64,000 nucleotides of DNA from an uncultured Gammaproteobacteria bacterium. GTDB taxonomy: Bacteria > Pseudomonadota > Gammaproteobacteria > DRLM01. Both the position numbers and the translations under genes were made by a program. Shown here piece by piece: positions 1-64,000 of the stretch. The notes beneath the pieces are model-generated. The model was not told the DNA's origin. It saw nothing but the letters and a program-made list of their open reading frames with translations, and did not search any database. Numbering within the stretch: the stretch's first letter is position 1; each line of letters opens with the position of its first letter. The stretch is taken from contig CAVSNY010000003.1 in the NCBI GenBank assembly GCA_963729605.1, positions 224,001 through 288,000 on the forward strand, read 5' to 3'.

Positions 1-51
1 GTGCGTGCCGGCCTCCTGCTTGCCCTGCTGCCCCGCCTGCGACTGCCGTAA
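1..51 (+). promoter_or_regulatory. Putative leucine-rich leader peptide (attenuator) upstream of leuA; may begin before the window
   Basis: Frame 1 reads VRAGLLLALLPRLRLP-stop (7 Leu in 16 codons) and ends about 140 nt upstream of the leuA ATG. Confidence 0.55.
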
Positions 52-189
52 GGCAGACATACCTCCTTCAAGGTCCCACGCGGACCTATCCAGTTGATCC
101 ACTTGAGCGTACCGCATCTGCGGCGGACCCGCTGCGTTGCCGCGGCGGGGGCGCTCCGGTAACATGTCGCTAGCGTTTTGGAGACCACC

Positions 190-1725
190 ATGAAAGACAA
201 ATTATTTATTTTCGACACCACCTTGCGCGACGGCGAGCAGAGCCCCGGCGCCTCCATGACCAAAGAGGAGAAGCTGCGGGTGGCCAAGGCCCTGGAGCGG
301 ATGGGGGTGGATATCATCGAGGCGGGTTTTCCCGTGGCCAGTGTCGGCGACTTCGAGGCGGTGCAGGCGGTGGCCAGGGCGGTCACCGAGAGTACGGTGT
401 GCGGTCTGGCCCGCGCGGTGGACAAGGACATCGACCGCGCCGCCGAGGCGCTCAAAGGGGCGAACTCGGCGCGCATCCACACCTTCATCGCCACCTCGCC
501 CATCCACATGAAGATGAAATTGCGCATGGAGCCCGATCAAGTGGTGGAGCAGGCGGTGCGGGCGGTGAAGCGGGCGCGCCAGCACACCGACAACGTGGAA
601 TTTTCGCCGGAGGATGCCGGACGATCCGAGATCGATTTTCTCTGCCGGGTCATCGAAGCGGTCATCGACGCCGGCGCCCGCACCATCAATATCCCCGACA
701 CCGTGGGCTACGCCATGCCCCATCAATTCGGCGAGTTGATCCGGCAGTTGATCGAGCGTGTGCCTAATGCGGGAAAGGCGGTTTTTTCCGTGCACTGTCA
801 CAACGACCTCGGTTTGGCGGTGGCCAATTCCCTGTCGGCGGTGATGAACGGCGCGCGGCAGGTGGAATGCACCATCAACGGTCTGGGCGAGCGGGCGGGC
901 AACGCGGCGCTCGAAGAAATAGTGATGTCGGTGCGCACCCGGCAGGACGTGTTCCCCTGTCGGATCGATTTGGACAGCACGCAGATCGTTGCGTGCAGCC
1001 GTTTGGTCTCGAGTATCACCGGCTTCGCGGTACAGCCCAATAAGGCCATCGTCGGCGCCAATGCCTTCGCCCACGAATCCGGCATTCATCAGGACGGTGT
1101 GCTCAAGAGCCGCGAGACCTACGAAATCATGCGCGCGCAAGACGTGGGCTGGAGCGCCAACCGCATGGTGTTGGGCAAACACTCGGGGCGCAACGCCTTC
1201 CGCACCCGCTTAAAGGAACTCGGCATCGACTTCGTCTCGGAAGAGGAGCTCAACAGCGCCTTCGTGCGTTTCAAAGAACTCGCCGATAAAAAACACGAAA
1301 TTTACGATGAGGATTTGCAGGCCTTGGTGACGGACACCAACTTGGCGGCGGAGAATGAACACATCAAACTGGTTTATTCCAAGGTCTGTTCCGAGACCGG
1401 CGAGATCCCGGAGGCGGCGGTGACCCTGTGGATCGACGGTGTGGAGAAGCAGGCGGTGGCGCGCGGCGACGGTCCGGTGGACGCCACCTTCAAAGCCATC
1501 GAGTCCATGGTGCAGAGCGGTGCTAATTTGTTGCTCTACTCGGTGAATGCCATCACCAGCGGTACCGATTCGCAGGGTGAAGTGACGGTGCGGGTGGAGA
1601 AGGCCGGGCGCATCGTCAACGGCCAGGGCGCGGACACTGACATCGTCATCGCCTCGGCCAAGGCCTATATTCACGCCTTGAATAAGATGCTCGCACCGGC
1701 GGAACGCGCCCACCCGCAGCTGTAA
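190..1725 (+). CDS. leuA: 2-isopropylmalate synthase
   Basis: [34 protein letters not shown] and HESGIHQDG motifs plus C-terminal regulatory domain; GGAG RBS before ATG 190. Confidence 0.97.
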
Positions 1726-1728
1726 GTT

Positions 1729-2460
1729 ATGGCCAATCCGCCCGATCATACGTGTCGTTCCCGCTACCTGGATGCCATGGGCATTCAGGAGTGGGTGCGG
1801 CGCGATGAGGGCGGCCGTGATCCCTTAACGGTGTCCGTCAACGACGAGGCGGCCGCGGCGGTGAAAACGGCGGCTCGGGCCGGGGACGAAATCGCCGTGC
1901 TCGATTGGGAGCCGTTGCGTGAGCGGGTGCTGACGTGTACCAAATGCCCTTTGCACAAAGGCCGCACCCAGGCGGTGTTCGGGGTGGGGAATCGCAAGGC
2001 GCAGTGGCTGATCATCGGCGAGGCGCCGGGGGCCGATGAAGACCGCCAAGGTGAACCGTTCGTGGGACGCGCCGGCAAGCTGCTCAATAATATGTTGCTG
2101 GCGGTCGGCTTGCGGCGTGAAGAGGTGTACATCGCCAACATCGTCAAATGCCGTCCGCCCAATAACCGCGATCCACAACCGGAAGAGGCTCAGAGTTGTG
2201 AGTCTTATTTACAGCGGCAGATCGCGCTAATTCAACCTAGGCTCATCCTCGCGCTGGGACGGATCGCCGCGCAAAATCTGTTGAAGACCACCGAAGCGGT
2301 CGGCGCCTTGCGCGGCAAGCGTCTGCATTATGCTGATGCCGGTATTCCCCTCGTCGTCACGTATCATCCCGCCTATCTGTTGCGCTCGCCTCGAGAAAAG
2401 CGCAAGGCTTGGCACGACCTGCAACTCGCTCGCGAGATTGTGGCGACGAGCTCCCATTAA
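1729..2460 (+). CDS. Uracil-DNA glycosylase, family 4 (Fe-S type)
   Basis: [33 protein letters not shown] and TYHPAYLLR motifs. Confidence 0.93.
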
Positions 2461-2467
2461 ATCAGCC

Positions 2468-2944
2468 GTGGCGATCGTCCTGTCATCCGATGGATCTCCC
2501 GAGGCCGTGCGCCTGCGACGCATGGATGAACGCGATTTGGCGGCGGTGATGGCCATTGAAGTGCGCGCCTATGAATTCCCGTGGACTGAAACCAATTTTC
2601 GGGATTGTCTGCGGTCCGGCTATTATTGCCGTGTTTTGGAAGCCGAAGGGCAGATACTCGGTTATGCGGTTATGTCGGCGGGGGCGGGCGAGGCGCATAT
2701 TCTGAATCTATGTGTCCGCCCCGAGTCGCGCGGCCGGGGTTATGGGCGGACATTGCTCATCGAGGTGATCGACCATGCCCGCCGACTCGGTGCCGACATG
2801 TTATTTCTCGAAGTGAGGCCTTCCAACGAGGCGGCGCGTTGGTTATATGAAAGGCTGGATTTCAACGAAGTGGGCGTGCGTAAAAATTATTACCCAACTC
2901 GTACCGGCCGGGAGGATGCGTTGATTTTGGCGCGTCACTTGTAG
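2468..2944 (+). CDS. rimI: Ribosomal protein S18-alanine N-acetyltransferase (start GTG 2468 or ATG 2522)
   Basis: AYEFPWT, EAHILNLCV, RGRGYGRTLL, FLEVRPSN, RKNYY..REDA. Confidence 0.92.
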   Translation: MAIVLSSDGSPEAVRLRRMDERDLAAVMAIEVRAYEFPWTETNFRDCLRSGYYCRVLEAEGQILGYAVMSAGAGEAHILNLCVRPESRGRGYGRTLLIEVIDHARRLGADMLFLEVRPSNEAARWLYERLDFNEVGVRKNYYPTRTGREDALILARHL

Positions 2945-3240
2945 CGTCGCGGCCCTGGCGGCATTGATTGCTTTCCCGGTCATATGGAGTATCTCCGCCT
3001 AGCCACTGCGGCAGCCCGGAAATTTTTAAGATTAAATATCATTGTTTATAATTACTTATGACCTTCTTCGCCAATTAATCATAAAAAAACTAAATTCTAA
3101 TATATAGGGGTTTATTGCAATAGCGGGTTCAGGTGCGATTGACTATAGTCGGCCGTGCCCTGCAGTTTGAAGGGTCTTATGGGGAAATCAACAAACCCGT
3201 TTACGGGTGATAACTATGATGATGGGATGAGGTCGTTTGT

Positions 3241-3447
3241 ATGCGTACTGGTACAGTAAAGTGGTTCAATAATGCAAAAGGTTACGGTTTCATTGCACCT
3301 GAAGATGGCAGTGAAGACGTATTTGTGCATTTCAGCGCAATTCAAGGTGACGGTTTTCGGACATTGGCCGAAGGACAACATGTCAACTTCGAAGTTGAAG
3401 CAGGTCCCAAGGGTTTGCATGCTGTTGCTGTAAATATGGTTAATTAA
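3241..3447 (+). CDS. Cold-shock protein (CspA/CspD family)
   Basis: [15 protein letters not shown] and [12 protein letters not shown] motifs. Confidence 0.96.
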
Positions 3448-3795
3448 TGCTTTGAGCCGGTCTTCTCCGGACAGCGATTCAAGTGGGTTGAGTCGCTTGA
3501 AGCATATGAGCCTTGAACCGTTTTCTCGGTAAGGAATGCTTGCGGTTTTTCCTTGCCTGAGAAAAGCTATCGCTGTCCCAATTTTTTATCCCTGGCCTAT
3601 ATCAGTCGGATGACTGAAACTCGTATCAAGGTATAATCTTGTGCGCATGTATTCGTCAGCCGCTTTTATATCTGAAAATTCCCGCGGCTGCCTCGGGCGC
3701 GGGACCAGGCGATGGGGCGTGGTTCTCCGTTGAGCAGACGGAGGATTCATTTCCCGCGCGAAGTCAGACAATTTAATATTATCGCGACCAGCCAG

Positions 3796-4527
3796 ATGTC
3801 CATTGTTCCCCCCCTTGATTTGCCATCGTTCACCGTCCGAATTAGTCCACGCGCCAAACGGTTGTTACTTAAAGTATCACCGCTAGGGCAGATTGAAGTT
3901 GTCGCGCCGCGGCGGGTTGATCCTATGGCAATCCACGTGTTTGTGCAAAGTCATCATCAATGGCTGCGGCGGACCCTTGCCTGTTTGGAAGCAGAGCGTA
4001 GGCAATACCATGCTGATGAGGCGGCTTTGCCTTCGCGGATTGAGTTGCGCGCACTCGGCGAGAGCTGGTCGCTCGAGGTCATGCAGAATCCGGATACCGG
4101 GCCCGGCGGATCATCGCTAATCATACGCGATGGAAAATTATCGATTCGCGCCGCCGGCCATGACGCAACCGTCCGCGCGTTGCGTGCCTGGTTGCAGGCC
4201 TACGCCAAGCGATGCTTGGCCCCGTGGTTAAGGGAGATCAGCTTCGAGCTGGGCTTGCCGTTTCGTTCTTTAAGCGTGCGGGTACAGAAAAGTCGTTGGG
4301 GGAGCTGCTCTCATCTAGGCGCTATCAGTCTTAACCGCAATTTACTTTTTTTGCCGCCGCATCTTGTTCGTCATGTGATGTTGCATGAACTTTGTCACAC
4401 GGTACATTTAAATCACAGCGGCCGATATTGGCGGCTGGTGCGGCGTCATGAGCCATGTTATGAGGCCCATGAACGCGAATTACGGCATGGCGATCGTTAT
4501 ATCCCCGCGTGGGCCTTTCCGAAATAA
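3796..4527 (+). CDS. YgjP/DUF45-like (SprT-like) zinc metallohydrolase
   Basis: QKSRWGSCS and VMLHELCHTVHLNHS (HExxH). Confidence 0.88.
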   Translation: MSIVPPLDLPSFTVRISPRAKRLLLKVSPLGQIEVVAPRRVDPMAIHVFVQSHHQWLRRTLACLEAERRQYHADEAALPSRIELRALGESWSLEVMQNPDTGPGGSSLIIRDGKLSIRAAGHDATVRALRAWLQAYAKRCLAPWLREISFELGLPFRSLSVRVQKSRWGSCSHLGAISLNRNLLFLPPHLVRHVMLHELCHTVHLNHSGRYWRLVRRHEPCYEAHERELRHGDRYIPAWAFPK

Positions 4528-4558
4528 GCCGCGTTATGTTTCGCGCAAATCGCCCGGA

Positions 4559-5302
4559 TCAATGGGTGGCCGTACGTCTGGGAAAACAAAGTTGATAAAA
4601 ACATACCAGCCATTGGAAAGCGAACGCCAGTCCCATTAGCCCGCCACCGACCATGACGACATAAGCGAAGCCAGTGGAGACTTTGGTGAGCCACCAGGAA
4701 GCAATATCGAGAAAGATGGCGACGAACGGCACGCAAATCACCACGATTTTCAAAGTCTGATTGCGCATATACGAATGACTGAAGATTAATCCCATCAAGG
4801 CGAAGATGAAGGTGAGTCCGAACAGATGAATGTGCGAGACTCGGACCAAGGTGCCGATGCTGACGCCGGTGTCCAGTTGAGCCAGGTTCTTGATTTCGGA
4901 AAAACTGGTCAGGGCTGGAATATGTGGGTTGGAACCATCATGGCAAGCTAAGCAGCGGGCCTCGACAATGGGTTTGACTTTGGTCTGATAGGTATCTTCA
5001 TTTCCACCGTTTCTCACCCATTCCACGATAGCAGCTCGTTCCTCCGCGGAGAGCATGCTACTCATGGGCCCTTTGAGCGCGATCTCCAAGCGTGTGTCGG
5101 ATTTACTGCCGCTGTACGCGATTTGGATGTCCTGTACCGAAAGAGAGGGGTTGCCATCGCGTCCCGCATGCACTTCATAGATCTGAATCATCGCGAAGAG
5201 ATACCCGATCCCCATGACCAGCAAAATATTGATGTAAAGCGCCTTCAAACTGGCGGGCAGTTCGTTGAACAAGGGATAACGGGGATGAGAATAACTGTTC
5301 AT
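4559..5302 (-). CDS. Conserved membrane protein with a single CxxCH heme-c motif
   Basis: N-terminal TM helix, soluble loop with RCLACHDG, then LVRVSHIHLFG and about three further TM helices. Confidence 0.75.
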   Translation of the reverse strand: MNSYSHPRYPLFNELPASLKALYINILLVMGIGYLFAMIQIYEVHAGRDGNPSLSVQDIQIAYSGSKSDTRLEIALKGPMSSMLSAEERAAIVEWVRNGGNEDTYQTKVKPIVEARCLACHDGSNPHIPALTSFSEIKNLAQLDTGVSIGTLVRVSHIHLFGLTFIFALMGLIFSHSYMRNQTLKIVVICVPFVAIFLDIASWWLTKVSTGFAYVVMVGGGLMGLAFAFQWLVCFYQLCFPRRTATH

Positions 5303-5599
5303 GGTTGGGTAGCCTCTTCAGGAGCCGATGCGTTTGCGCGCACTGAATCGATGAATTGTTGAATGGATGGGGATGCGGCCATGATGGATAAGGCAAGCGC
5401 CAAGCTTGTACTCCTTGGAAAAATGCGCTTGATTACGCAAACCCGGGTCCGCAAAGGGCGGTCATTATAATGGCAGCCACCGCGAAAGACCAAACGGGAT
5501 CACTCGACACGCAAGTCAGTACGATCAATCGGCTGACTTGACTGGCGCATTGCATCATTTGCAATTATCATTCCGGCGGTCGAATGTGAGGAGTAGAGA

Positions 5600-6238
5600 G
5601 TGGGTCCGATTGATAAATTGCTCGATGGGTATAAGCGGTTCCGCGATCAGTATTTCCATCAGGAACCGGAGTTGTTCGTCAATCTGGCCGCCCGCGGGCA
5701 GGCCCCCGCGGTGGCGGTGATCGCTTGCTGCGATTCACGGGTCGATCCAGCGATCATTATGGATTGTGAGCCCGGTGACTTGTTCATCATTCGCAACGTG
5801 GCCAATCTGATTCCGCCGTATGATCCGGACGGCCGGCACCATGGCACCAGCGCCGCTTTGGAATTTGCGGTGTGCGGTTTGAAGGTGAGTCACATCATCG
5901 TGATCGGCCATGCCCAGTGCGGGGGCATACGGGCCTTATTAAAGGGCGATGACGCCGGGCAGCCGGGGGATTTTGTCGCATCCTGGATGAGGATCGCCGA
6001 CGGGGCGCGGAATGAGACCCTCGGCAATCCCGCGTTAAAAACCGCCGATGAACGCGCACGCTACTGCGAACATGCGGCGATCCGTTCATCCTTGGATAAT
6101 CTATTGACCTTTCCCTGGATCAAGGAGCGGGTGGAACAGCGGCAGCTGTGCTGCCATGGCTGGTATTTCGATATCGGGTCAGGCGAGTTGTTGCGTTATG
6201 ATCCGCTTCGAGGTGCGTTTTTAACGCATCTGACCTGA
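5600..6238 (+). CDS. Beta-class carbonic anhydrase
   Basis: ACCDSRV, PGDLFIIRNVAN, AALEFAV and GHAQCGG zinc-ligand motifs. Confidence 0.95.
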   Translation: MGPIDKLLDGYKRFRDQYFHQEPELFVNLAARGQAPAVAVIACCDSRVDPAIIMDCEPGDLFIIRNVANLIPPYDPDGRHHGTSAALEFAVCGLKVSHIIVIGHAQCGGIRALLKGDDAGQPGDFVASWMRIADGARNETLGNPALKTADERARYCEHAAIRSSLDNLLTFPWIKERVEQRQLCCHGWYFDIGSGELLRYDPLRGAFLTHLT

Positions 6239-6384
6239 TCCAATGCACCCGACGCGGGTGCGCGTTCATCATGGGTAAGCAAATGCCGGCCCGCTTCGAT
6301 CCTTTCACTTCGCTCACCCTCGAAGCCGGTATGACTGGCGAGGAAAATCCAACCCTAACGGCTTGCCGGCGTGATTTGTTGATA

Positions 6385-7038
6385 TCAATAGTGGCCGATC
6401 ACGCTTGGTGTTGGGGGGGCGCGGTGCACTATTTGTCGCGCCTCGGTATCCGTTAAATAACGCCACGGTATAGGGAAGAGGCCGGGCACCCGCCGTCGGT
6501 AAATACGGTAGGGTTCGCCGATGGTGGCGATGAGTTTGTTTTCCTCCAGGCGTGAACCGATCAGGAAATAGAGGCTGATTAAGATGGCGCTGGTTAACCA
6601 GGCCGGGTCCATGGCGCGAGTCCAGATGATGATTAACGCAAAGAAATACCACGGATGACGTACATAGCGATGGAGTGGCGAGATGTGGAAATAAACCGGT
6701 TCAGCAGGGTGCTGACGGCGGGTGTTCATGCCGAGGAATTCACCCATATCATAATGGCGCAACGACCAAGCGAAACCCGCCGCTGCTAATAAGGCGGCCG
6801 CATTGGTCAACCACCAGCTTATGCCTTGCCAAGTCCATAATGGCGGACCCGATGCATAATGCATTAAGGCGATGGGAGGCAGTAACAGAAGAACGGCGAG
6901 GACATTGTAGGCGAGCCGATAATAAGGCATGAAATCCAGCCAACGTTCACCTGCCCAGCGTTTAAATTTCAGAGAGGCCAGCGTGGAATGAATGACGAAA
7001 TAAATCAGCCAGGCTAACGCCAAACCAACTAACAACAT
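6385..7038 (-). CDS. NnrU / isoprenylcysteine carboxylmethyltransferase-like (MddA-like) membrane methyltransferase; start uncertain
   Basis: HSTLAS, YYRLAYN, HRYVRHPWY, GSRLEENKL..YRIYRRRVP. Confidence 0.8.
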   Translation of the reverse strand: MLLVGLALAWLIYFVIHSTLASLKFKRWAGERWLDFMPYYRLAYNVLAVLLLLPPIALMHYASGPPLWTWQGISWWLTNAAALLAAAGFAWSLRHYDMGEFLGMNTRRQHPAEPVYFHISPLHRYVRHPWYFFALIIIWTRAMDPAWLTSAILISLYFLIGSRLEENKLIATIGEPYRIYRRRVPGLFPIPWRYLTDTEARQIVHRAPPTPSVIGHY

Positions 7039-7546
7039 AAAATCTTGTTCGTTAATAAACGGTGCTTGGACCATCCTTGTACCCAATGATGCCGGCGCGC
7101 CTAAGAGCTTCTCGCCGAATGCATCCATCCTATCGTTTAAATACCCTGCGGGCGGTTCGTGCTCCAATTAAATCATGGCCATCTGCTATCATGAAAAATA
7201 TTTTTATGCAAGGATTATCGAGAACATTGCCCTTGTTTGCTGTACTCAAGGCGAGGGACGCTGGTATACTGGCGCCAGTCTTATCGCTGCTTCGCCGATA
7301 CTCGGCCTTTTACGGCAGCGTTCAACCCCGCCGATACGCGGGAGAGCCCACGGAAATGGGCAACGGTTTGTCCCGTATGCAAGACCTGTATAGGGGATAT
7401 TGAGGGACATTCCCGGTTGCTACTCAGCCGGGCGTGTCTGATTTTCACGGTGGCGGCAGGCCAAAACGCGGGTGTTCGCGACATGGCCACACCGCCCGTA
7501 AAGTGACCCAACGAACTGATAGTTTCGTAGTGATGGAGGGTACACC

Positions 7547-8392
7547 GTGGCGCCGTGCGAAAAAAATGCACATGTTGAAACGCGTCTTTATCAAACCCAT
7601 GGCGGCTTAAAAGCGCTGTTGTTTGCCGCGCCGATCGCAATCGCCGCGGTGATCGCGCATTTCGTCGCGCCTAAACCGCTGGTCATGATGGCGAGTGAGG
7701 CATTTGCGAATTATTGCAACGCGGATGTCTTGGCCAGTAACGAGGATTTCGCCACCGGGGATCAGGCCGGATCACACGCCTTTTTTGACACTTCGTGGTT
7801 GCCGAACTTTCGTGATTTCGCCGCGGTAAGCAGTCATAGGGACAAGGGACAAACCTTTTGGAATCCCTTAGGTATGAGTTGGTTTACCGGTGAACAATTG
7901 GATTTGCTGAATCTCGCCTTTCAGGTCGGTTATGAAGACGGCGGCGAATCCCATGCTAAATTCTTGCAAGCGGTGTTGATGCAGGAAACCATCGCCGGGC
8001 AATTGGGCCGTTTGGGCCACCTGTCCGCGCCGATGGGTAAACGTTCTTATGGCGTGATGCAGGTGAAAGTGACGGCGGCGCGCGACGTATTGCGCCATAA
8101 ACCGGAGCTGGGTCACTTCCGCACCGATGAACAATTGATCGCGCGCTTGATCGCCGACGATGCATTCAATATGCGCATCGCCTCGGCCTATCTGAACTAT
8201 CTCCGTAAACGTTTCGGCAGCGATCATCAAGCCTTGGTGGCCTATAACGTGGGGCCCAGTGCGGCCAAAAACGTGGTGGACCCGACGCAATTCAAATATG
8301 TTCAGCGCGTCGAACTGTATATGTCCAAGGTGGTGGAACCCTTCAACGGTAAATTCCCCAACGAGACCGGCCGCGCCGCCAAAAAAGTGTAA
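7547..8392 (+). CDS. Lytic transglycosylase SLT-domain protein
   Basis: N-terminal hydrophobic anchor; QAVLMQET (catalytic Glu), SYGVMQV, ALVAYNVG; GGAGGG RBS. Confidence 0.82.
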   Translation: MAPCEKNAHVETRLYQTHGGLKALLFAAPIAIAAVIAHFVAPKPLVMMASEAFANYCNADVLASNEDFATGDQAGSHAFFDTSWLPNFRDFAAVSSHRDKGQTFWNPLGMSWFTGEQLDLLNLAFQVGYEDGGESHAKFLQAVLMQETIAGQLGRLGHLSAPMGKRSYGVMQVKVTAARDVLRHKPELGHFRTDEQLIARLIADDAFNMRIASAYLNYLRKRFGSDHQALVAYNVGPSAAKNVVDPTQFKYVQRVELYMSKVVEPFNGKFPNETGRAAKKV

Positions 8393-8410
8393 GCTTTCCG
8401 CCTTGCATTC

Positions 8411-8986
8411 TCAGAAGTAATCCGGCCCCTGGCCGGGCTTCCATTTGATATTGCAGCCCAGGCTGGGTATTTGTTGTCCGCTCACCGGTTTGCCCGCCAA
8501 CAGCGCGTCCGTCGCGGCGCGTAAATCCTGGCCGGTGACCGGAATGCCGTTGCCGGGACGGCTGTCGTCGAATTGCCCGCGATACACTAAGGCCCGCCGT
8601 TCATCGAATAGAAAAAAATCCGGTGTGCAGGCGGCGCGATAGGCCTTCGCCACTGCTTGGCTTTCGTCAAATAAATAAGGAAAACAATAACCCGCCTCGG
8701 CCGCTTCGGTCGCCATTTTTTCCGGCGCGTCCGCGGGATAATTCTCGGCGTCGTTGGCGTTGATCCCGACGATGGCTAAGCCTTTTCGTTGGTATTCCCG
8801 CGTGAAATCCGCCAGCACGCCGCGCAGGTGTTTTACATAGGGGCAGTGATTGCACATAAAGATCACCAGCAAGGCCGGCGCTGATTTAAAATCGTCGAGC
8901 GTGCGCCAGCGGCCTTCGGTGTCGGGCAGGCGAAACGACGGTGCGGCGGTGCCGAGTTCCAACATAGTGGACTGGGTGCGGGCCAT
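8411..8986 (-). CDS. Thioredoxin-fold AhpC/TSA family protein
   Basis: FMCNHCPYV, AACTPDFFLF, GCNIKWK. Confidence 0.93.
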   Translation of the reverse strand: MARTQSTMLELGTAAPSFRLPDTEGRWRTLDDFKSAPALLVIFMCNHCPYVKHLRGVLADFTREYQRKGLAIVGINANDAENYPADAPEKMATEAAEAGYCFPYLFDESQAVAKAYRAACTPDFFLFDERRALVYRGQFDDSRPGNGIPVTGQDLRAATDALLAGKPVSGQQIPSLGCNIKWKPGQGPDYF

Positions 8987-9110
8987 GCTAGTGTATCTCC
9001 GTAGTGGGCGCGGTAGGTTGATGAAGATGAAAAGTGTAATCGCGGGCCGGGCCGGTCACAAGCGTTGACGGGATTAAACCGAGTGAGCCGCGCGATGGAT
9101 CTGGCAATGA

Positions 9111-9368
9111 ATGACGGCGACTATGACGGGCGGCAGTGAAAATTTCCGGCGGGTCCGGTTTTCGTTGCGGATATCTCCCGACGTGTACCTTGCTTATTAT
9201 CAAGGGGTGGCGCGCGCCGTGGCGGTGAAGTCCTTCGATGGGCGCAACATTCAATTTCCCGCCAAGATTTTGCAGCAATTCGTGACCCGGGAAGGCGTCA
9301 ACGGGACATTTGAAATGGATTTTGACGCGAATAATAAATTCGTCGCCATCCGCCGCATCGGCGATTAA
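9111..9368 (+). CDS. DUF2835 family protein
   Basis: YLAYYQGVARAV..DGRNIQFPA..FVTREGVNGTF pattern. Confidence 0.8.
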   Translation: MTATMTGGSENFRRVRFSLRISPDVYLAYYQGVARAVAVKSFDGRNIQFPAKILQQFVTREGVNGTFEMDFDANNKFVAIRRIGD

Positions 9369-9540
9369 CGGTCCTTACATCGGCTGTACTCATTCAGGTG
9401 GCGGAAGGCCGTCGCGTCGATTCATGATCACTGACGCGTAACGATGCGGACGCCCGTCTTTCTGATCGCCGGCTACGTCTCGGAGATGTTGCGCGCGGGC
9501 AGGCGGTGGGGTAGGGATGGAATCATCTACTCGACAGGTT

Positions 9541-10677
9541 TTATTTAACCCCCGTCCGCTGAGCGCGGGTGATCGCCAGCGCGTAAGGCCCGAGTTCCGC
9601 CGAGAAGGGCGAACCGGCGACCTTGCTGAGGGCGCCTGAATTGGGATCGATGTGAAACGCGGAGATGGTGTTGTTACCGTTATCCGCCACGTAGGCCAAC
9701 TGATCTCTCGGATCGACGATTACCGCGTAAGGAAACCAGGCGGTGGCGTAGGGCGAACCTTCGATTTCAGTCAGCGCGCCGGTTTCCCGGTCCAGCGTGA
9801 AGGCGGAGACGTTGTGGCTACCCCAGTTGGCAACGTAGACGAAACGGTTGCTGGGATCGACGGTGACCGAATAGGGTTGCGCACCGGCCACGAAGGGTGA
9901 GCCGCTTACTTCGGTCAGCGCGCCCGATTTGTCGTCGATGTGAAAGGCCGAGATCGTCGCCGTGCCGTAGTTGGCCACGTACATGAATTGATTGTCGTGG
10001 GACACCGCGATGTAAATCGGGTGGGGATCGGTCTTCGCGATTTGTTGGAGCGGAGTCAGCGAGCCATCGTTCTGATCGACGCGATAACTGCTGACCGATT
10101 CATCGTCGAAATTGGAGACGAAGGCGTAGCGGCCGTTGGGCGACACGGTGATACCGATCGGGTGTTTGCCGGTGGCGACCGGCGCGCCGGTCCGCTGCAA
10201 TGCGCCGGTGGTCTTATCGACCCGATACGGCGTGATCAGATTGGCGTCCTCGCTGGCGACGTAGACATAGCGGTCGTCCGGCGTGATGGTGATGGCGTCG
10301 GGATAGATCCCGACCTGGTAGGGCGACCCCGGCAATATTTCCAACGCGCCGTTTTCAGGATTGATTTTGTAGGCGGACACCGTTCCCGAGCCTTGATTGG
10401 TGGCGTAAACAAAACGACCGTCATGCGATGACGTGATCGAGACCGGGAAGCGTCCCGACTGATAAGGCGAGCCGGGCAAGGCGGTGAGCACGCCGGTTTT
10501 CAGGTCGATGCGATAGCCGGACACATTGTGAGCGGCTTGGTTCGCGGCATAAATATACTCGGCATCCGCTTCGCCGGCGTCGCGTGCCGCCGCTTGATCC
10601 GCCGCGGCGCCGGCGCTGAACGCCAATGACATCGTGATCGTTGCCAAGCCTGTACGCAAACCATGCGGTTTTTGCAT
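9541..10677 (-). CDS. Secreted beta-propeller lactonase (6-phosphogluconolactonase-like)
   Basis: Signal peptide and repeated blades (YVAN..SAF.ID..GALT.V.GSP). Confidence 0.85.
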   Translation of the reverse strand: MQKPHGLRTGLATITMSLAFSAGAAADQAAARDAGEADAEYIYAANQAAHNVSGYRIDLKTGVLTALPGSPYQSGRFPVSITSSHDGRFVYATNQGSGTVSAYKINPENGALEILPGSPYQVGIYPDAITITPDDRYVYVASEDANLITPYRVDKTTGALQRTGAPVATGKHPIGITVSPNGRYAFVSNFDDESVSSYRVDQNDGSLTPLQQIAKTDPHPIYIAVSHDNQFMYVANYGTATISAFHIDDKSGALTEVSGSPFVAGAQPYSVTVDPSNRFVYVANWGSHNVSAFTLDRETGALTEIEGSPYATAWFPYAVIVDPRDQLAYVADNGNNTISAFHIDPNSGALSKVAGSPFSAELGPYALAITRAQRTGVK

Positions 10678-10813
10678 CCGGTATCCCCCCTCTAAAAATC
10701 CGAATGTACTGTCCATGCGCCTGGCGGCGGCATGAGCTTATTCTTTACAACACCACCGACTATACAAAGCGAGGCCGGTACGATTCAAGTCAATTCGGCG
10801 AAACCTGCCGCCG

Positions 10814-13676
10814 TTAAGATTTTCGGCGGCGTTTCGCCGGCATCACATTGGTTTCCTGCAACACCGGCCGCAGGAAATGACCGGTGTACGAGCTTGGATG
10901 TTGCGCCACCGCTTCGGGCGTGCCCGCCGTGAGGATTTCGCCGCCTTTGTCGCCGCCCTCGGGGCCGAGATCGATCAGCCAGTCGGCGGTTTTGATCACG
11001 TCGAGATTGTGTTCGATGATCACGATGGTGTTGCCCTGATCGCGCAGCCGGTGCAATACGTCCAGCAATTGCTGAATGTCGTGGAAGTGCAGGCCCGTGG
11101 TGGGCTCGTCGAGGATGTAGAGGGTGCTGCCGGTGCCGCGTTTGGAGAGTTCGCGCGACAGTTTCACCCGCTGCGCCTCGCCGCCGGAAAGGGTGGTGGC
11201 GTTCTGGCCGAGGCGGATGTAGGAGAGTCCGACGTCCATCAAGGTCTGCAATTTGTTTCGCACCATGGGCACGGCGTCGAAAAACGTCAGCGCGTCTTCG
11301 ACGGTCATGTCCAGCACCTCGAAAATATTTTTACCCTTGAAGCGGATCTCCAGGGTTTCGCGGTTGTAGCGTTTGCCCTTGCACACATCGCATGCTACAT
11401 AAATGTCCGGCAGAAAGTGCATCTCCACCTTGATGACGCCGTCGCCCTGGCAGGCCTCGCAGCGCCCGCCTTTGACATTGAAGCTGAAACGGCCGGGGCC
11501 GTAGCCGCGCGCGCGCGCCTCCTGGGTGCCGGAGAACAGATCGCGAATCGGCGTAAACAAACCGGTATAGGTCGCCGGATTGGAGCGCGGCGTGCGGCCG
11601 ATCGGGCTTTGATCGATATTGATGACCTTGTCGAATTGTTCGAGGCCGACGATCTCCGCGCAGGGCGCCGCCTCCTCGGTGCTGCCGTTGATGACGCGCG
11701 CGGCTTGATGATAAAGCGTATCGTTGACCAGGGTGGATTTGCCGGAGCCGGACACGCCGGTGACGCAGGTCATCAGCCCCACCGGGATGTCGGCGTCGAC
11801 GCCTTTTAAATTATTGCCGCTGGCGCCGCGTATTTTCAGTTGCCGCGCCGGGTCGTTGGGGGTGCGGGCCTGCGGCACGGCGATGCTGCGTTGGCCGCTG
11901 AGATATTGGCCGGTGAGCGAGGCGGGGTTGGCGATCACCGCCTGCGGCGTGCCTTGCGCGACGATCTGGCCGCCGTGGACGCCGGCGCCGGGGCCGATGT
12001 CCACCACGTGGTCGGCGGCGCGGATGGCGTCTTCGTCGTGCTCCACCACGATCACCGTGTTGCCGAGTTCGCGCAGGTGACGCAAGGTGTCGAGCAGGCG
12101 CTGATTGTCGCGCTGGTGCAGGCCGATCGAGGGTTCGTCGAGCATGTACATCACGCCGACCAAACCGGCGCCGATCTGGCTCGCTAAACGTATGCGTTGC
12201 GCCTCGCCGCCGGACAGGGTGTCGGCGCTGCGGTCGAGGGTGAGGTAATCGAGACCGACGTTCACGAGGAAGGTGAGCCGCTCGCCGACCTCGCTTAAGA
12301 ATCTTGTCCGCGATTTCACCGCGCCGGCCGGGCAGGATCAGGTCGTGAAAGAATTGCTGGGCGCGCTCGATGGGCATCGCGGTCACCTCGGGCAGGGTGC
12401 GGCCGGCGAGATAGACATGGCGCGCCTCGGTGCGCAGCCGCGTCCCTTCGCAACTGGGGCAAGGCTGGTTGCTGAGGTATTTCGCCAGTTCTTCGCGCAC
12501 CGCGTTGGATTCGGTCTCGCGGTAGCGGCGTTCCATGTTGGGGATGATGCCTTCGAAAGGATGTTTGCGGCGGGTCTTGGTGCCGCGTTCGTTCAAATAA
12601 ACGAATTCGATTTCCTCGTCGCCGCTGCCGTACAGAATCACCTGGCGGATCTTGGCCGGCACGTCCTCGAAGGGGTCTTCCACGTCGAAGCGGTAATGGC
12701 GCGCCAGCGATTGCAGCATGTGGAAGTAATACACGTTGCGCCGGTCCCAGCCGCGGATCGCGCCGCCGGCGAGGCTCAAGGTGGCATCGACGATCACTCG
12801 CGCCGGGTCGAAGAATTGCTTCACGCCCAGACCGTCGCAGGTCGGGCAGGCCCCCGCCGGGTTGTTGAAGGAGAACAGGCGCGGCTCCAGCTCCGGCAGA
12901 CTGTAGCCGCACAACGGACAGGCGAACTTGGCGGAAAATACCAAGTCGTCGCGCCGGGGTTCGTCGATGAAGGCGATGCGCGCCAGTCCTTCGCTCATGG
13001 CCAGCGCGGTTTCGAAGGAATCCGCCAGGCGTTGCTGCACGTCGGCGCGCACCTTGAAGCGGTCGATCACCACCTCGATGCTGTGTTTCTTGCGCAGATC
13101 CAGCTTGGGCACCTCGTCGAGTTCGGTCACCGCGCCGTCGATGCGGGCGCGCACGAAACCCTGCGCGCGTAATTCGTCGATGAGTTTGTGGTGCTCGCCT
13201 TTGCGTTCCTGCACCACCGGCGCGAGCAGCATCAGCTTGCTGCCCTCCGGCAGGGCCAGCACCTGATCGACCATCTGGCTGACGGTTTGCGCCGCCAGCA
13301 CGGTGCCGTGGTCGGGGCAGCGCGGTTCGCCGGCGCGGGCGAACAGCAGACGCAGGTAATCGTAGATTTCGGTCATGGTGCCGACGGTGGAGCGGGGGTT
13401 GTGCGAGGTGGATTTCTGCTCGATGGAAATCGCCGGCGACAGACCTTCGATATGGTCGACGTCCGGCTTTTCCATCATCGACAAAAATTGCCGCGCGTAA
13501 CTGGAGAGCGATTCCACGTAGCGCCGTTGGCCTTCCGCATAAATGGTGTCGAAGGCCAGCGAGGATTTGCCCGAACCGGACAGGCCGGTGATGACGATCA
13601 ATTTGTCGCGCGGCAAATCCAGGTCGATGTTTTTTAGATTATGGGTGCGTGCGCCGCGTATCCGAATACTTTCCAT
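10814..13676 (-). CDS. uvrA: Excinuclease ABC subunit A, split by one frameshift near 12295
   Basis: [21 protein letters not shown], zinc fingers, two LSGGEAQR motifs; ORFs 11811-13841 and 10814-12319 join at [15 protein letters not shown]. Confidence 0.95.
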
Positions 13677-13752
13677 CCTAATTTCCCGCTCATGGTGCAA
13701 CCTGCTACTATACCCCCCCTTCGCGTGACGAGGCAAAAACGAGAAAACGCTT

Positions 13753-15126
13753 GTGACGGATGACAACATGACCCCCGGCGAGCGGCGCGCCACCCTGTCG
13801 CTGGCCGCGATCTTTTCCACCCGCATGTTGGGTTTATTCATGATCCTGCCGGTGTTCGCGCTCTATGCGCAACATCTGGAGGACGCCACCCCGGCCTTGA
13901 TGGGGCTGGCCATCGGTATTTACGGCTTGCTGCAGGCGGTGCTGGGCATCCCCTTCGGCATGCTTTCCGACCGGGTCGGCCGCAAGCCGGTGATCGTGGC
14001 GGGGCTGATCATTTTCATGATCGGCAGCGTGGTGGCGGCGCTGGCCGACTCGATCTGGGGCGTGATCCTCGGCCGGGCCCTGCAGGGCGGCGGCGCCATC
14101 GCGGCGGTGGTGATGGCCCTGGCGGCGGATTTGACCCGCGAGGAGCATCGGGTCAAATCCATGGCCACCATCGGTGCCAGCATCGGCATATCCTTCACCG
14201 TGGCGCTGGTCATCGGGCCGTTGCTGAATAAATGGATCGGGGTGCCCGGTATTTTCTGGGCGACCGCGGCGTTGGGATTGGCCGCCGTCGCGGTCTTGTA
14301 TCTGTGGGTGCCGCGGCCGGCGCAGAGCCGGTTGCATCGCGACGCCCAGGCGGTGCCCGCCTATTTCAGCACGGTATTACACAACCCAGAATTACTCCGT
14401 CTCGATTTCGGCTCTTTCACTTTGCATATGCTGCTCACCGCCAGTTTCGTGGTGACGCCCATCGCCTTGCGCGATCACGCCGGGCTGGCGGCGGATCACC
14501 ACTGGCTGGTGTATTTGGGGGTGATGGTAGTGGCGCTGGCGGTAATGGTGCCCTTCGTCATCATCGCCGAGAAGCGGCGCAAGATGAAGCCGATCTTCGT
14601 CGGCGCCATCGGCCTGCTGGTGGTCGCCGAGCTGGTGTTGATGAGCGGCTGGCAGACCCTCGGCGGGCTGGTGGCCGGCCTGCTGCTGTTCTTCATCGCC
14701 TTCAATTTATTGGAAGCCACCCTGCCGTCCCTGGTGGCCAAGATCACCCCGCCGGACAAAAAGGGCACCGCCATGGGTGTTTATACCAGTTCGCAATTCT
14801 TCGGCGCCTTTTGCGGCGGCGCGTTGGGCGGCTGGCTCTACGGCGAGGTGGGCATTAGCGGCGTATTCGCGCTGTGCGCGGTGATGGGCGCGCTCTGGGT
14901 GGGCGTGGCCGCCACCATGCGTCCCCCGCGGTATTTGTCCAGTCAATTGCTGCACCTGGGCGAGATCAGCCCGGCCGAGGCGGCGCCCTTGACCCAGCGC
15001 CTGCTGCTTATCCCCGGGGTGGCCGAGGCGGTGGTGATCGTCGAGGAGGGGGTGGCCTATCTCAAGGTGGATAAAAAGCTGCTCGACGCCGACGCCCTGC
15101 GTGAGTTTTGCGCGGCCGAGTCGTAA
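13753..15126 (+). CDS. MFS transporter (YajR-like)
   Basis: About 12 TM segments, [11 protein letters not shown] motif A, C-terminal YAM-like tail AYLKVDK; typical uvrA-MFS-ssb synteny. Confidence 0.9.
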
Positions 15127-15209
15127 ACTAGGGATTGCGCGCGGTGGCATAGCGCGGGTGTACAGCAAACGGCGGCGATCGGGCGGCCGTCAACAATGGG
15201 GTGATGACC

Positions 15210-15677
15210 ATGGCAAAAGGCATAAACAAAGTAATTTTGATCGGCAACCTGGGCAAAGACCCCGAAGTGCGCTACATGCCCAGCGGCGGTGCGGTGGCCA
15301 ATGTCACGCTCGCCACCAGCGAGTCGTGGAAAGACAAGCAGAGCGGCGAGAACCAAGAACGCACCGAGTGGCACAACGTGGTGTTTTTCAATCGCCTGGC
15401 CGAGATCGCCGGGGAATATCTGAAGAAGGGCTCCAAGGTCTACGTCGAAGGCTCCTTGCGTACCCGCAAGTGGCAGGACAAAAACGGTCAGGACCGCTAC
15501 ACCACCGAGATCGTGGCCGGCGAGATGCAGATGCTCGACAGCCGCGGCGCGGGCGGCGGCGGTGCCCCGGCGGCGGGCCGTGAGGGCAGTGGCGGCGGCA
15601 ACTGGCAGAAAGAGTCTTCCTCCTCCGCCGGTTCACCGGCCCCGGCCGGCGATTTCGACGACGACATCCCGTTTTAA
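15210..15677 (+). CDS. ssb: Single-stranded DNA-binding protein
   Basis: [15 protein letters not shown] and C-terminal DFDDDIPF. Confidence 0.98.
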
Positions 15678-15784
15678 TCCGGAAAAAAGCTGAGGGCAAC
15701 GGACGGCGTGAGTACCCGTGGGGACGGGTGCCGCCCGCGGCCGCCGCAGGGGTAGTGCGAAAAGAATAATCGGGGGCTGATCAC

Positions 15785-16951
15785 ATGAATCTACACGAGT
15801 TTCAGGCCAAGCAATTGTTTGCCTTCTACGGCATCGCGGTACCGCCCGGCGGCGAGGCGGACAGCGCCGAGGCGGCGCGCGCGACGGCCAGCCGGCTCGG
15901 CGGCGAGGAGTGGGTGGTCAAGGCCCAGGTCCACGCCGGCGGCCGCGGCAAGGCCGGCGGCGTCAAACGGGCCAAGAGCCTCGATGACGTGGAGGCCGCC
16001 ACCCTGGCCCTCTTGGGCACGCGGTTGATCACTCACCAGACGCCCCCCGAAGGCTTGCCGATACACCATGTCTTGATCGAGCCGGTCTCGCAGGTCGTCC
16101 GCGAACTGTATCTCGGCGCGGTGATCGACCGCGCCCGCGAGCGGGTGGTATTCATGGCCTCCAGCATGGGCGGCATGGACATCGAACAGGTCGCCGCCGC
16201 CCAGCCGGAACAGATACTCACCCTCGCCGTCGATCCGGTGGTCGGCCTGCAACCCTATCAGGTGCGCCAGGTGGGTTTCGCGCTCAAGCTCGACATGCAA
16301 CAATTCGCCGCGCTGAACGCGGTGATGAACGGGCTGTACCGCCTGTTCATGGAGAAGGACGTCAGCCTGGTGGAGATCAATCCGCTGGTGGTGACCGGTA
16401 CCGGCGAGTTGATCGCGGTGGACGCCAAGCTCAATCTCGACGACAACGCCCTGTTCCGCCATCCCGATCTGCTGGCCTTGAAAGATCCCAGTCAGGAAAA
16501 CGAGATGGAATTGGAGGCCGAGAAACACGGCCTCAATTACGTGCCGCTCGACGGCAGTATCGCCTGCATGGTCAACGGCGCGGGCCTTGCCATGGCCACC
16601 ATGGACATTATCAAACTGCATGGCGGCGAGCCGGCCAATTTTCTCGACGTCGGCGGCGGCACCACCGCGGAACGGGTGGCCGAGGCCTTCAAGCTGATTC
16701 TTTCCGATAAAAAAGTGAAGGCGGTGCTGGTGAACATCTTCGGCGGCATCGTGCGCTGCGACCTTATCGCCGAGGGCATCATCAAGGCCGTGCAGGAAGT
16801 GCATGTGACGGTGCCGGTGGTCGTGCGGCTACAGGGCACCAATGTGGAAAAAGGCAAAGCGATGTTGAAGGAGAGCGGGCTCGCCATCACTGCGGCCGAC
16901 GATCTCAGCGGCGCCGCGGCGACGGTGGTCAAGCTGGCGGCGGGGGCCTGA
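15785..16951 (+). CDS. sucC: Succinyl-CoA synthetase beta subunit
   Basis: [45 protein letters not shown]. Confidence 0.97.
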
Positions 16952-16954
16952 GGC

Positions 16955-17827
16955 ATGTCGATACTCATCAATAAAAATACCCGGGTGATTTGCCAAGGGT
17001 TCACCGGCAAGCAGGGCACCTTTCATTCGCAGCAGGCCATCGACTACGGCACCCAACTGGTGGGCGGGGTGACGCCGGGCAAGGGCGGACAACTGCATCT
17101 CGATCGGCCGGTATTCGATACCGTGCGCGACGCGGTGCAGGCGACCAAGGCCGACGCCACCATGATCTACGTGCCGGCGCCGTACGCGGCCGACGCGATA
17201 CTGGAGGCGGCCGACGCCGGCATCGCCACCATCGTCTGCATCACCGAAGGCATCCCGGTGGTGGACATGCTGAAGGTGAAGGCGGCGTTGAAACACTACA
17301 ACGCCCGTCTCATCGGCCCGAATTGTCCGGGCGTGATTACCCCCGGCGAATGCAAAATCGGCATCATGCCGGGCTCGATCCACAAGAAAGGCAGCATCGG
17401 CATCGTCTCGCGTTCCGGCACCTTGACCTATGAGGCCGTGCATCAGACGACCATGAACGGCCTGGGGCAGAGCACCTGCGTCGGCATCGGCGGCGATCCC
17501 ATCCAAGGCACCAACTTCATCGACTGCCTGCAACTCTTCGAGCAGGACCGCCAGACCAAAGGCATCGTCATGGTCGGCGAGATCGGCGGTACCGCCGAGG
17601 AAGAGGCGGCGGACTATATTCGTTCGAGCATGCGTAAACCGGTGGTGGCCTACATCGCCGGCGTCACCGCGCCGACAGGCAAACGCATGGGCCATGCCGG
17701 CGCCATCATTGCCGGCGGCAAGGGCCGGGCGAAAGACAAGATCGCGGCGCTGGAGGCGGCGGGTGTGAGCGTGGCCTATTCCCCGGCCGACATCGGCAAA
17801 CGCATGTTGGAGTTTTTTACGGGCTGA
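16955..17827 (+). CDS. sucD: Succinyl-CoA synthetase alpha subunit
   Basis: [34 protein letters not shown]. Confidence 0.97.
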
Positions 17828-17840
17828 GCAGGGTGTGCAG

Positions 17841-17944
17841 CCTCTCTCCAGCGCGGGGAAGGGAAGCCGGGGTCTGGCGACAAAACGCACGTGTTTCCGT
17901 TCGCCGCTCTTACCCTGTCCTTCTCCCGTTTACGGGAGAGGGGG
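17841..17944. repeat. Degenerate REP-like palindromic pair
   Basis: CCTCTCTCC..GGGGAAGGG and CCTTCTCCCGTTTACGGGAGAGGGG hairpins between sucD and nadE; similar purine/pyrimidine hairpins near 33010-33048 and 41062-41090. Confidence 0.45.
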
Positions 17945-18025
17945 CGTGTTCACCTGATCTAGCGGCAAACGATGACGGCAATAAGACGTTTCTCCGGCGG
18001 GACGGAGCGAGGAGATCGATAAATA

Positions 18026-19669
18026 GTGACGCAGCAACTACGAGTGGCGCTGGCCCAGCTCAATATGCTGGTGGGCGATGTGGCGGGCAATGTCGCGAAG
18101 GCGGCGGCGGCGCTCGCCCGCGCGCGCGATGAGTTGCGCGCCGACGTGGTGATCTTTCCCGAACTCACCCTCACCGGTTATCCGCCCGAAGATTTATTGC
18201 TGCGCCCCGGCCTGCACCGCCAGGTGTTGCACGGCCTTGAAGAACTCAAACGCCAGGTGACCGGCATCGACGTGGTGCTGGGTTATCCCGCGCCCGCCGT
18301 CGACGGCCTGCACAACAGCGCCTCGCTGCTGCGCGAGGGCAAGATCATCGCCACGTATCACAAACAACATCTTCCCAATTACAGCGTGTTCGACGAGAAG
18401 CGCTACTTCGTGCCCGGCAATGAGGCGACGGTGGTGGAGATCCGCGGCGTGCCGGTGGCCCTCACCATTTGCGAAGACCTTTGGCACCTCGGTCCCATGG
18501 CGCAGGCCAAGGCGGCGGGGGCGGCGCTGATGTTCAATCTCAACGCCTCGCCCTATCACGCCTGCAAAGGCGATGAGCGCGAGGCTGTGCTGCGGGAACG
18601 TTTGGTGGAGGCGGCCATGCCCGTCGTCTACGTGAATCAAGTGGGCGGGCAGGATGAGTTGATATTCGACGGCGAGTCCTTGGTGATGAACGGCGAGGGT
18701 GAGGTCGTGCTGCGGGCCCGGCCCTTCGTCGAAGAGATTTATTTAGCCGAATTCGATGTGCGGAACGGTGTGGCTTTCCCGCGGCCGGGGGTGAAACACA
18801 CTCCGTTGTCCGAGGTGGAGAGTATTTATCGCGCGGTGGTGCTGGGCGTGCGCGATTACATCGAGAAAAACGGCTTCCTCGGCGCGGTGATCGGCCTTTC
18901 CGGGGGCGTCGATTCGGCGCTCACACTGGCCATCGCGGTGGACGCCATCGGCGCCGGACGGGTGGAGGCGGTGATGATGCCTTCGCGCTACACCGCGCAG
19001 ATGAGCCTCGACGACGCGGAACGGCAAGCAAAGACGCTGGGCGTGGAATACCACGTCATTTCCATCGAGCCCGCCTTCAACGCCTTCCTCGCCAGTTTGC
19101 AGGATGAGCTGGCCGGCACGGCGCCGGACACCACCGAAGAGAATATTCAAGCCCGCTGCCGCGGGGTGATCCTGATGGCCATCTCCAATAAAAAAGGTAA
19201 GATTCTGCTCACCACCGGCAATAAGAGCGAGATGGCGGTAGGGTATGCCACCCTTTACGGCGACATGGCGGGAGGTTATGCGCCCATCAAGGATCTGCCC
19301 AAGACCATGGTGTATCAATTGGCGCGTTACCGTAACGGTGTGGCGCCGGTGATTCCGCGGCGGGTGCTGGAGCGGCCGCCGTCGGCGGAGTTGCGGCCCG
19401 ATCAACAAGATCAAGACAGTCTGCCGCCCTACGAAATTCTCGATCCTATCCTGGAAATGTATGTGGAACAGGACAAGGCGCCGGAAGAGATCATCGCCGC
19501 CGGCTTCGAACGCGAGACGGTGCTGCGGGTGGTAGCGATGGTCAATCGCAACGAATACAAACGCCGCCAGGCGCCGCCGGGGGTGCGGGTGACTCGGCGC
19601 GCCTTCGGCCGCGACCGCCGTTATCCGATTACCAGCGGCTATCGCAATCAGCCCCGGCTCGCGCATTGA
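18026..19669 (+). CDS. nadE: Glutamine-dependent NAD+ synthetase
   Basis: Nitrilase domain (FPEL, KQHLPNY, ICEDLW) plus GLSGGVDS, ENIQAR, TGNKSE. Confidence 0.96.
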   Translation: MTQQLRVALAQLNMLVGDVAGNVAKAAAALARARDELRADVVIFPELTLTGYPPEDLLLRPGLHRQVLHGLEELKRQVTGIDVVLGYPAPAVDGLHNSASLLREGKIIATYHKQHLPNYSVFDEKRYFVPGNEATVVEIRGVPVALTICEDLWHLGPMAQAKAAGAALMFNLNASPYHACKGDEREAVLRERLVEAAMPVVYVNQVGGQDELIFDGESLVMNGEGEVVLRARPFVEEIYLAEFDVRNGVAFPRPGVKHTPLSEVESIYRAVVLGVRDYIEKNGFLGAVIGLSGGVDSALTLAIAVDAIGAGRVEAVMMPSRYTAQMSLDDAERQAKTLGVEYHVISIEPAFNAFLASLQDELAGTAPDTTEENIQARCRGVILMAISNKKGKILLTTGNKSEMAVGYATLYGDMAGGYAPIKDLPKTMVYQLARYRNGVAPVIPRRVLERPPSAELRPDQQDQDSLPPYEILDPILEMYVEQDKAPEEIIAAGFERETVLRVVAMVNRNEYKRRQAPPGVRVTRRAFGRDRRYPITSGYRNQPRLAH

Positions 19670-19752
19670 AACGGCAATGGCTTTTAAGTGAAGTCCGGCG
19701 GGTTACCGGAAGTCGAAAAATGGCTATCATGTCCGTTAATCGGATGGAATAA

Positions 19753-20142
<390 letters not shown>

Positions 20143-20505
20143 TCAGCGCTTGGCTACCGATAGTGCGCGATCTCGCGGACTCTCGCCCCATCCTTGTTTG
20201 CGCGACATCGGTTTCACCAATCCCCAGCCTGGCGGGCACCCGTGCGCGCTGCCCGCCAGGTTTGCCATCTTCGTTAATATGACTGATCAATATTCTCTGC
20301 CAAGCCGAGATCATGGGACGATGGATTGCGATGACGGTGCTGAAATGAGACCGGGGTTCGTAAAAATAATATGACGACTTCAGTGTTTTAAGTTTTTAGC
20401 CGGGGAAAAATCGACGGCACGATGATACATGTCGCGCGTGATCACTTCAGTGCGATGGTTTTGATGCGCTTCAATCCCTAGTACGGCGCCTCGATAGACC
20501 GCCTC

Positions 20506-20817
20506 TCAGCGTTTGTTGAAACGCTGCTCAATTTCCGCTTCGGCCGCCAACCAGTCTTCGTTGGGATCGCCGCTGAAGCCGCGCCGTTCCGCGCGTAGAT
20601 AGGCGGCAACCGCAATCATGCCGCGGCGCTGATCTTCATTGGGCTGATCCGGTGCTACCGCCGCGCGTTCCGCGGTCATTTTTTTCGGCATGGCTTTACG
20701 GGTGATGGTGGGACCGATCTCGGGTTTCGCCGCTGTTTTCGTGCCGGATTTCGCGGAGCTCATTTTGCCGCCGCTCTTTCCGCCGCTGGTGGCTGGGACT
20801 TTACCTAGATTATCCAT
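20506..20817 (-). CDS. DUF2934 domain protein with Lys/Ala-rich N-terminus
   Basis: RRGMIAVAAYLRAERRGF..EDWLAAEAEI. Confidence 0.85.
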   Translation of the reverse strand: MDNLGKVPATSGGKSGGKMSSAKSGTKTAAKPEIGPTITRKAMPKKMTAERAAVAPDQPNEDQRRGMIAVAAYLRAERRGFSGDPNEDWLAAEAEIEQRFNKR

Positions 20818-20903
20818 GGTTCGATTCCTCTAATGGAGGGAAGGCAGAGTGGGGGATTGCCGATTACCAACATAATAATAGTACACATCGGCGGGTTTGG
20901 AGT

Positions 20904-21206
20904 TCACAGCAATTCAAATTCGCGCAGGGGCAGCGGGTGGGGTTGGGCAAGATATTTTTTGCGTTCCGCCACGGCGTAACGCAGGGCGCGATGCAAAGTA
21001 AAACCATCGGGAATACCCTTTGATTCGCGGATCGCCACTGCTTTATAGGCCATTTCCAGGGTGATAAATGGCACGGGACTGACCAGGATATGGCGCGCCG
21101 CTTGCCACGTAATGGAATCGGGTTGTTCTAAAAGGGTGCGCAACGAAGCGCGATCCACGGCCGCTAATGGACCTTCGCAGCCGGTACAAGCGTCAATAAT
21201 CTGCAT
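20904..21206 (-). CDS. Hypothetical protein
   Basis: 100-aa ORF with strong AGGAGGG RBS; CxxC near the N-terminus. Confidence 0.6.
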   Translation of the reverse strand: MQIIDACTGCEGPLAAVDRASLRTLLEQPDSITWQAARHILVSPVPFITLEMAYKAVAIRESKGIPDGFTLHRALRYAVAERKKYLAQPHPLPLREFELL

Positions 21207-21366
21207 GATTATCCCTCCTTATGCGCTGCTCCGGCCCCCAGCGGATGTAATAGTCAAATAGATGACGAGTTTATTGAGGGGGCAAGGAGATATATGCAGA
21301 TATCAGGCCATTGCCGGAAGGCAAACCGCCGTCAAAATTCTAAGAGGGAATTATTCAGAGCTTCTC

Positions 21367-22584
21367 TTAATAATAAAAACTCAGTTCGACTTGCAGGTAA
21401 TCGTCGTTGCGGAAATGGGATAACAAGTCATCGCCGCTATGCGTGAAACCACGCGCCTCGATCGCCAGTTTCCAGCTGGCGCCGACGCGGCGGTTGGCCT
21501 CGAGGCTCAACGAACTGGCCCGGCTTTGGCGATCGACGATCGCGGCGATCAGCAGGTCGCTGCTTTGCACGTCGTTGAAGGTGAAGCGCAAGCCCAGCAT
21601 GAGGTCGTCTTGAAAGGGATTGGGACTGGCGCCGCCGCGTTCGTCGTAGAGATACTCCGCCACCAGCCCCAGGTCGGTGGCGTTATCGAAGGGGCCGGAG
21701 AGGGTGTATTCGAATCCGCCGGTGGCCGCGTAATAGGCGGGGCCCTGGCCGACGCGGCGTATCGCCTCGAGCTTCCACAACCAGGCGGCGCGGGTGAGCT
21801 GCATGTCCAGGCCGGTTTGATCGATGAGGTCGTAGCGCGGTATCAGCACCGCTTCGCCGCGGTCGTTGAGGCTGGGCGACAGACGCGGTTCGCGGCTGGT
21901 GCCGCTGAAGTGGGACAGCCCCAGGTCCCAATCGCCGAGGGTGCGGCGCCAGCGCAGCGCGGCGTCGAGGTGGTGTCGTTTTGCCGAGGAGGCGTAAACG
22001 GCTTGCGAGGTATCGACCGGCAATTGCGTGCGCAGCCGGCCTTCCACGCCGGGGAAAATGCGTTCGCGGAAGCCCGGCAGTAAAAAGAAATCGAGCGTGC
22101 CCCAGTCGCGGATCAGGGCGAGGTTGATCATGGGCTGCCCCAATTTTTCCTCGCCGTCGGGATTTTCCACCAAATCGGTTTGGTTGATGATGTCCACCAA
22201 ATGCTGCGATTCGGTGACTCCCCAAAAAATCTTGCGAATGCCGGCGCTCAATTCCCAGTCTCGAGCCGCGTGTTGCCAGGTCAGTTCGCGGATGTCGGCG
22301 TGAGTACGCTCGGCGTCGTGTTGATCCCAGCGAAGAAAAGGCACGAAGGTCAGGCTGTCTCTTCCATCATTCCAGCGCGCGTAATATTCGGGCTCGGCGA
22401 ACAGCGAGAGATTGTTTCCCGCCTGGCGCGGGTCGAGGGGCGCGGCGGTAAACAGCCGCAGTTCCGCGCCGACCCGCCCCGACCATTCGCCGGCGTAGGT
22501 GTTTTGACCGGGAATGCCGCCGCACAGTAGCGCCGTGCCGAGCAGGATCCGCCGCGCGAGAGGAATGGAGCGCACTGACATCAT
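21367..22584 (-). CDS. Putative outer-membrane beta-barrel protein
   Basis: Signal peptide, amphipathic strands, terminal YLQVELSFYY (BAM-type aromatic end); coupled to the LolA-like gene. Confidence 0.8.
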   Translation of the reverse strand: MMSVRSIPLARRILLGTALLCGGIPGQNTYAGEWSGRVGAELRLFTAAPLDPRQAGNNLSLFAEPEYYARWNDGRDSLTFVPFLRWDQHDAERTHADIRELTWQHAARDWELSAGIRKIFWGVTESQHLVDIINQTDLVENPDGEEKLGQPMINLALIRDWGTLDFFLLPGFRERIFPGVEGRLRTQLPVDTSQAVYASSAKRHHLDAALRWRRTLGDWDLGLSHFSGTSREPRLSPSLNDRGEAVLIPRYDLIDQTGLDMQLTRAAWLWKLEAIRRVGQGPAYYAATGGFEYTLSGPFDNATDLGLVAEYLYDERGGASPNPFQDDLMLGLRFTFNDVQSSDLLIAAIVDRQSRASSLSLEANRRVGASWKLAIEARGFTHSGDDLLSHFRNDDYLQVELSFYY

Positions 22585-23370
22585 TCACTTGGCCCGTTGC
22601 AAACTGTTCTGGTCGAAATCCCGTTCGGTGAGGCCGGTGCGGAAGCGATAATTCTTCCAGATGAGGGTGGTGGTCTTGCCGGTCTGATGATTGACCATCC
22701 GCATCTCGTCGGGGCGCCAGTATTGCTGCAGGTATTGCTGATAGCCGTGATTGGTGAGTGTCTTCAGCAGGCTGTCCTTGCGATCGTAAAATTCGATTTT
22801 CAACGGGCGGTAGTGCTGTTTGTCCACCCACACCCATTGTTTGGTATAACCCGAATATTCATCGGTCGGCCGGCGTTCCACCACGAAACAGTCTTGGCCG
22901 TCGAAGCTTTCATCGCGCAGATAATTGTAGGTGTATTTTGCGAGTTCCTGCGACGAGATGTCTTCGTAGGCGAATTCGCTGCCCATGAACGGCCCGGATT
23001 TGTTGGAGGAGGAAATGCGTTTGACGCGCTTCAAGGCTGGCAGATAAAGCCATTGGTCGTCGGGCCGGGTGGCGTGGGTGTAGCTGAGAAAGGCCGTGCC
23101 TTTGACGTCCGCCGGTTCGTCGAAGATCGCCAGACTTTTATCGCCGTCGTTTTTCACTTCCAATGTGCGCGAACGAATGGCGCGCACGCTTTGGTCGCCC
23201 TGCCGGTTGCGCAGGATCATGGTCATGTCGGCGGTGAAATCCTCAAAGCCGCTGTCGCGGCGATCCGCTTCGGTTGCGATGGCCAGGCCTTTTTCCTGGG
23301 TGGTTGCGGCCGCCAATTCGCCCGCCAGCAGGCTAAGCGCGAGTAAGGGTAATAACAGCATTCGTCGCAT
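22585..23370 (-). CDS. Outer-membrane lipoprotein-sorting (LolA-like) protein
   Basis: FDEPADVKGTAFL, DDQWLYLPALKRVKRIS, FMGSEFAYED, KIEFYDRK. Confidence 0.9.
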   Translation of the reverse strand: MRRMLLLPLLALSLLAGELAAATTQEKGLAIATEADRRDSGFEDFTADMTMILRNRQGDQSVRAIRSRTLEVKNDGDKSLAIFDEPADVKGTAFLSYTHATRPDDQWLYLPALKRVKRISSSNKSGPFMGSEFAYEDISSQELAKYTYNYLRDESFDGQDCFVVERRPTDEYSGYTKQWVWVDKQHYRPLKIEFYDRKDSLLKTLTNHGYQQYLQQYWRPDEMRMVNHQTGKTTTLIWKNYRFRTGLTERDFDQNSLQRAK

Positions 23371-23480
23371 CGAGAGTTCTCCCTCTTGTCACTGTTGGCT
23401 TCGTCATGAAGACGCGGCACCAGCGCCGGCACAGCAAGGCGCGCGATCAATTACGGGGACTATATTTAACATGCTGAAAA

Positions 23481-23502
23481 TGAATATTCAGTGGAATATT
23501 CA
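23481..23502. promoter_or_regulatory. Perfect palindromic operator candidate
   Basis: TGAATATTC-AGTG-GAATATTCA, about 110 bp upstream of the LolA-like gene. Confidence 0.6.
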
Positions 23503-23614
23503 CACATTGCCGCGGTGCAAGCGGCTGAGGCGCGAGGCCCGTCGCCGGTCCGGCGGCGGGCGGTTAGGCAATTTATTCCGAGGAATGGCGCACGTAGAGC
23601 GCGATGAGAAAATT

Positions 23615-24853
23615 TTAGCCCGGCGAGGCGGTGTAATGGCTGCGCACGTAGTCGTCGACGATGGCCTGGAATTCCTCGGCGATGCGCTCGCCCTTGAGCG
23701 TCACGGTTTTTTCGCCGTCGACGTAGACCGGTGCCACCGGTATCTCGCCGGTGCCGGGCAGGCTGATGCCGATGTTGGCGTGTTTGCTCTCGCCGGGGCC
23801 GTTGACCACGCAGCCCATCACCGCCACGGTCATGGTTTCGACGCCGGGGTGTTGTTTGCGCCACACCGGCATTTGGTGGCGGAGATAGGTTTGGATGTCC
23901 CGCGCCAGTTGCTGGAAGTAGGTGCTGCTGGTGCGGCCGCAGCCGGGACAGGCGATCACCGCCGGGGTGAAGGAACGCAGTCCCAGGCTTTGCAGGATTT
24001 CCTGTCCGACGATGACTTCCTGACTGCGGTCGCCGCCGGGTTCGGGGGTGAGCGAGATGCGGATGGTGTCGCCGATGCCTTCCTGCAACAACACGGCGAG
24101 CGCGGCGGTGGAGGCGACGATGCCCTTGCTGCCCATGCCGGCCTCGGTGAGCCCGAGGTGCAGGGCATAATTGCAGCGGGCGGCGAGTTCGCGGTAGACG
24201 GCGATGAGATCCTGCACGCCGCTCATCTTGCAGGAAAGGATGATGCGGTTGGCGGGCAGGCCCAGTTCTTCGGCTTTTTGCGCGTTCTCGATGGCCGAGA
24301 TCACCATCGCTTCGCGGATGATCTCCGCGCTGTCGCGCGGCTGCGCGGCCTTGGTGTTGTCGTCCATCAGGCGCACCACCAATTCCTGGTCGAGGCTGCC
24401 CCAGTTGACGCCGATGCGCACCGGTTTGTCGTAGCGGCAGGCGGTTTCGATCATGGTCGCGTATTGGCTGTCGCGCTTTTTGCCGCGGCCGACGTTGCCG
24501 GGATTGATGCGGTATTTGCTCAAGGCCTGTGCGCACTCGGGATACAGGCTCAATAGTTTGTGGCCATTGAAATGAAAGTCGCCGATGAGCGGGACCTTGC
24601 AGCCGCGTTTGTCCAATGCCTCGCGGATCGCCGGTACGGCGCGGGCCGCCTCTTCGGTATCGACGGTGATGCGCACCAGTTCCGAACCGGCGCGGGCCAA
24701 TTGAAATACCTGTTCGGCGGTCGCGGCGGGATTGGCCGTGTCGGTGTTGGTCATGGATTGCACCACCACCGGGGCGGTGCCGCCGACGGTGACATGGCCG
24801 ATTTTGACGCCGACGGTCGCGTGCCGTGGCCGGGCTGACTGCGGATTGGACAT
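23615..24853 (-). CDS. ispG: (E)-4-hydroxy-3-methylbut-2-enyl-diphosphate synthase
   Basis: [43 protein letters not shown]. Confidence 0.97.
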
Positions 24854-24971
24854 GGGATAAACCGTAGGAAACCTGCTGCTCGTAAAGGAGGATTATGATA
24901 ACCCAATTCCGGGGCGGGCCGCACGGCGGGCGTCGGCTGGATAAATAAACGTGGAGTCAGGAGGCGAACTC

Positions 24972-25655
24972 ATGGACGGCAAGACACTGATGCTGCGCGA
25001 TATCGAGAATGAAGTGGAAGCGACTCAGACTTGGATCGGTAAACGGAGGCTCGATTCCCGGGTGATGGCGGCCATCGCAGCGGTGCCCCGCGAGCAATTT
25101 GTCCCCGACGAGTTTGCCGACTGCGCCTATCACAATGGCCCGCTGGCCATCGGCTACGGGCAAACCGTGTCGCAACCCTATATCGTGGCCTTGATGACCG
25201 ACCTCTTGGAACCGGTGCCCGGCGACGTGGTGCTGGAGATCGGCACCGGTTCGGGTTACCAGGCGGCGGTGTTGTCGCGCTTGGTAAAAGAAGTGTATTC
25301 GCTGGAGATCATCCCCGAACTGGCCGAGGCGGCCGCGCGGCGCTTGCGGAACTTGGGTTATCACAATGTGACGGTGCGCGCCGCCGACGGTTATGAAGGC
25401 TGGGCGGAACACGCACCCTACGACGGCATCATCGTCACCGCCGCCGCCGGCCATGTGCCGGAACCGCTGCTGGCGCAGCTCCGGCCGGGGGGCCGGCTGG
25501 TGATCCCGGTCGGTCCGCCTCACGCCAATCAATCACTCGAACTGATCACCAAGGCGGCGGACGGGACCGTCGCCCGCCGCGGCATCCTGCCCGTGGTCTT
25601 CGTGCCGTTTACCGGACGCTGGGGAAGGCCTCAAACGAATCCGTCACCGAAGTAA
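24972..25655 (+). CDS. pcm: Protein-L-isoaspartate O-methyltransferase
   Basis: VPREQFVP, GQTVSQPYIVA, VLEIGTGSGYQAA, APYDGIIVTAA. Confidence 0.94.
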   Translation: MDGKTLMLRDIENEVEATQTWIGKRRLDSRVMAAIAAVPREQFVPDEFADCAYHNGPLAIGYGQTVSQPYIVALMTDLLEPVPGDVVLEIGTGSGYQAAVLSRLVKEVYSLEIIPELAEAAARRLRNLGYHNVTVRAADGYEGWAEHAPYDGIIVTAAAGHVPEPLLAQLRPGGRLVIPVGPPHANQSLELITKAADGTVARRGILPVVFVPFTGRWGRPQTNPSPK

Positions 25656-25820
25656 GGGGTCTGACTGCGCACGGGCAACGAATTCCCCGCTTGTTCCAGG
25701 GGGAGAATCTTGCCCCCTCGCTACGTTCCCTCCCCTTGAGCCTCTCCCATCGCCTGGTCCCCCGCGGCAAGCCGCGGGGGGGTTGAGATTAAACGCAGGG
25801 GTGATGTCCGCCGGATAACG

Positions 25821-25846
25821 GCGGCGCCCTCGGGGAAGGGCGCCGC
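25821..25846. terminator. GC-rich hairpin between convergent pcm and ettA
   Basis: GCGGCGCCCT-CGGGGA-AGGGCGCCGC inverted repeat; no clear U tract. Confidence 0.45.
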
Positions 25847-25864
25847 TACGCTGACACGCCTCGG

Positions 25865-27532
<1,668 letters not shown>

Positions 27533-28257
27533 GGCTCACTGACTTAAGTGATGAAGTAGATTTGATCTATATTTAGTTCCGGTGCCGTGTCGCGCGTCCG
27601 GGCAGGGCGAGAGTATAGAACCTCCGGACCGGCTGGGAAAGTACCGTCAGCGCATTTGCCGGCAAAGTCGAGGCATCCACTCCTAGACTTTGCGCGAATC
27701 GTGAACTATTACTTGTGCATGGCATTGGTAATACGGAGCGGATATATGGGGCGGTTGGTGGCTGTAAACGCGAATATCATCCTTTGGATTGAAACCTCTC
27801 GCGTGACACCTGGCCCGGCACTAGCGACTGACGCGTAATGTTATCTTGCCTCTCCTCCCTTGCGCCGACTACGTCCAGCGAATCCATGTTGGTTTTTTCA
27901 TCTCCAGTCCATCCCACCCTTTCCTTACGCATGCGGACGGCGTCTTGTTATGCGGCGGATTCACCGCGCAATGCGCGCCTTGCCATATTGCCGTACGTCT
28001 TAATTCAAAGTCATTCCCCATATCGAGGCCCTGTCCATCTTGATGATGGGATCGATTATCCCAGGGAGATTTTTATTGGCGCCCGGGAAGGCGAGCGGTT
28101 TAAAGAGCGGCTCGGAACGGGCGTTCCTTCTCCGTGCAACGGCGGCGGAACTAATCCATGTTGAAAGGCGCGGATGTTTGCGGCCATCGGGTGACCACCC
28201 AGCCCGAAAATATGCGACGGCTTGTTCAAGTACCCAGGAATGACTACAGGGGTGGAT

Positions 28258-30003
28258 ATGGATAAATCGGAGATAAAAGTGTTGCTGGTGGAGGGCAGTC
28301 AGACCGATGCCCAGCTGGTCCAGGACATGCTGCGGGAATCGAAAAGCGACGAGTTCGTGTTGACTCACGTCCAATCTTTGGCCGAGGCGCTGCAACAGGT
28401 GGTGAACGGGCGTTATGACGTGGTGTTATTGGATCTGGCCCTGCCCGACGCCAACGGTCTGTGCTCGGTGACGCACTTGCAGTCGGCACGACCGGAATTG
28501 CCGATCGTCGTGCTCACCAGTGTTAATGATCAAAGTATCGCTTTACAGGCGGTGCAGGCCGGCGCGCAGGATTATTTATTGAAAGGACAAGGCGACGGCC
28601 ATTTGCTGAGCCGCGCGCTGAGGTATGCCATCGAACGTAAGGAGCGGCAGGCCAAGCTGCTTTTTCTCGCGCAATACGATCAGCTCACCGAATTGCCCAA
28701 TCGCATCTTGTTCAAGGACAGACTCGAGGGGGCGCTCAAGCGCGCCGAACGCACCGGCGCGGCGGTGGCCTTGATGTTCATCGATCTCGACCGGTTTAAA
28801 TTCATCAATGATACCCTGGGCCACGAGTACGGTGACCAACTGCTCAAGGCGGCGGGCGGGCGGATCCGCGCGGCGGTGCGCGCGCAAGACACGGTGGCGC
28901 GCATAGGCGGTGATGAATTCACCGTGATTCTGGAAGGCATCACCCGCCCCGAAGACGCCGCGCCGGTGGCGGAAAAAGTACTCGCGCTGATGGGCACGCC
29001 GTTTAAACTCGGACAGCATCAAGTGACGGTGACCACCAGCATCGGTATCGCGGTGTATCCCGCCAACGCCAGCGACCCGCAAGAGTTGATACGCGCGGCG
29101 GACAACGCCATGTATCGGGTCAAGGCGCGCGGCCGCAATAGTTTTCAATTTTTCACGGCGGCCATGAACTCGAGCGTGACCGGCCGGGGCAGCATGGCCA
29201 CCTCCTTGCGCCACGCCCTGGCACGCAATGAATTTGAAATTCACTATCAGCCTCAAGTGGATTTGCGCAGCGGCGACGTGGTGAGTTTGGAAGCCCTGGT
29301 GCGTTGGCGGCATCCCACCATGGGCTTAATTCCGCCGGCGCGTTTTCTCAACCTGCAGGAGGAAAACGGCCAGATCGTCGCGATGGGTCAATGGTTGTTG
29401 CGTTCGGTTTGCGCACAGCTCATGGATTGGCAGAAACAAGGGACCGGGCCGCTGCGAGTGGCGGTCAATCTCTCGGCCCGTGAATTGAAAAATCCGGGAC
29501 TGACCACGATGCTGGCGGACATTTTGCAATACAGCGGTCTTTCTCCCTATTCGTTGGAGTTGGAAATCGCCGAAAACGTCTTGCGCGAGGGCGACGCGGC
29601 GGCGGTGAGCACCCTGTTTGCTTTAAAACAAATAGGTTTGCGGCTGGCGGTGGACGACTTCGGCAGCAGCGCCTCTTCGCTACGTTGTCTGCGTCGCCTG
29701 CATGTGGACACGCTTAAAATCGATCGGAACTTGATCGGCGAGGTGAATGACGGCGACGAGGAGGAGATGGCGGTGGTGGATGCGATCATCGCCGTGGGGC
29801 ACCATATGGATTCTCAGGTAGTCGCGAAATCGGTGGAGACGACCAACCAATTGGCGATGCTGTACGCCCATGGTTGCGACGGCGCGCAGGGATTTCTGTT
29901 CAGCGAGGCCTTGCCCGCGGACTCGGTGACCCTGTTGCGGGCCGAGCAAAGCCGCTGGGGTTATGCCCAGCATTTGCGACGGGAGTCGTCGCTTTCCCAA
30001 TAA
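28258..30003 (+). CDS. REC-GGDEF-EAL c-di-GMP signalling protein; EAL domain degenerate
   Basis: REC (LLDLALPD, AGAQDYLLK), RAQD I-site plus GGDEF, EAL motif but DDFGSSASS and AKSVET. Confidence 0.92.
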   Translation: MDKSEIKVLLVEGSQTDAQLVQDMLRESKSDEFVLTHVQSLAEALQQVVNGRYDVVLLDLALPDANGLCSVTHLQSARPELPIVVLTSVNDQSIALQAVQAGAQDYLLKGQGDGHLLSRALRYAIERKERQAKLLFLAQYDQLTELPNRILFKDRLEGALKRAERTGAAVALMFIDLDRFKFINDTLGHEYGDQLLKAAGGRIRAAVRAQDTVARIGGDEFTVILEGITRPEDAAPVAEKVLALMGTPFKLGQHQVTVTTSIGIAVYPANASDPQELIRAADNAMYRVKARGRNSFQFFTAAMNSSVTGRGSMATSLRHALARNEFEIHYQPQVDLRSGDVVSLEALVRWRHPTMGLIPPARFLNLQEENGQIVAMGQWLLRSVCAQLMDWQKQGTGPLRVAVNLSARELKNPGLTTMLADILQYSGLSPYSLELEIAENVLREGDAAAVSTLFALKQIGLRLAVDDFGSSASSLRCLRRLHVDTLKIDRNLIGEVNDGDEEEMAVVDAIIAVGHHMDSQVVAKSVETTNQLAMLYAHGCDGAQGFLFSEALPADSVTLLRAEQSRWGYAQHLRRESSLSQ

Positions 30004-30078
30004 ATTGCCTTTAGCGGTTCCCTGTGTTGAGATGCAAACATGACGACGGCCAGAGCTGTCTTAGGAGGTGAACGAGCG

Positions 30079-30648
30079 ATGACGGGCGGCGATTCCATGC
30101 CACTTTACTCGGTGGGTCACAGCAACCGCACCGCCGCGGAATTTTTGGAGATACTCGATACCTTCGGCATTCGTGGCCTGGTCGATGTGCGCTCCCAACC
30201 CGCGTCCCGCCTCCACCCCCACTTTTCCCGCACCGCCCTGGTCCCGCTGCTGCGGGACATGGACATCGATTACCATTGGCTCGGGCCCAGCCTGGGTGGC
30301 ATGCGTAAAGGCGAGGCGGAGGTGATTTCGCCCCATGTGGCCTTGCACTCGCAAGGCATGCGCGCTTATGCCGATCACATGGCGTCGGCACCGTTTCGCG
30401 CCGGCGTGAAGTCCTTGCTGGAGCGGGCGAGTCGGATGCCCACCGCGATGATGTGCGCTGAAAAATGGCCGCAAAACTGCCATCGCTCCTTGCTCGCCGA
30501 TTACCTCGCCCACCAGGGGGTTCAAGTCGTTCATTTATTGGACGTGGATACCGCCGCGCAGCACCATATGAGTGCGATTGTCCGTCAAGCGAGTGAAGGC
30601 CTCATCTACGATCACGGCTCCGACCGGCAATTGGGCCTGAATTTATAA
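30079..30648 (+). CDS. DUF488 family protein
   Basis: YSVGHSNR, LVDVRSQP, MMCAEK..CHRSLLADYL; AGGAGG RBS. Confidence 0.88.
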   Translation: MTGGDSMPLYSVGHSNRTAAEFLEILDTFGIRGLVDVRSQPASRLHPHFSRTALVPLLRDMDIDYHWLGPSLGGMRKGEAEVISPHVALHSQGMRAYADHMASAPFRAGVKSLLERASRMPTAMMCAEKWPQNCHRSLLADYLAHQGVQVVHLLDVDTAAQHHMSAIVRQASEGLIYDHGSDRQLGLNL

Positions 30649-30819
30649 TTTTTCCCCGCGATTCCGGCAATATCGAATTCTGGTTTACCTGTCCATAACC
30701 CAACAGGGTGCTCCGTTTTAGCGACGCGGTTTTGTCGTTTTGAATAATTGTGGCCCTTTTTACGGCGCCGGATAATCAACGTTGCGCATTAAGTCATTGT
30801 TTTAATAGAGGGCATAAAT

Positions 30820-30835
30820 TGGCACAGCTTGTGCT
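30820..30835 (+). promoter_or_regulatory. Sigma54 (-24/-12) promoter
   Basis: TGGCACAGCTTGTGCT with GG-N10-GC spacing; IHF-like AAACAA-N4-TTA site on the minus strand at about 30790-30802. Confidence 0.75.
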
Positions 30836-30845
30836 AAATAATATT

Positions 30846-30935
30846 TGTGGTTCAACCTCGACCCCCCGTCTTGTTGAGTCACGTTAATCCCTCTCCCTGA
30901 TTAAGGGGTACCTTCATAGGTACCCCGTTTTTTTT
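30846..30935 (+). ncRNA. Putative sigma54-dependent small RNA (about 90 nt)
   Basis: Non-coding stretch between the sigma54 promoter and an intrinsic terminator; C-rich tracts CCCCCC and CCCTCTCCCT. Confidence 0.6.
30905..30935 (+). terminator. Rho-independent terminator
   Basis: GGGGTACCT-TCAT-AGGTACCCC stem followed by G and a T8 run. Confidence 0.85.
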
Positions 30936-30960
30936 ACAGCCTCGAACACTTTCAGCAAGC

Positions 30961-32934
30961 TTAAATCACCCGGTCGTTACCGCCGTCGATGGGCAATTGC
31001 GCGCCGGTGGTCTTGGCGAACAGCGGGCCGCACAGCTCCGCCGCGAGTTCGGCGACGTCGCGGCTCTTCACTTCCACCTTCAGCACATTGTTGGTCTTGT
31101 ATTGCTCGACGCCGAGGCCGTAATGCGCGGCGCGGGCGGCGAGGACTTCTTCGGTCCAGAGACCGGTGTCGAATACCGCGTTGGGATGAAGACTGTTGAT
31201 GCGAATGCCGTCGCCGCCCCATTCCAGCGCCGCGACCCGCGCGAGTTGATTGAGCGCCGCCTTCGACGCCGAATAGGCCGCCGCGCCCGGCCCCGGTGCC
31301 GGCACGTTCTTGGAACCGATCACCACCACCCGGCCGCCGCGCGGCGCGTGTTTCAAAAGTGGATGCGCCTCGCGCAGCAGTACCAGATTGGCGTCGAGAT
31401 TGATGCGCATCACCCGCTGCCATTCTTCGAGGGCGAGCGCCTCGATACGGCGGCCGGACGGGAACACGCCGGCGTTGAGGATTAGCATGTCGAGGCCACC
31501 GTAGGTGCGCACCGTCGTTTCCAGCGCGGCGGTGAGTTGCGCTTCGACGGTGACGTCACACAGCACGCCACGAAATGCAGGCTTTTTGTGCAGGGCGGTG
31601 ATGGCGGGATCGATGTCGAGTCCGACCACCGCCGCGCCGCGCGCGAGCAGCGATTCGACGCAGGCCTTGCCGATGCCGGAGGCCGCGCCGGTGACCAGCG
31701 CGACTTCGCCGGTGAACATCGGTGGCTTGCCGCCCTTGCGCAGCTTGGCTTGTTCGAGATCCCAGTATTCCATGTCGAACAGATCACGCGCGGAAAGGGC
31801 GCGGTAACCCCCGAGCGCCTCGGCCCGCATAATCACGTCGATGGTGTGATCGTAGATGTCGCGCACGATGGCGGCGTCCTTGGCGGTGTGCCCGACCGCG
31901 GCCATGCCCCAATCCTGGTCGAGGATCACCCGCGGTGTCGGGTCGAGCATGGTCTTGGGTTCGCGCGCCGTCGCAGCGTGCGCATCGAAGTAATCGCGAT
32001 AGGCCTGAACATAGCCGTCGATGTCGCGGCCAATCAGCGGCAGGCGTTTGGTACGGATCACGTGATCCGGCGTCGCCGGTCCTTGCTGGGCGATGCGCGC
32101 GACCTCGGGATGGGCGGCGAAGGCGCGGCTTTTTTCATCGTCCTGCCAGCTCACGATGAGCGGTGTGCCGGCCCGTCGGGACAGCTCGGCGCGCAGCGCC
32201 GCGAGTTCGCGGCGCGAAGCTGATGGTACTGGTTCGACCGGCGGCAGCGAAAACGTCCAGGCGTTTTGGTTTTGCAGATAGCGCTCGGCGCGATCGACCA
32301 GCGTGATCATGCGTTCATACGACTCGCGCGCCGTGGCGCCGAAGGAAAAGATGCCGTGATTGAGCAGCACCATGCCGATGGTATTCGGCCCCGCGTCGCG
32401 GGCGAAGCGCAGCGCGCAGTCGCGCGCGAGGTCGAAGCCGGGCATGACGTAGGGAATGATCACCACGCTGTCGCCGTAAATCTCTTTGATGCGTTCCAGG
32501 CCGCCTTCGGTGTTGGTGACCGTGACCAAGGTATCGGAATGGGTGTGGTCCACGTATTTGTGCGGCAGCACCGCATGCAGTATCGCTTCCACCGAGGGCG
32601 TGGGCGCGGCGGCGTCGATGGTGTTGGTGCGCAATTCGTTGACCATCTCGGGATCGGAAAGGCGTTCGAGGCGCGCGAGCGCCAGTAGATGGCGCATGCG
32701 CACCGGCGCGAAGCCGGCGCGGTCGATGGTCTCGAGGTCCCAGCCGCTGCCTTTGACGTAGAGGATTTCCTCTTCTTCACCGAGGATGTTTTTCTGAGTG
32801 ATCTTCACCGAGGTGTTGCCGCCGCCGTGCAACACCAGCGAAGGGTCGCGGCCCAGCAGGCGCGAGGTGTAGACGCGCAGGCCCAGTTCATCGGTGAATT
32901 GCGCGGCGTCGTGATCGTTCCACAGGCTCTTCAT
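30961..32934 (-). CDS. Bifunctional class II aldolase / short-chain dehydrogenase (RhaD/YuxG-like)
   Basis: LVLHGGGNTSVK, PSVEAILH, VDHTHSD, NHGIF; SDR TGAASGIG and YSASK. Confidence 0.92.
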   Translation of the reverse strand: MKSLWNDHDAAQFTDELGLRVYTSRLLGRDPSLVLHGGGNTSVKITQKNILGEEEEILYVKGSGWDLETIDRAGFAPVRMRHLLALARLERLSDPEMVNELRTNTIDAAAPTPSVEAILHAVLPHKYVDHTHSDTLVTVTNTEGGLERIKEIYGDSVVIIPYVMPGFDLARDCALRFARDAGPNTIGMVLLNHGIFSFGATARESYERMITLVDRAERYLQNQNAWTFSLPPVEPVPSASRRELAALRAELSRRAGTPLIVSWQDDEKSRAFAAHPEVARIAQQGPATPDHVIRTKRLPLIGRDIDGYVQAYRDYFDAHAATAREPKTMLDPTPRVILDQDWGMAAVGHTAKDAAIVRDIYDHTIDVIMRAEALGGYRALSARDLFDMEYWDLEQAKLRKGGKPPMFTGEVALVTGAASGIGKACVESLLARGAAVVGLDIDPAITALHKKPAFRGVLCDVTVEAQLTAALETTVRTYGGLDMLILNAGVFPSGRRIEALALEEWQRVMRINLDANLVLLREAHPLLKHAPRGGRVVVIGSKNVPAPGPGAAAYSASKAALNQLARVAALEWGGDGIRINSLHPNAVFDTGLWTEEVLAARAAHYGLGVEQYKTNNVLKVEVKSRDVAELAAELCGPLFAKTTGAQLPIDGGNDRVI

Positions 32935-33149
32935 GGTGTTCTCTATGCTAGGACGGGAGGCGCTCATGTTACTCATTAGTGAGTCAAGAGGGCTACACTT
33001 TCCACTGCGTTCCCGCCCCTGTGCAGGGGGCCGGACAGGGTGGGGGCAGGCAAATCATCGTGTTTACTCAGGAGTCGCAAGGTGAGTCGTGTCGTCTACT
33101 GGGTGATTGCTGAGGAGCGGCTTGAATCCGCCAACTGCGCGGGCGGCTA

Positions 33150-34325
33150 TCAGGCGTGCGTCAGGGGCAGCGTGCGGGTATCGGCGACCGGCGTCTTGTC
33201 CGGCAGCGAAGGCCGCAGCCGCGCCATCACCGCGGCGGCGGTGGCGCGATAGGCGGTGAGTTTGCCACCGTAGATCGTCAGTACCCGCGGCCGGTGTTCC
33301 CGGTCGGGCAGCAGGATGGTTTCCCGGGATCGGCTGAAGGGCGCGCCGGGGCGGGCGGGTAATACCCGCAGCCCGGCGAAGCTGTCGAGCAGCCGCGGTT
33401 CGTCTTGCCGGTGTTGCGGGAAGTAATGGGCCAGGGTTTCCCGGAGATACTCGATCTCCTCGGGCAGAGGATGCACTTGCGCGGGGGCGCCGCGATAGAC
33501 GGTCTCGGTGGTGCCGACCAGCGTCGCGTCGCGCCAGGGCATCACGAATACCGCGCGGCGGTCGCGCGGCGCCTCCAGATAATAAATGCCGCGCCGGAGT
33601 TGGCCGGGCACCAGGATGTGGGTGCCTTGTACCAAATCCACCGTGCAGTGCGGTGGCGAAGGACGCACGCGCCGCAGTACATCATTGGCCCAGGGGCCCG
33701 CCGCGTTCACCAGTACCCGGACTTGGCATTGCCGCGGCTGGCCGTCGTGATAATGCAGCGCGACGCCGTCGTCGCCGCAGTCGGCGTGTTCGATGTGGGC
33801 AGGGAGCGCGAGTGTCGCGCCTAAACTCAGCGCCGAGCGCATCACGGCGCGGGTGAGGGCGGCGTCGTCGGTTTGCGCGTCGGGATAACAATACACGGCG
33901 CGCAGGCCGTCGGTATTCAAGCCGTCCAGGTCGGCCCATTCCCCGCGCGGTACGCTGCGGAACCGGCTGTCTTCGCCCAAACCGGCGAGGAGGGCGTAGA
34001 GGCTCAAACCGGCGCGGACCTGCCAGGGCGCGCGGCGGGTGTCGCGGTACAAGGGTAAATAAAACGGCCGCATCTTCACCAGGTCGGGGGCCAGCTTCAG
34101 TAACAGGGCGCGCTCTTGCAGGCATTCGCGGACCAGTTTGAACTGGCCGCTTTCGAGATAACGCAGGCCGCCGTGGATCAATTTACTGGAGCGGCTGGAA
34201 GTGCCCGCCGCCAGCGCGGTCTGTTCCAAGACCAATACCGAATAACCCTGGGCGGCGGCGGCCTGGGCGACCCCCGCACCGTGTATCCCGCCGCCGATGA
34301 CCGCGAGATCGTAACGTTCAATCAA
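33150..34325 (-). CDS. FAD-dependent glycerol-3-phosphate dehydrogenase/oxidase family
   Basis: IGGGIHGAG, GTSSRSSKLIHGGLRYLE, NAAGPW, GGKLTAYR. Confidence 0.9.
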   Translation of the reverse strand: MIERYDLAVIGGGIHGAGVAQAAAAQGYSVLVLEQTALAAGTSSRSSKLIHGGLRYLESGQFKLVRECLQERALLLKLAPDLVKMRPFYLPLYRDTRRAPWQVRAGLSLYALLAGLGEDSRFRSVPRGEWADLDGLNTDGLRAVYCYPDAQTDDAALTRAVMRSALSLGATLALPAHIEHADCGDDGVALHYHDGQPRQCQVRVLVNAAGPWANDVLRRVRPSPPHCTVDLVQGTHILVPGQLRRGIYYLEAPRDRRAVFVMPWRDATLVGTTETVYRGAPAQVHPLPEEIEYLRETLAHYFPQHRQDEPRLLDSFAGLRVLPARPGAPFSRSRETILLPDREHRPRVLTIYGGKLTAYRATAAAVMARLRPSLPDKTPVADTRTLPLTHA

Positions 34326-35076
34326 GATGTGCGCCGCTGCGGAGCTGCGGGTTTTTGAGCATTTCGCCGATGGCCATGGTTTCGATCAGGGCCGCGCCGC
34401 GTTGCGCCAATTGCAAGGCCAGGCGTACTTGAGTGACTTCGTAGAACATCCATTTCCAGGGACCGAACCACAAGGGTTCGCTCGTATCCTTGGGGAGTTT
34501 GGTGTAGTTGCAGATGAGGTAATCCGGTACCAGCTCGGTGGCTTTGGCGCGCGACTCTTCGTTCCAGGCCCGCATCACCCAGCCGATGCGTTTGGCGCCC
34601 ATGGCGCGGGCGGTGCGCAGCGAAAGGGTGTCATAGGAGATGACCACGAAGCGCGACTTGAGCGGCGCAAGAACGGCGAGGATGGTCTTGACGACCTTCT
34701 CGCGGCCGTGGGCCTCCAGGCTTTCTTCCTTGATTTCCACGAAGGGGGTGACGCGGGGATGCTGTTGAAACAGTTCCACCGCCGCCGCCAGGGTGGGGAT
34801 GGTGAGGTTGCGGTAGCGGGTGCCGAACCGTTTCGGTTCGTTGGCCGACAGCTCCGCCAGTTTTTCCAATTTGGTGTTGATGATGCGGCCGCGGGTGCCG
34901 GTGGTGCGCATCAGGCTTTCATCGTGCAGGAGTACGGGTATACCGTCGGCGGTCATCTGCACGTCGAATTCAACATAGCGGGCGCCCGCGGTGATGGCCG
35001 CGTTGATACTCTCCAGCGTGTTTTCCGGATAGCGGCGGGGATAGCCCCGGTGGGCGACCAGCTGCGGTATCTCCAT
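34318..35076 (-). CDS. Glycerophosphodiester phosphodiesterase family protein
   Basis: VAHRG..PENTL, VEFDVQMTADG..LHD, EIK. Confidence 0.9.
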   Translation of the reverse strand: MEIPQLVAHRGYPRRYPENTLESINAAITAGARYVEFDVQMTADGIPVLLHDESLMRTTGTRGRIINTKLEKLAELSANEPKRFGTRYRNLTIPTLAAAVELFQQHPRVTPFVEIKEESLEAHGREKVVKTILAVLAPLKSRFVVISYDTLSLRTARAMGAKRIGWVMRAWNEESRAKATELVPDYLICNYTKLPKDTSEPLWFGPWKWMFYEVTQVRLALQLAQRGAALIETMAIGEMLKNPQLRSGAHLD

Positions 35077-35191
35077 GCAAGGTACTCTCCTGTGAAGATC
35101 GGCAAAAAATGTAACCTTATACATGCCATGTTGGCAATGTATTAATTTACTTTTAAGAAATTTAATTTTGAAATCGATTTTGCGGGCGGTG

Positions 35192-36631
35192 CTAGGTCTG
35201 CTCTACTTCTTGTCGCCAACGCTGATAACGTGCCTGTAACGCCGGATGATGTGTCGGACTAAAAGAGCGTGCCTTGCTTGATGATTCAAATCCCGCAGAG
35301 GGGCCGGCCATCAACCAGGCCACGCCACGCGCAGTGGCCTCGGTTTGTTCCGGCCGCATGACCGTTGTGCCGCCGAGGTCGGCGAGACGCTGGCAGAGTC
35401 CGTCCAGCCGGGCGAGGCCGCCGCTCACGATCAAGGTTTGGGCCGGTTTGCCCGCGGTCTCGGCCATGAGTTCCAGGTTGACCTGAAGCAAAAACACGAT
35501 GCTCTCGATCACCGCCGTTAGCCTGGCCGCGGCGTTGCCGTCGCCCACGAAATACGAGGGAAGCTCGGGCCGCCAGTAAGGACTGCCCAGTCCGGCGACG
35601 CCGTTGATGAACAGGGGCGGTGACGGGGTTTGGGCCATCCAGTCGGGTAAGCCGGCGGTGATTTCAGCGTCGGTGATTTTCAGTTGGGCGGCGGCCCAGC
35701 TCAAGGCGCTGCCGGCGCCGTTGACGGTGCCTTCCAAGACATAGGTGCGCCTTTCCGCGTCGGCGTACGCCAGGCTGGTGAGCAGGCGTGTCGGCGCGGG
35801 GCGTGCCGGCGTGGGACGCTGGAGGAAGGCGCCGGTGCCGAGGTTGATGAGCACGGTGTCGGGATCGATGGGGCCAAAACCGAAGAGGGCCGCGGATTGA
35901 TCGCCGGTCACGACGGTGAGTGGGATGCGTCGCCGGCCTATCACGAGATGACCGAATGCATGCCGGCTAGGTACACAAGCCGGCAACACGGCGGCGGGGA
36001 TGCCGAATACATTCAGCAGATCGGGATCCCAGTCCGCGGTCGTCAGATTGAATAACAGGGTGCGGGAGGCGTTGGCGGGATCGGCGAGGATGTTGCCTTC
36101 CGCCGTCAAACGCGCCGTTAAAAAACCGGCCAAGGGACCGGCGGCCAAACGGCCTTCTTCGAGCGCCGTTTGCACCTCGGGCAGTCGATCCAGACACCAG
36201 CGCAGTTTGCTGGCCCCGTAGTGCGGAGAGAGGACCAGGCCGGTGCGCTGTTGTATGAAGGGTTCCGCGTGGGAAAGGCCGCTCAGCCAGTCGGCCATGC
36301 GGCGGTCTTGCCAGCTGAGGATGGGCGACAAGGCGCGGCCGTTGCGTCTGTCCCAGCACACGATAGTGGAGCGCTGGGTGGCGAGTCCCGCCGCGATGAT
36401 GGGGATATGCTCGGCGACTTGCCTCGTCACCTCCGCGACCGCCTCCCGCACCGAGGCCACCATCGCCTCGGCGTCGTGCTCCACCTGTTGCGGCGCGGGA
36501 TGATACGTCGTGATGGGTACGGCGGCGTGGGCTACGGTCCGACCGCGGCGATCGAACAGGACGGCACGGCTGGCGTGGCCGCCTTGATCGATGGCGAGGT
36601 AGAGTCCTTGGCCGCCGCGGTATTCGTTCAC
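35192..36631 (-). CDS. FGGY-family carbohydrate kinase (glycerol kinase-like)
   Basis: AIDQGG, ATQRST, SWQDRR, DPANASRT, GDQSAALFG, NLGTGAF. Confidence 0.88.
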   Translation of the reverse strand: MNEYRGGQGLYLAIDQGGHASRAVLFDRRGRTVAHAAVPITTYHPAPQQVEHDAEAMVASVREAVAEVTRQVAEHIPIIAAGLATQRSTIVCWDRRNGRALSPILSWQDRRMADWLSGLSHAEPFIQQRTGLVLSPHYGASKLRWCLDRLPEVQTALEEGRLAAGPLAGFLTARLTAEGNILADPANASRTLLFNLTTADWDPDLLNVFGIPAAVLPACVPSRHAFGHLVIGRRRIPLTVVTGDQSAALFGFGPIDPDTVLINLGTGAFLQRPTPARPAPTRLLTSLAYADAERRTYVLEGTVNGAGSALSWAAAQLKITDAEITAGLPDWMAQTPSPPLFINGVAGLGSPYWRPELPSYFVGDGNAAARLTAVIESIVFLLQVNLELMAETAGKPAQTLIVSGGLARLDGLCQRLADLGGTTVMRPEQTEATARGVAWLMAGPSAGFESSSKARSFSPTHHPALQARYQRWRQEVEQT

Positions 36632-36697
36632 GGGTGTTGCATGGTGGGATCGACACCCCCGATTCGCGCGTAGCGACCTCGGCGGCGGATTACCAGT

Positions 36698-37138
36698 CTA
36701 TTTATTTTCCCCCGGCGCCACGGTGATGGTGATTTTTTCCGAAACGACCGGCGGTGTGTGCGGCAGATGGTGTTGGTCGCCCAGGATGAGTTGCAGCGTG
36801 TGTTTACCCGGCGGCAGTTCGAGGCGGGTCTCGGTCTGGCCGCCGCCGAAGTGACGATGCTGGTTGTCCTTGGGTATGGGCTGATCCAGCGGCGGCAGGG
36901 TATCTACATCGATCAATAAATGGTGGTGACCGGTATTGGCTTGCTCCACGCCGGCGGGCGCCACACCCATATTGCTCAAACCAAACAGCACGGTCACCGG
37001 GCTGGTAACCGTTGCGCCGTTGGCGGGGGAGATGATGTAGACCTTGGCCCCTTCCGGTGCGACCGAGGCCGCGAAACCAGGGGCGGCGAATGCCAGGGTT
37101 GTGCAAATAACGACTAGCAGACTGCTGATTGTTTTCAT
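36698..37138 (-). CDS. Secreted DUF4399 domain protein
   Basis: Signal peptide, GVAPAG..NTGHHHLLID, HFGGGQTE..LPPGKHTLQL. Confidence 0.88.
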   Translation of the reverse strand: MKTISSLLVVICTTLAFAAPGFAASVAPEGAKVYIISPANGATVTSPVTVLFGLSNMGVAPAGVEQANTGHHHLLIDVDTLPPLDQPIPKDNQHRHFGGGQTETRLELPPGKHTLQLILGDQHHLPHTPPVVSEKITITVAPGENK

Positions 37139-37414
37139 GGGGTTTCCTTGGGGTGCTGGCCAAACAAAAAGAGGGACAGGATCGATATTTTTATCATACC
37201 GCCGGAGGATTCTACACTTCCTGGTCATTGATAGAGGAAAAAACTGTCACGACAAGGAGTAAACCCCATGCTGGTTAAAATCGGCATCTGGCCGGACGGC
37301 CTTGAATAAAAAGTCGTTCTATTAAAAAGCCGAATAATCCTCGCCTTAAAGCAGAGGCGGGCCGAGTTTTTGCCTGAAAAAGTGAGGTTTAACACGGTAG
37401 CCTGTTGCTCCGGC

Positions 37415-37441
37415 TAAAGCTTTATCGCCCCCGGCCGATTC
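37415..37441 (+). promoter_or_regulatory. Sigma28 (FliA)-type promoter
   Basis: TAAA-N15-GCCGATTC against consensus TAAA-N15-GCCGATAA, about 30 nt upstream of the 37474 start. Confidence 0.6.
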
Positions 37442-37473
37442 TATCCGGTAAGTAGTCTGCAGGGGGATCTTAT

Positions 37474-38466
37474 ATGTTGTATTTCAAATTACCCTCAAGC
37501 TCTAGATCCCTACAGTTAGTTTCGGTAGTCATGAAGGCTACAACTTTGCTGTTTTTTCCGCTGGGCATTTTTGTGGCGCATGCCGCTTTCGATCTCAATT
37601 GGGCGCGTGACGAAGGAGGTTATGTCAATAACGATGCCCATGTTGCTTGTGACATGAGCTATATCTCGGATAATTGTGGTGGTTTCGGCACCCTGAATGG
37701 CTCTCACGTTGATGGTACCGCGTTTTTCCAGCAGCAATTCGATAATGGGGGTCAAACCTATTTCCATCTCATCGTGGGCGATCATACAAGAGATGCCTTC
37801 GCGCAAGAGGTGATCATCAAGGCAAACGCGGGCAACAATTACTGGGACAATCGCAGCAATAACATCGCGGTGTCGCATACCAGAGCCAACACCAGCGACC
37901 AAACCTTCAGTATGTCGCAACCCTATAGCAGCGATTCGACCCGGACCGGTACGGGCTCCGGCAATCCCAATAGCGTCATCATGCGCCAGGTGATCGACAG
38001 CGGTGAAATCGTGCAAGAATTCTTGAAGGACTCCTTTACCCAAAAACCCAAGATCACCCAAACCATCACCGGTGCCGGGGCGCAAGCGGGCATGGTGAGC
38101 ACGGTGGTCATCGACATGAGCGGGAAGAATTATTCGGACCTGACACCGATTACCGCGGGTTCGTTCACCAACACCCTTACTCTGAGCGGCGCGCTCATCA
38201 ACGGGACCAGCGGCAACTTCAACAACAGCACCGACGCGGATTCCAATTACCTGACCGCGGGCGGCTTCACCTACACAACGGGTTCGGGCACGGGCGGCAG
38301 CGCGGGCAATTACACCTACATGGACGCGGCGGACGACGCGAATCCCATATTCGAGCCTTATAACCTCAACTGGCAAGGTTATTGTAAACCCTCCGAGAAT
38401 CCCAATTGGGGTAACGGCGCTTGCAATGGCGGCGGCAGTGGTGGCGGTGGCGGTTGGGGTTGGTAG
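37474..38466 (+). CDS. Secreted Gly/Ser/Thr/Asn-rich protein with C-terminal GGGGGWGW tail (GW-tail family member 1); start 37474 or 37531
   Basis: AGGGGGA RBS, signal peptide ending AHA, two Cys pairs, ends NGGGSGGGGGWGW. Confidence 0.8.
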   Translation: MLYFKLPSSSRSLQLVSVVMKATTLLFFPLGIFVAHAAFDLNWARDEGGYVNNDAHVACDMSYISDNCGGFGTLNGSHVDGTAFFQQQFDNGGQTYFHLIVGDHTRDAFAQEVIIKANAGNNYWDNRSNNIAVSHTRANTSDQTFSMSQPYSSDSTRTGTGSGNPNSVIMRQVIDSGEIVQEFLKDSFTQKPKITQTITGAGAQAGMVSTVVIDMSGKNYSDLTPITAGSFTNTLTLSGALINGTSGNFNNSTDADSNYLTAGGFTYTTGSGTGGSAGNYTYMDAADDANPIFEPYNLNWQGYCKPSENPNWGNGACNGGGSGGGGGWGW

Positions 38467-38491
38467 CGTTTGTCTCTCGGGAATGCTTTAA

Positions 38492-38623
38492 GGAAGCGTT
38501 GAATCATTCCATCCTGGAATTTTCAGAGCACGAAAAACGCAACATGTCATTTTTGCTTTTCTTCATTTTCAATGGCTAACCGCCATTGAAAATGGCGGTA
38601 CCTCTGAATAAATAAAAGGTTCC
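38492..38623. mobile_element. 132-bp MITE (IS5-like ends) flanked by a TTAA duplication
   Basis: Imperfect TIRs GGAAGCGTTGAATCATTC and (rc) GGAACCTTTTATTTATTC; TTAA at 38488-38491 and 38624-38627; internal 13-bp hairpin CATTTTCAATGGC/GCCATTGAAAATG. Confidence 0.65.
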
Positions 38624-40459
38624 TTAATCTAAACCCACCGGTAGCGGAGGCTGTACAAGATCAGGTCTGTTCTTCTGCTCGCTCTTCAGTAGCTGGTGGG
38701 CGCCGATATACAACTCATCCATGGCGGTATTCATGAAACAGCGGAAAGCATCTTCCGGCGTGCATGCGATGGGTTCGCCGCGCACATTGAACGACGTATT
38801 GACGATCACCCCGTAACCGGTCAATTGCTTGAAGCGGGTGATCAAGGCGTGATAGAGCGGATGGGTATCGGCATGCACGGTTTGAACCCGCGCCGAATAA
38901 TCCACATGCGTGACCGCGGGAATATCGGAGCGCGCGATGTTGACCTGATCGAGTCCGCGAATATCGCGTTCGGCATCGGTGCGTTCACGGCGTCGCGAGC
39001 TTTTGACCGGCGCGACCAACAGCATATAGGGACTGTCCACCGCCAAATCGAAATATTCGGCCACGTCTTCGCGCAACACCGAAGGCGCGAACGGGCGAAA
39101 CGACTCGCGGTATTTTATTTTCAGATTCATCACCGATTGGGTGGAGGGTGAGCGCGGGTCGCCTAAAATGCTGCGTGCGCCCAAGGCGCGCGGACCAAAT
39201 TCCATCCGACCTTGAAACCAGCCGATGACCTTGCCGTCGGCGATGGCGCGGGCGGCCTGATCGACCAATTGCGTTTCATCGAGCGCATGGTAATGCGCAC
39301 CGAGACGATCGAGGTCGGCCTTGATTTCTGGGTCGCCGTACGACGGTCCGAGATAGGCGCCATGCATGCCGTCGCGACCGCTGCGTGACGCCCTTTGGCC
39401 TTCGCATTGGAGGTGATAGACTGCCAACGCGGCGCCGACCGCGCCGCCGGCATCACCGGCCGCGGGCTGGATCCACAATCCATCGTATAAACCGCTTTGC
39501 AATAATTTACCGTTGGCCACGCTATTGAGCGCGACGCCGCCCGCCAAACACAGATTCGCCATCCCGTATTCATGGCGGAGGGCGTTTGCCAATTTCAATA
39601 CCACCTCCTCGGTCACCACTTGGATCGAACGGGCCAGGTCCATATCCATTTGCGTGATTTCCGTCTCGGGGCGGCGCGGACCGCGTCCGAATAAGCGATC
39701 GAAATGGCGATTGGTCATGGTGAGACCGGTGCAGTAGTTGAAATAGCGCATGTTCAAACGAAATGAGCCGTCGGCCGCGATCTCGATGAGATGCCGGCGG
39801 ATGAGGTCGGTGTAAACCGGTTCACCGTACGGCGCCAGGCCCATCAGTTTGTATTCGCCGGAGTTGACTTTAAAGCCGGTGAAATAGGTGAAGGCCGAAT
39901 ACAGCAGGCCTAGGGAATGGGGAAAATGGATCTCTCGGATCGGGCGCAGCGTCCGGCCTTTGCCGATCATCACCGAGGTGGTGGTCCATTCACCCACGCC
40001 GTCCATGGTGAGAATCAATGCCTCATCGAACGGCGAGGGATAAAACGCGGAGGCGGCGTGGGAAAGGTGATGTTCCGAGAATAACAACCGTTTTGCGTCA
40101 AAATCCGGGGCGAGGGCCTGCAAGCCGCGGATCAATTCCCGTTTTTGGAAGAGCTTCTCCTTGAGCCACAGCGGCATGGCTTTGACGAAGGAACGGAAGC
40201 CGGCTGGCGCGAAGGCGTGGTAGGTCTCGAGCAGCCGTTCGAATTTGAGGAAGGGTTTTTCGTAAAACACTACCCATTGGATTTCATCGAGGCCGATGCT
40301 GGCTTCGCGCAGGCAGTATTGTATGGACCGTGCGGGAAAACCGGCATCGTGTTTGACGCGAGTGAAGCGCTCCTCTTGCGCCGCGGCGATAACGTCGCCA
40401 TCGCGGATCAGCGCCGCGGCGCTATCGTGGTAATAAGCGGAGAGACCGAGAATCCACAC
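38624..40459 (-). CDS. O-carbamoyltransferase, NodU/CmcH/TobZ family (SxtI-like)
   Basis: ILGLSAYYHDSAAAL, QEERFTRVKHD, EHHLSHAASAF, GEYKLMGLAPYG, AGGVALN, EFGPRALG, KYRESFRPFAP, NTSFN. Confidence 0.95.
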   Translation of the reverse strand: MWILGLSAYYHDSAAALIRDGDVIAAAQEERFTRVKHDAGFPARSIQYCLREASIGLDEIQWVVFYEKPFLKFERLLETYHAFAPAGFRSFVKAMPLWLKEKLFQKRELIRGLQALAPDFDAKRLLFSEHHLSHAASAFYPSPFDEALILTMDGVGEWTTTSVMIGKGRTLRPIREIHFPHSLGLLYSAFTYFTGFKVNSGEYKLMGLAPYGEPVYTDLIRRHLIEIAADGSFRLNMRYFNYCTGLTMTNRHFDRLFGRGPRRPETEITQMDMDLARSIQVVTEEVVLKLANALRHEYGMANLCLAGGVALNSVANGKLLQSGLYDGLWIQPAAGDAGGAVGAALAVYHLQCEGQRASRSGRDGMHGAYLGPSYGDPEIKADLDRLGAHYHALDETQLVDQAARAIADGKVIGWFQGRMEFGPRALGARSILGDPRSPSTQSVMNLKIKYRESFRPFAPSVLREDVAEYFDLAVDSPYMLLVAPVKSSRRRERTDAERDIRGLDQVNIARSDIPAVTHVDYSARVQTVHADTHPLYHALITRFKQLTGYGVIVNTSFNVRGEPIACTPEDAFRCFMNTAMDELYIGAHQLLKSEQKNRPDLVQPPLPVGLD

Positions 40460-40460
40460 G

Positions 40461-40610
40461 TCAAAAAACGGTGTAGATGAAGGGGGCGAGGGCGCTGCCT
40501 TGTACGAAGACGATCAGAGCGCCGAGCAGTAACAAGACCATGATGATGGGCAACAGCCAGATTTTTTTTCGGGCACGCATGAAGGCCCATAATTCGCGGA
40601 TAAAATCCAT
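40461..40610 (-). CDS. 49-aa membrane peptide, DUF5989/SxtK-like, C-terminal FIYTVF (missing from the ORF track)
   Basis: Translated by hand: MDFIRELWAFMRARKKIWLLPIIMVLLLLGALIVFVQGSALAPFIYTVF; overlaps the upstream stop (TGATG) and ends 1 nt before the carbamoyltransferase GTG. Confidence 0.9.
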   Translation of the reverse strand: MDFIRELWAFMRARKKIWLLPIIMVLLLLGALIVFVQGSALAPFIYTVF

Positions 40611-40990
40611 CAGAATTGGTCCTTGAAGGAACTAAAGGTGTTTTCTTCGCGTGAAGTCCAATAACTGGGTGCGGGTCCGGCGCGCAGCTTGAGGGTGTCA
40701 CGGCCGATCATTCTAAATACCAACGCGAGGGGCGTGATCAATAAAAAAAAGGCCAGCGCCAGTAGCAGCCAGGTGTTGAGCGTACCCAGCACATGGCCCA
40801 CCGCCAGCCATACTTTGAGCAGCGGTTTTAGAACGATGGGTGCGGCGAGGGCTAGCACCGCCAAGCCTGCCGCCGCCATCAGCCAGGAATCGGCCGGTGC
40901 TCGGCCATCGAGTGTCGGCCATAGCGCTATCGCCCCGGCGATGCCCGCCAGGATGAGTCCGAATGATCTTTCTTGCCGGTATCCAGCCAT
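40610..40990 (-). CDS. SxtJ-family membrane protein
   Basis: RSFGL, about three TM segments, LKPLLKVW..GHVLG..N, FFLLITP, SYW, terminal KDQF. Confidence 0.88.
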   Translation of the reverse strand: MAGYRQERSFGLILAGIAGAIALWPTLDGRAPADSWLMAAAGLAVLALAAPIVLKPLLKVWLAVGHVLGTLNTWLLLALAFFLLITPLALVFRMIGRDTLKLRAGPAPSYWTSREENTFSSFKDQF

Positions 40991-41235
40991 TTTAAGTTCA
41001 CTTTGAATAGTTCATCGAGACGGCGTTCGGTTGGCGCTAACGGCAAGCGGCTCCGGGGCGATCCCTCCGTTTTTCTATAACGGGAGAGGGCGCGGCTCGC
41101 TTGAACGAATCCTGACCTACCCGTAAAAATATTATTCCGATCAAATAGAAGTCTACCGTAGAGTTCCGGTACAATGCCAGAATTGGCGCCGGCCTCAATC
41201 CACCACAACGTCGAATTCATGTTTTGATCTCCGCT

Positions 41236-43110
41236 ATGCGCAATGTATCTGCCAATCGCAGGAAGCTGCTGCTTTATACCGTAGTGCTGTTTTTTCCGGT
41301 GGCGTTTTTTTTAGTTCTGGAAAGCGGGCTGCGTTATTTTGACTATGGGGAGAATCTGGATTTATTCGTCCCGGCGCCCGCCGGGTTCGCCGATAAAAAC
41401 TTTCTAATGACCAACCCGGAGATCGCCCGGCGTTATTTCTCGTCCCAGTCGTATCGGCCACGCCCGCCGGATGAATATTTCCTCCAAGAGAAGCCTAAGA
41501 ATGGTTATCGGATCTTCGTGCTCGGCGAATCGACGACGGCTGGTTGGCCTTATCCCAATAACGTGATGTTTTCACGGATGCTCAATCAGCGCTTGGCGGA
41601 GGCGTTTCCCGAACGGGACATCGAGGTGGTGAATACCGCCCTCGCCGCGGTGAACAGTTTCACTTTGAATGATTTCATGGATGAGATTCTGGCGCAGCGA
41701 CCCGACGCCATTTTGATATATGCCGGCCACAATGAATTTTATGGCGCGCTGGGCGCCGGTTCCACCGAATCTTTAGGGCGGGTGCGCTGGGTGGTCAAGG
41801 CGTATCTGGCTTTGTTGCGTTTCAAGACCGTGCAGTTATTGCGTGACGTCGTCAATAATTCCAGCGGGTGGATAGCCGGCTTGGTATCGGATAAATCGCC
41901 GCAGGATCCGTACCCCACTTTGATGGGTCGCATGATAGGCGAAGCCAGTATTCCCTACGGCAGCGCAACCTACCAGGTGGCCAAGCGGAATTTTCAGGAA
42001 AATCTGCGGGAGATATTCCGCAAGGCCCAGCGAGCCGGTGTGCGGGTGCTGGCCAGTGATCTGGTGAGCAATGTGCGGGATCACCGGCCGTTTGCCGCGG
42101 TCCATGAAGGCGATGAGCTATCCGCCGATGTGATCTTCGAATGGGCAAAATTGCTCGATAAAGAACAGATGTACGGCATGGCCAGGACGGCTTATTACTG
42201 GGCGAAGGACATGGACGGCCTCCGTTTCCGCGCCTCCGAAGAATTCAACGATGTCATCCATCAGGTGGCGGCCGAGTTTAAAGTGCCGGTGGTACCGATG
42301 AAGTCTTATTTTGAAGCCGTTTCGCCGCAAGGGATCATCGGCGCCAATTTGATGCTGGAACATTTGCATCCCAATAGCGATGGTTATTTGTTGATGAGCG
42401 AAGCCTTTTTTCAGGGAATGCGTCAACATCAATTTATCAGTGCGACGTGGGATGCAAATAAAATCAGGCCTCTTGCTTTCTACGCGCAATATTGGGGCAT
42501 TACTGAACTTGATCGGGCTCTCGGCGCCTTTCGGGTCATGCAGCTGATGGATCATTGGCCGTTTCAGCCGCCTTCATCACCCACGCGTATCTTCGCGGAC
42601 TATCAACCTCAGACCAAGGCGGAAGAACTTGCTTACAGGGTTGCCAAAGAAGAGTTGGACTTTTTTCAGGCGCATGTCGAACTCGCGGCTTATTATTTTC
42701 AGCAGGGACAAAATGAACGGGCATTCGCGGAATATCAAGCGTTGATAAATGCCGTACCTTATGACGCCCATGTTTATCTCAGCGCCGCAAGCGTGTTGCT
42801 GCAACAAAGACAATATGAGCAGGCATTACCTTTGCTTTACGGCTCGCTTACCCTCAAAGACAGCAGTACCGCGAACAAATGGATAGGCCAGATCCATTTA
42901 TATAATAATCGGCCGCAGGAGGCCCTGAAGTTCCTTGAAAAAGCCTTTGCCCTGGAACCGAAAGATACCCAATTGCTTTACAACCTCGCCGGAGCCTATG
43001 GGCTAACCGGCCAGAAGGATAATGGCCGTCGGTTATTCGCGCATTTGGAAAAGCTCGCGCCGGACTTTCCCCGACTGGATCAGCTGAAACAATTATTGAA
43101 TCAACCTTGA
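41236..43110 (+). CDS. Membrane-anchored SGNH/GDSL-family protein with C-terminal TPR repeats
   Basis: N-terminal TM; block I FVLGESTTAG, block III YAGHNE, block V LEHLHPN; TPR-like helices at the C-terminus. Confidence 0.87.
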   Translation: MRNVSANRRKLLLYTVVLFFPVAFFLVLESGLRYFDYGENLDLFVPAPAGFADKNFLMTNPEIARRYFSSQSYRPRPPDEYFLQEKPKNGYRIFVLGESTTAGWPYPNNVMFSRMLNQRLAEAFPERDIEVVNTALAAVNSFTLNDFMDEILAQRPDAILIYAGHNEFYGALGAGSTESLGRVRWVVKAYLALLRFKTVQLLRDVVNNSSGWIAGLVSDKSPQDPYPTLMGRMIGEASIPYGSATYQVAKRNFQENLREIFRKAQRAGVRVLASDLVSNVRDHRPFAAVHEGDELSADVIFEWAKLLDKEQMYGMARTAYYWAKDMDGLRFRASEEFNDVIHQVAAEFKVPVVPMKSYFEAVSPQGIIGANLMLEHLHPNSDGYLLMSEAFFQGMRQHQFISATWDANKIRPLAFYAQYWGITELDRALGAFRVMQLMDHWPFQPPSSPTRIFADYQPQTKAEELAYRVAKEELDFFQAHVELAAYYFQQGQNERAFAEYQALINAVPYDAHVYLSAASVLLQQRQYEQALPLLYGSLTLKDSSTANKWIGQIHLYNNRPQEALKFLEKAFALEPKDTQLLYNLAGAYGLTGQKDNGRRLFAHLEKLAPDFPRLDQLKQLLNQP

Positions 43111-43346
43111 TAAGGACACGAAGTTGCTAACGGACCTTATGTGCGTGTGCCTTAAAGTAAGGCTAGTTGTATTGGAATAGTGGAGACTGTTTCTGTCGCG
43201 GGAGACGGATGTGACCCAAGTTTCGTATTTGGGCTGAGAGTACGAACACTTCGTTACCGCCCCCTCCAGTATGATCCGTGGAGGGCGATAACAAAGTATT
43301 TTACAAAGGTGCTGAAAGGATCGTGGCAGTCTGACGTAAAAATTTA

Positions 43347-44435
43347 CTACCAACCCCAGCCGCCGCTGCCACCACCACTACTACCCCCCTGGTATACGGG
43401 CTTGACGCCGAATGGATCGGTCACCCACGTAAACGGTCCGGTGCCGCTAATTGAGCTGGTAGCAATGCGGTTTTTATTATCGCTGCGATTATCATAGGCC
43501 TGAAAACCGAAGCCCGATTGCGCGACCCAGGTAACCTTGACATCGTCGCCCGGCTGCCAAGTGATGGTGCCGCCACTGCCGCTACTGTCGCTGCTGCTTC
43601 TTCCGCCGCTACCGCCAAAACCACTGCTACCGCTGCGGCTGTTGCCGCCGCTCAGGCTGGCGCTGCCCGATTTGGTGAGCATGTCGCCTGCGACTTCCCG
43701 CATGACGAACATGTTCACGCTGCCGCCGCCATTCCAGCCGAAACCACCACCACCCCAGCCACCACCACCACCGCCACTGCCGTTAAATTGAGAACCATTG
43801 ACGGTCTGGCCGATGTCCAATTTAAAGCCGGTACGGTTACCGTTCGCGTCCAGATTGGCTAGATATTTGAAATCACCCACCATATCAACCGTAGAGCTTA
43901 TCGCGGCGCCGCCAAAGTTCTGGGTGATTTCGATATTGGGTTGTCCGGCAACGGCCGCCCAGCCGGTGTTGATCTGCGCGGTCATCAAGAACTTATCGTT
44001 GCCCGTGCCTCTGACTACCTGCGAAACGGATAAACCCGAGGTTTCACCGCTGGTGGTGGTGGTTGCTTCCGATTCGCCGGCGCTGGTGGTCCATTGCGAG
44101 ATAAAGCCGCCTTGTTTGACGAAAGATTCCGAAGCGAAGGCAACCGTCCCCGGCAAGCCGCTGGCATTGGAGTCGGTGAGTATGCTCTGCATATACCGGC
44201 CATTATTATTACCCGTGCCGGCGGTGATCTCTCTCTGCAACAGTCCGGGCGCCGACGTGGGCGTACCGCAGAGCGCACCGGAGGCGCAGGTCGCCGAGAT
44301 GGCGCCATTATTAACCGACCAGCCACCAAACGGTATCGGCGGCCCACCGGTGACGGTACCCGGGACTACCAGGGGAGTGGCGGCAACCAGCCAGAGCGCC
44401 TTATGTGTGAATAAAGATTTATTATGCTTATTCAT
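43347..44435 (-). CDS. Secreted Gly/Ser-rich protein with C-terminal GSGGWGW tail (GW-tail family member 2)
   Basis: Signal-like N-terminus; clear paralogue of 44477-45436; internal GGGGGGWGGGGFGWNGGG loop. Confidence 0.85.
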   Translation of the reverse strand: MNKHNKSLFTHKALWLVAATPLVVPGTVTGGPPIPFGGWSVNNGAISATCASGALCGTPTSAPGLLQREITAGTGNNNGRYMQSILTDSNASGLPGTVAFASESFVKQGGFISQWTTSAGESEATTTTSGETSGLSVSQVVRGTGNDKFLMTAQINTGWAAVAGQPNIEITQNFGGAAISSTVDMVGDFKYLANLDANGNRTGFKLDIGQTVNGSQFNGSGGGGGGWGGGGFGWNGGGSVNMFVMREVAGDMLTKSGSASLSGGNSRSGSSGFGGSGGRSSSDSSGSGGTITWQPGDDVKVTWVAQSGFGFQAYDNRSDNKNRIATSSISGTGPFTWVTDPFGVKPVYQGGSSGGGSGGWGW

Positions 44436-44476
44436 GGGTTACCTCGAATTGGGTTCCATGTTGCTTAAAAGATTCA

Positions 44477-45436
44477 TTACCAACCACCACGACCACTACC
44501 GCTGCCGCTGCTACTGGCGCCGCCGCTGCCATTTGCCGGCATGGCAGGTGCCGTTCCAAACGGCGGGTTCACCCAAGTGAAGGGCGCGGGATTGGATTCG
44601 GATTGGTTACCGATGGGGGCGATCGTGTCGCTCAGGTTGTCATAATTCTGCCAACTCAGATTGCCACCTGATGCATCGCCTTCGAAGTCGACCCGCTGTC
44701 CGACCCAGACTACCTGGATAACGTCTCCGGCCTTCCAAGTCATTTTCTTGTTGCCGGGCAAGGTAGCCGTGCCGGCCGCCTTAAGCATATCGCCACCGAC
44801 CCGGCGCATTACGAACATTTGATCATCCACCTGTTTGGTGGTGACGGGTTCACTGAAATAAGAACTTAATTCAATCAAGGTGCCGGTTTGTAAACCGTTG
44901 TTGTCGTTGTTACCGGCGATATGGGTTGTATCATTGAATTTTTGCCCGGCACTGGTCGATTCAGTGATTTTTTGAACGATGTCGATGCTTGGCGTGCCTG
45001 GCGTGGCGGCCCAGCCTCGGTTGATTTGAACCGCTGAGTCAAAAATTCGGGTTTGCGCGGTGGTGATGCTTTCACTATGCAGCATCTGTTTGTCGGAAAT
45101 TCCGAAGGAGCTTGGCGCGGTGGTTGTGCCCATTTTGATGAAATTTTCATCCGAAAACGGCAAACCGGTGGCGGGGACGCCCGTTGATGTTGAACCTGTG
45201 ACGATGGTTTGGACGAAGGCTTGGCCGCTTAAGGGATCTTCGACGCGCCGCTGTAAAAAGCCCGGTCCGCTGCTGAGTTCGGAACATTGAAAACCGGTTC
45301 CGCATGTCGCGGCAACCCCGCCATTGCTGACAGACCACTGATCAAACGGTGTGGGCGCACCACCAAAGGCGGATGATGCACATAAAGCTGCCAAGCCCAC
45401 TGGCACCAGCCCAGAGAAATGCAATCGCCAAGTCAT
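44477..45436 (-). CDS. Secreted protein with C-terminal GSGRGGW tail (GW-tail family member 3)
   Basis: Signal peptide ending AFG; shares PF..WSV.NG...ATC, QIN.GWAA, MFVMR.V.GDML, YDN.SD and PFTWV..PFG with member 2. Confidence 0.85.
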   Translation of the reverse strand: MTWRLHFSGLVPVGLAALCASSAFGGAPTPFDQWSVSNGGVAATCGTGFQCSELSSGPGFLQRRVEDPLSGQAFVQTIVTGSTSTGVPATGLPFSDENFIKMGTTTAPSSFGISDKQMLHSESITTAQTRIFDSAVQINRGWAATPGTPSIDIVQKITESTSAGQKFNDTTHIAGNNDNNGLQTGTLIELSSYFSEPVTTKQVDDQMFVMRRVGGDMLKAAGTATLPGNKKMTWKAGDVIQVVWVGQRVDFEGDASGGNLSWQNYDNLSDTIAPIGNQSESNPAPFTWVNPPFGTAPAMPANGSGGASSSGSGSGRGGW

Positions 45437-45649
45437 GTTTACCCCCTTAGCTGGCTTCTAAGCTTATAAATGCATTTGATGATGCTCAGGCCAGTTTTAA
45501 TTTTCTAATAACTGCGACGAAACTATCATAATCGGATGGTCATTGCAATTGGGTAGAGCGGGGGGTGCTTCCAATCGCCTTTAATAATAATATGAAACAA
45601 CGATGTAATTTAGCCTATTTTGGTATTTAAAAATCTTACGGATTAAGGG

Positions 45650-46027
45650 GTGTGTGTGGTTATCACGGGTGTGGTGCATGCTGGGGTCTTGGTGGCGGAT
45701 ATAACCCGTTCCTTGGGGTTTTATCATGATGTGTTGGGCATGCATTTGGACAATAGCCGCCCCAATTTAGGTTATCCAGGCGCATGGTTGCGGGCCGGTC
45801 GGCAACAGATTCATTTAATGGAGTTGCCTAATCCGGATCCTGTGGTAGGTCGTCCGCTTCACGGTGGGCGCGATCGGCATATCGCTTTGACCGTGAACGA
45901 TGTCGAGGCGCTGCGTCGTCGTTTAGCGGCGGCGGACATTCCTTGCACTTTGAGTAAATCGGGAAGGAAAGCCGTATTCTGCCGTGACCCGGACGGCAAT
46001 GCCTTGGAGTTTGTTGAGCAGGACTAA
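45650..46027 (+). CDS. VOC/glyoxalase family protein
   Basis: HAGVLV..FY..VLG, YPGAWL, QIHLMEL, HGGRDRH, FCRDPDGNALE. Confidence 0.9.
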   Translation: MCVVITGVVHAGVLVADITRSLGFYHDVLGMHLDNSRPNLGYPGAWLRAGRQQIHLMELPNPDPVVGRPLHGGRDRHIALTVNDVEALRRRLAAADIPCTLSKSGRKAVFCRDPDGNALEFVEQD

Positions 46028-47184
46028 TTGTTGGTGAGTAAGCGCAGGGCCTTGTCTTGTACCCGTAACAGCATGGTGCCGTCCAGTACCGAGAGCAAGG
46101 TTTCGCCTACCATTTGTCTGCGCCAGCCATGCAGTACCGAGGCGGATGTATCACCTAGCACCAGTTGTTCCACGTGTTTGCGGCTGGCGATGACACTAGG
46201 ATGTATGCAGTGTTCGGTGCTCAGTTTGCGGATGACGGCCAGCAATATATCCACCACGACTTCTTGCTCCTCGGTCAGCGGTACGGTTTGATGGGTGTCC
46301 GGCACTGGAATGGGCGGGTGATTTTGCGCCTCGGCGATGATCCGCAGAATGGATTCTCCGTGCCGTGCCGCGCTTTGTTCGTGTAATCCGCGTAATTGCG
46401 CCAACTCGATTTTATTTTTGGGTTGCAGGCGGGCGAGATCGAGCAGGTTCTCATCGCGCAAGATCCAACTGCGGGGGCGATCCTGTTGTTGCGCGGTTTC
46501 TTCTCGCCATTTCGCCAAATTCTGGGCCACGGCCAATTGGCGGCCCCGTAGGCGCTGGAGCCCTTTTACACGCAGCCAGGCATCCGCGGGTGGATTGGCG
46601 TAAAGCGAGGGCTCGCTGAGTTCCGCAAAATCGTTATCCAACCACTGCAAACGGCCTTTGTCGGCCAAACTGTCGCGGAGGCGGGGATAGAGCGCGGCCA
46701 GATAACGCACGTCATCGGCGGCATAGTCGAGTTCCGCCCGGGAGAGCGGCCGGTGCGACCAGTCGGCCCGGGTATGCGCCTTGTTCAGCAGTACACCCAG
46801 CATCGACTCCACCAGCGCCGCATAACCCATCTGTTCTTTTAAACCCAATAGCGGAGCCGCCAATTGGGTATCAAATACCGGCCGAGGTAATTCGCCGCGC
46901 AAATGGTAAAACATTTCCATATCCTGTCGCGCCGCATGCATGACCTTGGTAACCGAGGGGTTGTAGAGGGTCGCCAATAAAGGGCCGAGATCGGTTATGG
47001 CGAGGGGATCGATACAAGCCACGGACTGCTCCGTGGCGATTTGTACCAGGCATAGTTGTGGATAAAAGGTTTTCTCGCGGACGAATTCCGTATCCAGTGC
47101 TATCCAGCGAGCATTTTGAATCTGCTCGAAAAATTCGGCCAAGGCGGACGTAGTATTAATATAAGTATATGGCGTGGTATTCAT
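46024..47184 (-). CDS. rnd: Ribonuclease D
   Basis: ALDTEFVREKTFYPQLCLVQ, HAARQD, FDTQLAA, DWSHRPL..YAADDV, HRDC region. Confidence 0.95.
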   Translation of the reverse strand: MNTTPYTYINTTSALAEFFEQIQNARWIALDTEFVREKTFYPQLCLVQIATEQSVACIDPLAITDLGPLLATLYNPSVTKVMHAARQDMEMFYHLRGELPRPVFDTQLAAPLLGLKEQMGYAALVESMLGVLLNKAHTRADWSHRPLSRAELDYAADDVRYLAALYPRLRDSLADKGRLQWLDNDFAELSEPSLYANPPADAWLRVKGLQRLRGRQLAVAQNLAKWREETAQQQDRPRSWILRDENLLDLARLQPKNKIELAQLRGLHEQSAARHGESILRIIAEAQNHPPIPVPDTHQTVPLTEEQEVVVDILLAVIRKLSTEHCIHPSVIASRKHVEQLVLGDTSASVLHGWRRQMVGETLLSVLDGTMLLRVQDKALRLLTNN

Positions 47185-47350
47185 GGGGCATCAGCATAAC
47201 AGCGCATCCGCTCACTACCAAGGTCGTCCCCGTAAATTTAAAGCCCGTTTGCAATGGGCTCTACAAGGTGGCTGAGGTGGTGGCTTAGAGAGTATTGGCC
47301 ATCATAAAAAGTGTGTGCCAATCACATTAGGCCGAATAATTTCCAGGGCC

Positions 47351-47441
47351 AAAAAAAAGCCCCAACGGTCGGTTGGGGCTCAGTGGGTGGCTCAGGTGAC
47401 GGCGGGGGGTTGGGGGGGATGAGGTGCCGCCACCTTAGTCA
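47351..47441 (-). ncRNA. Putative sigma28-dependent small RNA (about 90 nt) with C-rich loop
   Basis: Sigma28 promoter upstream; stem GGTGGCGGC/GCCGTCACC enclosing a C-rich loop; terminator AGCCCCAAC/GTTGGGGCT plus T run at 47351-47380. Confidence 0.6.
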
Positions 47442-47447
47442 AATAAC

Positions 47448-47474
47448 TTATCGGTCCGATTTGAGCCGACTTTA
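47448..47474 (-). promoter_or_regulatory. Sigma28 (FliA)-type promoter
   Basis: Minus strand TAAA-GTCGGCTCAAATCGG (15 nt)-ACCGATAA. Confidence 0.7.
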
Positions 47475-47499
47475 GGGGTAATTAAAAATATTTTTCAGG

Positions 47500-47704
47500 C
47501 GACGAGCCAAGGAGAGCGAAGCGAGGGGGAGGAGCCCGCGGTAGCCGCGATGCGGCGTCAGCCAGCGTGGTAGCCATGACGCGCTGCGTAGTAGCGTGTC
47601 GTGGCGTTTGCCTGGCGTCCGGGGCGAAAGGAATCAACGTCGCGAGACCGAGGTCGATTCGCACACGGAGGTGCGAATCGTTTCCTGAGGGCCGCGACAC
47701 ATCG
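47500..47704 (-). mobile_element. Unclassified 205-bp repeated insertion element, copy 1 (inverted relative to copy 2)
   Basis: Near-identical reverse complement of 63260-63491, lacking a 27-nt segment. Confidence 0.8.
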
Positions 47705-47714
47705 GAAGGCCTTA

Positions 47715-47945
47715 GGCTCTGTTGACATTTTGCCAGTCCGGGTGGGATATAGGCGGAATTTTGAAGGACGCGATGAACAGATCAGTACTTACGGATAAGC
47801 AGTGGGAAATAATACGGGGTTATCTGCGCAATCATCCGCGCGTCTATGTTGGAAATGAAGAGCAGTGTCGGCAGTTTTTGGACGCGGTATTGTGGATACT
47901 CAGAAGTGGCGGACAATGGCGGCTCTTACCCAAAGAGAAAGGCGA
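47715..47945 (+). mobile_element. IS5-family remnant (left end plus truncated transposase N-terminus)
   Basis: TA-GGCTCTGTTGACAT end; ATG 47773 MNRSVLTDKQWEII..FLDAVLWILRSGGQWRLLP (DUF4096-like); homology lost after about 47945. Confidence 0.8.
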
Positions 47946-48149
47946 TAGGCATCCTCTTGCCGTCTGTTTCTTCGCATCCTCCGGTCCGATTGCCGCAGAT
48001 TGCTATCCGCCAATCAGCACCAGCCGCGTATCAAAAAGTGCTTGCTCATCACCCCCTGAACGCACCGCAGGATGGCGACAAGCAACACAACGAGCAGCCC
48101 TTCAACCTGACCGAGAATCCGCCGATGACCACCGCGATTCACGCGCAGC

Positions 48150-49641
<1,492 letters not shown>

Positions 49642-49744
49642 GGCGAGACCGCCGCCGGCCCCGGTGCCGTGGCCGCGCCGCCTGTCTGCAGAATCACAGG
49701 CAGGCCGGACCGCCCCAGGGTTGAAGCGAACGTCGGTCATGACT

Positions 49745-51418
49745 TCAATCCGTCACCGCGCCGAGACTCGCGCTCGACACCGAGCGCGCGTACTTGGCCA
49801 GCACGCCGCGCGTGTAGCGCGGCGCGGGCGGTTTCCATTGCGCGCGGCGGCGCGCGATTTCTTCGTCGGGCACATTGAGCTGAAGCAGACGCCGTTCCGC
49901 GTCCAGGGTGATGGAGTCGCCTTCCTCGACCAGCGCGATCGTGCCGCCCACCGCGGCTTCCGGCGCGACGTGGCCGACCACCATGCCGTAGCTGCCGCCG
50001 GAGAAGCGCCCGTCGGTGACGAGACCCACCGAGTCGCCCAGACCCTGGCCGACGAGGGCGGCGGTGGGCGAGAGCATCTCGCGCATGCCGGGACCGCCCC
50101 TGGGGCCCTCGTAGCGGATCACCACCACGTCGCCCGCTTCGATCTCGCGTGCCAGGATCGCCTGCATGCACGCCTCTTCCGAATCGAACACGCGCGCCGG
50201 GCCGGTGATCCGCGGAACCTTCACCCCGCTGGTCTTGGCCAGCGCGCCTTCTTCGGCCAGATTGCCCTTGAGGATCGCCAGATGACCGTGCGGATAAACC
50301 GGCCGGGACCACGGCCGGATAACGTCCTGGGAGGCAGCAGGTTCCTCCGGCACGTCCCGCAGCACCTCGGCGAGGGTCCGCCCGGTCACGGTGAGCGCAT
50401 CGCCGTGCAGCAGGCCGCGGGCGAGCAGCATCTTCATCACCTGCGGGATGCCGCCGGCGCGGTGCAGGTCGGTGGCGACGTAGCGCCCGGACGGCTTCAG
50501 GTCGCACAGCACCGGCACCCGCCGGCTCATGGCGTCGAAATCGTCGAGCGCGAGCGCCACCCCGGCGGCGTGGGCGATGGCGGGCAAGTGCAGCACGGCG
50601 TTGGTGGAGCCGCCGAGCGCCATCAGCACGGCCAGCGCGTTCTCGAACGCGGCGCGGGTGAGAATGTCGCGCGGCAGGATTTGCCGGCGGATCGCCCCCA
50701 TCAGCGCTTCGGCTGATTGCGCCGCGCTGTCGGCCTTCTCCGCGTCCTCCGCGGCCATGGTCGAGGAATACGGCAGGCTCATACCCATGGCCTCGAACAG
50801 CGAGGCCATGGTGTTGGCGGTGTACATGCCACCGCAGGAGCCGGCGCCCGGACAGGCGCGGCGTTCGATCTCGAGCAGTTCCTGTTCGTCTATTTTATGC
50901 GCGGTGTATTGCCCCACCGCCTCGAAGGCGCTCACGATGGTGAGGTCGCGGTCTTTGTAGCGGCCCGGCTTGATGGTGCCGCCGTACACGAACACGGCCG
51001 GAATATTCAGGCGCGCGATGGCGATCATCGCGCCGGGCATGTTCTTGTCGCAGCCGCCCGTGGCGAGCACGCCGTCCAGACTCTGGCCGTTGCACACGGT
51101 TTCGATGGCATCGGCGATCACCTCGCGCGACACCAGCGAGTATTTCATGCCCTCGGTGCCCATCGCGATGCCGTCCGAGATGGTGATGGTGCCGAAGGTC
51201 TGCGGCATGGCGCCGGCGGCCTTGAGCGCATCACTGGCCGCCTCCACCAGCCTGCGGATTCCGGCGTTGCACGGCGTGATGGTGCTGTGCGCGTCGGCCA
51301 CGCCGACGACGGGTTTGTCGAAATCCCGGTCGCCGAATCCCACGGCGCGCAGCAGGGCGCGGTTGGGCGAGCGCTGCACGCCTTGGGTGACGATCCTGCT
51401 TTTGCGATTGTCGGACAT
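49745..51418 (-). CDS. ilvD: Dihydroxy-acid dehydratase (short type)
   Basis: [65 protein letters not shown]. Confidence 0.95.
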
Positions 51419-51537
51419 GATGATCTACCCTCGCGTGGAATCTGAGTGGCCGCTGCAATGCCGTAGCCCTGTAGCTGAATGCCCGCGCCTGGCGCGGGCC
51501 TCGCGGACGGGATTTTGCACGCGCGGACTGCATGCAT

Positions 51538-52575
51538 TCATTCGACGAGCCTCCACGCCACCGTGCCTCCGGCGCGCAGCGGCACCAGGGCATCCCCGCC
51601 GAGGTCGATCTCCGGCGGGACCCGCCAGGCCTGCTTCACCAGCGTGACGGTGTCGCGGTTGCGCGGCAGGCCGTAGAAATCCGGCCCGTGAAAACTGGCG
51701 AACGCCTCCAGTTTGTCGAGCGCGCTCGCCTGCTCGAACACCTCGGCATAGAGTTCGATGCCCGCGTGCGCGGTGTAGAGGCCGGCACAGCCGCAGGCCG
51801 ACTCCTTGGCGCGCCGCGCGTGCGGGGCGCTGTCGGTGCCGAGGAAGAATTTGGGGTTGCCGCCGGTCGCGGCGGCGACGAGCGCCCGGCGGTGCGCCTC
51901 GCGCTTCAACACCGGCAGGCAGTAGGCGTGCGGGCGAATACCGCCGATGAACATGGCGTTGCGGTTGAGCAGCAGATGGTGCGCGGTGATGGTGGCGGCT
52001 ACGTTCGGGCCGGTGCGCTCGACGAACTCCACCGCCTCGCGCGTGGTGATGTGTTCCAGCACCACCTTGAGGCGCGGGAAACGCTCAACGATGGGAATCA
52101 GATGCCGTTCGATGAACACCCGCTCGCGGTCGAAGACGTCCACGTCCGCATCGGTCACCTCGCCGTGCAGGAGCAGCGGCAGGCCCACTTCCTCCATGAC
52201 GGCGAACACCGCCTCGCAGCGCGCGAAGTCGCTGACGCCGAATGCGGAATTCGTCGTTGCGCCCGCGAGAAAGGCCTCGCCCACGCCGTATACGATGCCA
52301 CTGGCTTTGGCGCGCACGATCTCTTCGGGCGAAGTATGGTCGGTGAGATACAGCGTCATCAGCGGTTCGAAGCACATCTCCGCCGGCAGCGCCGCCAGGA
52401 TGCGGTCGCGGTAGGCGCGCGCCTCGTCCACCGTGCGCACCGGCGGATCGAGGTTGGGCATGACCATGGCGCGGGCGAAGCGCCGCGCCGTGTCGGGGAG
52501 CACGGCGGCGAGCATTTCGCCATCGCGCAAGTGCAGGTGCCAGTCGTCGGGGCGGGTGAGAGTCAGGGGTGTCAT
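51538..52575 (-). CDS. pyrC: Dihydroorotase (E. coli-type) with altered bridging-Lys motif
   Basis: [42 protein letters not shown]; usual KLYP replaced by GEAFL before AGATTNS. Confidence 0.9.
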
Positions 52576-52577
52576 GG

Positions 52578-53444
52578 TCAGGGGTTGCAATAGTCGCAGC
52601 GCCCGGGGTCGGCGTAGCGAGACTCGTTGCGCTCGCGGGTTTCGCGGTGCGCGCACTTGAGACAGCCGTGGATCTCGGCCCGAGTCTCGCGGGTGGGCGC
52701 GCCGCAGTCGGCGCAGGGCAGGCCGGCCACGTGCTCGACGAGCCAGAAGCCCGGCGCGCCGCAGGCCGGACACGGTGACAGCAGTTTCTTCACCAGATCC
52801 TCGGCCGCGAGGCGGATGTTCTCCATGCGCGTGGGATTGGCGTGCGCCCGCAGGTCGGTCTCCAGGAACACCAGGCGGTCCGCCGATTGGGTTTGCGCCC
52901 AGGCGAAGGCGGCTTCCAGGTCTGCCCAGGCGGCGATGCCCTTCTTGATGCGAGGGTCGTTCTCGCCCTCAGGACGCACGACCAGGTGATGCGCGGGAAA
53001 CTCCGTCTGCCGGGCGAAGGCCTCGGCCGCCGCCCACTCCCCGGTCAGCAGGTGCGCGTGGTTCGCCTTGCCCTGCGCGAGGCCCACGATCTCCAGTCCC
53101 TGTTCGTCGTCAATGAAGATCAGGAACTCCACGTTCCAGGGAAACATCCCCACCATCGGGTCCGGGCCGAACGAGCCTTCGCTGGCGAGCCCGATCGGCA
53201 GACCGGCGAGCTCCATGCCGATGCGCGCCTTCCTGCGCGCCGCTTCGAGCTGCGTGCCCGCGCGCGGGATTTCGCGGGTGAAGGTGCCGAGCTGGTCGGT
53301 GTCGTAACCGTCCACGCGCTCGACCCGGCAGCCCAGCGCGGGATCGAGCGCCGAGGCGATCGCGCCTTCCTTGCCGTGCTGGGTGAGCAGCGCGATGCGC
53401 CGGCCGGCGTACGGGGAAGCGGGATATTTCGTCCTCGCGCTCAT
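52578..53444 (-). CDS. DUF6671-like protein with C-terminal Cys clusters
   Basis: [65 protein letters not shown]. Confidence 0.8.
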
Positions 53445-53556
53445 CCAGCCCCCCGCCCGTCATGCGGCGCGAAACCCGCCGCGGCCGGGGCGACCGTGGC
53501 CCCCCGATGGCGCGCCCAGGCAAGCGCGCGGCGGTCGATGGCGGAGAAGCTGCGCA

Positions 53557-54516
53557 TCAGCGGCCCCGCACCAGATTCATCACCTGCCCCATGTCCAGGC
53601 TACGCGCCTGCTGCTCGATCTGCGGCAGGTATTGCGCCTGCATCTGCCTGGCCGGACCGAGCAGGTTCTGAAAGGACTCGCGCAAGAGCGCCGTGCTCAT
53701 CACCCGCCCACCGGCGTAATGGCGCTTGGCCACCTGGCCCAGGGCATAGGTCGTGGCGAAGGAAAAGGCCATGCCGGTCGCCGCACTGCCGACCTTGCCG
53801 ACAGTCCTGCCCGCTGCCTTGCCGAGCAGGCCACCCAGGAGTTTGCGGCCGAACTGTTCCAGATATTGCGAAGTCATGCCGACGCCGGCGGCAGCGAGGA
53901 ACTCCTTGATGTGGCCCTGGTCGAGGGCATAGCCGTGGGCCTTGCCGATTCCGTGCACCAGCTTGATCTGCAGGGGAATGATGGCCATCGACGCCCAGGA
54001 TTGCGGCAGCAGTTCCAGGGCGCCGGCGATCAGCGCGTGGTGGTGGATGGACTTGTCCAGATCGGCGTCCGCGACGTTCGGCTGCGCCGCGACGACGGCG
54101 CCCACCGCCCCGGCAGCGCTGGGTGTCGCCGCTTCCGAAAGCCCGACCACGGCGTTGGCTTCGCTCTCGATGCGCTGCGTACTGCCCGCGTCGAGTCCGA
54201 GCCGGCCCTTCAGTCCGGCGAGGAAGGCTCGTTCCGTATCGCTCTCCCGGCCATCGGCGTTGCACACGCACACCGCCATTTCATAGGCCAGCTGGCGCAG
54301 TTCGGGACTGTCGAGGGCGTCGATCGCCTGATCCAGAGTGGCGCGTTTCAGCAGCACGTCCTGGTACAGGCGGGCTAGGTTGGGGGCGCCGGCCTCGCCG
54401 GCGAGGGAATCGGCGATGTCACGAATGGCCTCGCGCTCGCGGTCGTGCTTGGCGCCGTCGGCAAAGGCGGCATGGAGGGCGACGGCGAGAACGGCTTGCT
54501 GCGACGTGGTGTGCAT
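53557..54516 (-). CDS. TerB-like N-domain plus YcjF/DUF697-like protein
   Basis: AAFADG..EREAI, AYEMAVCVCNADG; C-terminal AIIPLQIKLV..IG, FATTYALGQVA. Confidence 0.75.
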   Translation of the reverse strand: MHTTSQQAVLAVALHAAFADGAKHDREREAIRDIADSLAGEAGAPNLARLYQDVLLKRATLDQAIDALDSPELRQLAYEMAVCVCNADGRESDTERAFLAGLKGRLGLDAGSTQRIESEANAVVGLSEAATPSAAGAVGAVVAAQPNVADADLDKSIHHHALIAGALELLPQSWASMAIIPLQIKLVHGIGKAHGYALDQGHIKEFLAAAGVGMTSQYLEQFGRKLLGGLLGKAAGRTVGKVGSAATGMAFSFATTYALGQVAKRHYAGGRVMSTALLRESFQNLLGPARQMQAQYLPQIEQQARSLDMGQVMNLVRGR

Positions 54517-54543
54517 GTGGTGTCTTCGAGGTGGATGAAAGGT

Positions 54544-54945
54544 TCAGCGGGCGAGTGGGGTCGCAAGGTGCGACCATACGTCCAGCAGATTCGCTGCGAG
54601 CACGATCCACCAGGCCAGGATGGCGACGCCGGTGGCGGCGGCCGCAATGTCCTTGATGATGCGGATCTTCTCGTCGTGGCGCGTCTCGACGAAGTCGCAC
54701 AACGCCTCGATCGCGGTATTGAAGAGCTCTGCCGCCAGCACCACGCCGGTGGCCAGCAGGATGATGGCGGCATCCACCCAGGCGTGCAGCCAGAGCGCCA
54801 GACCCAGCACCAGCAGGGACAACACGGCCTTGTACAGCACGCTGAAGTCATTCAGCACCGCGTAGCGCAGGCCGGCGCTGATCACGGCCAGCTTGCGCAG
54901 CGGGTGATAGCCGGGCTCGCCGGTGCCGAGGAACTTGTTTCTCAT
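54544..54945 (-). CDS. dgkA: Diacylglycerol kinase (prokaryotic DgkA family)
   Basis: AELFNTAIEALCD and KIRIIKDIAAAA; three TM segments. Confidence 0.85.
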   Translation of the reverse strand: MRNKFLGTGEPGYHPLRKLAVISAGLRYAVLNDFSVLYKAVLSLLVLGLALWLHAWVDAAIILLATGVVLAAELFNTAIEALCDFVETRHDEKIRIIKDIAAAATGVAILAWWIVLAANLLDVWSHLATPLAR

Positions 54946-54951
54946 GTCGCT

Positions 54952-56043
54952 TCAGCTCCCCTCGCGCGGCAGGGCCACGCGCTGGCGCAGCCACAGCACG
55001 GCCAGCGTCACGACGGTGATCGGCAGCACGAAACCGAGCACCGCGGCGGAGAACTGCGGCAATGCCGCGTGCTGGGTCGCAGCCAGGATCAGGAAGGTCA
55101 CATACGCCGCATAGTAGGCGACGAACAGCGCGCCTTCCCAGCGCGCAATCAGGTGGCCGGTGGCGAAAATCGGCAGGCAGGCGAAGGCCACCGCGATCAT
55201 CACCAGCAGGTCGAAGCGCACCAGCGCCGGCGCGATCTCGAGACCGCCAGGCGTGACCAGCGCTGCGATGCCGCCGATGCCAAGGAGGTTGAACAGATTG
55301 CTGCCGATCACGTTGCCCACCGCGATGTCACGCTCGCCGCGCAGCGCGGCCACGATCGAGGTGGCGACCTCGGGCAGGCTGGTGCCGACGGCGACAATGG
55401 TCAGGCCGATCACCACCTCGCTCACGCCCAGCACGCGCGCGATGGCCACCGCGCTGTCGACCAGCCAGGTGGCGCCCAGCACGAGCAGCGCCAGTCCGCC
55501 GGCGATCAGCGCCAACTGCACCGGCAGGCGACCAAGCCAGCCGTTGGCGGCGCCGAATTCCTGCGCGTACTCGGCCTGGATCTCCGGACTCTCCCGGCGC
55601 CCCTGACGGATGGCGAAGACCGTATAGCCCACGATGCCGGCGACCAGCAGCAGGCCGTCGAAGCGGCCGATGCGACCGTCCAGCGCCATGATCCAGAACA
55701 GCACTGACACGCCGACCATCAGCGGCACGTCGAGCCGCACGAGCTGCTGCGACACCGCCAGCGGCAGGATCAGCGCCGCTGCGCCGAGTATGAACAGCAC
55801 GTTGAAGATATTGCTGCCAACGATGTTGCCGGCGGCGATGTCGGCCTGGCCCGCCAGCCCGGCCTGCACGCTGACCGCCAGTTCCGGCGAACTGGTGCCG
55901 AATGCGACCACGGTCAGGCCCACGACCAGCGGCGTGATGCCGAAGCGCAGCGCCAGCCGCGAGGCGCCGCGCACGAGCAGTTCGGCGCCGGCGATCAGCA
56001 GCGCCATGCCAAGGGCGAGATAGACCAGGTCACTGATACTCAT
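54952..56043 (-). CDS. Calcium/sodium antiporter (YrbG-like)
   Basis: Two alpha repeats: GTSSPELAVS..GNIVGSNIFN and GTSLPEVATS..GNVIGSNLFN. Confidence 0.93.
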   Translation of the reverse strand: MSISDLVYLALGMALLIAGAELLVRGASRLALRFGITPLVVGLTVVAFGTSSPELAVSVQAGLAGQADIAAGNIVGSNIFNVLFILGAAALILPLAVSQQLVRLDVPLMVGVSVLFWIMALDGRIGRFDGLLLVAGIVGYTVFAIRQGRRESPEIQAEYAQEFGAANGWLGRLPVQLALIAGGLALLVLGATWLVDSAVAIARVLGVSEVVIGLTIVAVGTSLPEVATSIVAALRGERDIAVGNVIGSNLFNLLGIGGIAALVTPGGLEIAPALVRFDLLVMIAVAFACLPIFATGHLIARWEGALFVAYYAAYVTFLILAATQHAALPQFSAAVLGFVLPITVVTLAVLWLRQRVALPREGS

Positions 56044-56065
56044 TGTCGGCTCCGGATGCGGCGTG

Positions 56066-56385
56066 CTACGGCCAGCGGTTGCGAAAGAATTGGTGGTTGA
56101 ACGCCGTGCCGTGTTCGCTGCAGGCGTTGAAGAGGTCGAAGAACTGGAACAGCACGAAGGCGGTGAAGGCCAGCGTCAGGGCGCAGGCCTCGCCCTGCGG
56201 TTGGGCGTACCCAGAACAGCGCCAGCGTGCCCACGGCCATGGTGAAGCCATTGCCCGGCGCGCCGCAGGCCGGCCACAGAGACCAGAGTCTGGCGAGCAG
56301 ACTCATCTGCAGCAGAGGCGCGATGACCTGCGCTTTCCCGTGCTGGGTCAGCAAGGCCACGGATTGGCCGTCATACGGGTCAGCA
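56066..56385 (-). pseudogene. Collapsed remnants: internally deleted DUF6671 paralogue fused to a fragment of a cation-transporting P-type ATPase C-terminus
   Basis: [30 protein letters not shown] matches both ends of 52578-53444; then TLAFTAFVLFQFFDLFNACSE..FFRNRW (P2 ATPase late TM pattern). Confidence 0.65.
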
Positions 56386-56452
56386 TCGCGTTGTCCCGAC
56401 GCACTCGTCGGAACAGCCGTTAGAGGCGTGCCGGCAGCCGGTCTGGCGACGT

Positions 56453-57475
56453 TCACGGCTCTCGCTTCTCCGTCGTCGTCGGCTGCTTTGGCGGGAACGG
56501 ATAGGCGCTGCCGCCCTTGCCGCGCGGCGGAAGGTAGAGCGACAGCAGCATCGTGATCGCCAGGATGCTGACCGTGACCGACAGCGACCAGACCACCGGG
56601 ATCTTGTATAGATCCACGATCAGCATCTTCACGCCGATGAACACCAGCACCAGCGCCAGGCCGTAGCTCAGCAGATGGAAGCGCTCGTGCGCGCCGGCCA
56701 GCAGGAAATACATCGCCCGCAGGCCGAGAATGGCGAACACGTTCGAGGTCAGCACGATGAACGGATCGGTGGTGATGGCGAAGATTGCCGGGATCGAGTC
56801 CACCGCGAACACCACGTCGACGATGCCAATCAGCACGATCACGATCGCCAGTGGCGTGGCCATGCGCACGCCGTTCACTACCGTGAAGAACTTTTCGCCA
56901 TCGTAGGCCGGTGCGATGCGCACCTTGCTGCGCAGAAATTTCAGCGCCGGGTTGGCCTCCAGGTCCGGCTCCTTGCCGGCAGCCCACCACATCTTGATCC
57001 CGGTGAACAGCAGGAAGACGCCGAACAGATAGAGAATCCAGTGGAACTGCGCGATTAGCCAGGCGCCGATCAGGATCATCACCGCGCGCAGCACCAGCGC
57101 GCCGAGGATGCCGATCATCAGCACGCGCTTCTGGAACTCGGCCGGCACCGCAAAGTAGGTGAACAGCATCAGGAACACGAAGATGTTGTCCACCGCCAGC
57201 GCCTTTTCGATCAGGTAGCCGGTGATGAACTCCACTGACTTGGTGTTGGCCAGATCGCGCGCGACGGGGTCGTCACCGAGGCCGCCCAGATACCACCACA
57301 GCCAGCCGACGAAGACGAAGGACACCGCCACCCAGATCAGCGACCACACGGCCGCTTCGCGCATCGAAACCCGGTGCGCGCCCTGGCGGTTGAGGGCGTA
57401 GAAATCCAGGACCAGAGCGACCAGCACGAACAACGTGAACAGCGTCCACATCAAAGGGGTGCCAATGGTCATCAT
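56453..57475 (-). CDS. TerC/Alx family membrane protein
   Basis: [48 protein letters not shown]. Confidence 0.93.
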
Positions 57476-58380
57476 TTCTTGTTTTTCCGGAGGAACTCGG
57501 GCGTCGGTCCTGTTGCCTGAAGTGCAGCGATGCGCTCAGCCAGCGGCGGGTGGGTCATGAACAGGCGCTTGAGCCCGCCAGCGCCGCCGCCGGCGATGCC
57601 GAAGGCCGCCAGCTTGTCGGGCAGCGGCTGCGGATGCAGGCTGTTCAAACGCTCCAGCGCCGCGATCATGTTGTCGCGGCCCGCCAGGTTTGCGCCGCCC
57701 TGGTCGGCGCGGAACTCGCGCTGGCGCGAGAACCACATGACGATGATGGCGGCCAGGACGCCCAATACCAGGTCGGCGACGATGACGGTCACCCAGAATG
57801 CCGGACCGTGGCCGTTCTCGGTCCTGAAAATCACCCGGTCGACTGTGTGACCGATCACCCGCGACAGGAACAGGACGAAGGTGTTGACCACGCCCTGGAT
57901 CAGCGCCAGCGTCACCATGTCGCCGTTGGCGGCGTGCGCGATTTCATGGCCGAGCACCGCTTCCGCCTCCTCGCGCGTCATCTGCTGCACCAGGCCGGTG
58001 GAGACGGCGATCAGGGCCTTGTTCCGGCTCATCCCGGTGGCGAAGGCGTTGGCGTCGGGCGCCTCGTAAATGCCGACCTCGGGCATGCCGATGCCCGCCT
58101 GGCGCGCGTACTTGCGGACCGTATCCACCAACCAGGCCTCGATCGCGTTCGACGGCACCTCGATCACCCGCACGCCCATCGTCTTCCTGGCCATCCACTT
58201 GGAAACGGCCAGCGAGATGAGCGAACCGCCGAAGCCCATCACCGCGGCGAACACCAGCAGCGCGCCCAGGTTCAGCCCTTGTTCGTTCAGCCAGGGCTCC
58301 ACACCCAGCACGCGCATGCTGACCGAGAGCACCAGCAGGATGGCCAAGTTGGTGGCGAGAAACAGGACGATACGTTTCAT
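57472..58380 (-). CDS. htpX: Membrane zinc protease HtpX
   Basis: [50 protein letters not shown]. Confidence 0.95.
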
Positions 58381-58396
58381 GCTCGGTTCCCTGGGA

Positions 58397-59017
58397 TCAT
58401 TGCCGCGACTGTTGCAGACGGACTTCGATCGCGCCGCCGGGGCGGCGCGTCAGCGCCAGGTCGAAGGACTCACCGTCGCGCTGGAACTGGTGCCGTTCCG
58501 CATCGGGTGTGGCGGAGATCACCTCCCGCACGTAGCCGGCGCCGGCAAAACCCCGCACGTAGTGCGTGAGCACCGCGTCGAAATCGGCGCGTCCCGCGTA
58601 GTGCACGTCGATCGTTCCGCCATCGCTCGCGTAATGGCTGCGCACCAGGCCGGGATAACGCGGGACCGGTCCGGGGTCGGCGCCGCTGACGTCGCGCGCT
58701 GGCGGCTCGTCACCGAGCCCTGGCACCCAGCGGTCGACCTGTTCCTTGACGCCCGGCAGCCAACGCTCGGCCTGCGCCTTCAGATCCGGCGCCACCTGCT
58801 CGATCCTCGTTGCGCCCTCGGTGACCGCGCGCTTGCCCATTTCCGTCGCGGCCGGCGCCTGCGCCCACATCCAGGACAGCAATGCGATACCGGCCCAGAC
58901 GATCAGGCCGATGATGAGCAAGACGATGCCGCCCAGTATCAGCCAGGTGCGCATACGAATGGTTCGCAGGCTCGAAACGGCCTGCGTCAACAACCCAGGA
59001 ATGTTCATTCTGTCCAT
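58397..59017 (-). CDS. Hypothetical single-pass membrane protein
   Basis: GGGGAGA RBS, N-terminal [20 protein letters not shown]; in-operon position. Confidence 0.75.
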
Positions 59018-59117
59018 TTCTCCCCCGTTGACGGACGTTTGCCGCACGTTCCGGCCCACAGCCACCACTCCTTCAAGGAGCGTGCAGCGGGCATCGCGGC
59101 GCCTGTCGTTATCTGCA

Positions 59118-59420
59118 TCAGAACTTCTCCGGCCTCAGTGCCGACACGTCGTTGACGAACAGCACCATGCCGTAATCGTCGTAGTAGCGCGCCCACAGAT
59201 GCCTTGCGATGGCGTCGGCGATCTCGGCGTCGCACAGGATTTCGATGCGGATGTTGCTGCTTTCGTCCCAGGCGGCGTCGCGCGGCCCACGGCGGCCTTT
59301 GCCACGGGCGTCGGTGATGGTGAAGCCGCACGCCCCCAAGCGCTCGATCTCCTCAACCAATATCCTTTCCAGGGCCGATTCGGTAATGATGGTGAGCAGT
59401 TTGCGTGTTGAGCTGTTCAT
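59118..59420 (-). CDS. P-II-like regulator (SbtB-like)
   Basis: KLLTIITESALE, GACGFTITDARGKG, NIRIEILC, VSALRPEKF; coupled to the SbtA-like gene. Confidence 0.85.
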   Translation of the reverse strand: MNSSTRKLLTIITESALERILVEEIERLGACGFTITDARGKGRRGPRDAAWDESSNIRIEILCDAEIADAIARHLWARYYDDYGMVLFVNDVSALRPEKF

Positions 59421-60370
59421 GAGCCGAGACCTCCGGTCAGCGCAAATGCCTGCGTCGCCATGGCGTGATAGAGCGGAATGCCGACCAGGACGTTGAACGG
59501 GAAAGTGACGCCCAATGAGGCGGCCAGCGACAGCGTCGGGTTCGCTTCCGGCACCGAGATGCGCATGGCCGCAGGCACGGCGATGTAGGAGGCGCTCGCG
59601 GCCAGGATGCCCAGCATTGCCGTGCCACCCAGCGACAGCCCGAGCCCCATTCCCAGCGCGATACCCACCACAGAGGAGACGAGCGGCATGCCGACACCGA
59701 ACAACACGAGAAATGGACCGTGCTGCCGCAGGCTGCCGAACTGGGCGGCCGTGATCAGCCCCATCTCCAGCAGGAATAGGGCGAGGATGCCTTTGAACAG
59801 GTCAAAGAAGAGGGGCTTGATGGACGTCAGTCCCTCCGGGCCTGCCGCCCAACCGATCAGCAACCCGCCGACGAGCAGCACGATACCCTTGCCCAAAAAG
59901 ACCTCATGGGCCACGGCACGCAGGCGCGTTTCGCGCGAGAAGCCGCGGGCGAGCAGGATGCCCACCAGGATGGCCGGAATCTCCAGCACTGCGAGCAGGA
60001 ACGGCATGTGCGCTTCGAACTCGATCTGCCGGCTGGCGAACCAGGCGACTGCGACGGCATAGGTGGCGACGCTCACCGAACCGTAGTGGGCGGCGATGGA
60101 GGCCGCATCCGCGCGCGGCACGCGACCGGCAAAACGCAACACCGGGAATGCTAGCAGCGGCAACAGCGCGCCCATCGCAATGACGGCGAGCGCCTGCGGC
60201 ACCAGTTCGCCGAAGGGCTGGCGGGCGAGTTCGATGCCACCCTTGAGACCGATGGCAAGCAGCAGCAGCATGCTCACCAGGTCATACACGGCTGCGGGCA
60301 GGCGCAGCTCCGACCGCAGCAGGCCGGCGGCCAACCCGAGCAGGAAGAACAGCAGAACGGGATCGAGCAT
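59417..60370 (-). CDS. sbtA: Sodium-dependent bicarbonate transport permease (SbtA/DUF897 family)
   Basis: LLLAIGLKGG, AAHYGSVSVAT, FLLEMG, ASASYIAVPAAMR, SLGVTFPFN. Confidence 0.9.
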   Translation of the reverse strand: MLDPVLLFFLLGLAAGLLRSELRLPAAVYDLVSMLLLLAIGLKGGIELARQPFGELVPQALAVIAMGALLPLLAFPVLRFAGRVPRADAASIAAHYGSVSVATYAVAVAWFASRQIEFEAHMPFLLAVLEIPAILVGILLARGFSRETRLRAVAHEVFLGKGIVLLVGGLLIGWAAGPEGLTSIKPLFFDLFKGILALFLLEMGLITAAQFGSLRQHGPFLVLFGVGMPLVSSVVGIALGMGLGLSLGGTAMLGILAASASYIAVPAAMRISVPEANPTLSLAASLGVTFPFNVLVGIPLYHAMATQAFALTGGLGS

Positions 60371-60372
60371 GC

Positions 60373-60909
60373 TCAAGATGGCGTTCCTCCAACGTGCGGT
60401 TGCGCCGGCGGCAGGAGCAAGCCGCCGTTGCCGTCCAGGTAAAGCGGAGACAGCACCAGCCCGGGATAGCGCGCCTCGAGTGCGCGCAACTCGTCATTTG
60501 CGCAGCGCTCGGACGTGTCGTCTCTGAAGACAGGGATGAAGCGGGCCGCAAGCGTGGCGGTCTCCGTCTCTTCATACCCGAAGCACTCCAGCAGCGCCGC
60601 CACCAGATCGACGCGGGGGACGGTGCGGGCCGCCGCTTCCAGCCAGCACAGCATCCAGATCCCATTGATCCCCGTTGTCTCGAGGATGCGCACGGTTCGC
60701 CGCGCGCCACCCGCGTCCGGCAGAACCAACGCGGATGGCAGGTTCGCCACCCCCTCGTCATCGATCCAGATGCCCTGGATGACTTCCGGCGCGCTGCCGG
60801 GCGACCGACGGTGAAGAATCGACAGGTACGCGGCCAGTTCTTTGCCGGCGCGCTCCAGATCCGCAAAGCGGCGAACCAGCAAGAAGACGCCTCTGGGTTC
60901 GCTGGGCAT
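60373..60909 (-). CDS. Hypothetical protein, first gene of the island operon
   Basis: ORF overlapping the sbtA start region; GGAGA RBS-like sequence upstream of ATG 60909. Confidence 0.65.
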   Translation of the reverse strand: MPSEPRGVFLLVRRFADLERAGKELAAYLSILHRRSPGSAPEVIQGIWIDDEGVANLPSALVLPDAGGARRTVRILETTGINGIWMLCWLEAAARTVPRVDLVAALLECFGYEETETATLAARFIPVFRDDTSERCANDELRALEARYPGLVLSPLYLDGNGGLLLPPAQPHVGGTPS

Positions 60910-61014
60910 GCCTTCATCTCCTGTGACGACTATGTATTGGGATCGACTCAAGGCCGGGCCAAACCCTGGCTGACCGAGCTTCCAGTGCGTTCGCTCAGTC
61001 CCGCCCATTGGGTG

Positions 61015-61095
61015 CGGTCACAATTATCAATTTTTTACAAAGACAATAAAAGTCGTTTATTCTTACATAACTACGCGGAAAAAATTGCTGATAGG
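61015..61095. promoter_or_regulatory. AT-rich divergent promoter / LysR-binding region
   Basis: AT-rich patch within GC-rich DNA between the LysR gene and the divergent operon. Confidence 0.5.
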
Positions 61096-61101
61096 GGCCG
61101 G

Positions 61102-62043
61102 ATGAATCTCAAGCACCTGCGCTACTTCTGGGTGACCGCACATGCCGGGAGCGTTGCTGCGGCGGGCAACCAGCTTCATCTGACGCCGCAAACCGTCGGC
61201 GCCCAGATCAAGCTGCTCGAGAACGAGCTCGGGACAGCCTTGTTCAAACCCGCTGGGCGCGGCCTCGAATTGACCGAAGCGGGGCGCGTCGCTCTTTCCT
61301 ACGCCGACGAGATCTTTGCGCTCGGTCAGGAGATGGTTTCGTCGCTGCGAGCCACCGGTATCCCGGAACACGCGGCAGCGGCGTTTCGTGTAGGAGTTTC
61401 CGACGCAGTCCCCAAATCGCTGACCCACCGTTTGCTGGCTTCGCTGAGGCGGCCGACGAAGCCGGTCCGGCTGGTCTGCCGCGAAGGCTCGATCGAGGCC
61501 TTGCTCGGCGAATTGGCCCTGCACCGGCTGGAGATGGTGTTGGCCGATCGTCCCATGCCGGCCGGATTGGCCGTCCGCGCACACAGCCGCAAGCTGGGCG
61601 AATGCGCTCTTGCCTTCTTCGCTCCTCCACGGCTCGTGCGGCAGGATACGGTCTTCCCGGCCTGCCTGAACGGAGCCCCGCTGCTGTTACCCGGACAGAA
61701 CGCGGCGGTACGGGGCGAAATCGACCGCTGGCTGGGCGAGGTGCGCCTGTCCCCACGAGTCGTCGGTGAATTCGACGACAGCGCCCTGATGAAAGTTTTT
61801 GCTCAGGCGGGTGAGGGCTATTTCCCTGCGCCAGCCATCATCTCGGATGAGATCTGCGCGCGCTATGGCGTCAGCGAGGTGGGGCGGGTGGATGAAATAC
61901 GCGAAGCGTTCTGGTTGATCAGCACCGAGCGGCGCATTCAGCACCCGGAGGTTCGCGCCGTGCTCGAGGCCGCCCGTGGGGCCGTCTTCAGCACGGCTGC
62001 CGGCGGCGAAGCAGTGCGGCAACAAACGTGTCTCGATCGATGA
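61102..62043 (+). CDS. LysR-family activator, NhaR-like
   Basis: MNLKHLRYFW, LHLTPQTVGAQIKLLE, VGVSDAVPKSL, EFDDSALMKVF, ISTERRIQHP. Confidence 0.9.
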   Translation: MNLKHLRYFWVTAHAGSVAAAGNQLHLTPQTVGAQIKLLENELGTALFKPAGRGLELTEAGRVALSYADEIFALGQEMVSSLRATGIPEHAAAAFRVGVSDAVPKSLTHRLLASLRRPTKPVRLVCREGSIEALLGELALHRLEMVLADRPMPAGLAVRAHSRKLGECALAFFAPPRLVRQDTVFPACLNGAPLLLPGQNAAVRGEIDRWLGEVRLSPRVVGEFDDSALMKVFAQAGEGYFPAPAIISDEICARYGVSEVGRVDEIREAFWLISTERRIQHPEVRAVLEAARGAVFSTAAGGEAVRQQTCLDR

Positions 62044-62993
62044 TGTTGCACCTCACCTCCTGCGCAAGCGATTTGGCCGTCGCCGTGGACCTGCTGCGAG
62101 CAGGCGAACTGGTGGCCTTGCCTACCGAGACCGTCTACGGGCTGGCTGCCGACGCGACCAATGCCGACGCTGTGCACGCCATCTTTCATGCCAAAGGCCG
62201 CCCCGCCGATCATCCTCTGATCGTGCATATCGCCGCGGCCGAACAACTGCCGGTCTGGGCCGACGAGGTCCCGGAGGCGGCCTGGCGGCTGGCTTCTGCG
62301 TTCTGGCCTGGGCCGCTGACATTGGTGCTGCCTGCGGCGCCGGCCGTCTCGCCGCTGTTGACGGGAGGCCAGACAACGATCGCGCTGCGTGTGCCGGCCC
62401 ATCCGGTGTTTCAGGCCGTGTTGCGGCAGTTCGGCCGAGGCTTGGCCGCACCATCCGCAAATCCCTTTGGTCGCATCAGCCCGACCACCGCGACGCATGT
62501 GCAGTGCCACTTGGCCGGAAGGATCGCGGCGGTTGTCGATGGCGGCCCATGCCCGGTCGGTATCGAATCCACCATCGTGGATCTCAGCGGCGACCAGCCC
62601 CGCATTTTGCGGCCTGGTATGATCGCCGTCGAGGCCGTCGCGCAGCATCTGCCTCGAATCGCCACCACTGGAGCCCCTGCGCCGCGCGTACCGGGTACGC
62701 TGGCCTCGCATTACGCGCCACGCAAGCCGTGCTTCAGGATTCCGATCGATCTGCACAAGGAACCGTTCTCGGGTCAGCGTCTGGGACTGCTTGCGACTCG
62801 TCCCGTCAACTGGCCGGTGGCGAGATTCTGGCCGATGCCAGCGTACCCTGAAGACTACGCGCGTGTGCTGTATTCGACACTGCACCAAGCCGATGCCAGT
62901 GACCGCGACGTCCTGCTGATCGCACTGCCACCAGACGAACCGTCATGGGTGACCATACAGGACCGGATCCGCCGCGCGACGCGATCTCTTTAG
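62028..62993 (+). CDS. L-threonylcarbamoyladenylate synthase (Sua5/TsaC2 type)
   Basis: LPTETVYGL, AKGRPADHPLIVH, FWPGPLT, AAPSAN.FG, GIESTIVD, PGTLASHYAP. Confidence 0.93.
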   Translation: MSRSMMLHLTSCASDLAVAVDLLRAGELVALPTETVYGLAADATNADAVHAIFHAKGRPADHPLIVHIAAAEQLPVWADEVPEAAWRLASAFWPGPLTLVLPAAPAVSPLLTGGQTTIALRVPAHPVFQAVLRQFGRGLAAPSANPFGRISPTTATHVQCHLAGRIAAVVDGGPCPVGIESTIVDLSGDQPRILRPGMIAVEAVAQHLPRIATTGAPAPRVPGTLASHYAPRKPCFRIPIDLHKEPFSGQRLGLLATRPVNWPVARFWPMPAYPEDYARVLYSTLHQADASDRDVLLIALPPDEPSWVTIQDRIRRATRSL

Positions 62994-63111
62994 CAGACAG
63001 TGGCAGTTGCAGCTTGGCGGAACGCCGCCGCGATGCAGTGCGGAAGCGAGTAGCTCACGGGGCTGGGGCACGCGGCCGGGGGACGGCGCGGACGCCAATC
63101 TGGGGCAAGTC

Positions 63112-63564
63112 GGTCGTGTCGCCCGGCGTGGTGTAGGTTCTAGAGTGGTCATCGGCGGCACCTGGCTTAGGTTTGGGTTTCGACGACCAACCTGAACACA
63201 AGGAACCACCGATGACCGACGAGATGATGAACCTGCAGGCGCTTCTGGAGAAGAGCCCGCGATGTGTCGCGGCCCTCAGGAAACGATACGCACGTCCGTG
63301 TGCGAATCGACCTCGGTCTCGCGACGTTGATTCCTTTCGCCCCGGACGCCCTGCGTCCGCCACGACACGCTACTACGCAGCGCGTCATGGCTACCACACT
63401 GGCTGACCCCGCGTCGCGGCTAAAGTCCGGCTGTCTCACTCTTGCTGGACCGCGGGCTCCTCCCCCTCGCTTCGCTCTCCTTGGCTCGTCGAACGCCGAT
63501 CTGCTACGCGAGATGATTGGTTTTGCCAGCCAGAGGCTGATGGAGCTGGAAGTGGGCGCGCTGA
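63112..63564 (+). mobile_element. IS256-family remnant (left end plus N-terminal transposase), interrupted by the 232-bp element
   Basis: End GGTCGTGTC..GCGTGGTGTAG; ATG 63212 MTDEMMNLQALLEKSP / NADLLREMIGFASQRLMELEVGAL; truncated near 63564. Confidence 0.8.
63260..63491 (+). mobile_element. Unclassified 232-bp repeated insertion element, copy 2
   Basis: CGATGTGTCGCGGCCCTCAGG...CTCCTTGGCTCGTCG; removing it restores the IS256 reading frame. Confidence 0.82.
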
Positions 63565-64000
63565 ACATCGGGACATGGCGGCAAGGATTCGTGCCGTCAG
63601 GCCGATAGCCCCACACCTCGGCCAAGTTGAACATCTTGCGCAGGATGCTGAACGCCTTGTTCGCCTCGGTCTGCTTGTACGAAAGTTTTTCCATCAGTCC
63701 GGCAACATCGGGCCGCTTCACGTCGTGAACCTTCTTGCGGCCCAGCAGCGGGATGATGCAGCGGTCGATGACGCCTTGATAGCCGAGTTGGGTGCTGGGC
63801 TTGTTGCGCTTCTTGGAGTAGTCCTCCATGAATTTCTTGCACAACTCCGCAACAGTGGGCGCCTTGCGCGCCTCGGTCTTGGCGGCACCAGGATCGCCGC
63901 CTCGGCGAACCTCAGCCAGCCAGTTCTGCGCCAGCGAGCGGGCCTGTTCGACGGTCAGTTCTCCGTACATGCCCAACGCCGGCTTGCGCCGCTCGCCGGC
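63565..64000 (-). pseudogene. N-terminal part of a tyrosine integrase (arm-binding and core-binding domains); catalytic domain lost; starts beyond the window
   Basis: G.YGELTVEQAR..A..WLAEVRRGGDP, PTVAELC..F, LRKMFNLAEVWG..NPCRHV; breaks at the IS256 fragment. Confidence 0.82.

Follow-up and report, generated by a model that had tools for sequence, protein, structure and literature searches.

The locus described here raises the question of how a carbamoyl group activated in the cytoplasm could be used outside the inner membrane in a bacterium without an MBOAT, and of what would receive it. We analysed a window of 64,000 nt from the genome of an uncultured gammaproteobacterium (3.48 Mb, 94.5% complete). 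An ORF check of the window recovered all seven genes where the original prediction had placed them. The ORFs, Pfam matches and DNA overlaps confirmed as real a coupled SxtJ/DUF5989/carbamoyltransferase operon with a membrane-anchored SGNH-TPR gene diverging from it, as well as genes on either side for three secreted proteins whose Gly/Ser-rich tails end in GW. The features are as follows.

37474..38466, + strand: GW1, secreted protein of the 'GW1 family', probable start ATG 37534 (MKATTLL...)
38428-38463, + strand: GW1 tail GGGSGGGGGWGW, C-terminus of GW1
38624..40459, - strand: carbamoyltransferase of NovN/GdmN/TobZ (NodU/CmcH) type, 611 aa; Pfam Carbam_trans_N (E 5.6e-105) and Carbam_trans_C (E 1.6e-71)
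40461..40610, - strand: DUF5989 microprotein, 49 aa; Pfam DUF5989 (E 3.9e-26)
40464-40481, - strand: hexapeptide FIYTVF with Tyr46, C-terminus of DUF5989
40610..40990, - strand: SxtJ-family small membrane protein, 126 aa; Pfam SxtJ (E 3.5e-11)
40991..41223, no strand: 233-bp intergenic region separating the divergently transcribed SxtJ operon and SGNH-TPR gene
41224..43110, + strand: SGNH-TPR protein, 628 aa; Pfam Lipase_GDSL_2 (E 1.9e-14) and TPR families
41530-41532, + strand: codon of Ser103, serine of the predicted Ser/His site in the SGNH domain
43347..44435, - strand: GW2, 'GW2/3 family' secreted protein; Gly/Trp-rich loops in its interior
43350-43388, - strand: GW2 tail GGSSGGGSGGWGW, C-terminus of GW2
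44477..45436, - strand: GW3, second GW2/3-family member, paralogue of GW2
44480-44530, - strand: GW3 tail GSGGASSSGSGSGRGGW, C-terminus of GW3, last residues GSGSGRGGW

At the DNA level, the SxtJ stop codon and the ATG of DUF5989 overlap by one base (TGATG), and the DUF5989 stop is separated by one base from the GTG start of the carbamoyltransferase. A consensus promoter scan found no promoter in the divergent region. Enzymes of the TobZ type convert carbamoyl phosphate and ATP to carbamoyl-AMP, and the 38624..40459 product is, judged by its sequence, an ATP-dependent O-carbamoyltransferase. It shares the two-domain architecture of TobZ, NovN and GdmN (PDB 3ven, 9s2t, 7vyj), matching NovN over residues 8-585 (E 1.1e-91) as well as GdmN and TobZ; mean column identity was 70% among 35 module-linked homologues, and hydropathy analysis found no hydrophobic segment above the TM threshold. 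Unlike those stand-alone cytoplasmic antibiotic-tailoring enzymes, the branch found here is always paired with SxtJ and DUF5989, and its helical segment 68-105, the predicted docking site, is 7 residues longer.

The 165-bp sxtK gene is presumably a DUF5989 member. Of the other genes found here, one falls in the SxtJ Pfam family itself, and the carbamoyltransferase and GDSL/SGNH genes have matches in the families given for SxtI and SxtL. The cyanobacterial sxtI-sxtJ-sxtK-sxtL block is built from the same four gene types, as far as the available parts of PMC2684587 and PMC2679770 describe it, which would agree with a saxitoxin-like block for natural-product tailoring. We regard such a role as very improbable. 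All ten neighbouring ORFs that were scanned, from 28 to 49.5 kb, encode housekeeping or regulatory functions, with glycerol metabolism, DUF4399, glyoxalase and RNase D among them, no saxitoxin core genes lie near the module, and DUF5989 occurs in 64 of 401 sampled Gammaproteobacteria, far more widely than a toxin pathway predicts; the SGNH protein also differs from the sxt block in being membrane-anchored and fused to TPRs. Among the same ten ORFs no glycan-synthesis genes were found, and these surroundings lend no support to the 'envelope polymer' suggested as an alternative target.

How the cytoplasmic enzyme might reach the membrane was addressed by structure prediction. SxtJ has three hydrophobic stretches; in its alignment L54 and P87 are invariant and P51, W61, D98 and Y110 nearly so, with no conserved His, Ser or Cys that might replace the MBOAT histidine. 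Hydropathy and sequence show basic residues (RARKK) at the N-terminus of DUF5989, a single TM helix and, at the C-terminus, the hexapeptide. The model of the carbamoyltransferase with SxtJ and DUF5989 passed its controls (ipSAE 0.61 against 0.01 for the best control) and supports their binding; at least 82% of contacts agreed between runs, and partner pLDDT was at least 71. Among solved complexes, 58 of 80 attain this ipSAE mark, as do 2 of 110 mismatched pairs; the calibration is only approximate here because the alignments were our own. The predicted docking surface of the carbamoyltransferase on its membrane partners comprises residues 70-104, while SxtJ residues 69-88 and 120-126 touch DUF5989. 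Confident DUF5989 contacts are limited to residues 3-37, in the N-terminal and TM helices, and the tail tyrosine is left unplaced.

These contacts, together with the lack of conserved catalytic residues in SxtJ, also suit an arrangement in which SxtJ and DUF5989 just tether the cytoplasmic carbamoyltransferase, and a lipid-linked sugar or small molecule is O-carbamoylated at the inner leaflet before export. SGNH-TPR would then be a periplasmic hydrolase (decarbamoylase or esterase, as proposed for SxtL), with the GW neighbours binding or using the product. The available text of PMC2679770 points the same way: SxtJ and SxtK are there taken as intracellular helpers of SxtI, and SxtL as a decarbamoylase, both as proposals without biochemistry. 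We consider simple tethering unlikely, though worth weighing at each step below; a module without flanking glycan-synthesis genes already speaks against it.

The hexapeptide is a further feature that tethering leaves unexplained. Across 44 DUF5989 loci, strict FxYxxF occurs in 42, the other 2 having V or L in place of the initial F, and the Tyr and terminal Phe are kept in all 44; Y46 and F49 are likewise invariant in a 33-row alignment. The family numbers 5919 (E <= 0.001); in its 150 best representatives, the hexapeptide forms the C-terminus in 121 and is internal in 24 more. According to the available part of PMC12148441, acyl shuttling in DltX and in bacterial MBOATs has FXYXXF as its motif, the tested PatA peptide being FIYANF, so the invariant residues here have the form of a proven shuttle. 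The original prediction did not mention this motif. The motif makes Tyr46 a candidate carbamoyl shuttle; against this, Tyr46 is predicted to face the periplasm, whereas the carbamoyltransferase is cytoplasmic.

Comparison with DltB-DltX-DltD (teichoic acid D-alanylation) and PatA-PatB (peptidoglycan O-acetylation) shows both likeness and difference. There, as here, FXYXXF with its invariant Tyr closes off a single-TM microprotein or C-terminal arm (PMC12148441, in the part available), the SGNH partner has an N-terminal membrane anchor and an outward Ser/His site (predicted in our case), and the group is activated in the cytoplasm by ATP, as we propose for this locus. In contrast, DUF5989 gave no match to Pfam DltX, the donor is a soluble TobZ/NovN-type carbamoyltransferase with the small three-helix SxtJ, the SGNH protein bears a TPR domain, the group would be carbamoyl rather than acyl, and the candidate acceptors are C-terminally tagged proteins rather than a glycopolymer. 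Moreover, neither MBOAT nor AT3 was found in the 94.5%-complete genome. No MBOAT match was found in 42 of 56 sampled DUF5989-positive genomes, and in only 1 of the 56 does an MBOAT lie within 5 kb of DUF5989, bearing out the claim that the system is MBOAT-independent.

The SGNH-TPR protein starts with a membrane anchor (about 15-35), continues with an SGNH domain that contains a large helical insert, and finishes with a TPR domain (about 460-628). It belongs to a family of at least 2221 proteins (E <= 1e-30) from several phyla. S103, N170, H380 and H382 are invariant and E379 nearly so among 35 homologues, and hydropathy analysis found just one hydrophobic segment, near the N-terminus and following R6, R12, R13 and K14. 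This supports a membrane-anchored SGNH domain, predicted to face outward with an intact Ser/His site, so that this part of the original prediction stood. The nature of the domain is less clear-cut, as ordinary SGNH esterases head the fold searches. An AF2 model of residues 40-450 (pLDDT 86.6) matched the GDSL esterase 7e16 best (Z 17.8, rmsd 2.5, 199 aligned), with PatB (Z 14.6, rmsd 3.2, 187 aligned) and OatA (Z 13.5, rmsd 2.2, 150 aligned) ranked lower. That hydrolases rank first agrees with tethering, as does the position of the SGNH gene, which is immediately beside DUF5989 in only about a third of loci. Tethering does not explain, however, why SGNH is the single recurrent neighbour of DUF5989: Lipase_GDSL_2 was found in 14 of 82 neighbouring ORFs, and apart from the SGNH/GDSL and TPR groups no family exceeded 3. 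Carbamoyltransferase and SxtJ are each present in 38 of the 44 loci.

Considering these results, we have proposed, with confidence a little short of even, that the locus is an inner-membrane carbamoyl relay resembling DltB-DltX-DltD and PatA-PatB without MBOAT or AT3, the neighbouring GW-tailed proteins being acceptors or partners. The relay idea in the original prediction gains from the FXYXXF motif, the complex model, the missing MBOAT and the co-occurrence of GW genes, and loses from the generic esterases among the SGNH fold matches. The transfer, the membrane crossing and the acceptor are those we infer. The cytoplasmic carbamoyltransferase would make carbamoyl-AMP from carbamoyl phosphate and ATP and, in the model, dock through helical residues 70-104 on the SxtJ-DUF5989 membrane complex. 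Tyr46 in FIYTVF, by analogy of motif, would receive the carbamoyl group, and Ser103 of the periplasm-facing SGNH domain would take it and hand it to an acceptor. In this lineage, as co-occurrence suggests, the acceptors or obligate partners may be the neighbouring secreted beta-rich GW proteins. Our literature search found no paper describing a Tyr-tailed peptide with carbamoyltransferase and SGNH genes.

None of GW1, GW2 and GW3 matched Pfam or NCBIfam. They had been called three related proteins, which holds for the paralogues GW2 and GW3 (31% identity, E 4e-39); GW1 shows no BLASTP similarity to either and is joined to them only by a profile match of 40 columns (hhalign probability 95.8%, E 7e-9). 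Of the 63 proteins in the GW1 family, 36 bear a Gly-rich tail with W among the last three residues; the GW2/3 family has only 12 relatives among 5.8 billion proteins, 10 with a terminal tail. Across the entire 3.48-Mb genome, a crude search for ORFs of at least 80 aa whose Gly/Ser-rich tail has W as its last residue picked out 6, of which 3 were GW1, GW2 and GW3; clustering of the tail at this locus exceeds chance. One other, on another contig, is a TPM-domain membrane protein with a similar Gly-rich tail ending in GRW, and the tails of the last two are rich in Ser/Ala/Arg/Pro, not Gly.

That an unrelated TPM protein bears such a tail would fit a targeting or matrix signal. The GW proteins would then be envelope or outer-membrane beta-sheet proteins that use their Gly/aromatic tail and loops for sorting, anchoring or self-assembly, with TPR-SGNH chaperoning or trimming them and the carbamoyl group going to another envelope molecule. 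The aromatic last residue agrees with this, and tailed members have more internal Gly-aromatic motifs than untailed ones (median 5 against 1). The AF2 model of GW1 is all-beta (pLDDT 71.5), and its best structural matches, though weak, are outer-membrane barrels (PapC, Z 8.1, rmsd 5.8, 126 aligned; porins, TamA and BamA, Z 5-7). However, the tool itself counts Z of 8 or less as background, and a Foldseek search of solved folds gave no hit at E <= 0.001. The fold of these families needs no tail, because untailed paralogues exist in the same genomes, and the tail follows the module rather than the family. A targeting signal is, in our judgement, distinctly improbable.

The carbamoyl relay with GW partners accords better with the distribution of tails. 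The tails of two secreted-protein families track the close SGNH-TPR module in two gammaproteobacterial orders, and paralogues elsewhere are untailed, a restriction that tethering also leaves unexplained. Co-occurrence in other genomes, which the original prediction had set as a test, was seen, and untailed paralogues occur without the module. Within this bacterium's own order, 11 of 12 genomes contain the GW2/3 family, with tails only on module-adjacent copies (G000, G006), and GW1-family paralogues elsewhere in the same genome are untailed. Among 43 other DUF5989 loci, Gly-rich W tails were found only in the 3 with a close SGNH-TPR (L001, L038, L080). In the second order, with 11 loci having a close SGNH-TPR, GW1-family genes end in GW in 5, GWD in 2 and GF in 1; L090 and L093 have a close SGNH-TPR alone. 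In another genus (G013, 84% complete), a tailed GW1 homologue adjoins SGNH-TPR and DUF5989 genes, despite no detectable carbamoyltransferase. In one genome (G766) the trio is accompanied by two distant SGNH-TPR genes, with no GW tail within 20 kb. Ten metagenomic GW-family proteins, all tailed, match a close SGNH-TPR protein in the exact size of the longest source contig (for example 145593, 154003, 68279, 15331 and 12007).

The association spans two orders and five genera, that is, few independent events, and the small number of lineages leaves some room for hitch-hiking, in which GW genes and module share one mobile island without a functional tie. The G+C content of the island (53-57% against about 61% for the genome) and the joint absence of module and tailed genes from G004, of the same genus, agree with this. 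We nevertheless hold it to be quite improbable, since gene order and strand vary between lineages (GW genes flank the module on both sides here, and in the second order all lie downstream of the carbamoyltransferase), two only distantly related families both carry tails beside the module, and the tail is restricted to adjacent copies.

By sequence, then, the GW-tailed secreted proteins look like clients of the module, and the Gly-rich Trp-ended tail represents a new candidate protein tag. They are not its general acceptor, because the SGNH-TPR family far outnumbers the two GW families. In the proposed relay, the tail would mark clients for the TPR domain of the SGNH protein. PEX5-PTS1 and Hop-EEVD are known pairs of TPR receptors and C-terminal peptides, and, as would apply here, a TPR domain meets a conserved motif at the extreme C-terminus of the client. 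Unlike those systems, the putative signal here is Gly-rich and Trp-ended, and the TPR domain is fused to an SGNH enzyme and predicted to be periplasmic; its sequence gave a weak, generic match to PEX5 (E 4e-4).

Seven genes occupy the island at 37.4-45.5 kb of the window, and they are listed here with their best assignments.

Genes of the island
SxtJ gene: minus strand, 126 aa; PF19588, E 3.5e-11, 44.2 bits (cut-off 24.4)
DUF5989 gene: minus strand, 49 aa; PF19451, E 3.9e-26, 91.3 bits (cut-off 27), residues 1-49 of 49
Carbamoyltransferase gene: minus strand, 611 aa; PF02543, E 5.6e-105, 352 bits (cut-off 24); PF16861, E 1.6e-71, 239.7 bits (cut-off 27)
SGNH-TPR gene: divergent from the operon, 233 bp away, 628 aa; assigned from Pfam
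GW1, GW2 and GW3 ORFs: either side of the module; N-terminal hydrophobic leaders

The SxtJ, DUF5989 and carbamoyltransferase genes (the module, or trio) form a tightly coupled minus-strand operon, in which the SxtJ stop and the DUF5989 ATG overlap by one base and the carbamoyltransferase GTG follows the DUF5989 stop after a one-base gap. The G+C content of the island is 53-57%, against about 61% for the genome. We propose, with slightly less than even confidence, that the locus encodes a DltX-like tyrosine relay for carbamoyl, with a TobZ-type loader, an outward-facing SGNH-TPR receiver and GW-tagged clients in this lineage. In this model, a docked TobZ-type carbamoyltransferase would load the DUF5989 tyrosine in place of an MBOAT, the tyrosine shuttle would hand the carbamoyl group to the SGNH-TPR enzyme on the outer face of the membrane, and the secreted GW proteins would be the acceptors, their tails perhaps being recognized by the TPR part.

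Passages of PMC12148441 describe the known bacterial routes of extracytoplasmic acylation as MBOAT plus SGNH, or AT3 fused to SGNH, both proceeding via acyl-tyrosine. According to the same passages, an FXYXXF hexapeptide is carried by DltX and by the C-termini of bacterial MBOATs, its Tyr is acylated and then donates the group to the serine of an SGNH protein, and the PatA peptide tested was FIYANF (PMC12148441). The DUF5989 protein of the window ends in FIYTVF. Across 44 DUF5989 loci (43 others and the window), the strict FxYxxF forms the last six residues in 42, the remaining two have V or L at the first position, and the Tyr and terminal Phe are present in all 44. Residues K15, K16, W18, P21, G30, P43, Y46 and F49 are invariant in a 33-row alignment. 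A profile search of 1.84 billion representatives returned 5919 DUF5989 relatives at E <= 0.001; among the best 150 of these, the hexapeptide was terminal in 121, preceded an unconserved extension in 24 and was absent from 5. Hydropathy analysis gave one hydrophobic stretch with the basic cluster RARKK ahead of it, from which the N-terminus is probably inside and the C-terminus outside. DUF5989 thus has the features of a DltX-type microprotein, with one predicted transmembrane segment, a C-terminal FXYXXF and an invariant Tyr, and by its sequence it would be a tyrosine shuttle.

Membership in the Pfam DltX family (PF12459) was not found, since a Pfam scan at E up to 10, in which HMMER filters discard most matches above about 0.1, listed DUF5989 only. 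The DltX type pairs with an MBOAT loader (DltB or PatA), whereas the present genome (94.5% complete) has no match to MBOAT (PF03062) or to AT3. The independence from MBOAT put forward in the original prediction was borne out more widely, as 42 of the 56 DUF5989-positive genomes have no MBOAT and 14 have one somewhere (8.1 expected under independence; the tally includes three unpublished genomes). An MBOAT lies 5 kb or less from DUF5989 in only one of the 56, G112 (locus L043, contig C38: MBOAT at 11394-12215, DUF5989 at 16128-16274); this may be a hybrid system, or an unrelated cluster for O-acylation may lie alongside.

DUF5989 was detected in 64 of 401 sampled Gammaproteobacteria, including one unpublished genome (G053), and 56 of the hits lay above the curated cut-off. 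The carbamoyltransferase and SxtJ each accompany it in 38 of the 44 loci, in two gene orders. Together, the three families occur in about 15% of the sampled Gammaproteobacteria and also in saxitoxin clusters. The present locus and several thousand hexapeptide-bearing DUF5989 proteins suggest a third route, with another loader and another chemical group.

The carbamoyltransferase has a Kae1-like N-terminal and a YrdC-like C-terminal domain, both above curated cut-offs, and is a member of the NodU/CmcH/TobZ-type O-carbamoyltransferases, with putative carbamoyl-AMP formation and hydroxyl transfer. Its best solved relatives are NovN, GdmN and TobZ; an assignment as NodU itself was rejected (NCBIfam NodU equivalog, 127.9 bits versus a cut-off of 1000). 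Residues 68-105 form a region 7 residues longer than its counterparts in NovN and GdmN, and the module-linked carbamoyltransferases are unusually conserved (70% mean column identity, 35 sequences). In three loci (L085, G796:C37, 7884-9601; L059; L070), the gene appears split into two ORFs, which could reflect a frameshift or an assembly error.

Prediction of the complexes, a check put forward with the original prediction, gave a positive answer for carbamoyltransferase, SxtJ and DUF5989: with custom alignments for the chains, three runs gave an ipSAE of 0.61, whereas the best of three controls scored 0.01. Of 80 solved complexes, 58 attain the mark used, as do 2 of 110 mismatched pairs, a calibration only roughly valid here because of the custom alignments and the three chains. 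Contact agreement between runs was at least 82% and partner pLDDT at least 71. In the model, DUF5989 residues 3-37 make confident contacts with carbamoyltransferase residues 70-104 and with SxtJ residues 69-88 and 120-126; the tyrosine tail is absent from the confident contacts. The model supports a predicted membrane complex of the three proteins. SxtJ has no conserved His, Ser or Cys.

A docked carbamoyltransferase is also part of the main rival explanation, in which the enzyme is tethered to the membrane and acts in the cytoplasm, while the SGNH-TPR protein is a periplasmic hydrolase. The DltX type works with a membrane-anchored extracytoplasmic SGNH transferase, a part for which the product of the adjacent, divergent SGNH-TPR gene, with its N-terminal anchor, would be a candidate. 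Its single N-terminal hydrophobic segment (hydropathy) is preceded by R6, R12, R13 and K14, so the catalytic part probably faces the periplasm. Across 35 homologues, there is no variation at S103 (the candidate catalytic serine), N170, H380 and H382, and almost none at E379. An AF2 model of residues 40-450 (pLDDT 86.6) is clearly of the SGNH fold and carries a large insert of helices, and this fold, with the conserved block I Ser, block III Asn and block V His, places the protein in the SGNH/GDSL superfamily. The best structural match was 7e16 (Z 17.8, rmsd 2.5, 199 aligned), followed at lower rank by PatB (7tjb; Z 14.6, rmsd 3.2, 187 aligned) and OatA (6vjp; Z 13.5, rmsd 2.2, 150 aligned), both of which stand below ordinary esterases, and this ranking of the SGNH domain by fold does not separate a transferase from a hydrolase. 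In SGNH O-acyltransferases, transfer over hydrolysis is favoured by an atypical block II turn and a hydrophobic wall, as stated in passages of PMC12148441. By sequence, the protein matched the PDB only through generic TPR proteins and one weak esterase.

For the carbamoyl relay that we prefer, the genomic partnership is also relevant. Among 82 immediate neighbours of DUF5989 in 43 loci, 14 carry Lipase_GDSL_2, and outside the SGNH/GDSL and TPR groups no family occurs more than three times, so that SGNH is the sole recurrent partner; SGNH adjacency is found at only about one-third of the DUF5989 loci. At E <= 1e-30, the SGNH-TPR family numbers 2221 or more proteins, some of them from records named KSB1, Nitrospiraceae and Thermodesulfobacteriota, and a close homologue is present in only 2 of 401 genomes of the phylum-wide sample, the genome of the window included. 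As this family is far larger than the GW families, other lineages would have to use other acceptors.

Directly after DUF5989 at L089 (G800:C1, 10854-13121) and L076 (G344:C12, 10001-12293) lies a gene for another type of SGNH-TPR protein, which is longer, at about 706 aa, and shares 25% identity with the window protein. At L089, this pair lies within a cluster of a close SGNH-TPR gene, SxtJ, the carbamoyltransferase and two tailed genes, from which a single shuttle peptide may serve two SGNH enzymes. L076 was considered as a fifth close SGNH-TPR locus and rejected at only 25% identity; the true orthologue in that genome stands at a contig edge beside three tailed genes.

The GW proteins gave no Pfam or NCBIfam match. 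Their tails end in GGGSGGGGGWGW (GW1), GGSSGGGSGGWGW (GW2) and GSGSGRGGW (GW3). They had been described as three related secreted proteins, which held for GW2 and GW3, paralogues with 31% identity (E 4e-39). GW1 has no BLASTP similarity to either, and its family profile matched GW2/3 over a 40-column N-terminal core only (hhalign probability 95.8%, E 7e-9). In protein databases, the Gly-rich tail is present in 36 of 63 GW1-family and 10 of 12 GW2/3-family proteins. Internal Gly-aromatic motifs have a median of 5 in 65 tailed versus 1 in 67 untailed sequences, a difference that is not independent of ancestry. Foldseek found no PDB match for the GW1 model at E <= 0.001, and we make no claim of an outer-membrane barrel, as barrel matches reached at most Z 8.1, inside the tool background. 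The ESM Atlas offered no lead (GW1 best score 0.76; no usable match for GW2).

The tails are associated with the module. In the order of the source genome (12 genomes), the GW2/3 family is present in 11, often in several copies, and DUF5989 in 4; among the GW2/3 ORFs recovered, the Gly-rich GW tail is found only on copies beside the module, in the window and at L001 of genome G006, which is fully syntenic with it. The other copies, among them second pairs in G006, G004 and G007 and three further copies in the genome of the window, stop soon after a conserved PFGxxP. In G004, of the same genus, DUF5989, the carbamoyltransferase and the tailed pair are all missing together, and two GW1-family paralogues elsewhere in the genome of the window have no tail. 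In G013, of another genus (84% complete), two GW1 homologues ending in GGWGGGGGW and GGGGWGGSR directly follow SGNH-TPR and DUF5989 genes, and no carbamoyltransferase was detected; it is present in the sampled genomes G344, G798, G806 and G796. Distant untailed GW2/3 homologues at seven other loci have no module nearby, and DUF5989 is absent from the genomes of L002 and L003.

When a crude tail filter was applied to the 43 other DUF5989 loci, Gly-rich ORFs were found at L001, L038 and L080, which are the three loci where a close SGNH-TPR (identity of at least 51%) is present; two ORFs retrieved at L053 and L070 are Ser-rich, not Gly-rich, and were regarded as noise. L080, from a different family of the class, has two GW1-family genes ending in GGSNGW and GGGFGW after the carbamoyltransferase. 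A close SGNH-TPR is present in 11 of the 17 genomes of its order, and the eleven loci fetched are listed by the ending of their GW1-family genes.

Loci from the order of L080
Ending GW: five loci (L084, L086, L087, L089, L092)
Ending GWD: two loci (L088, L091)
Ending NGF: one locus (L085, the GW1-family gene adjoining a split carbamoyltransferase)
Ending GGR: one locus (L094)
SGNH-TPR alone, with neither trio nor GW gene: two loci (L090, L093)

The expected co-occurrence of GW-tail genes with the module is therefore seen in other genomes. For ten tailed GW-family database proteins, the longest contig has exactly the size of that recorded for a close SGNH-TPR protein (15331, 7886, 5277, 5968, 12007, 145593, 154003, 3021, 68279 and 8254), a proxy that suggests the two genes share one contig. 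No tail lies within 20 kb in G766, although this genome contains the trio as well as two distant SGNH-TPR genes. This type of tail is not unique to the module, since a similar one (GGGGASGRW), unrelated to the module, follows the C-terminal transmembrane segment of a TPM_phosphatase-domain membrane protein encoded outside the window (C6, 459498-460484, minus strand; E 4.7e-43), which adjoins a second TPM gene.

In the most far-reaching version of the proposal, a docked ATP-dependent carbamoyltransferase would load a tyrosine-carbamate shuttle, and the shuttle would feed a periplasmic SGNH-TPR transferase, which would select its clients by a C-terminal 'poly-Gly...GW' tag and modify them. Extended further, the trio would be a third general route by which an activated one-carbon acyl-type group crosses the membrane. 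That all of this holds jointly, making the locus the first dedicated extracytoplasmic protein-carbamoylation system, with an MBOAT/AT3-free tyrosine-carbamate shuttle, an SGNH-TPR enzyme, a tag and a third general route, we consider rather unlikely. With the relay, SxtJ and SxtK, labelled 'unknown' ever since the first description of the saxitoxin cluster, would acquire a testable function, and a branch of carbamoyltransferases that is very widespread and highly conserved would acquire a function as well; the link between tail and module points to concrete candidates for the substrate and for the tag by which it is recognized. Within the literature covered by our search, nothing tied DUF5989, SxtK or carbamoyltransferases to an acyl shuttle. 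The search found no paper mentioning DUF5989, only the PatA paper and its preprint for FXYXXF, and no carbamoyltransferase together with SGNH, acyl shuttle, DltX or microprotein; for carbamoyl, SGNH, tyrosine and periplasm, none of the matches listed looked relevant from its title and opening abstract lines.

The ten flanking ORFs scanned, located from 28 to 49.5 kb, include no envelope-polymer genes; they correspond to an FGGY kinase, GDPD, a DAO oxidoreductase, DUF4399, a glyoxalase, RNase D, an IS fragment, an aminotransferase, a GGDEF-EAL regulator and an aldolase/short-chain dehydrogenase fusion. A saxitoxin (sxt) cluster has core toxin genes beside sxtIJKL, whereas none of these ten is related to toxin synthesis; the statement that the window lacks saxitoxin core genes thus stands for this scanned part. 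Parts of GW1, GW2, GW3, SxtJ and the SGNH gene are covered at 90-99% identity by metatranscriptome contigs from three runs of two studies, no more than a hint of expression, as DNA may occur in such libraries and transcription of this very copy cannot be deduced from them. A consensus scan of 37200-45700 is uninformative (4 promoter-like sites versus 7.0 expected; 16 terminator-like sites versus 10.6 +/- 3.3).

The response-regulator/GGDEF/EAL protein is encoded at 28222-30003 (plus strand), about 7 kb upstream of the island. A DUF4399 secreted-protein gene (36698-37228, minus strand) adjoins GW1, and another adjoins an untailed GW2/3-family homologue at L002 (11255-11827, minus strand), in an unrelated MAG of the Chromatiales; conservation of this neighbourhood does not depend on the carbamoyl module. 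On the other side, an IS4/5-type transposase fragment (DUF4096, 47722-48156) lies where, near 48 kb, the G+C content changes abruptly from about 55% to about 70%, and the adjacent class-III aminotransferase appears as two ORFs (48229-49008 and 48893-49555) that overlap in different frames, so this gene may be frameshifted or disrupted.

What the first reader, a model, noticed from the sequence alone, without database searches (positions are those of the whole stretch)
40461..40610. Unannotated 49-aa peptide ends in FIYTVF, matching the DltX-type tyrosine acyl-shuttle motif
Seen: a small ORF missed by the ORF track, with a basic N-terminus (RARKK, likely inside), one TM helix and C-terminal APFIYTVF. 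Established: the C-terminal F-I/L-Y-x-x-F hexapeptide of DltX, also found at the C-termini of AlgI/PatA-type MBOATs, carries the acyl group on its Tyr to an SGNH-type transferase. Inference: DUF5989/SxtK is a carbamoyl shuttle loaded without an MBOAT, possibly through SxtJ. This would extend the acyl-shuttle mechanism to carbamoyl chemistry.
Basis: partly seen in the sequence, partly recalled or inferred. Interest (0 to 1): 0.85.

Follow-up and report, generated by a model that had tools for sequence, protein, structure and literature searches.

The report
Tyrosine-tailed microprotein of carbamoyl-transfer module
A real 49-residue membrane peptide (the SxtK/DUF5989 family) ends in the same tyrosine motif that other bacteria use to hand acyl groups to surface-modifying enzymes, and it probably does this job for carbamoyl groups.

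Summary
The ORF is there exactly as described (40461-40610, minus strand, 49 aa, ends APFIYTVF). It is a full-length member of Pfam DUF5989 (91 bits).

It is translationally coupled between an SxtJ-like gene and a NodU/TobZ-type carbamoyltransferase. A membrane-anchored SGNH-TPR protein is encoded divergently. The same four parts form sxtI-J-K-L of saxitoxin clusters.

- **Motif:** In samples chosen through SxtJ alone, all 50 complete peptides keep A-P-F-x-Y. 46 end FxYxxF and 4 end FxYxxY.
- **Genome co-occurrence:** The SGNH family tracks SxtJ (52 genomes with both, 4 SxtJ only, 14 SGNH only, 231 neither).
- **Shared partner:** The same SGNH family also sits beside MBOATs ending FIYF[DQ]F. 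One locus carries both donor types side by side.
- **No MBOAT here:** The window's genome has none.
- **Modelling:** A complex model supports peptide-SGNH binding (ipSAE 0.61, best control 0.00), with Ile45/Tyr46 at the active-site rim.

The carbamoyl-tyrosine shuttle reading is therefore well supported by comparison and modelling, but not shown chemically. How a cytoplasmic enzyme would load a periplasmic tyrosine is unexplained. SxtJ has no conserved catalytic residue, and peptide-less variants exist.

No paper in the searchable library makes this link. This scan noted a similar idea earlier on phage DNA.

The parts
40461..40610 (-). DUF5989/SxtK-type microprotein, 49 aa: basic amphipathic N-terminus, one TM helix, C-terminal APFIYTVF
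   Evidence: ORF. Pfam PF19451 at 91.3 bits, full length. Homologues.
40464..40481 (-). Terminal hexapeptide F44-I-Y46-T-V-F49 (FxYxxF). The Tyr46 codon is 40473-40475.
   Evidence: Read. A42, P43, F44 and Y46 are invariant in 50 of 50 SxtJ-anchored peptides. It aligns in register with MBOAT tails.
40610..40990 (-). SxtJ-like small membrane protein, 126 aa. Its stop overlaps the microprotein's start (TGATG).
   Evidence: Pfam PF19588 at 44.2 bits. It lies directly upstream of the peptide in most of the 80 loci. Conservation.
38624..40459 (-). NodU/TobZ-type O-carbamoyltransferase, 611 aa, no signal sequence. Its start is 1 nt after the microprotein's stop.
   Evidence: Carbam_trans_N at 352 bits and Carbam_trans_C at 239.7 bits. 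56-64% identical to module-linked enzymes of other phyla.
41224..43110 (+). Divergently encoded 628-aa protein: N-terminal anchor helix, SGNH domain (G101-E-S103, N137, N170, H382), C-terminal TPR repeats
   Evidence: Lipase_GDSL_2 at 55 bits plus TPR families. Family-wide G101, S103 and H382. SGNH fold at Z 20.1, rmsd 2.6, 188 aligned residues. Predicted to bind the microprotein.

Best explanation
The ORF encodes the carrier of a four-part, MBOAT-independent O-carbamoylation module. The module is the same as sxtI-J-K-L of saxitoxin clusters and is widespread in bacteria. The cytoplasmic carbamoyltransferase activates carbamoyl (carbamoyl phosphate plus ATP, as known for TobZ/NodU-type enzymes). 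The microprotein sits N-in/C-out, with its helix packed on the anchor helix and two membrane-proximal helices of the SGNH protein. Its C-terminal A-P-F-I-Y-T-x-F tail carries the group as O-carbamoyl-Tyr46 to Ser103 of the periplasmic SGNH domain. That domain passes it to an extracytoplasmic acceptor hydroxyl, probably a glycan; the TPR tail suggests a polymer or export partner. SxtJ couples the cytoplasmic enzyme to the peptide at the membrane. One donor module can serve several SGNH paralogues. Shown here: the gene and its family, invariance and position of the tail, the conserved module, shared use of one SGNH family by MBOAT-tail and peptide-tail donors, and a controlled model of peptide-SGNH binding. 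Inferred: the covalent carbamoyl-tyrosine, the direction of transfer, the loading route across the membrane, and the acceptor.
For: (1) Tail. 120 of 120 closest homologues end FxYxxF. Of the best 150 of 3131 representatives, 117 end so, 22 carry the motif followed by unrelated extensions, and 11 vary near the end; Tyr is kept in all 150. In samples chosen by SxtJ only and detected with a profile lacking the last 9 columns, 22 of 26 and 24 of 24 complete peptides end FxYxxF. The other 4 end FIYTLY. A42, P43, F44 and Y46 are invariant in 50 of 50.
(2) Module. The carbamoyltransferase is present in 74 of 80 loci and SxtJ in 74 of 80, in the orders J-K-CT (29 loci) and CT-J-K (28 loci). Only these genes and the SGNH family recur among 1007 neighbouring genes.
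(3) SGNH link. Homologues occur in 50 of 80 loci, within 500 bp in 44, and in 29 of 41 loci with at least 4 kb on both sides. All 5 genomes tested whose module lacks such a neighbour have family members elsewhere. Across 301 genomes: 52 have both, 4 SxtJ only, 14 SGNH only, 231 neither (hand count).
(4) The SGNH proteins have an N-terminal anchor helix, with G101 in 69/71, S103 in 70/71 and H382 in 71/71.
(5) The same family flanks MBOATs ending FIYF[DQ]F (L177, L178, L180). In L176 the order is SGNH-SGNH-MBOAT(FIYFDF)-CT-SxtJ-peptide(FIYTLF)-SGNH. MBOAT-linked and peptide-linked SGNHs intermix in a quick tree: 6 label changes against a shuffled mean of 6.7.
(6) 29 of 30 MBOAT loci have an ORF over 350 aa ending FxYxxF.
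(7) The own genome (94.5% complete) has no MBOAT. 23 of 56 SxtJ-positive genomes show none.
(8) Complex model of the peptide with SGNH residues 1-460: ipSAE 0.62, 0.61 and 0.01, median 0.61, best of 3 controls 0.00. That mark was reached by 58 of 80 solved complexes and 2 of 110 mismatched pairs. The runs agree in at least 21% of contacts and the partner pLDDT is at least 57. The helices are parallel, and I45/Y46 touch S73, A142, Y173 and L176, next to the oxyanion blocks.
(9) sxtI, J, K and L are consecutive genes and sxtL is GDSL-like (tables and passages of PMC2679770). A locus whose SxtJ matches Pfam at 193 bits has CT-J-peptide(FIYSIF)-GDSL.
Against: - No chemistry has been shown.
- The carbamoyltransferase has no signal sequence and Tyr46 is predicted to be periplasmic. 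No route for the group across the membrane is known.
- SxtJ has no conserved His/Ser/Cys/Asp and no similarity to MBOATs (probability 0.8%).
- The peptide resembles MBOAT tails over 9-12 columns only (probability 40% and 3.9%). Pfam at E<=10 returns no DltX family, so descent from DltX is unsupported.
- The whole peptide is conserved (60-80% identity across phyla), so tail conservation alone is not specific.
- 4 of 50 peptides end in Y rather than F.
- 12 of 41 loci with full flanks lack an SGNH neighbour.
- Peptide-less variants exist: CT-SxtJ-SGNH with extra N-terminal helices (L166, L169), and phage CT with a mini-SxtJ.
- One of the three complex runs scored 0.01, and S103 and H382 are not among the confident contacts.
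- The structural neighbours are generic esterases (Z 20.1); PatB (Z 16.8) and OatA (Z 16.5) rank lower.
- Carbamoyl-serine adducts of serine hydrolases are usually long-lived (my own knowledge), so turnover would need explaining.
Confidence: 0.55

Rival explanations
1. Membrane tether only. SxtJ and the microprotein anchor and orient the cytoplasmic carbamoyltransferase at the membrane, so that it modifies a lipid-linked or exported substrate directly. The conserved tail is a binding epitope for the SGNH protein or another partner and never carries a group.
For: The whole peptide is conserved, including the cytoplasmic amphipathic helix (W8, R14, K16 and W18 are invariant in alignment A1). CT-SxtJ pairs exist without the peptide. 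The topology problem of the shuttle model disappears. [quoted passage not shown]
Against: It does not explain why the invariant block is exactly A-P-F-x-Y at the extreme C-terminus, in register with MBOAT tails. It also does not explain why the partner SGNH family is the one used by motif-bearing MBOATs, or why the family keeps its Ser/His.
Confidence: 0.2
2. Editing hydrolase. The SGNH protein removes carbamoyl or other ester groups (the classical 'decarbamoylase' proposal for SxtL), and the microprotein is its membrane partner or regulator.
For: SxtL was proposed to be a decarbamoylase on the basis of GDSL-lipase homology (passage of PMC2679770). The nearest solved structures are esterases.
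Against: An enzyme and its antagonist would not be expected to track each other this closely (52 both, 4 and 14 alone), nor to occur as up to three tandem SGNH copies per module. Known MBOAT partners of this fold are transferases.
Confidence: 0.12
3. The tyrosine shuttle is real, but it carries another acyl group supplied by a different, unlinked donor. The neighbouring carbamoyltransferase acts on its own substrate.
For: The motif is known only for acetyl and D-alanyl groups. In L176 an MBOAT lies in the same locus.
Against: The peptide is translationally coupled to the carbamoyltransferase here and adjacent to it in most loci. The own genome and 22 other SxtJ-positive genomes show no MBOAT.
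Confidence: 0.05

Closest known systems
DltX with DltB (MBOAT) and DltD (SGNH-like), teichoic acid D-alanylation
   Same: A stand-alone single-pass microprotein whose extracytoplasmic C-terminal FxYxxF tyrosine is proposed to pass a group to the serine of a membrane-anchored SGNH-type partner (for DltX; here).
   Different: There is no MBOAT and no carrier protein; the linked donor enzyme is a soluble carbamoyltransferase plus SxtJ. The group would be carbamoyl, not D-alanyl. No sequence similarity was detected beyond the tail. The host is Gram-negative-type.
PatA/PatB, AlgI/AlgJ/AlgX and related MBOAT-SGNH O-acetyltransferases
   Same: The same terminal motif, a helix followed by a short linker and F[ILV]Y..F at the very end (29 of 30 MBOAT loci). 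The SGNH partner family is the same as here. AlgX, AlgJ and PatB1 match the SGNH profile at E 6.5e-12, 2.9e-10 and 4.5e-4.
   Different: In those systems the motif is fused to the MBOAT, which loads it through its own transmembrane funnel from acetyl-CoA. Here the motif is on a separate 49-aa peptide and the loader is unknown.
SxtI-SxtJ-SxtK-SxtL of cyanobacterial saxitoxin clusters
   Same: The same four families in the same order. The window's peptide and the SxtK-position peptide both match DUF5989 (91.3 and 86.7 bits).
   Different: This window has no other sxt genes nearby. Its SGNH protein has an added TPR domain. The acceptor here is unknown and is probably a cell-envelope polymer rather than an alkaloid.
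OatA (AT3-SGNH) peptidoglycan O-acetyltransferase
   Same: It uses an acetyl-tyrosine intermediate that donates to an SGNH domain (passage). The OatA SGNH domain is a structural neighbour (Z 16.5, rmsd 2.1, 150 aligned).
   Different: Its tyrosine lies in an AT3 membrane domain fused to the SGNH domain. It has no microprotein and no carbamoyltransferase.

Membership tests
Pfam DUF5989 (PF19451) | Match to the family profile above the curated cut-off over the full length | tested here: met
   91.3 bits against a cut-off of 27, residues 1-49 on profile 1-49.
SxtK (saxitoxin cluster microprotein) | Small ORF directly after sxtJ, next to sxtI (carbamoyltransferase) and sxtL (GDSL-like) | tested here: met
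   Gene order in the window. sxtI-J-K-L are consecutive, with sxtK 165 bp. Locus L142, whose SxtJ matches Pfam at 193 bits, has a 53-aa DUF5989 peptide (86.7 bits) in that position. The name SxtK for L142's peptide is my inference; no record name was seen.
SxtK (saxitoxin cluster microprotein) | Part of a saxitoxin biosynthetic cluster | tested here: not met
   The neighbours within 7 kb are glycerol/glycerophosphodiester metabolism genes, DUF4399, RNase D-like, glyoxalase and unknown secreted proteins. No other sxt-type enzyme was seen.
DltX-type acyl-shuttle microprotein | Single-pass microprotein ending in FxYxxF on the extracytoplasmic side | tested here: met
   The sequence ends FIYTVF. 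Topology is inferred from charge distribution only. The helix runs parallel to the SGNH anchor helix in the model.
DltX-type acyl-shuttle microprotein | Sequence homology to DltX | tested here: inconclusive
   Pfam scan at E<=10 returns only DUF5989. The PDB profile search gives only chance hits on hydrophobic helices. No DltX sequence from a tool was available for a direct profile comparison.
DltX-type acyl-shuttle microprotein | Loaded by an MBOAT (DltB) | tested here: not met
   No PF03062 match in the own genome, which is 94.5% complete. 23 of 56 SxtJ-positive genomes are without one.
DltX-type acyl-shuttle microprotein | Binds a membrane-anchored SGNH-type partner | tested here: met
   A prediction only: ipSAE median 0.61, best control 0.00. 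The mark was reached by 58 of 80 solved and 2 of 110 mismatched pairs. Contacts agree in at least 21% and partner pLDDT is at least 57. Gene linkage.
DltX-type acyl-shuttle microprotein | Covalent acyl-tyrosine intermediate | not testable with these tools
   Needs mass spectrometry or radiolabelling.
SGNH/GDSL hydrolase superfamily (the 628-aa neighbour) | Blocks I, II, III and V with Ser, Gly/Asn, Asn and His, and the SGNH fold | tested here: met
   GES103, N137, N170 and H382. The usual block II glycines and block V Asp are replaced here (A139/A142, E379). Fold Z 20.1, rmsd 2.6, 188 aligned to 7ddy.
NodU/TobZ/CmcH carbamoyltransferases (the 611-aa neighbour) | Both Carbam_trans domains | tested here: met
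   352 and 239.7 bits. It falls far below the NodU equivalog cut-off (127.9 against 1000), so it is not NodU itself.

The most novel reading that the evidence does not exclude
A widespread, MBOAT-independent machine for carbamoylating molecules outside the cytoplasm. A carbamoyltransferase and SxtJ load the terminal tyrosine of the SxtK/DUF5989 microprotein. That tyrosine hands carbamoyl to any of several membrane-anchored SGNH transferases. On this reading SxtL-type proteins are the terminal carbamoyltransferases rather than decarbamoylases, and the long-unexplained sxtJ and sxtK genes gain a function. The same SGNH family would accept either acetyl-Tyr (from MBOAT tails) or carbamoyl-Tyr (from the peptide), making the tyrosine tail a universal plug for envelope-modifying enzymes.
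Probability: 0.45. Interest if true: 0.9.

Novelty: new variant of a known kind. Interest (0 to 1): 0.8.

Why it matters
SxtJ and SxtK have been 'unknown function' since the saxitoxin cluster was described. [quoted passage not shown]

The module is common. SxtJ was found in 56 of 301 sampled genomes of the window's phylum and in 29 of 201 of a cyanobacterial phylum sample. The peptide occurs in Nitrospira, Gemmatimonadota, Pelagibacteraceae, Acidobacteriota, Bacteroidales and others.

If the reading holds, three things follow:
- The acyl-tyrosine relay extends to a new chemistry and a new, non-MBOAT loader.
- An unrecognised class of O-carbamoylated envelope or secreted molecules is predicted in many environmental bacteria.
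- Direct tests become available (one Tyr, one Ser, a +43 Da mass shift).

Tried and rejected
- **Peptide against solved structures:** the PDB sequence search with the peptide profile gave only chance hits on hydrophobic helices (DsbB, PsbJ; E 0.1 or worse).
- **Pfam at E<=10:** nothing but DUF5989.
- **ESM Atlas:** no usable hit for the peptide or for the flanking Gly-rich protein.
- **Profile-profile comparison:** peptide against MBOAT tails aligns only 9-12 columns in register. SxtJ against MBOAT gives nothing. I therefore dropped the ideas that the peptide or SxtJ descends from the MBOAT C-terminal helices.
- **Placing the SGNH domain:** Foldseek, VIA-align and the PDB profile search cannot place it nearer to PatB, AlgX, AlgJ or OatA than to generic esterases. 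DltD was not listed.
- **Bad alignment:** A3 (fusion plus SxtJ plus peptide rows) was misaligned by MAFFT and was not used.
- **SxtJ-peptide fusion:** the AF2 model of the one natural fusion (P0270) gave only secondary structure, with the tail at pLDDT about 50. It says nothing on where Tyr sits.
- **Complex model:** one of three runs scored 0.01.
- **Expression:** no RNA holder is listed among 24 runs; read laying was not run.
- **Earlier scan notes:** look-ups by place and by sequence gave nothing.
viral-contig scans with the peptide (2 loci) and with the carbamoyltransferase (13 loci) did not recover the 34-residue soluble phage peptide described there.
- **Literature limits:** Schultz et al. 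2023 (PMC10664464), the primary DltX paper, is not held. I could not check whether it already lists DUF5989. Supplements were closed.
- **Literature searches:** DUF5989/PF19451/PF19588 returned 0 papers. Carbamoyltransferase or carbamoylation combined with acyl shuttle, SGNH, microprotein or DltX returned only Dlt/Pat papers, with no carbamoyl term. DltX-type terms combined with O-carbamoyl returned none holding both.

Full report
**1. The observation.**

The ORF is present as described: 40461-40610 on the minus strand, ATG start, 49 residues, MDFIRELWAFMRARKKIWLLPIIMVLLLLGALIVFVQGSALAPFIYTVF.

Reading the DNA shows tight coupling on both sides:
- The stop of the upstream 126-aa gene and this start overlap as TGATG.
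- The peptide's TGA stop is followed, after one base, by the GTG start of a 611-aa gene.

The three genes are therefore translationally coupled.

The peptide is a full-length match to Pfam DUF5989 (91.3 bits, cut-off 27, 1-49 of 49). It is thus a known family of unknown function rather than a new gene. NCBI already names relatives 'DUF5989 family protein'.

Five basic residues precede the single hydrophobic span and no charge follows it, so N-in/C-out is expected (my inference).

In the window's own genome only 2 of 47,714 open frames of at least 40 codons end FxYxxF, this one and an obviously random one.

**2. Surroundings.**

- **Upstream on the same strand:** an SxtJ-family protein (PF19588, 44.2 bits).
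- **Downstream:** a carbamoyltransferase with both Carbam_trans domains (352 and 239.7 bits) and no signal sequence.
- **Divergently encoded:** a 628-aa protein with an N-terminal anchor helix, a GDSL/SGNH domain and TPR repeats.

In the SGNH protein, block I is G-E-S103, the oxyanion blocks hold N137 and N170, and block V is E379-H-L-H382. Its AF2 model (pLDDT 70.6) has an SGNH fold. The best VIA match is Z 20.1, rmsd 2.6, 188 aligned residues. PatB scores Z 16.8 and the OatA SGNH domain Z 16.5.

The rest of the neighbourhood is unrelated metabolism and three unknown Gly-rich secreted proteins.

**3. What is established about the motif.**

Passages of PMC12148441 state the following:
- DltX carries D-alanine on an invariant Tyr in a C-terminal FXYXXF 'acyl shuttle' motif, from the MBOAT DltB to the SGNH-type DltD.
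- Other bacterial MBOATs carry the same motif at their own C-terminus.
- PatA auto-acetylates that Tyr.
- PatB uses the acetylated hexapeptide FIYANF as donor.

I confirmed the MBOAT part on tool-derived sequences. In 29 of 30 MBOAT loci from the window's phylum, an ORF over 350 aa ends F[ILV]Y..F.

**4. Is the tail conserved?**

Among best-scoring hits:
- 120 of 120 closest homologues end FxYxxF.
- Of the best 150 of 3131 representative clusters, 117 end so.
- 22 carry the motif followed by mutually unrelated extensions, which look like assembly or gene-calling artefacts.
- 11 vary near the end.
- Tyr is kept in all 150.

These lists favour high scorers, and the 80 genome loci were found with a pattern that contains the motif. 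I therefore took samples through SxtJ alone and detected the peptide with a profile lacking its last nine columns.

| Sample | Loci | Peptide found | End FxYxxF | Other |
|---|---|---|---|---|
| Window's phylum | 30 | 26 | 22 | 4 end FIYTLY |
| Cyanobacterial-phylum sample | 29 | 25 | 24 | 1 cut by the locus end |

In the first sample, 3 of the 4 loci without the peptide are cut short by contig ends.

Over these 50 peptides (47 distinct), the invariant columns are F10, P21, S39, A42, P43, F44 and Y46. The longest invariant block is the tail.

**5. The module.**

In the 80 loci:
- The carbamoyltransferase is present in 74 and SxtJ in 74.
- The dominant orders are J-K-CT (29 loci) and CT-J-K (28 loci).
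- Among 1007 neighbouring genes, only these three and an SGNH family recur. Glycosyltransferases (9 loci), epimerases (6), asparagine synthases (6) and polysaccharide deacetylases (4) occur now and then.

A profile iterated from residues 1-460 of the window's SGNH protein finds homologues as follows:
- In 50 of 80 loci, often in tandem (three copies in the listed cyanobacterial loci).
- Within 500 bp of the module in 44 loci.
- In 29 of 41 loci that have at least 4 kb on both sides.

All five genomes tested whose module lacks such a neighbour have family members elsewhere.

Across 301 sampled genomes of the phylum, SxtJ and this SGNH family (E<=1e-15) co-occur strongly: 52 with both, 4 with SxtJ only, 14 with SGNH only, 231 with neither. 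This is a hand count from the tables. Related genomes are not independent, and several of the 14 are incomplete.

The family has an N-terminal anchor helix and keeps G101 (69/71), S103 (70/71) and H382 (71/71).

**6. The link to saxitoxin genes.**

The table and passages of PMC2679770 list sxtI (1839 bp), sxtJ (405 bp), sxtK (165 bp) and sxtL (1281 bp, GDSL-lipase homology, proposed decarbamoylase) with consecutive accession numbers.

In locus L142 the SxtJ matches Pfam at 193 bits. There the order is carbamoyltransferase, SxtJ, a 53-aa DUF5989 peptide ending FIYSIF, and a GDSL-like protein.

A review and a 2026 preprint still give no function for SxtJ and SxtK (passages).

**7. The strongest comparative argument.**

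The SGNH family that travels with the peptide is the same one that travels with motif-bearing MBOATs.
- In L177, L178 and L180, one to three members flank an MBOAT ending FIYF[DQ]F or FLYFQF.
- In L176 the minus strand reads SGNH, SGNH, MBOAT (FIYFDF), carbamoyltransferase, SxtJ, peptide (FIYTLF), SGNH.
- In a quick tree of 51 members, the 7 MBOAT-linked rows are scattered among the 44 peptide-linked ones. There are 6 label changes against a shuffled mean of 6.7, and one clade with 99% support holds two of each.

The tree has many long branches and the careful search did not finish.

An MBOAT is not needed by the module. The own genome (94.5% complete) has none. 23 of 56 SxtJ-positive genomes show none, 11 of them at least 98% complete.

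**8. Modelling.**

I modelled the peptide with residues 1-460 of the SGNH protein, each with its own alignment. The results:
- ipSAE was 0.62, 0.61 and 0.01, median 0.61. The best of three controls was 0.00.
- The mark was reached by 58 of 80 solved complexes and 2 of 110 mismatched pairs.
- The runs agree in at least 21% of contacts, and the partner's pLDDT is at least 57.

The counts hold only roughly, because my own alignments were used.

In the model:
- The peptide's helix lies parallel to the anchor helix (SGNH 17-29 against peptide 18-26).
- It also packs on two helices inserted after block III (SGNH 181-214 against peptide 26-37).
- I45 and Y46 touch S73, A142, Y173 and L176, next to the oxyanion blocks.
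- S103 and H382 are not among the confident contacts.

No close solved complex turned up by sequence, so a pass 'from memory' seems less likely, though it cannot be excluded.

**9. What does not fit.**

- **Loading.** This step is the weak point. The carbamoyltransferase is cytoplasmic and Tyr46 is periplasmic.
- **SxtJ is not obviously catalytic.** It has three hydrophobic segments and a positively charged tail. It has no conserved His/Ser/Cys/Asp and no likeness to MBOATs. The one natural SxtJ-peptide fusion (P0270) puts its tail on the peptide's N-terminal (cytoplasmic) side.
- **A conserved tyrosine in SxtJ.** The tail holds a nearly invariant tyrosine (SYW), which could be a docking site or a first acceptor.
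- **No wider homology.** Similarity of the peptide to MBOAT tails is confined to 9-12 columns. This may be convergence or a module too short to trace.
- **Peptide-less variants.** These exist (L166, L169; phage mini-SxtJ loci).
- **Slow chemistry.** Carbamoyl-serine adducts are usually slow to turn over (my own knowledge).

**10. Verdict.**

The best reading, at about 55%, is a carbamoyl-tyrosine carrier serving membrane-anchored SGNH transferases. This is a new variant of the MBOAT-SGNH acyl-tyrosine relay, with a different loader and a different group.

The main rivals are a pure membrane tether (about 20%) and an esterase partner (about 12%).

No paper in the searchable library links DUF5989, SxtK or carbamoyltransferases with the shuttle motif. 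The primary DltX paper could not be read.

Earlier unchecked notes of this scan proposed a soluble tyrosine-tailed peptide beside carbamoyltransferase and SGNH genes in phages (e1-5945606). My viral scans did not recover that peptide.

Noticed in passing
window 37474-38466 (+), 43347-44435 (-), 44477-45436 (-): Three proteins with signal-peptide-like N-termini and glycine-rich C-termini ending ...GGWGW...GGWGW and ...GRGGW flank the module. None has a Pfam or NCBIfam match. Two of them are paralogues (31% identity, E 4e-39), and the Atlas gave no hit. They are not conserved next to the module in other genomes. Their function, and whether the tail is a sorting signal, is unknown.
   Followed up: partly
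L176 (G025:C22:35000-47500), minus strand 10945..3401: One locus carries both donor types side by side: SGNH, SGNH, an MBOAT ending FIYFDF, carbamoyltransferase, SxtJ, a DUF5989 peptide ending FIYTLF, SGNH. It looks like a polymer-modification locus with an acyl branch and a carbamoyl branch.
   Followed up: yes
L166:1879-3213 (+) and L169:82-1410 (-): In two genomes of the cyanobacterial-phylum sample, the carbamoyltransferase and SxtJ are followed directly by an SGNH protein with about three extra N-terminal hydrophobic helices. No DUF5989 peptide is present. This is a peptide-less variant of the module.
   Followed up: partly
L185, L187, L188, L192 (4851-4997) and L186 (6800-6973): Viral contigs carry a close relative of the module's carbamoyltransferase next to a 'mini-SxtJ' of 48-57 residues, consisting only of the last helix and the SYW tail. 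No DUF5989 peptide is present. In L186 the mini-SxtJ ends ...KYTLW and is followed by an SGNH gene.
   Followed up: partly
window 40610-40990 (-), SxtJ residue Tyr110 (motif P-S-Y-W): The SxtJ tail, positively charged and probably cytoplasmic, holds a tyrosine conserved in at least 90% of 42 aligned sequences, and the protein ends in a conserved Q-F/Y. This could be a docking site or a first acceptor for the carbamoyltransferase. Untested.
   Followed up: no
P0270 (194 aa): A single natural SxtJ-peptide fusion was found among the best 150 representatives. The other long 'relatives' are start-codon over-extensions in another frame of the sxtJ gene. The fusion implies that the SxtJ C-terminus and the peptide's N-terminus lie on the same side of the membrane.
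   Followed up: partly
L181:5998-6150 (viral contig): A DUF5989 peptide ending FIYTLF lies in a viral contig, with no carbamoyltransferase, SxtJ or SGNH within 6 kb.
   Followed up: no
window 38624-40459 (-) and alignment A5: Module-linked carbamoyltransferases from different phyla are unusually alike (56-64% identity to the window's enzyme, mean column identity 71%). They share an invariant C-terminal ...L-D (mostly F-E-L-D).
   Followed up: no
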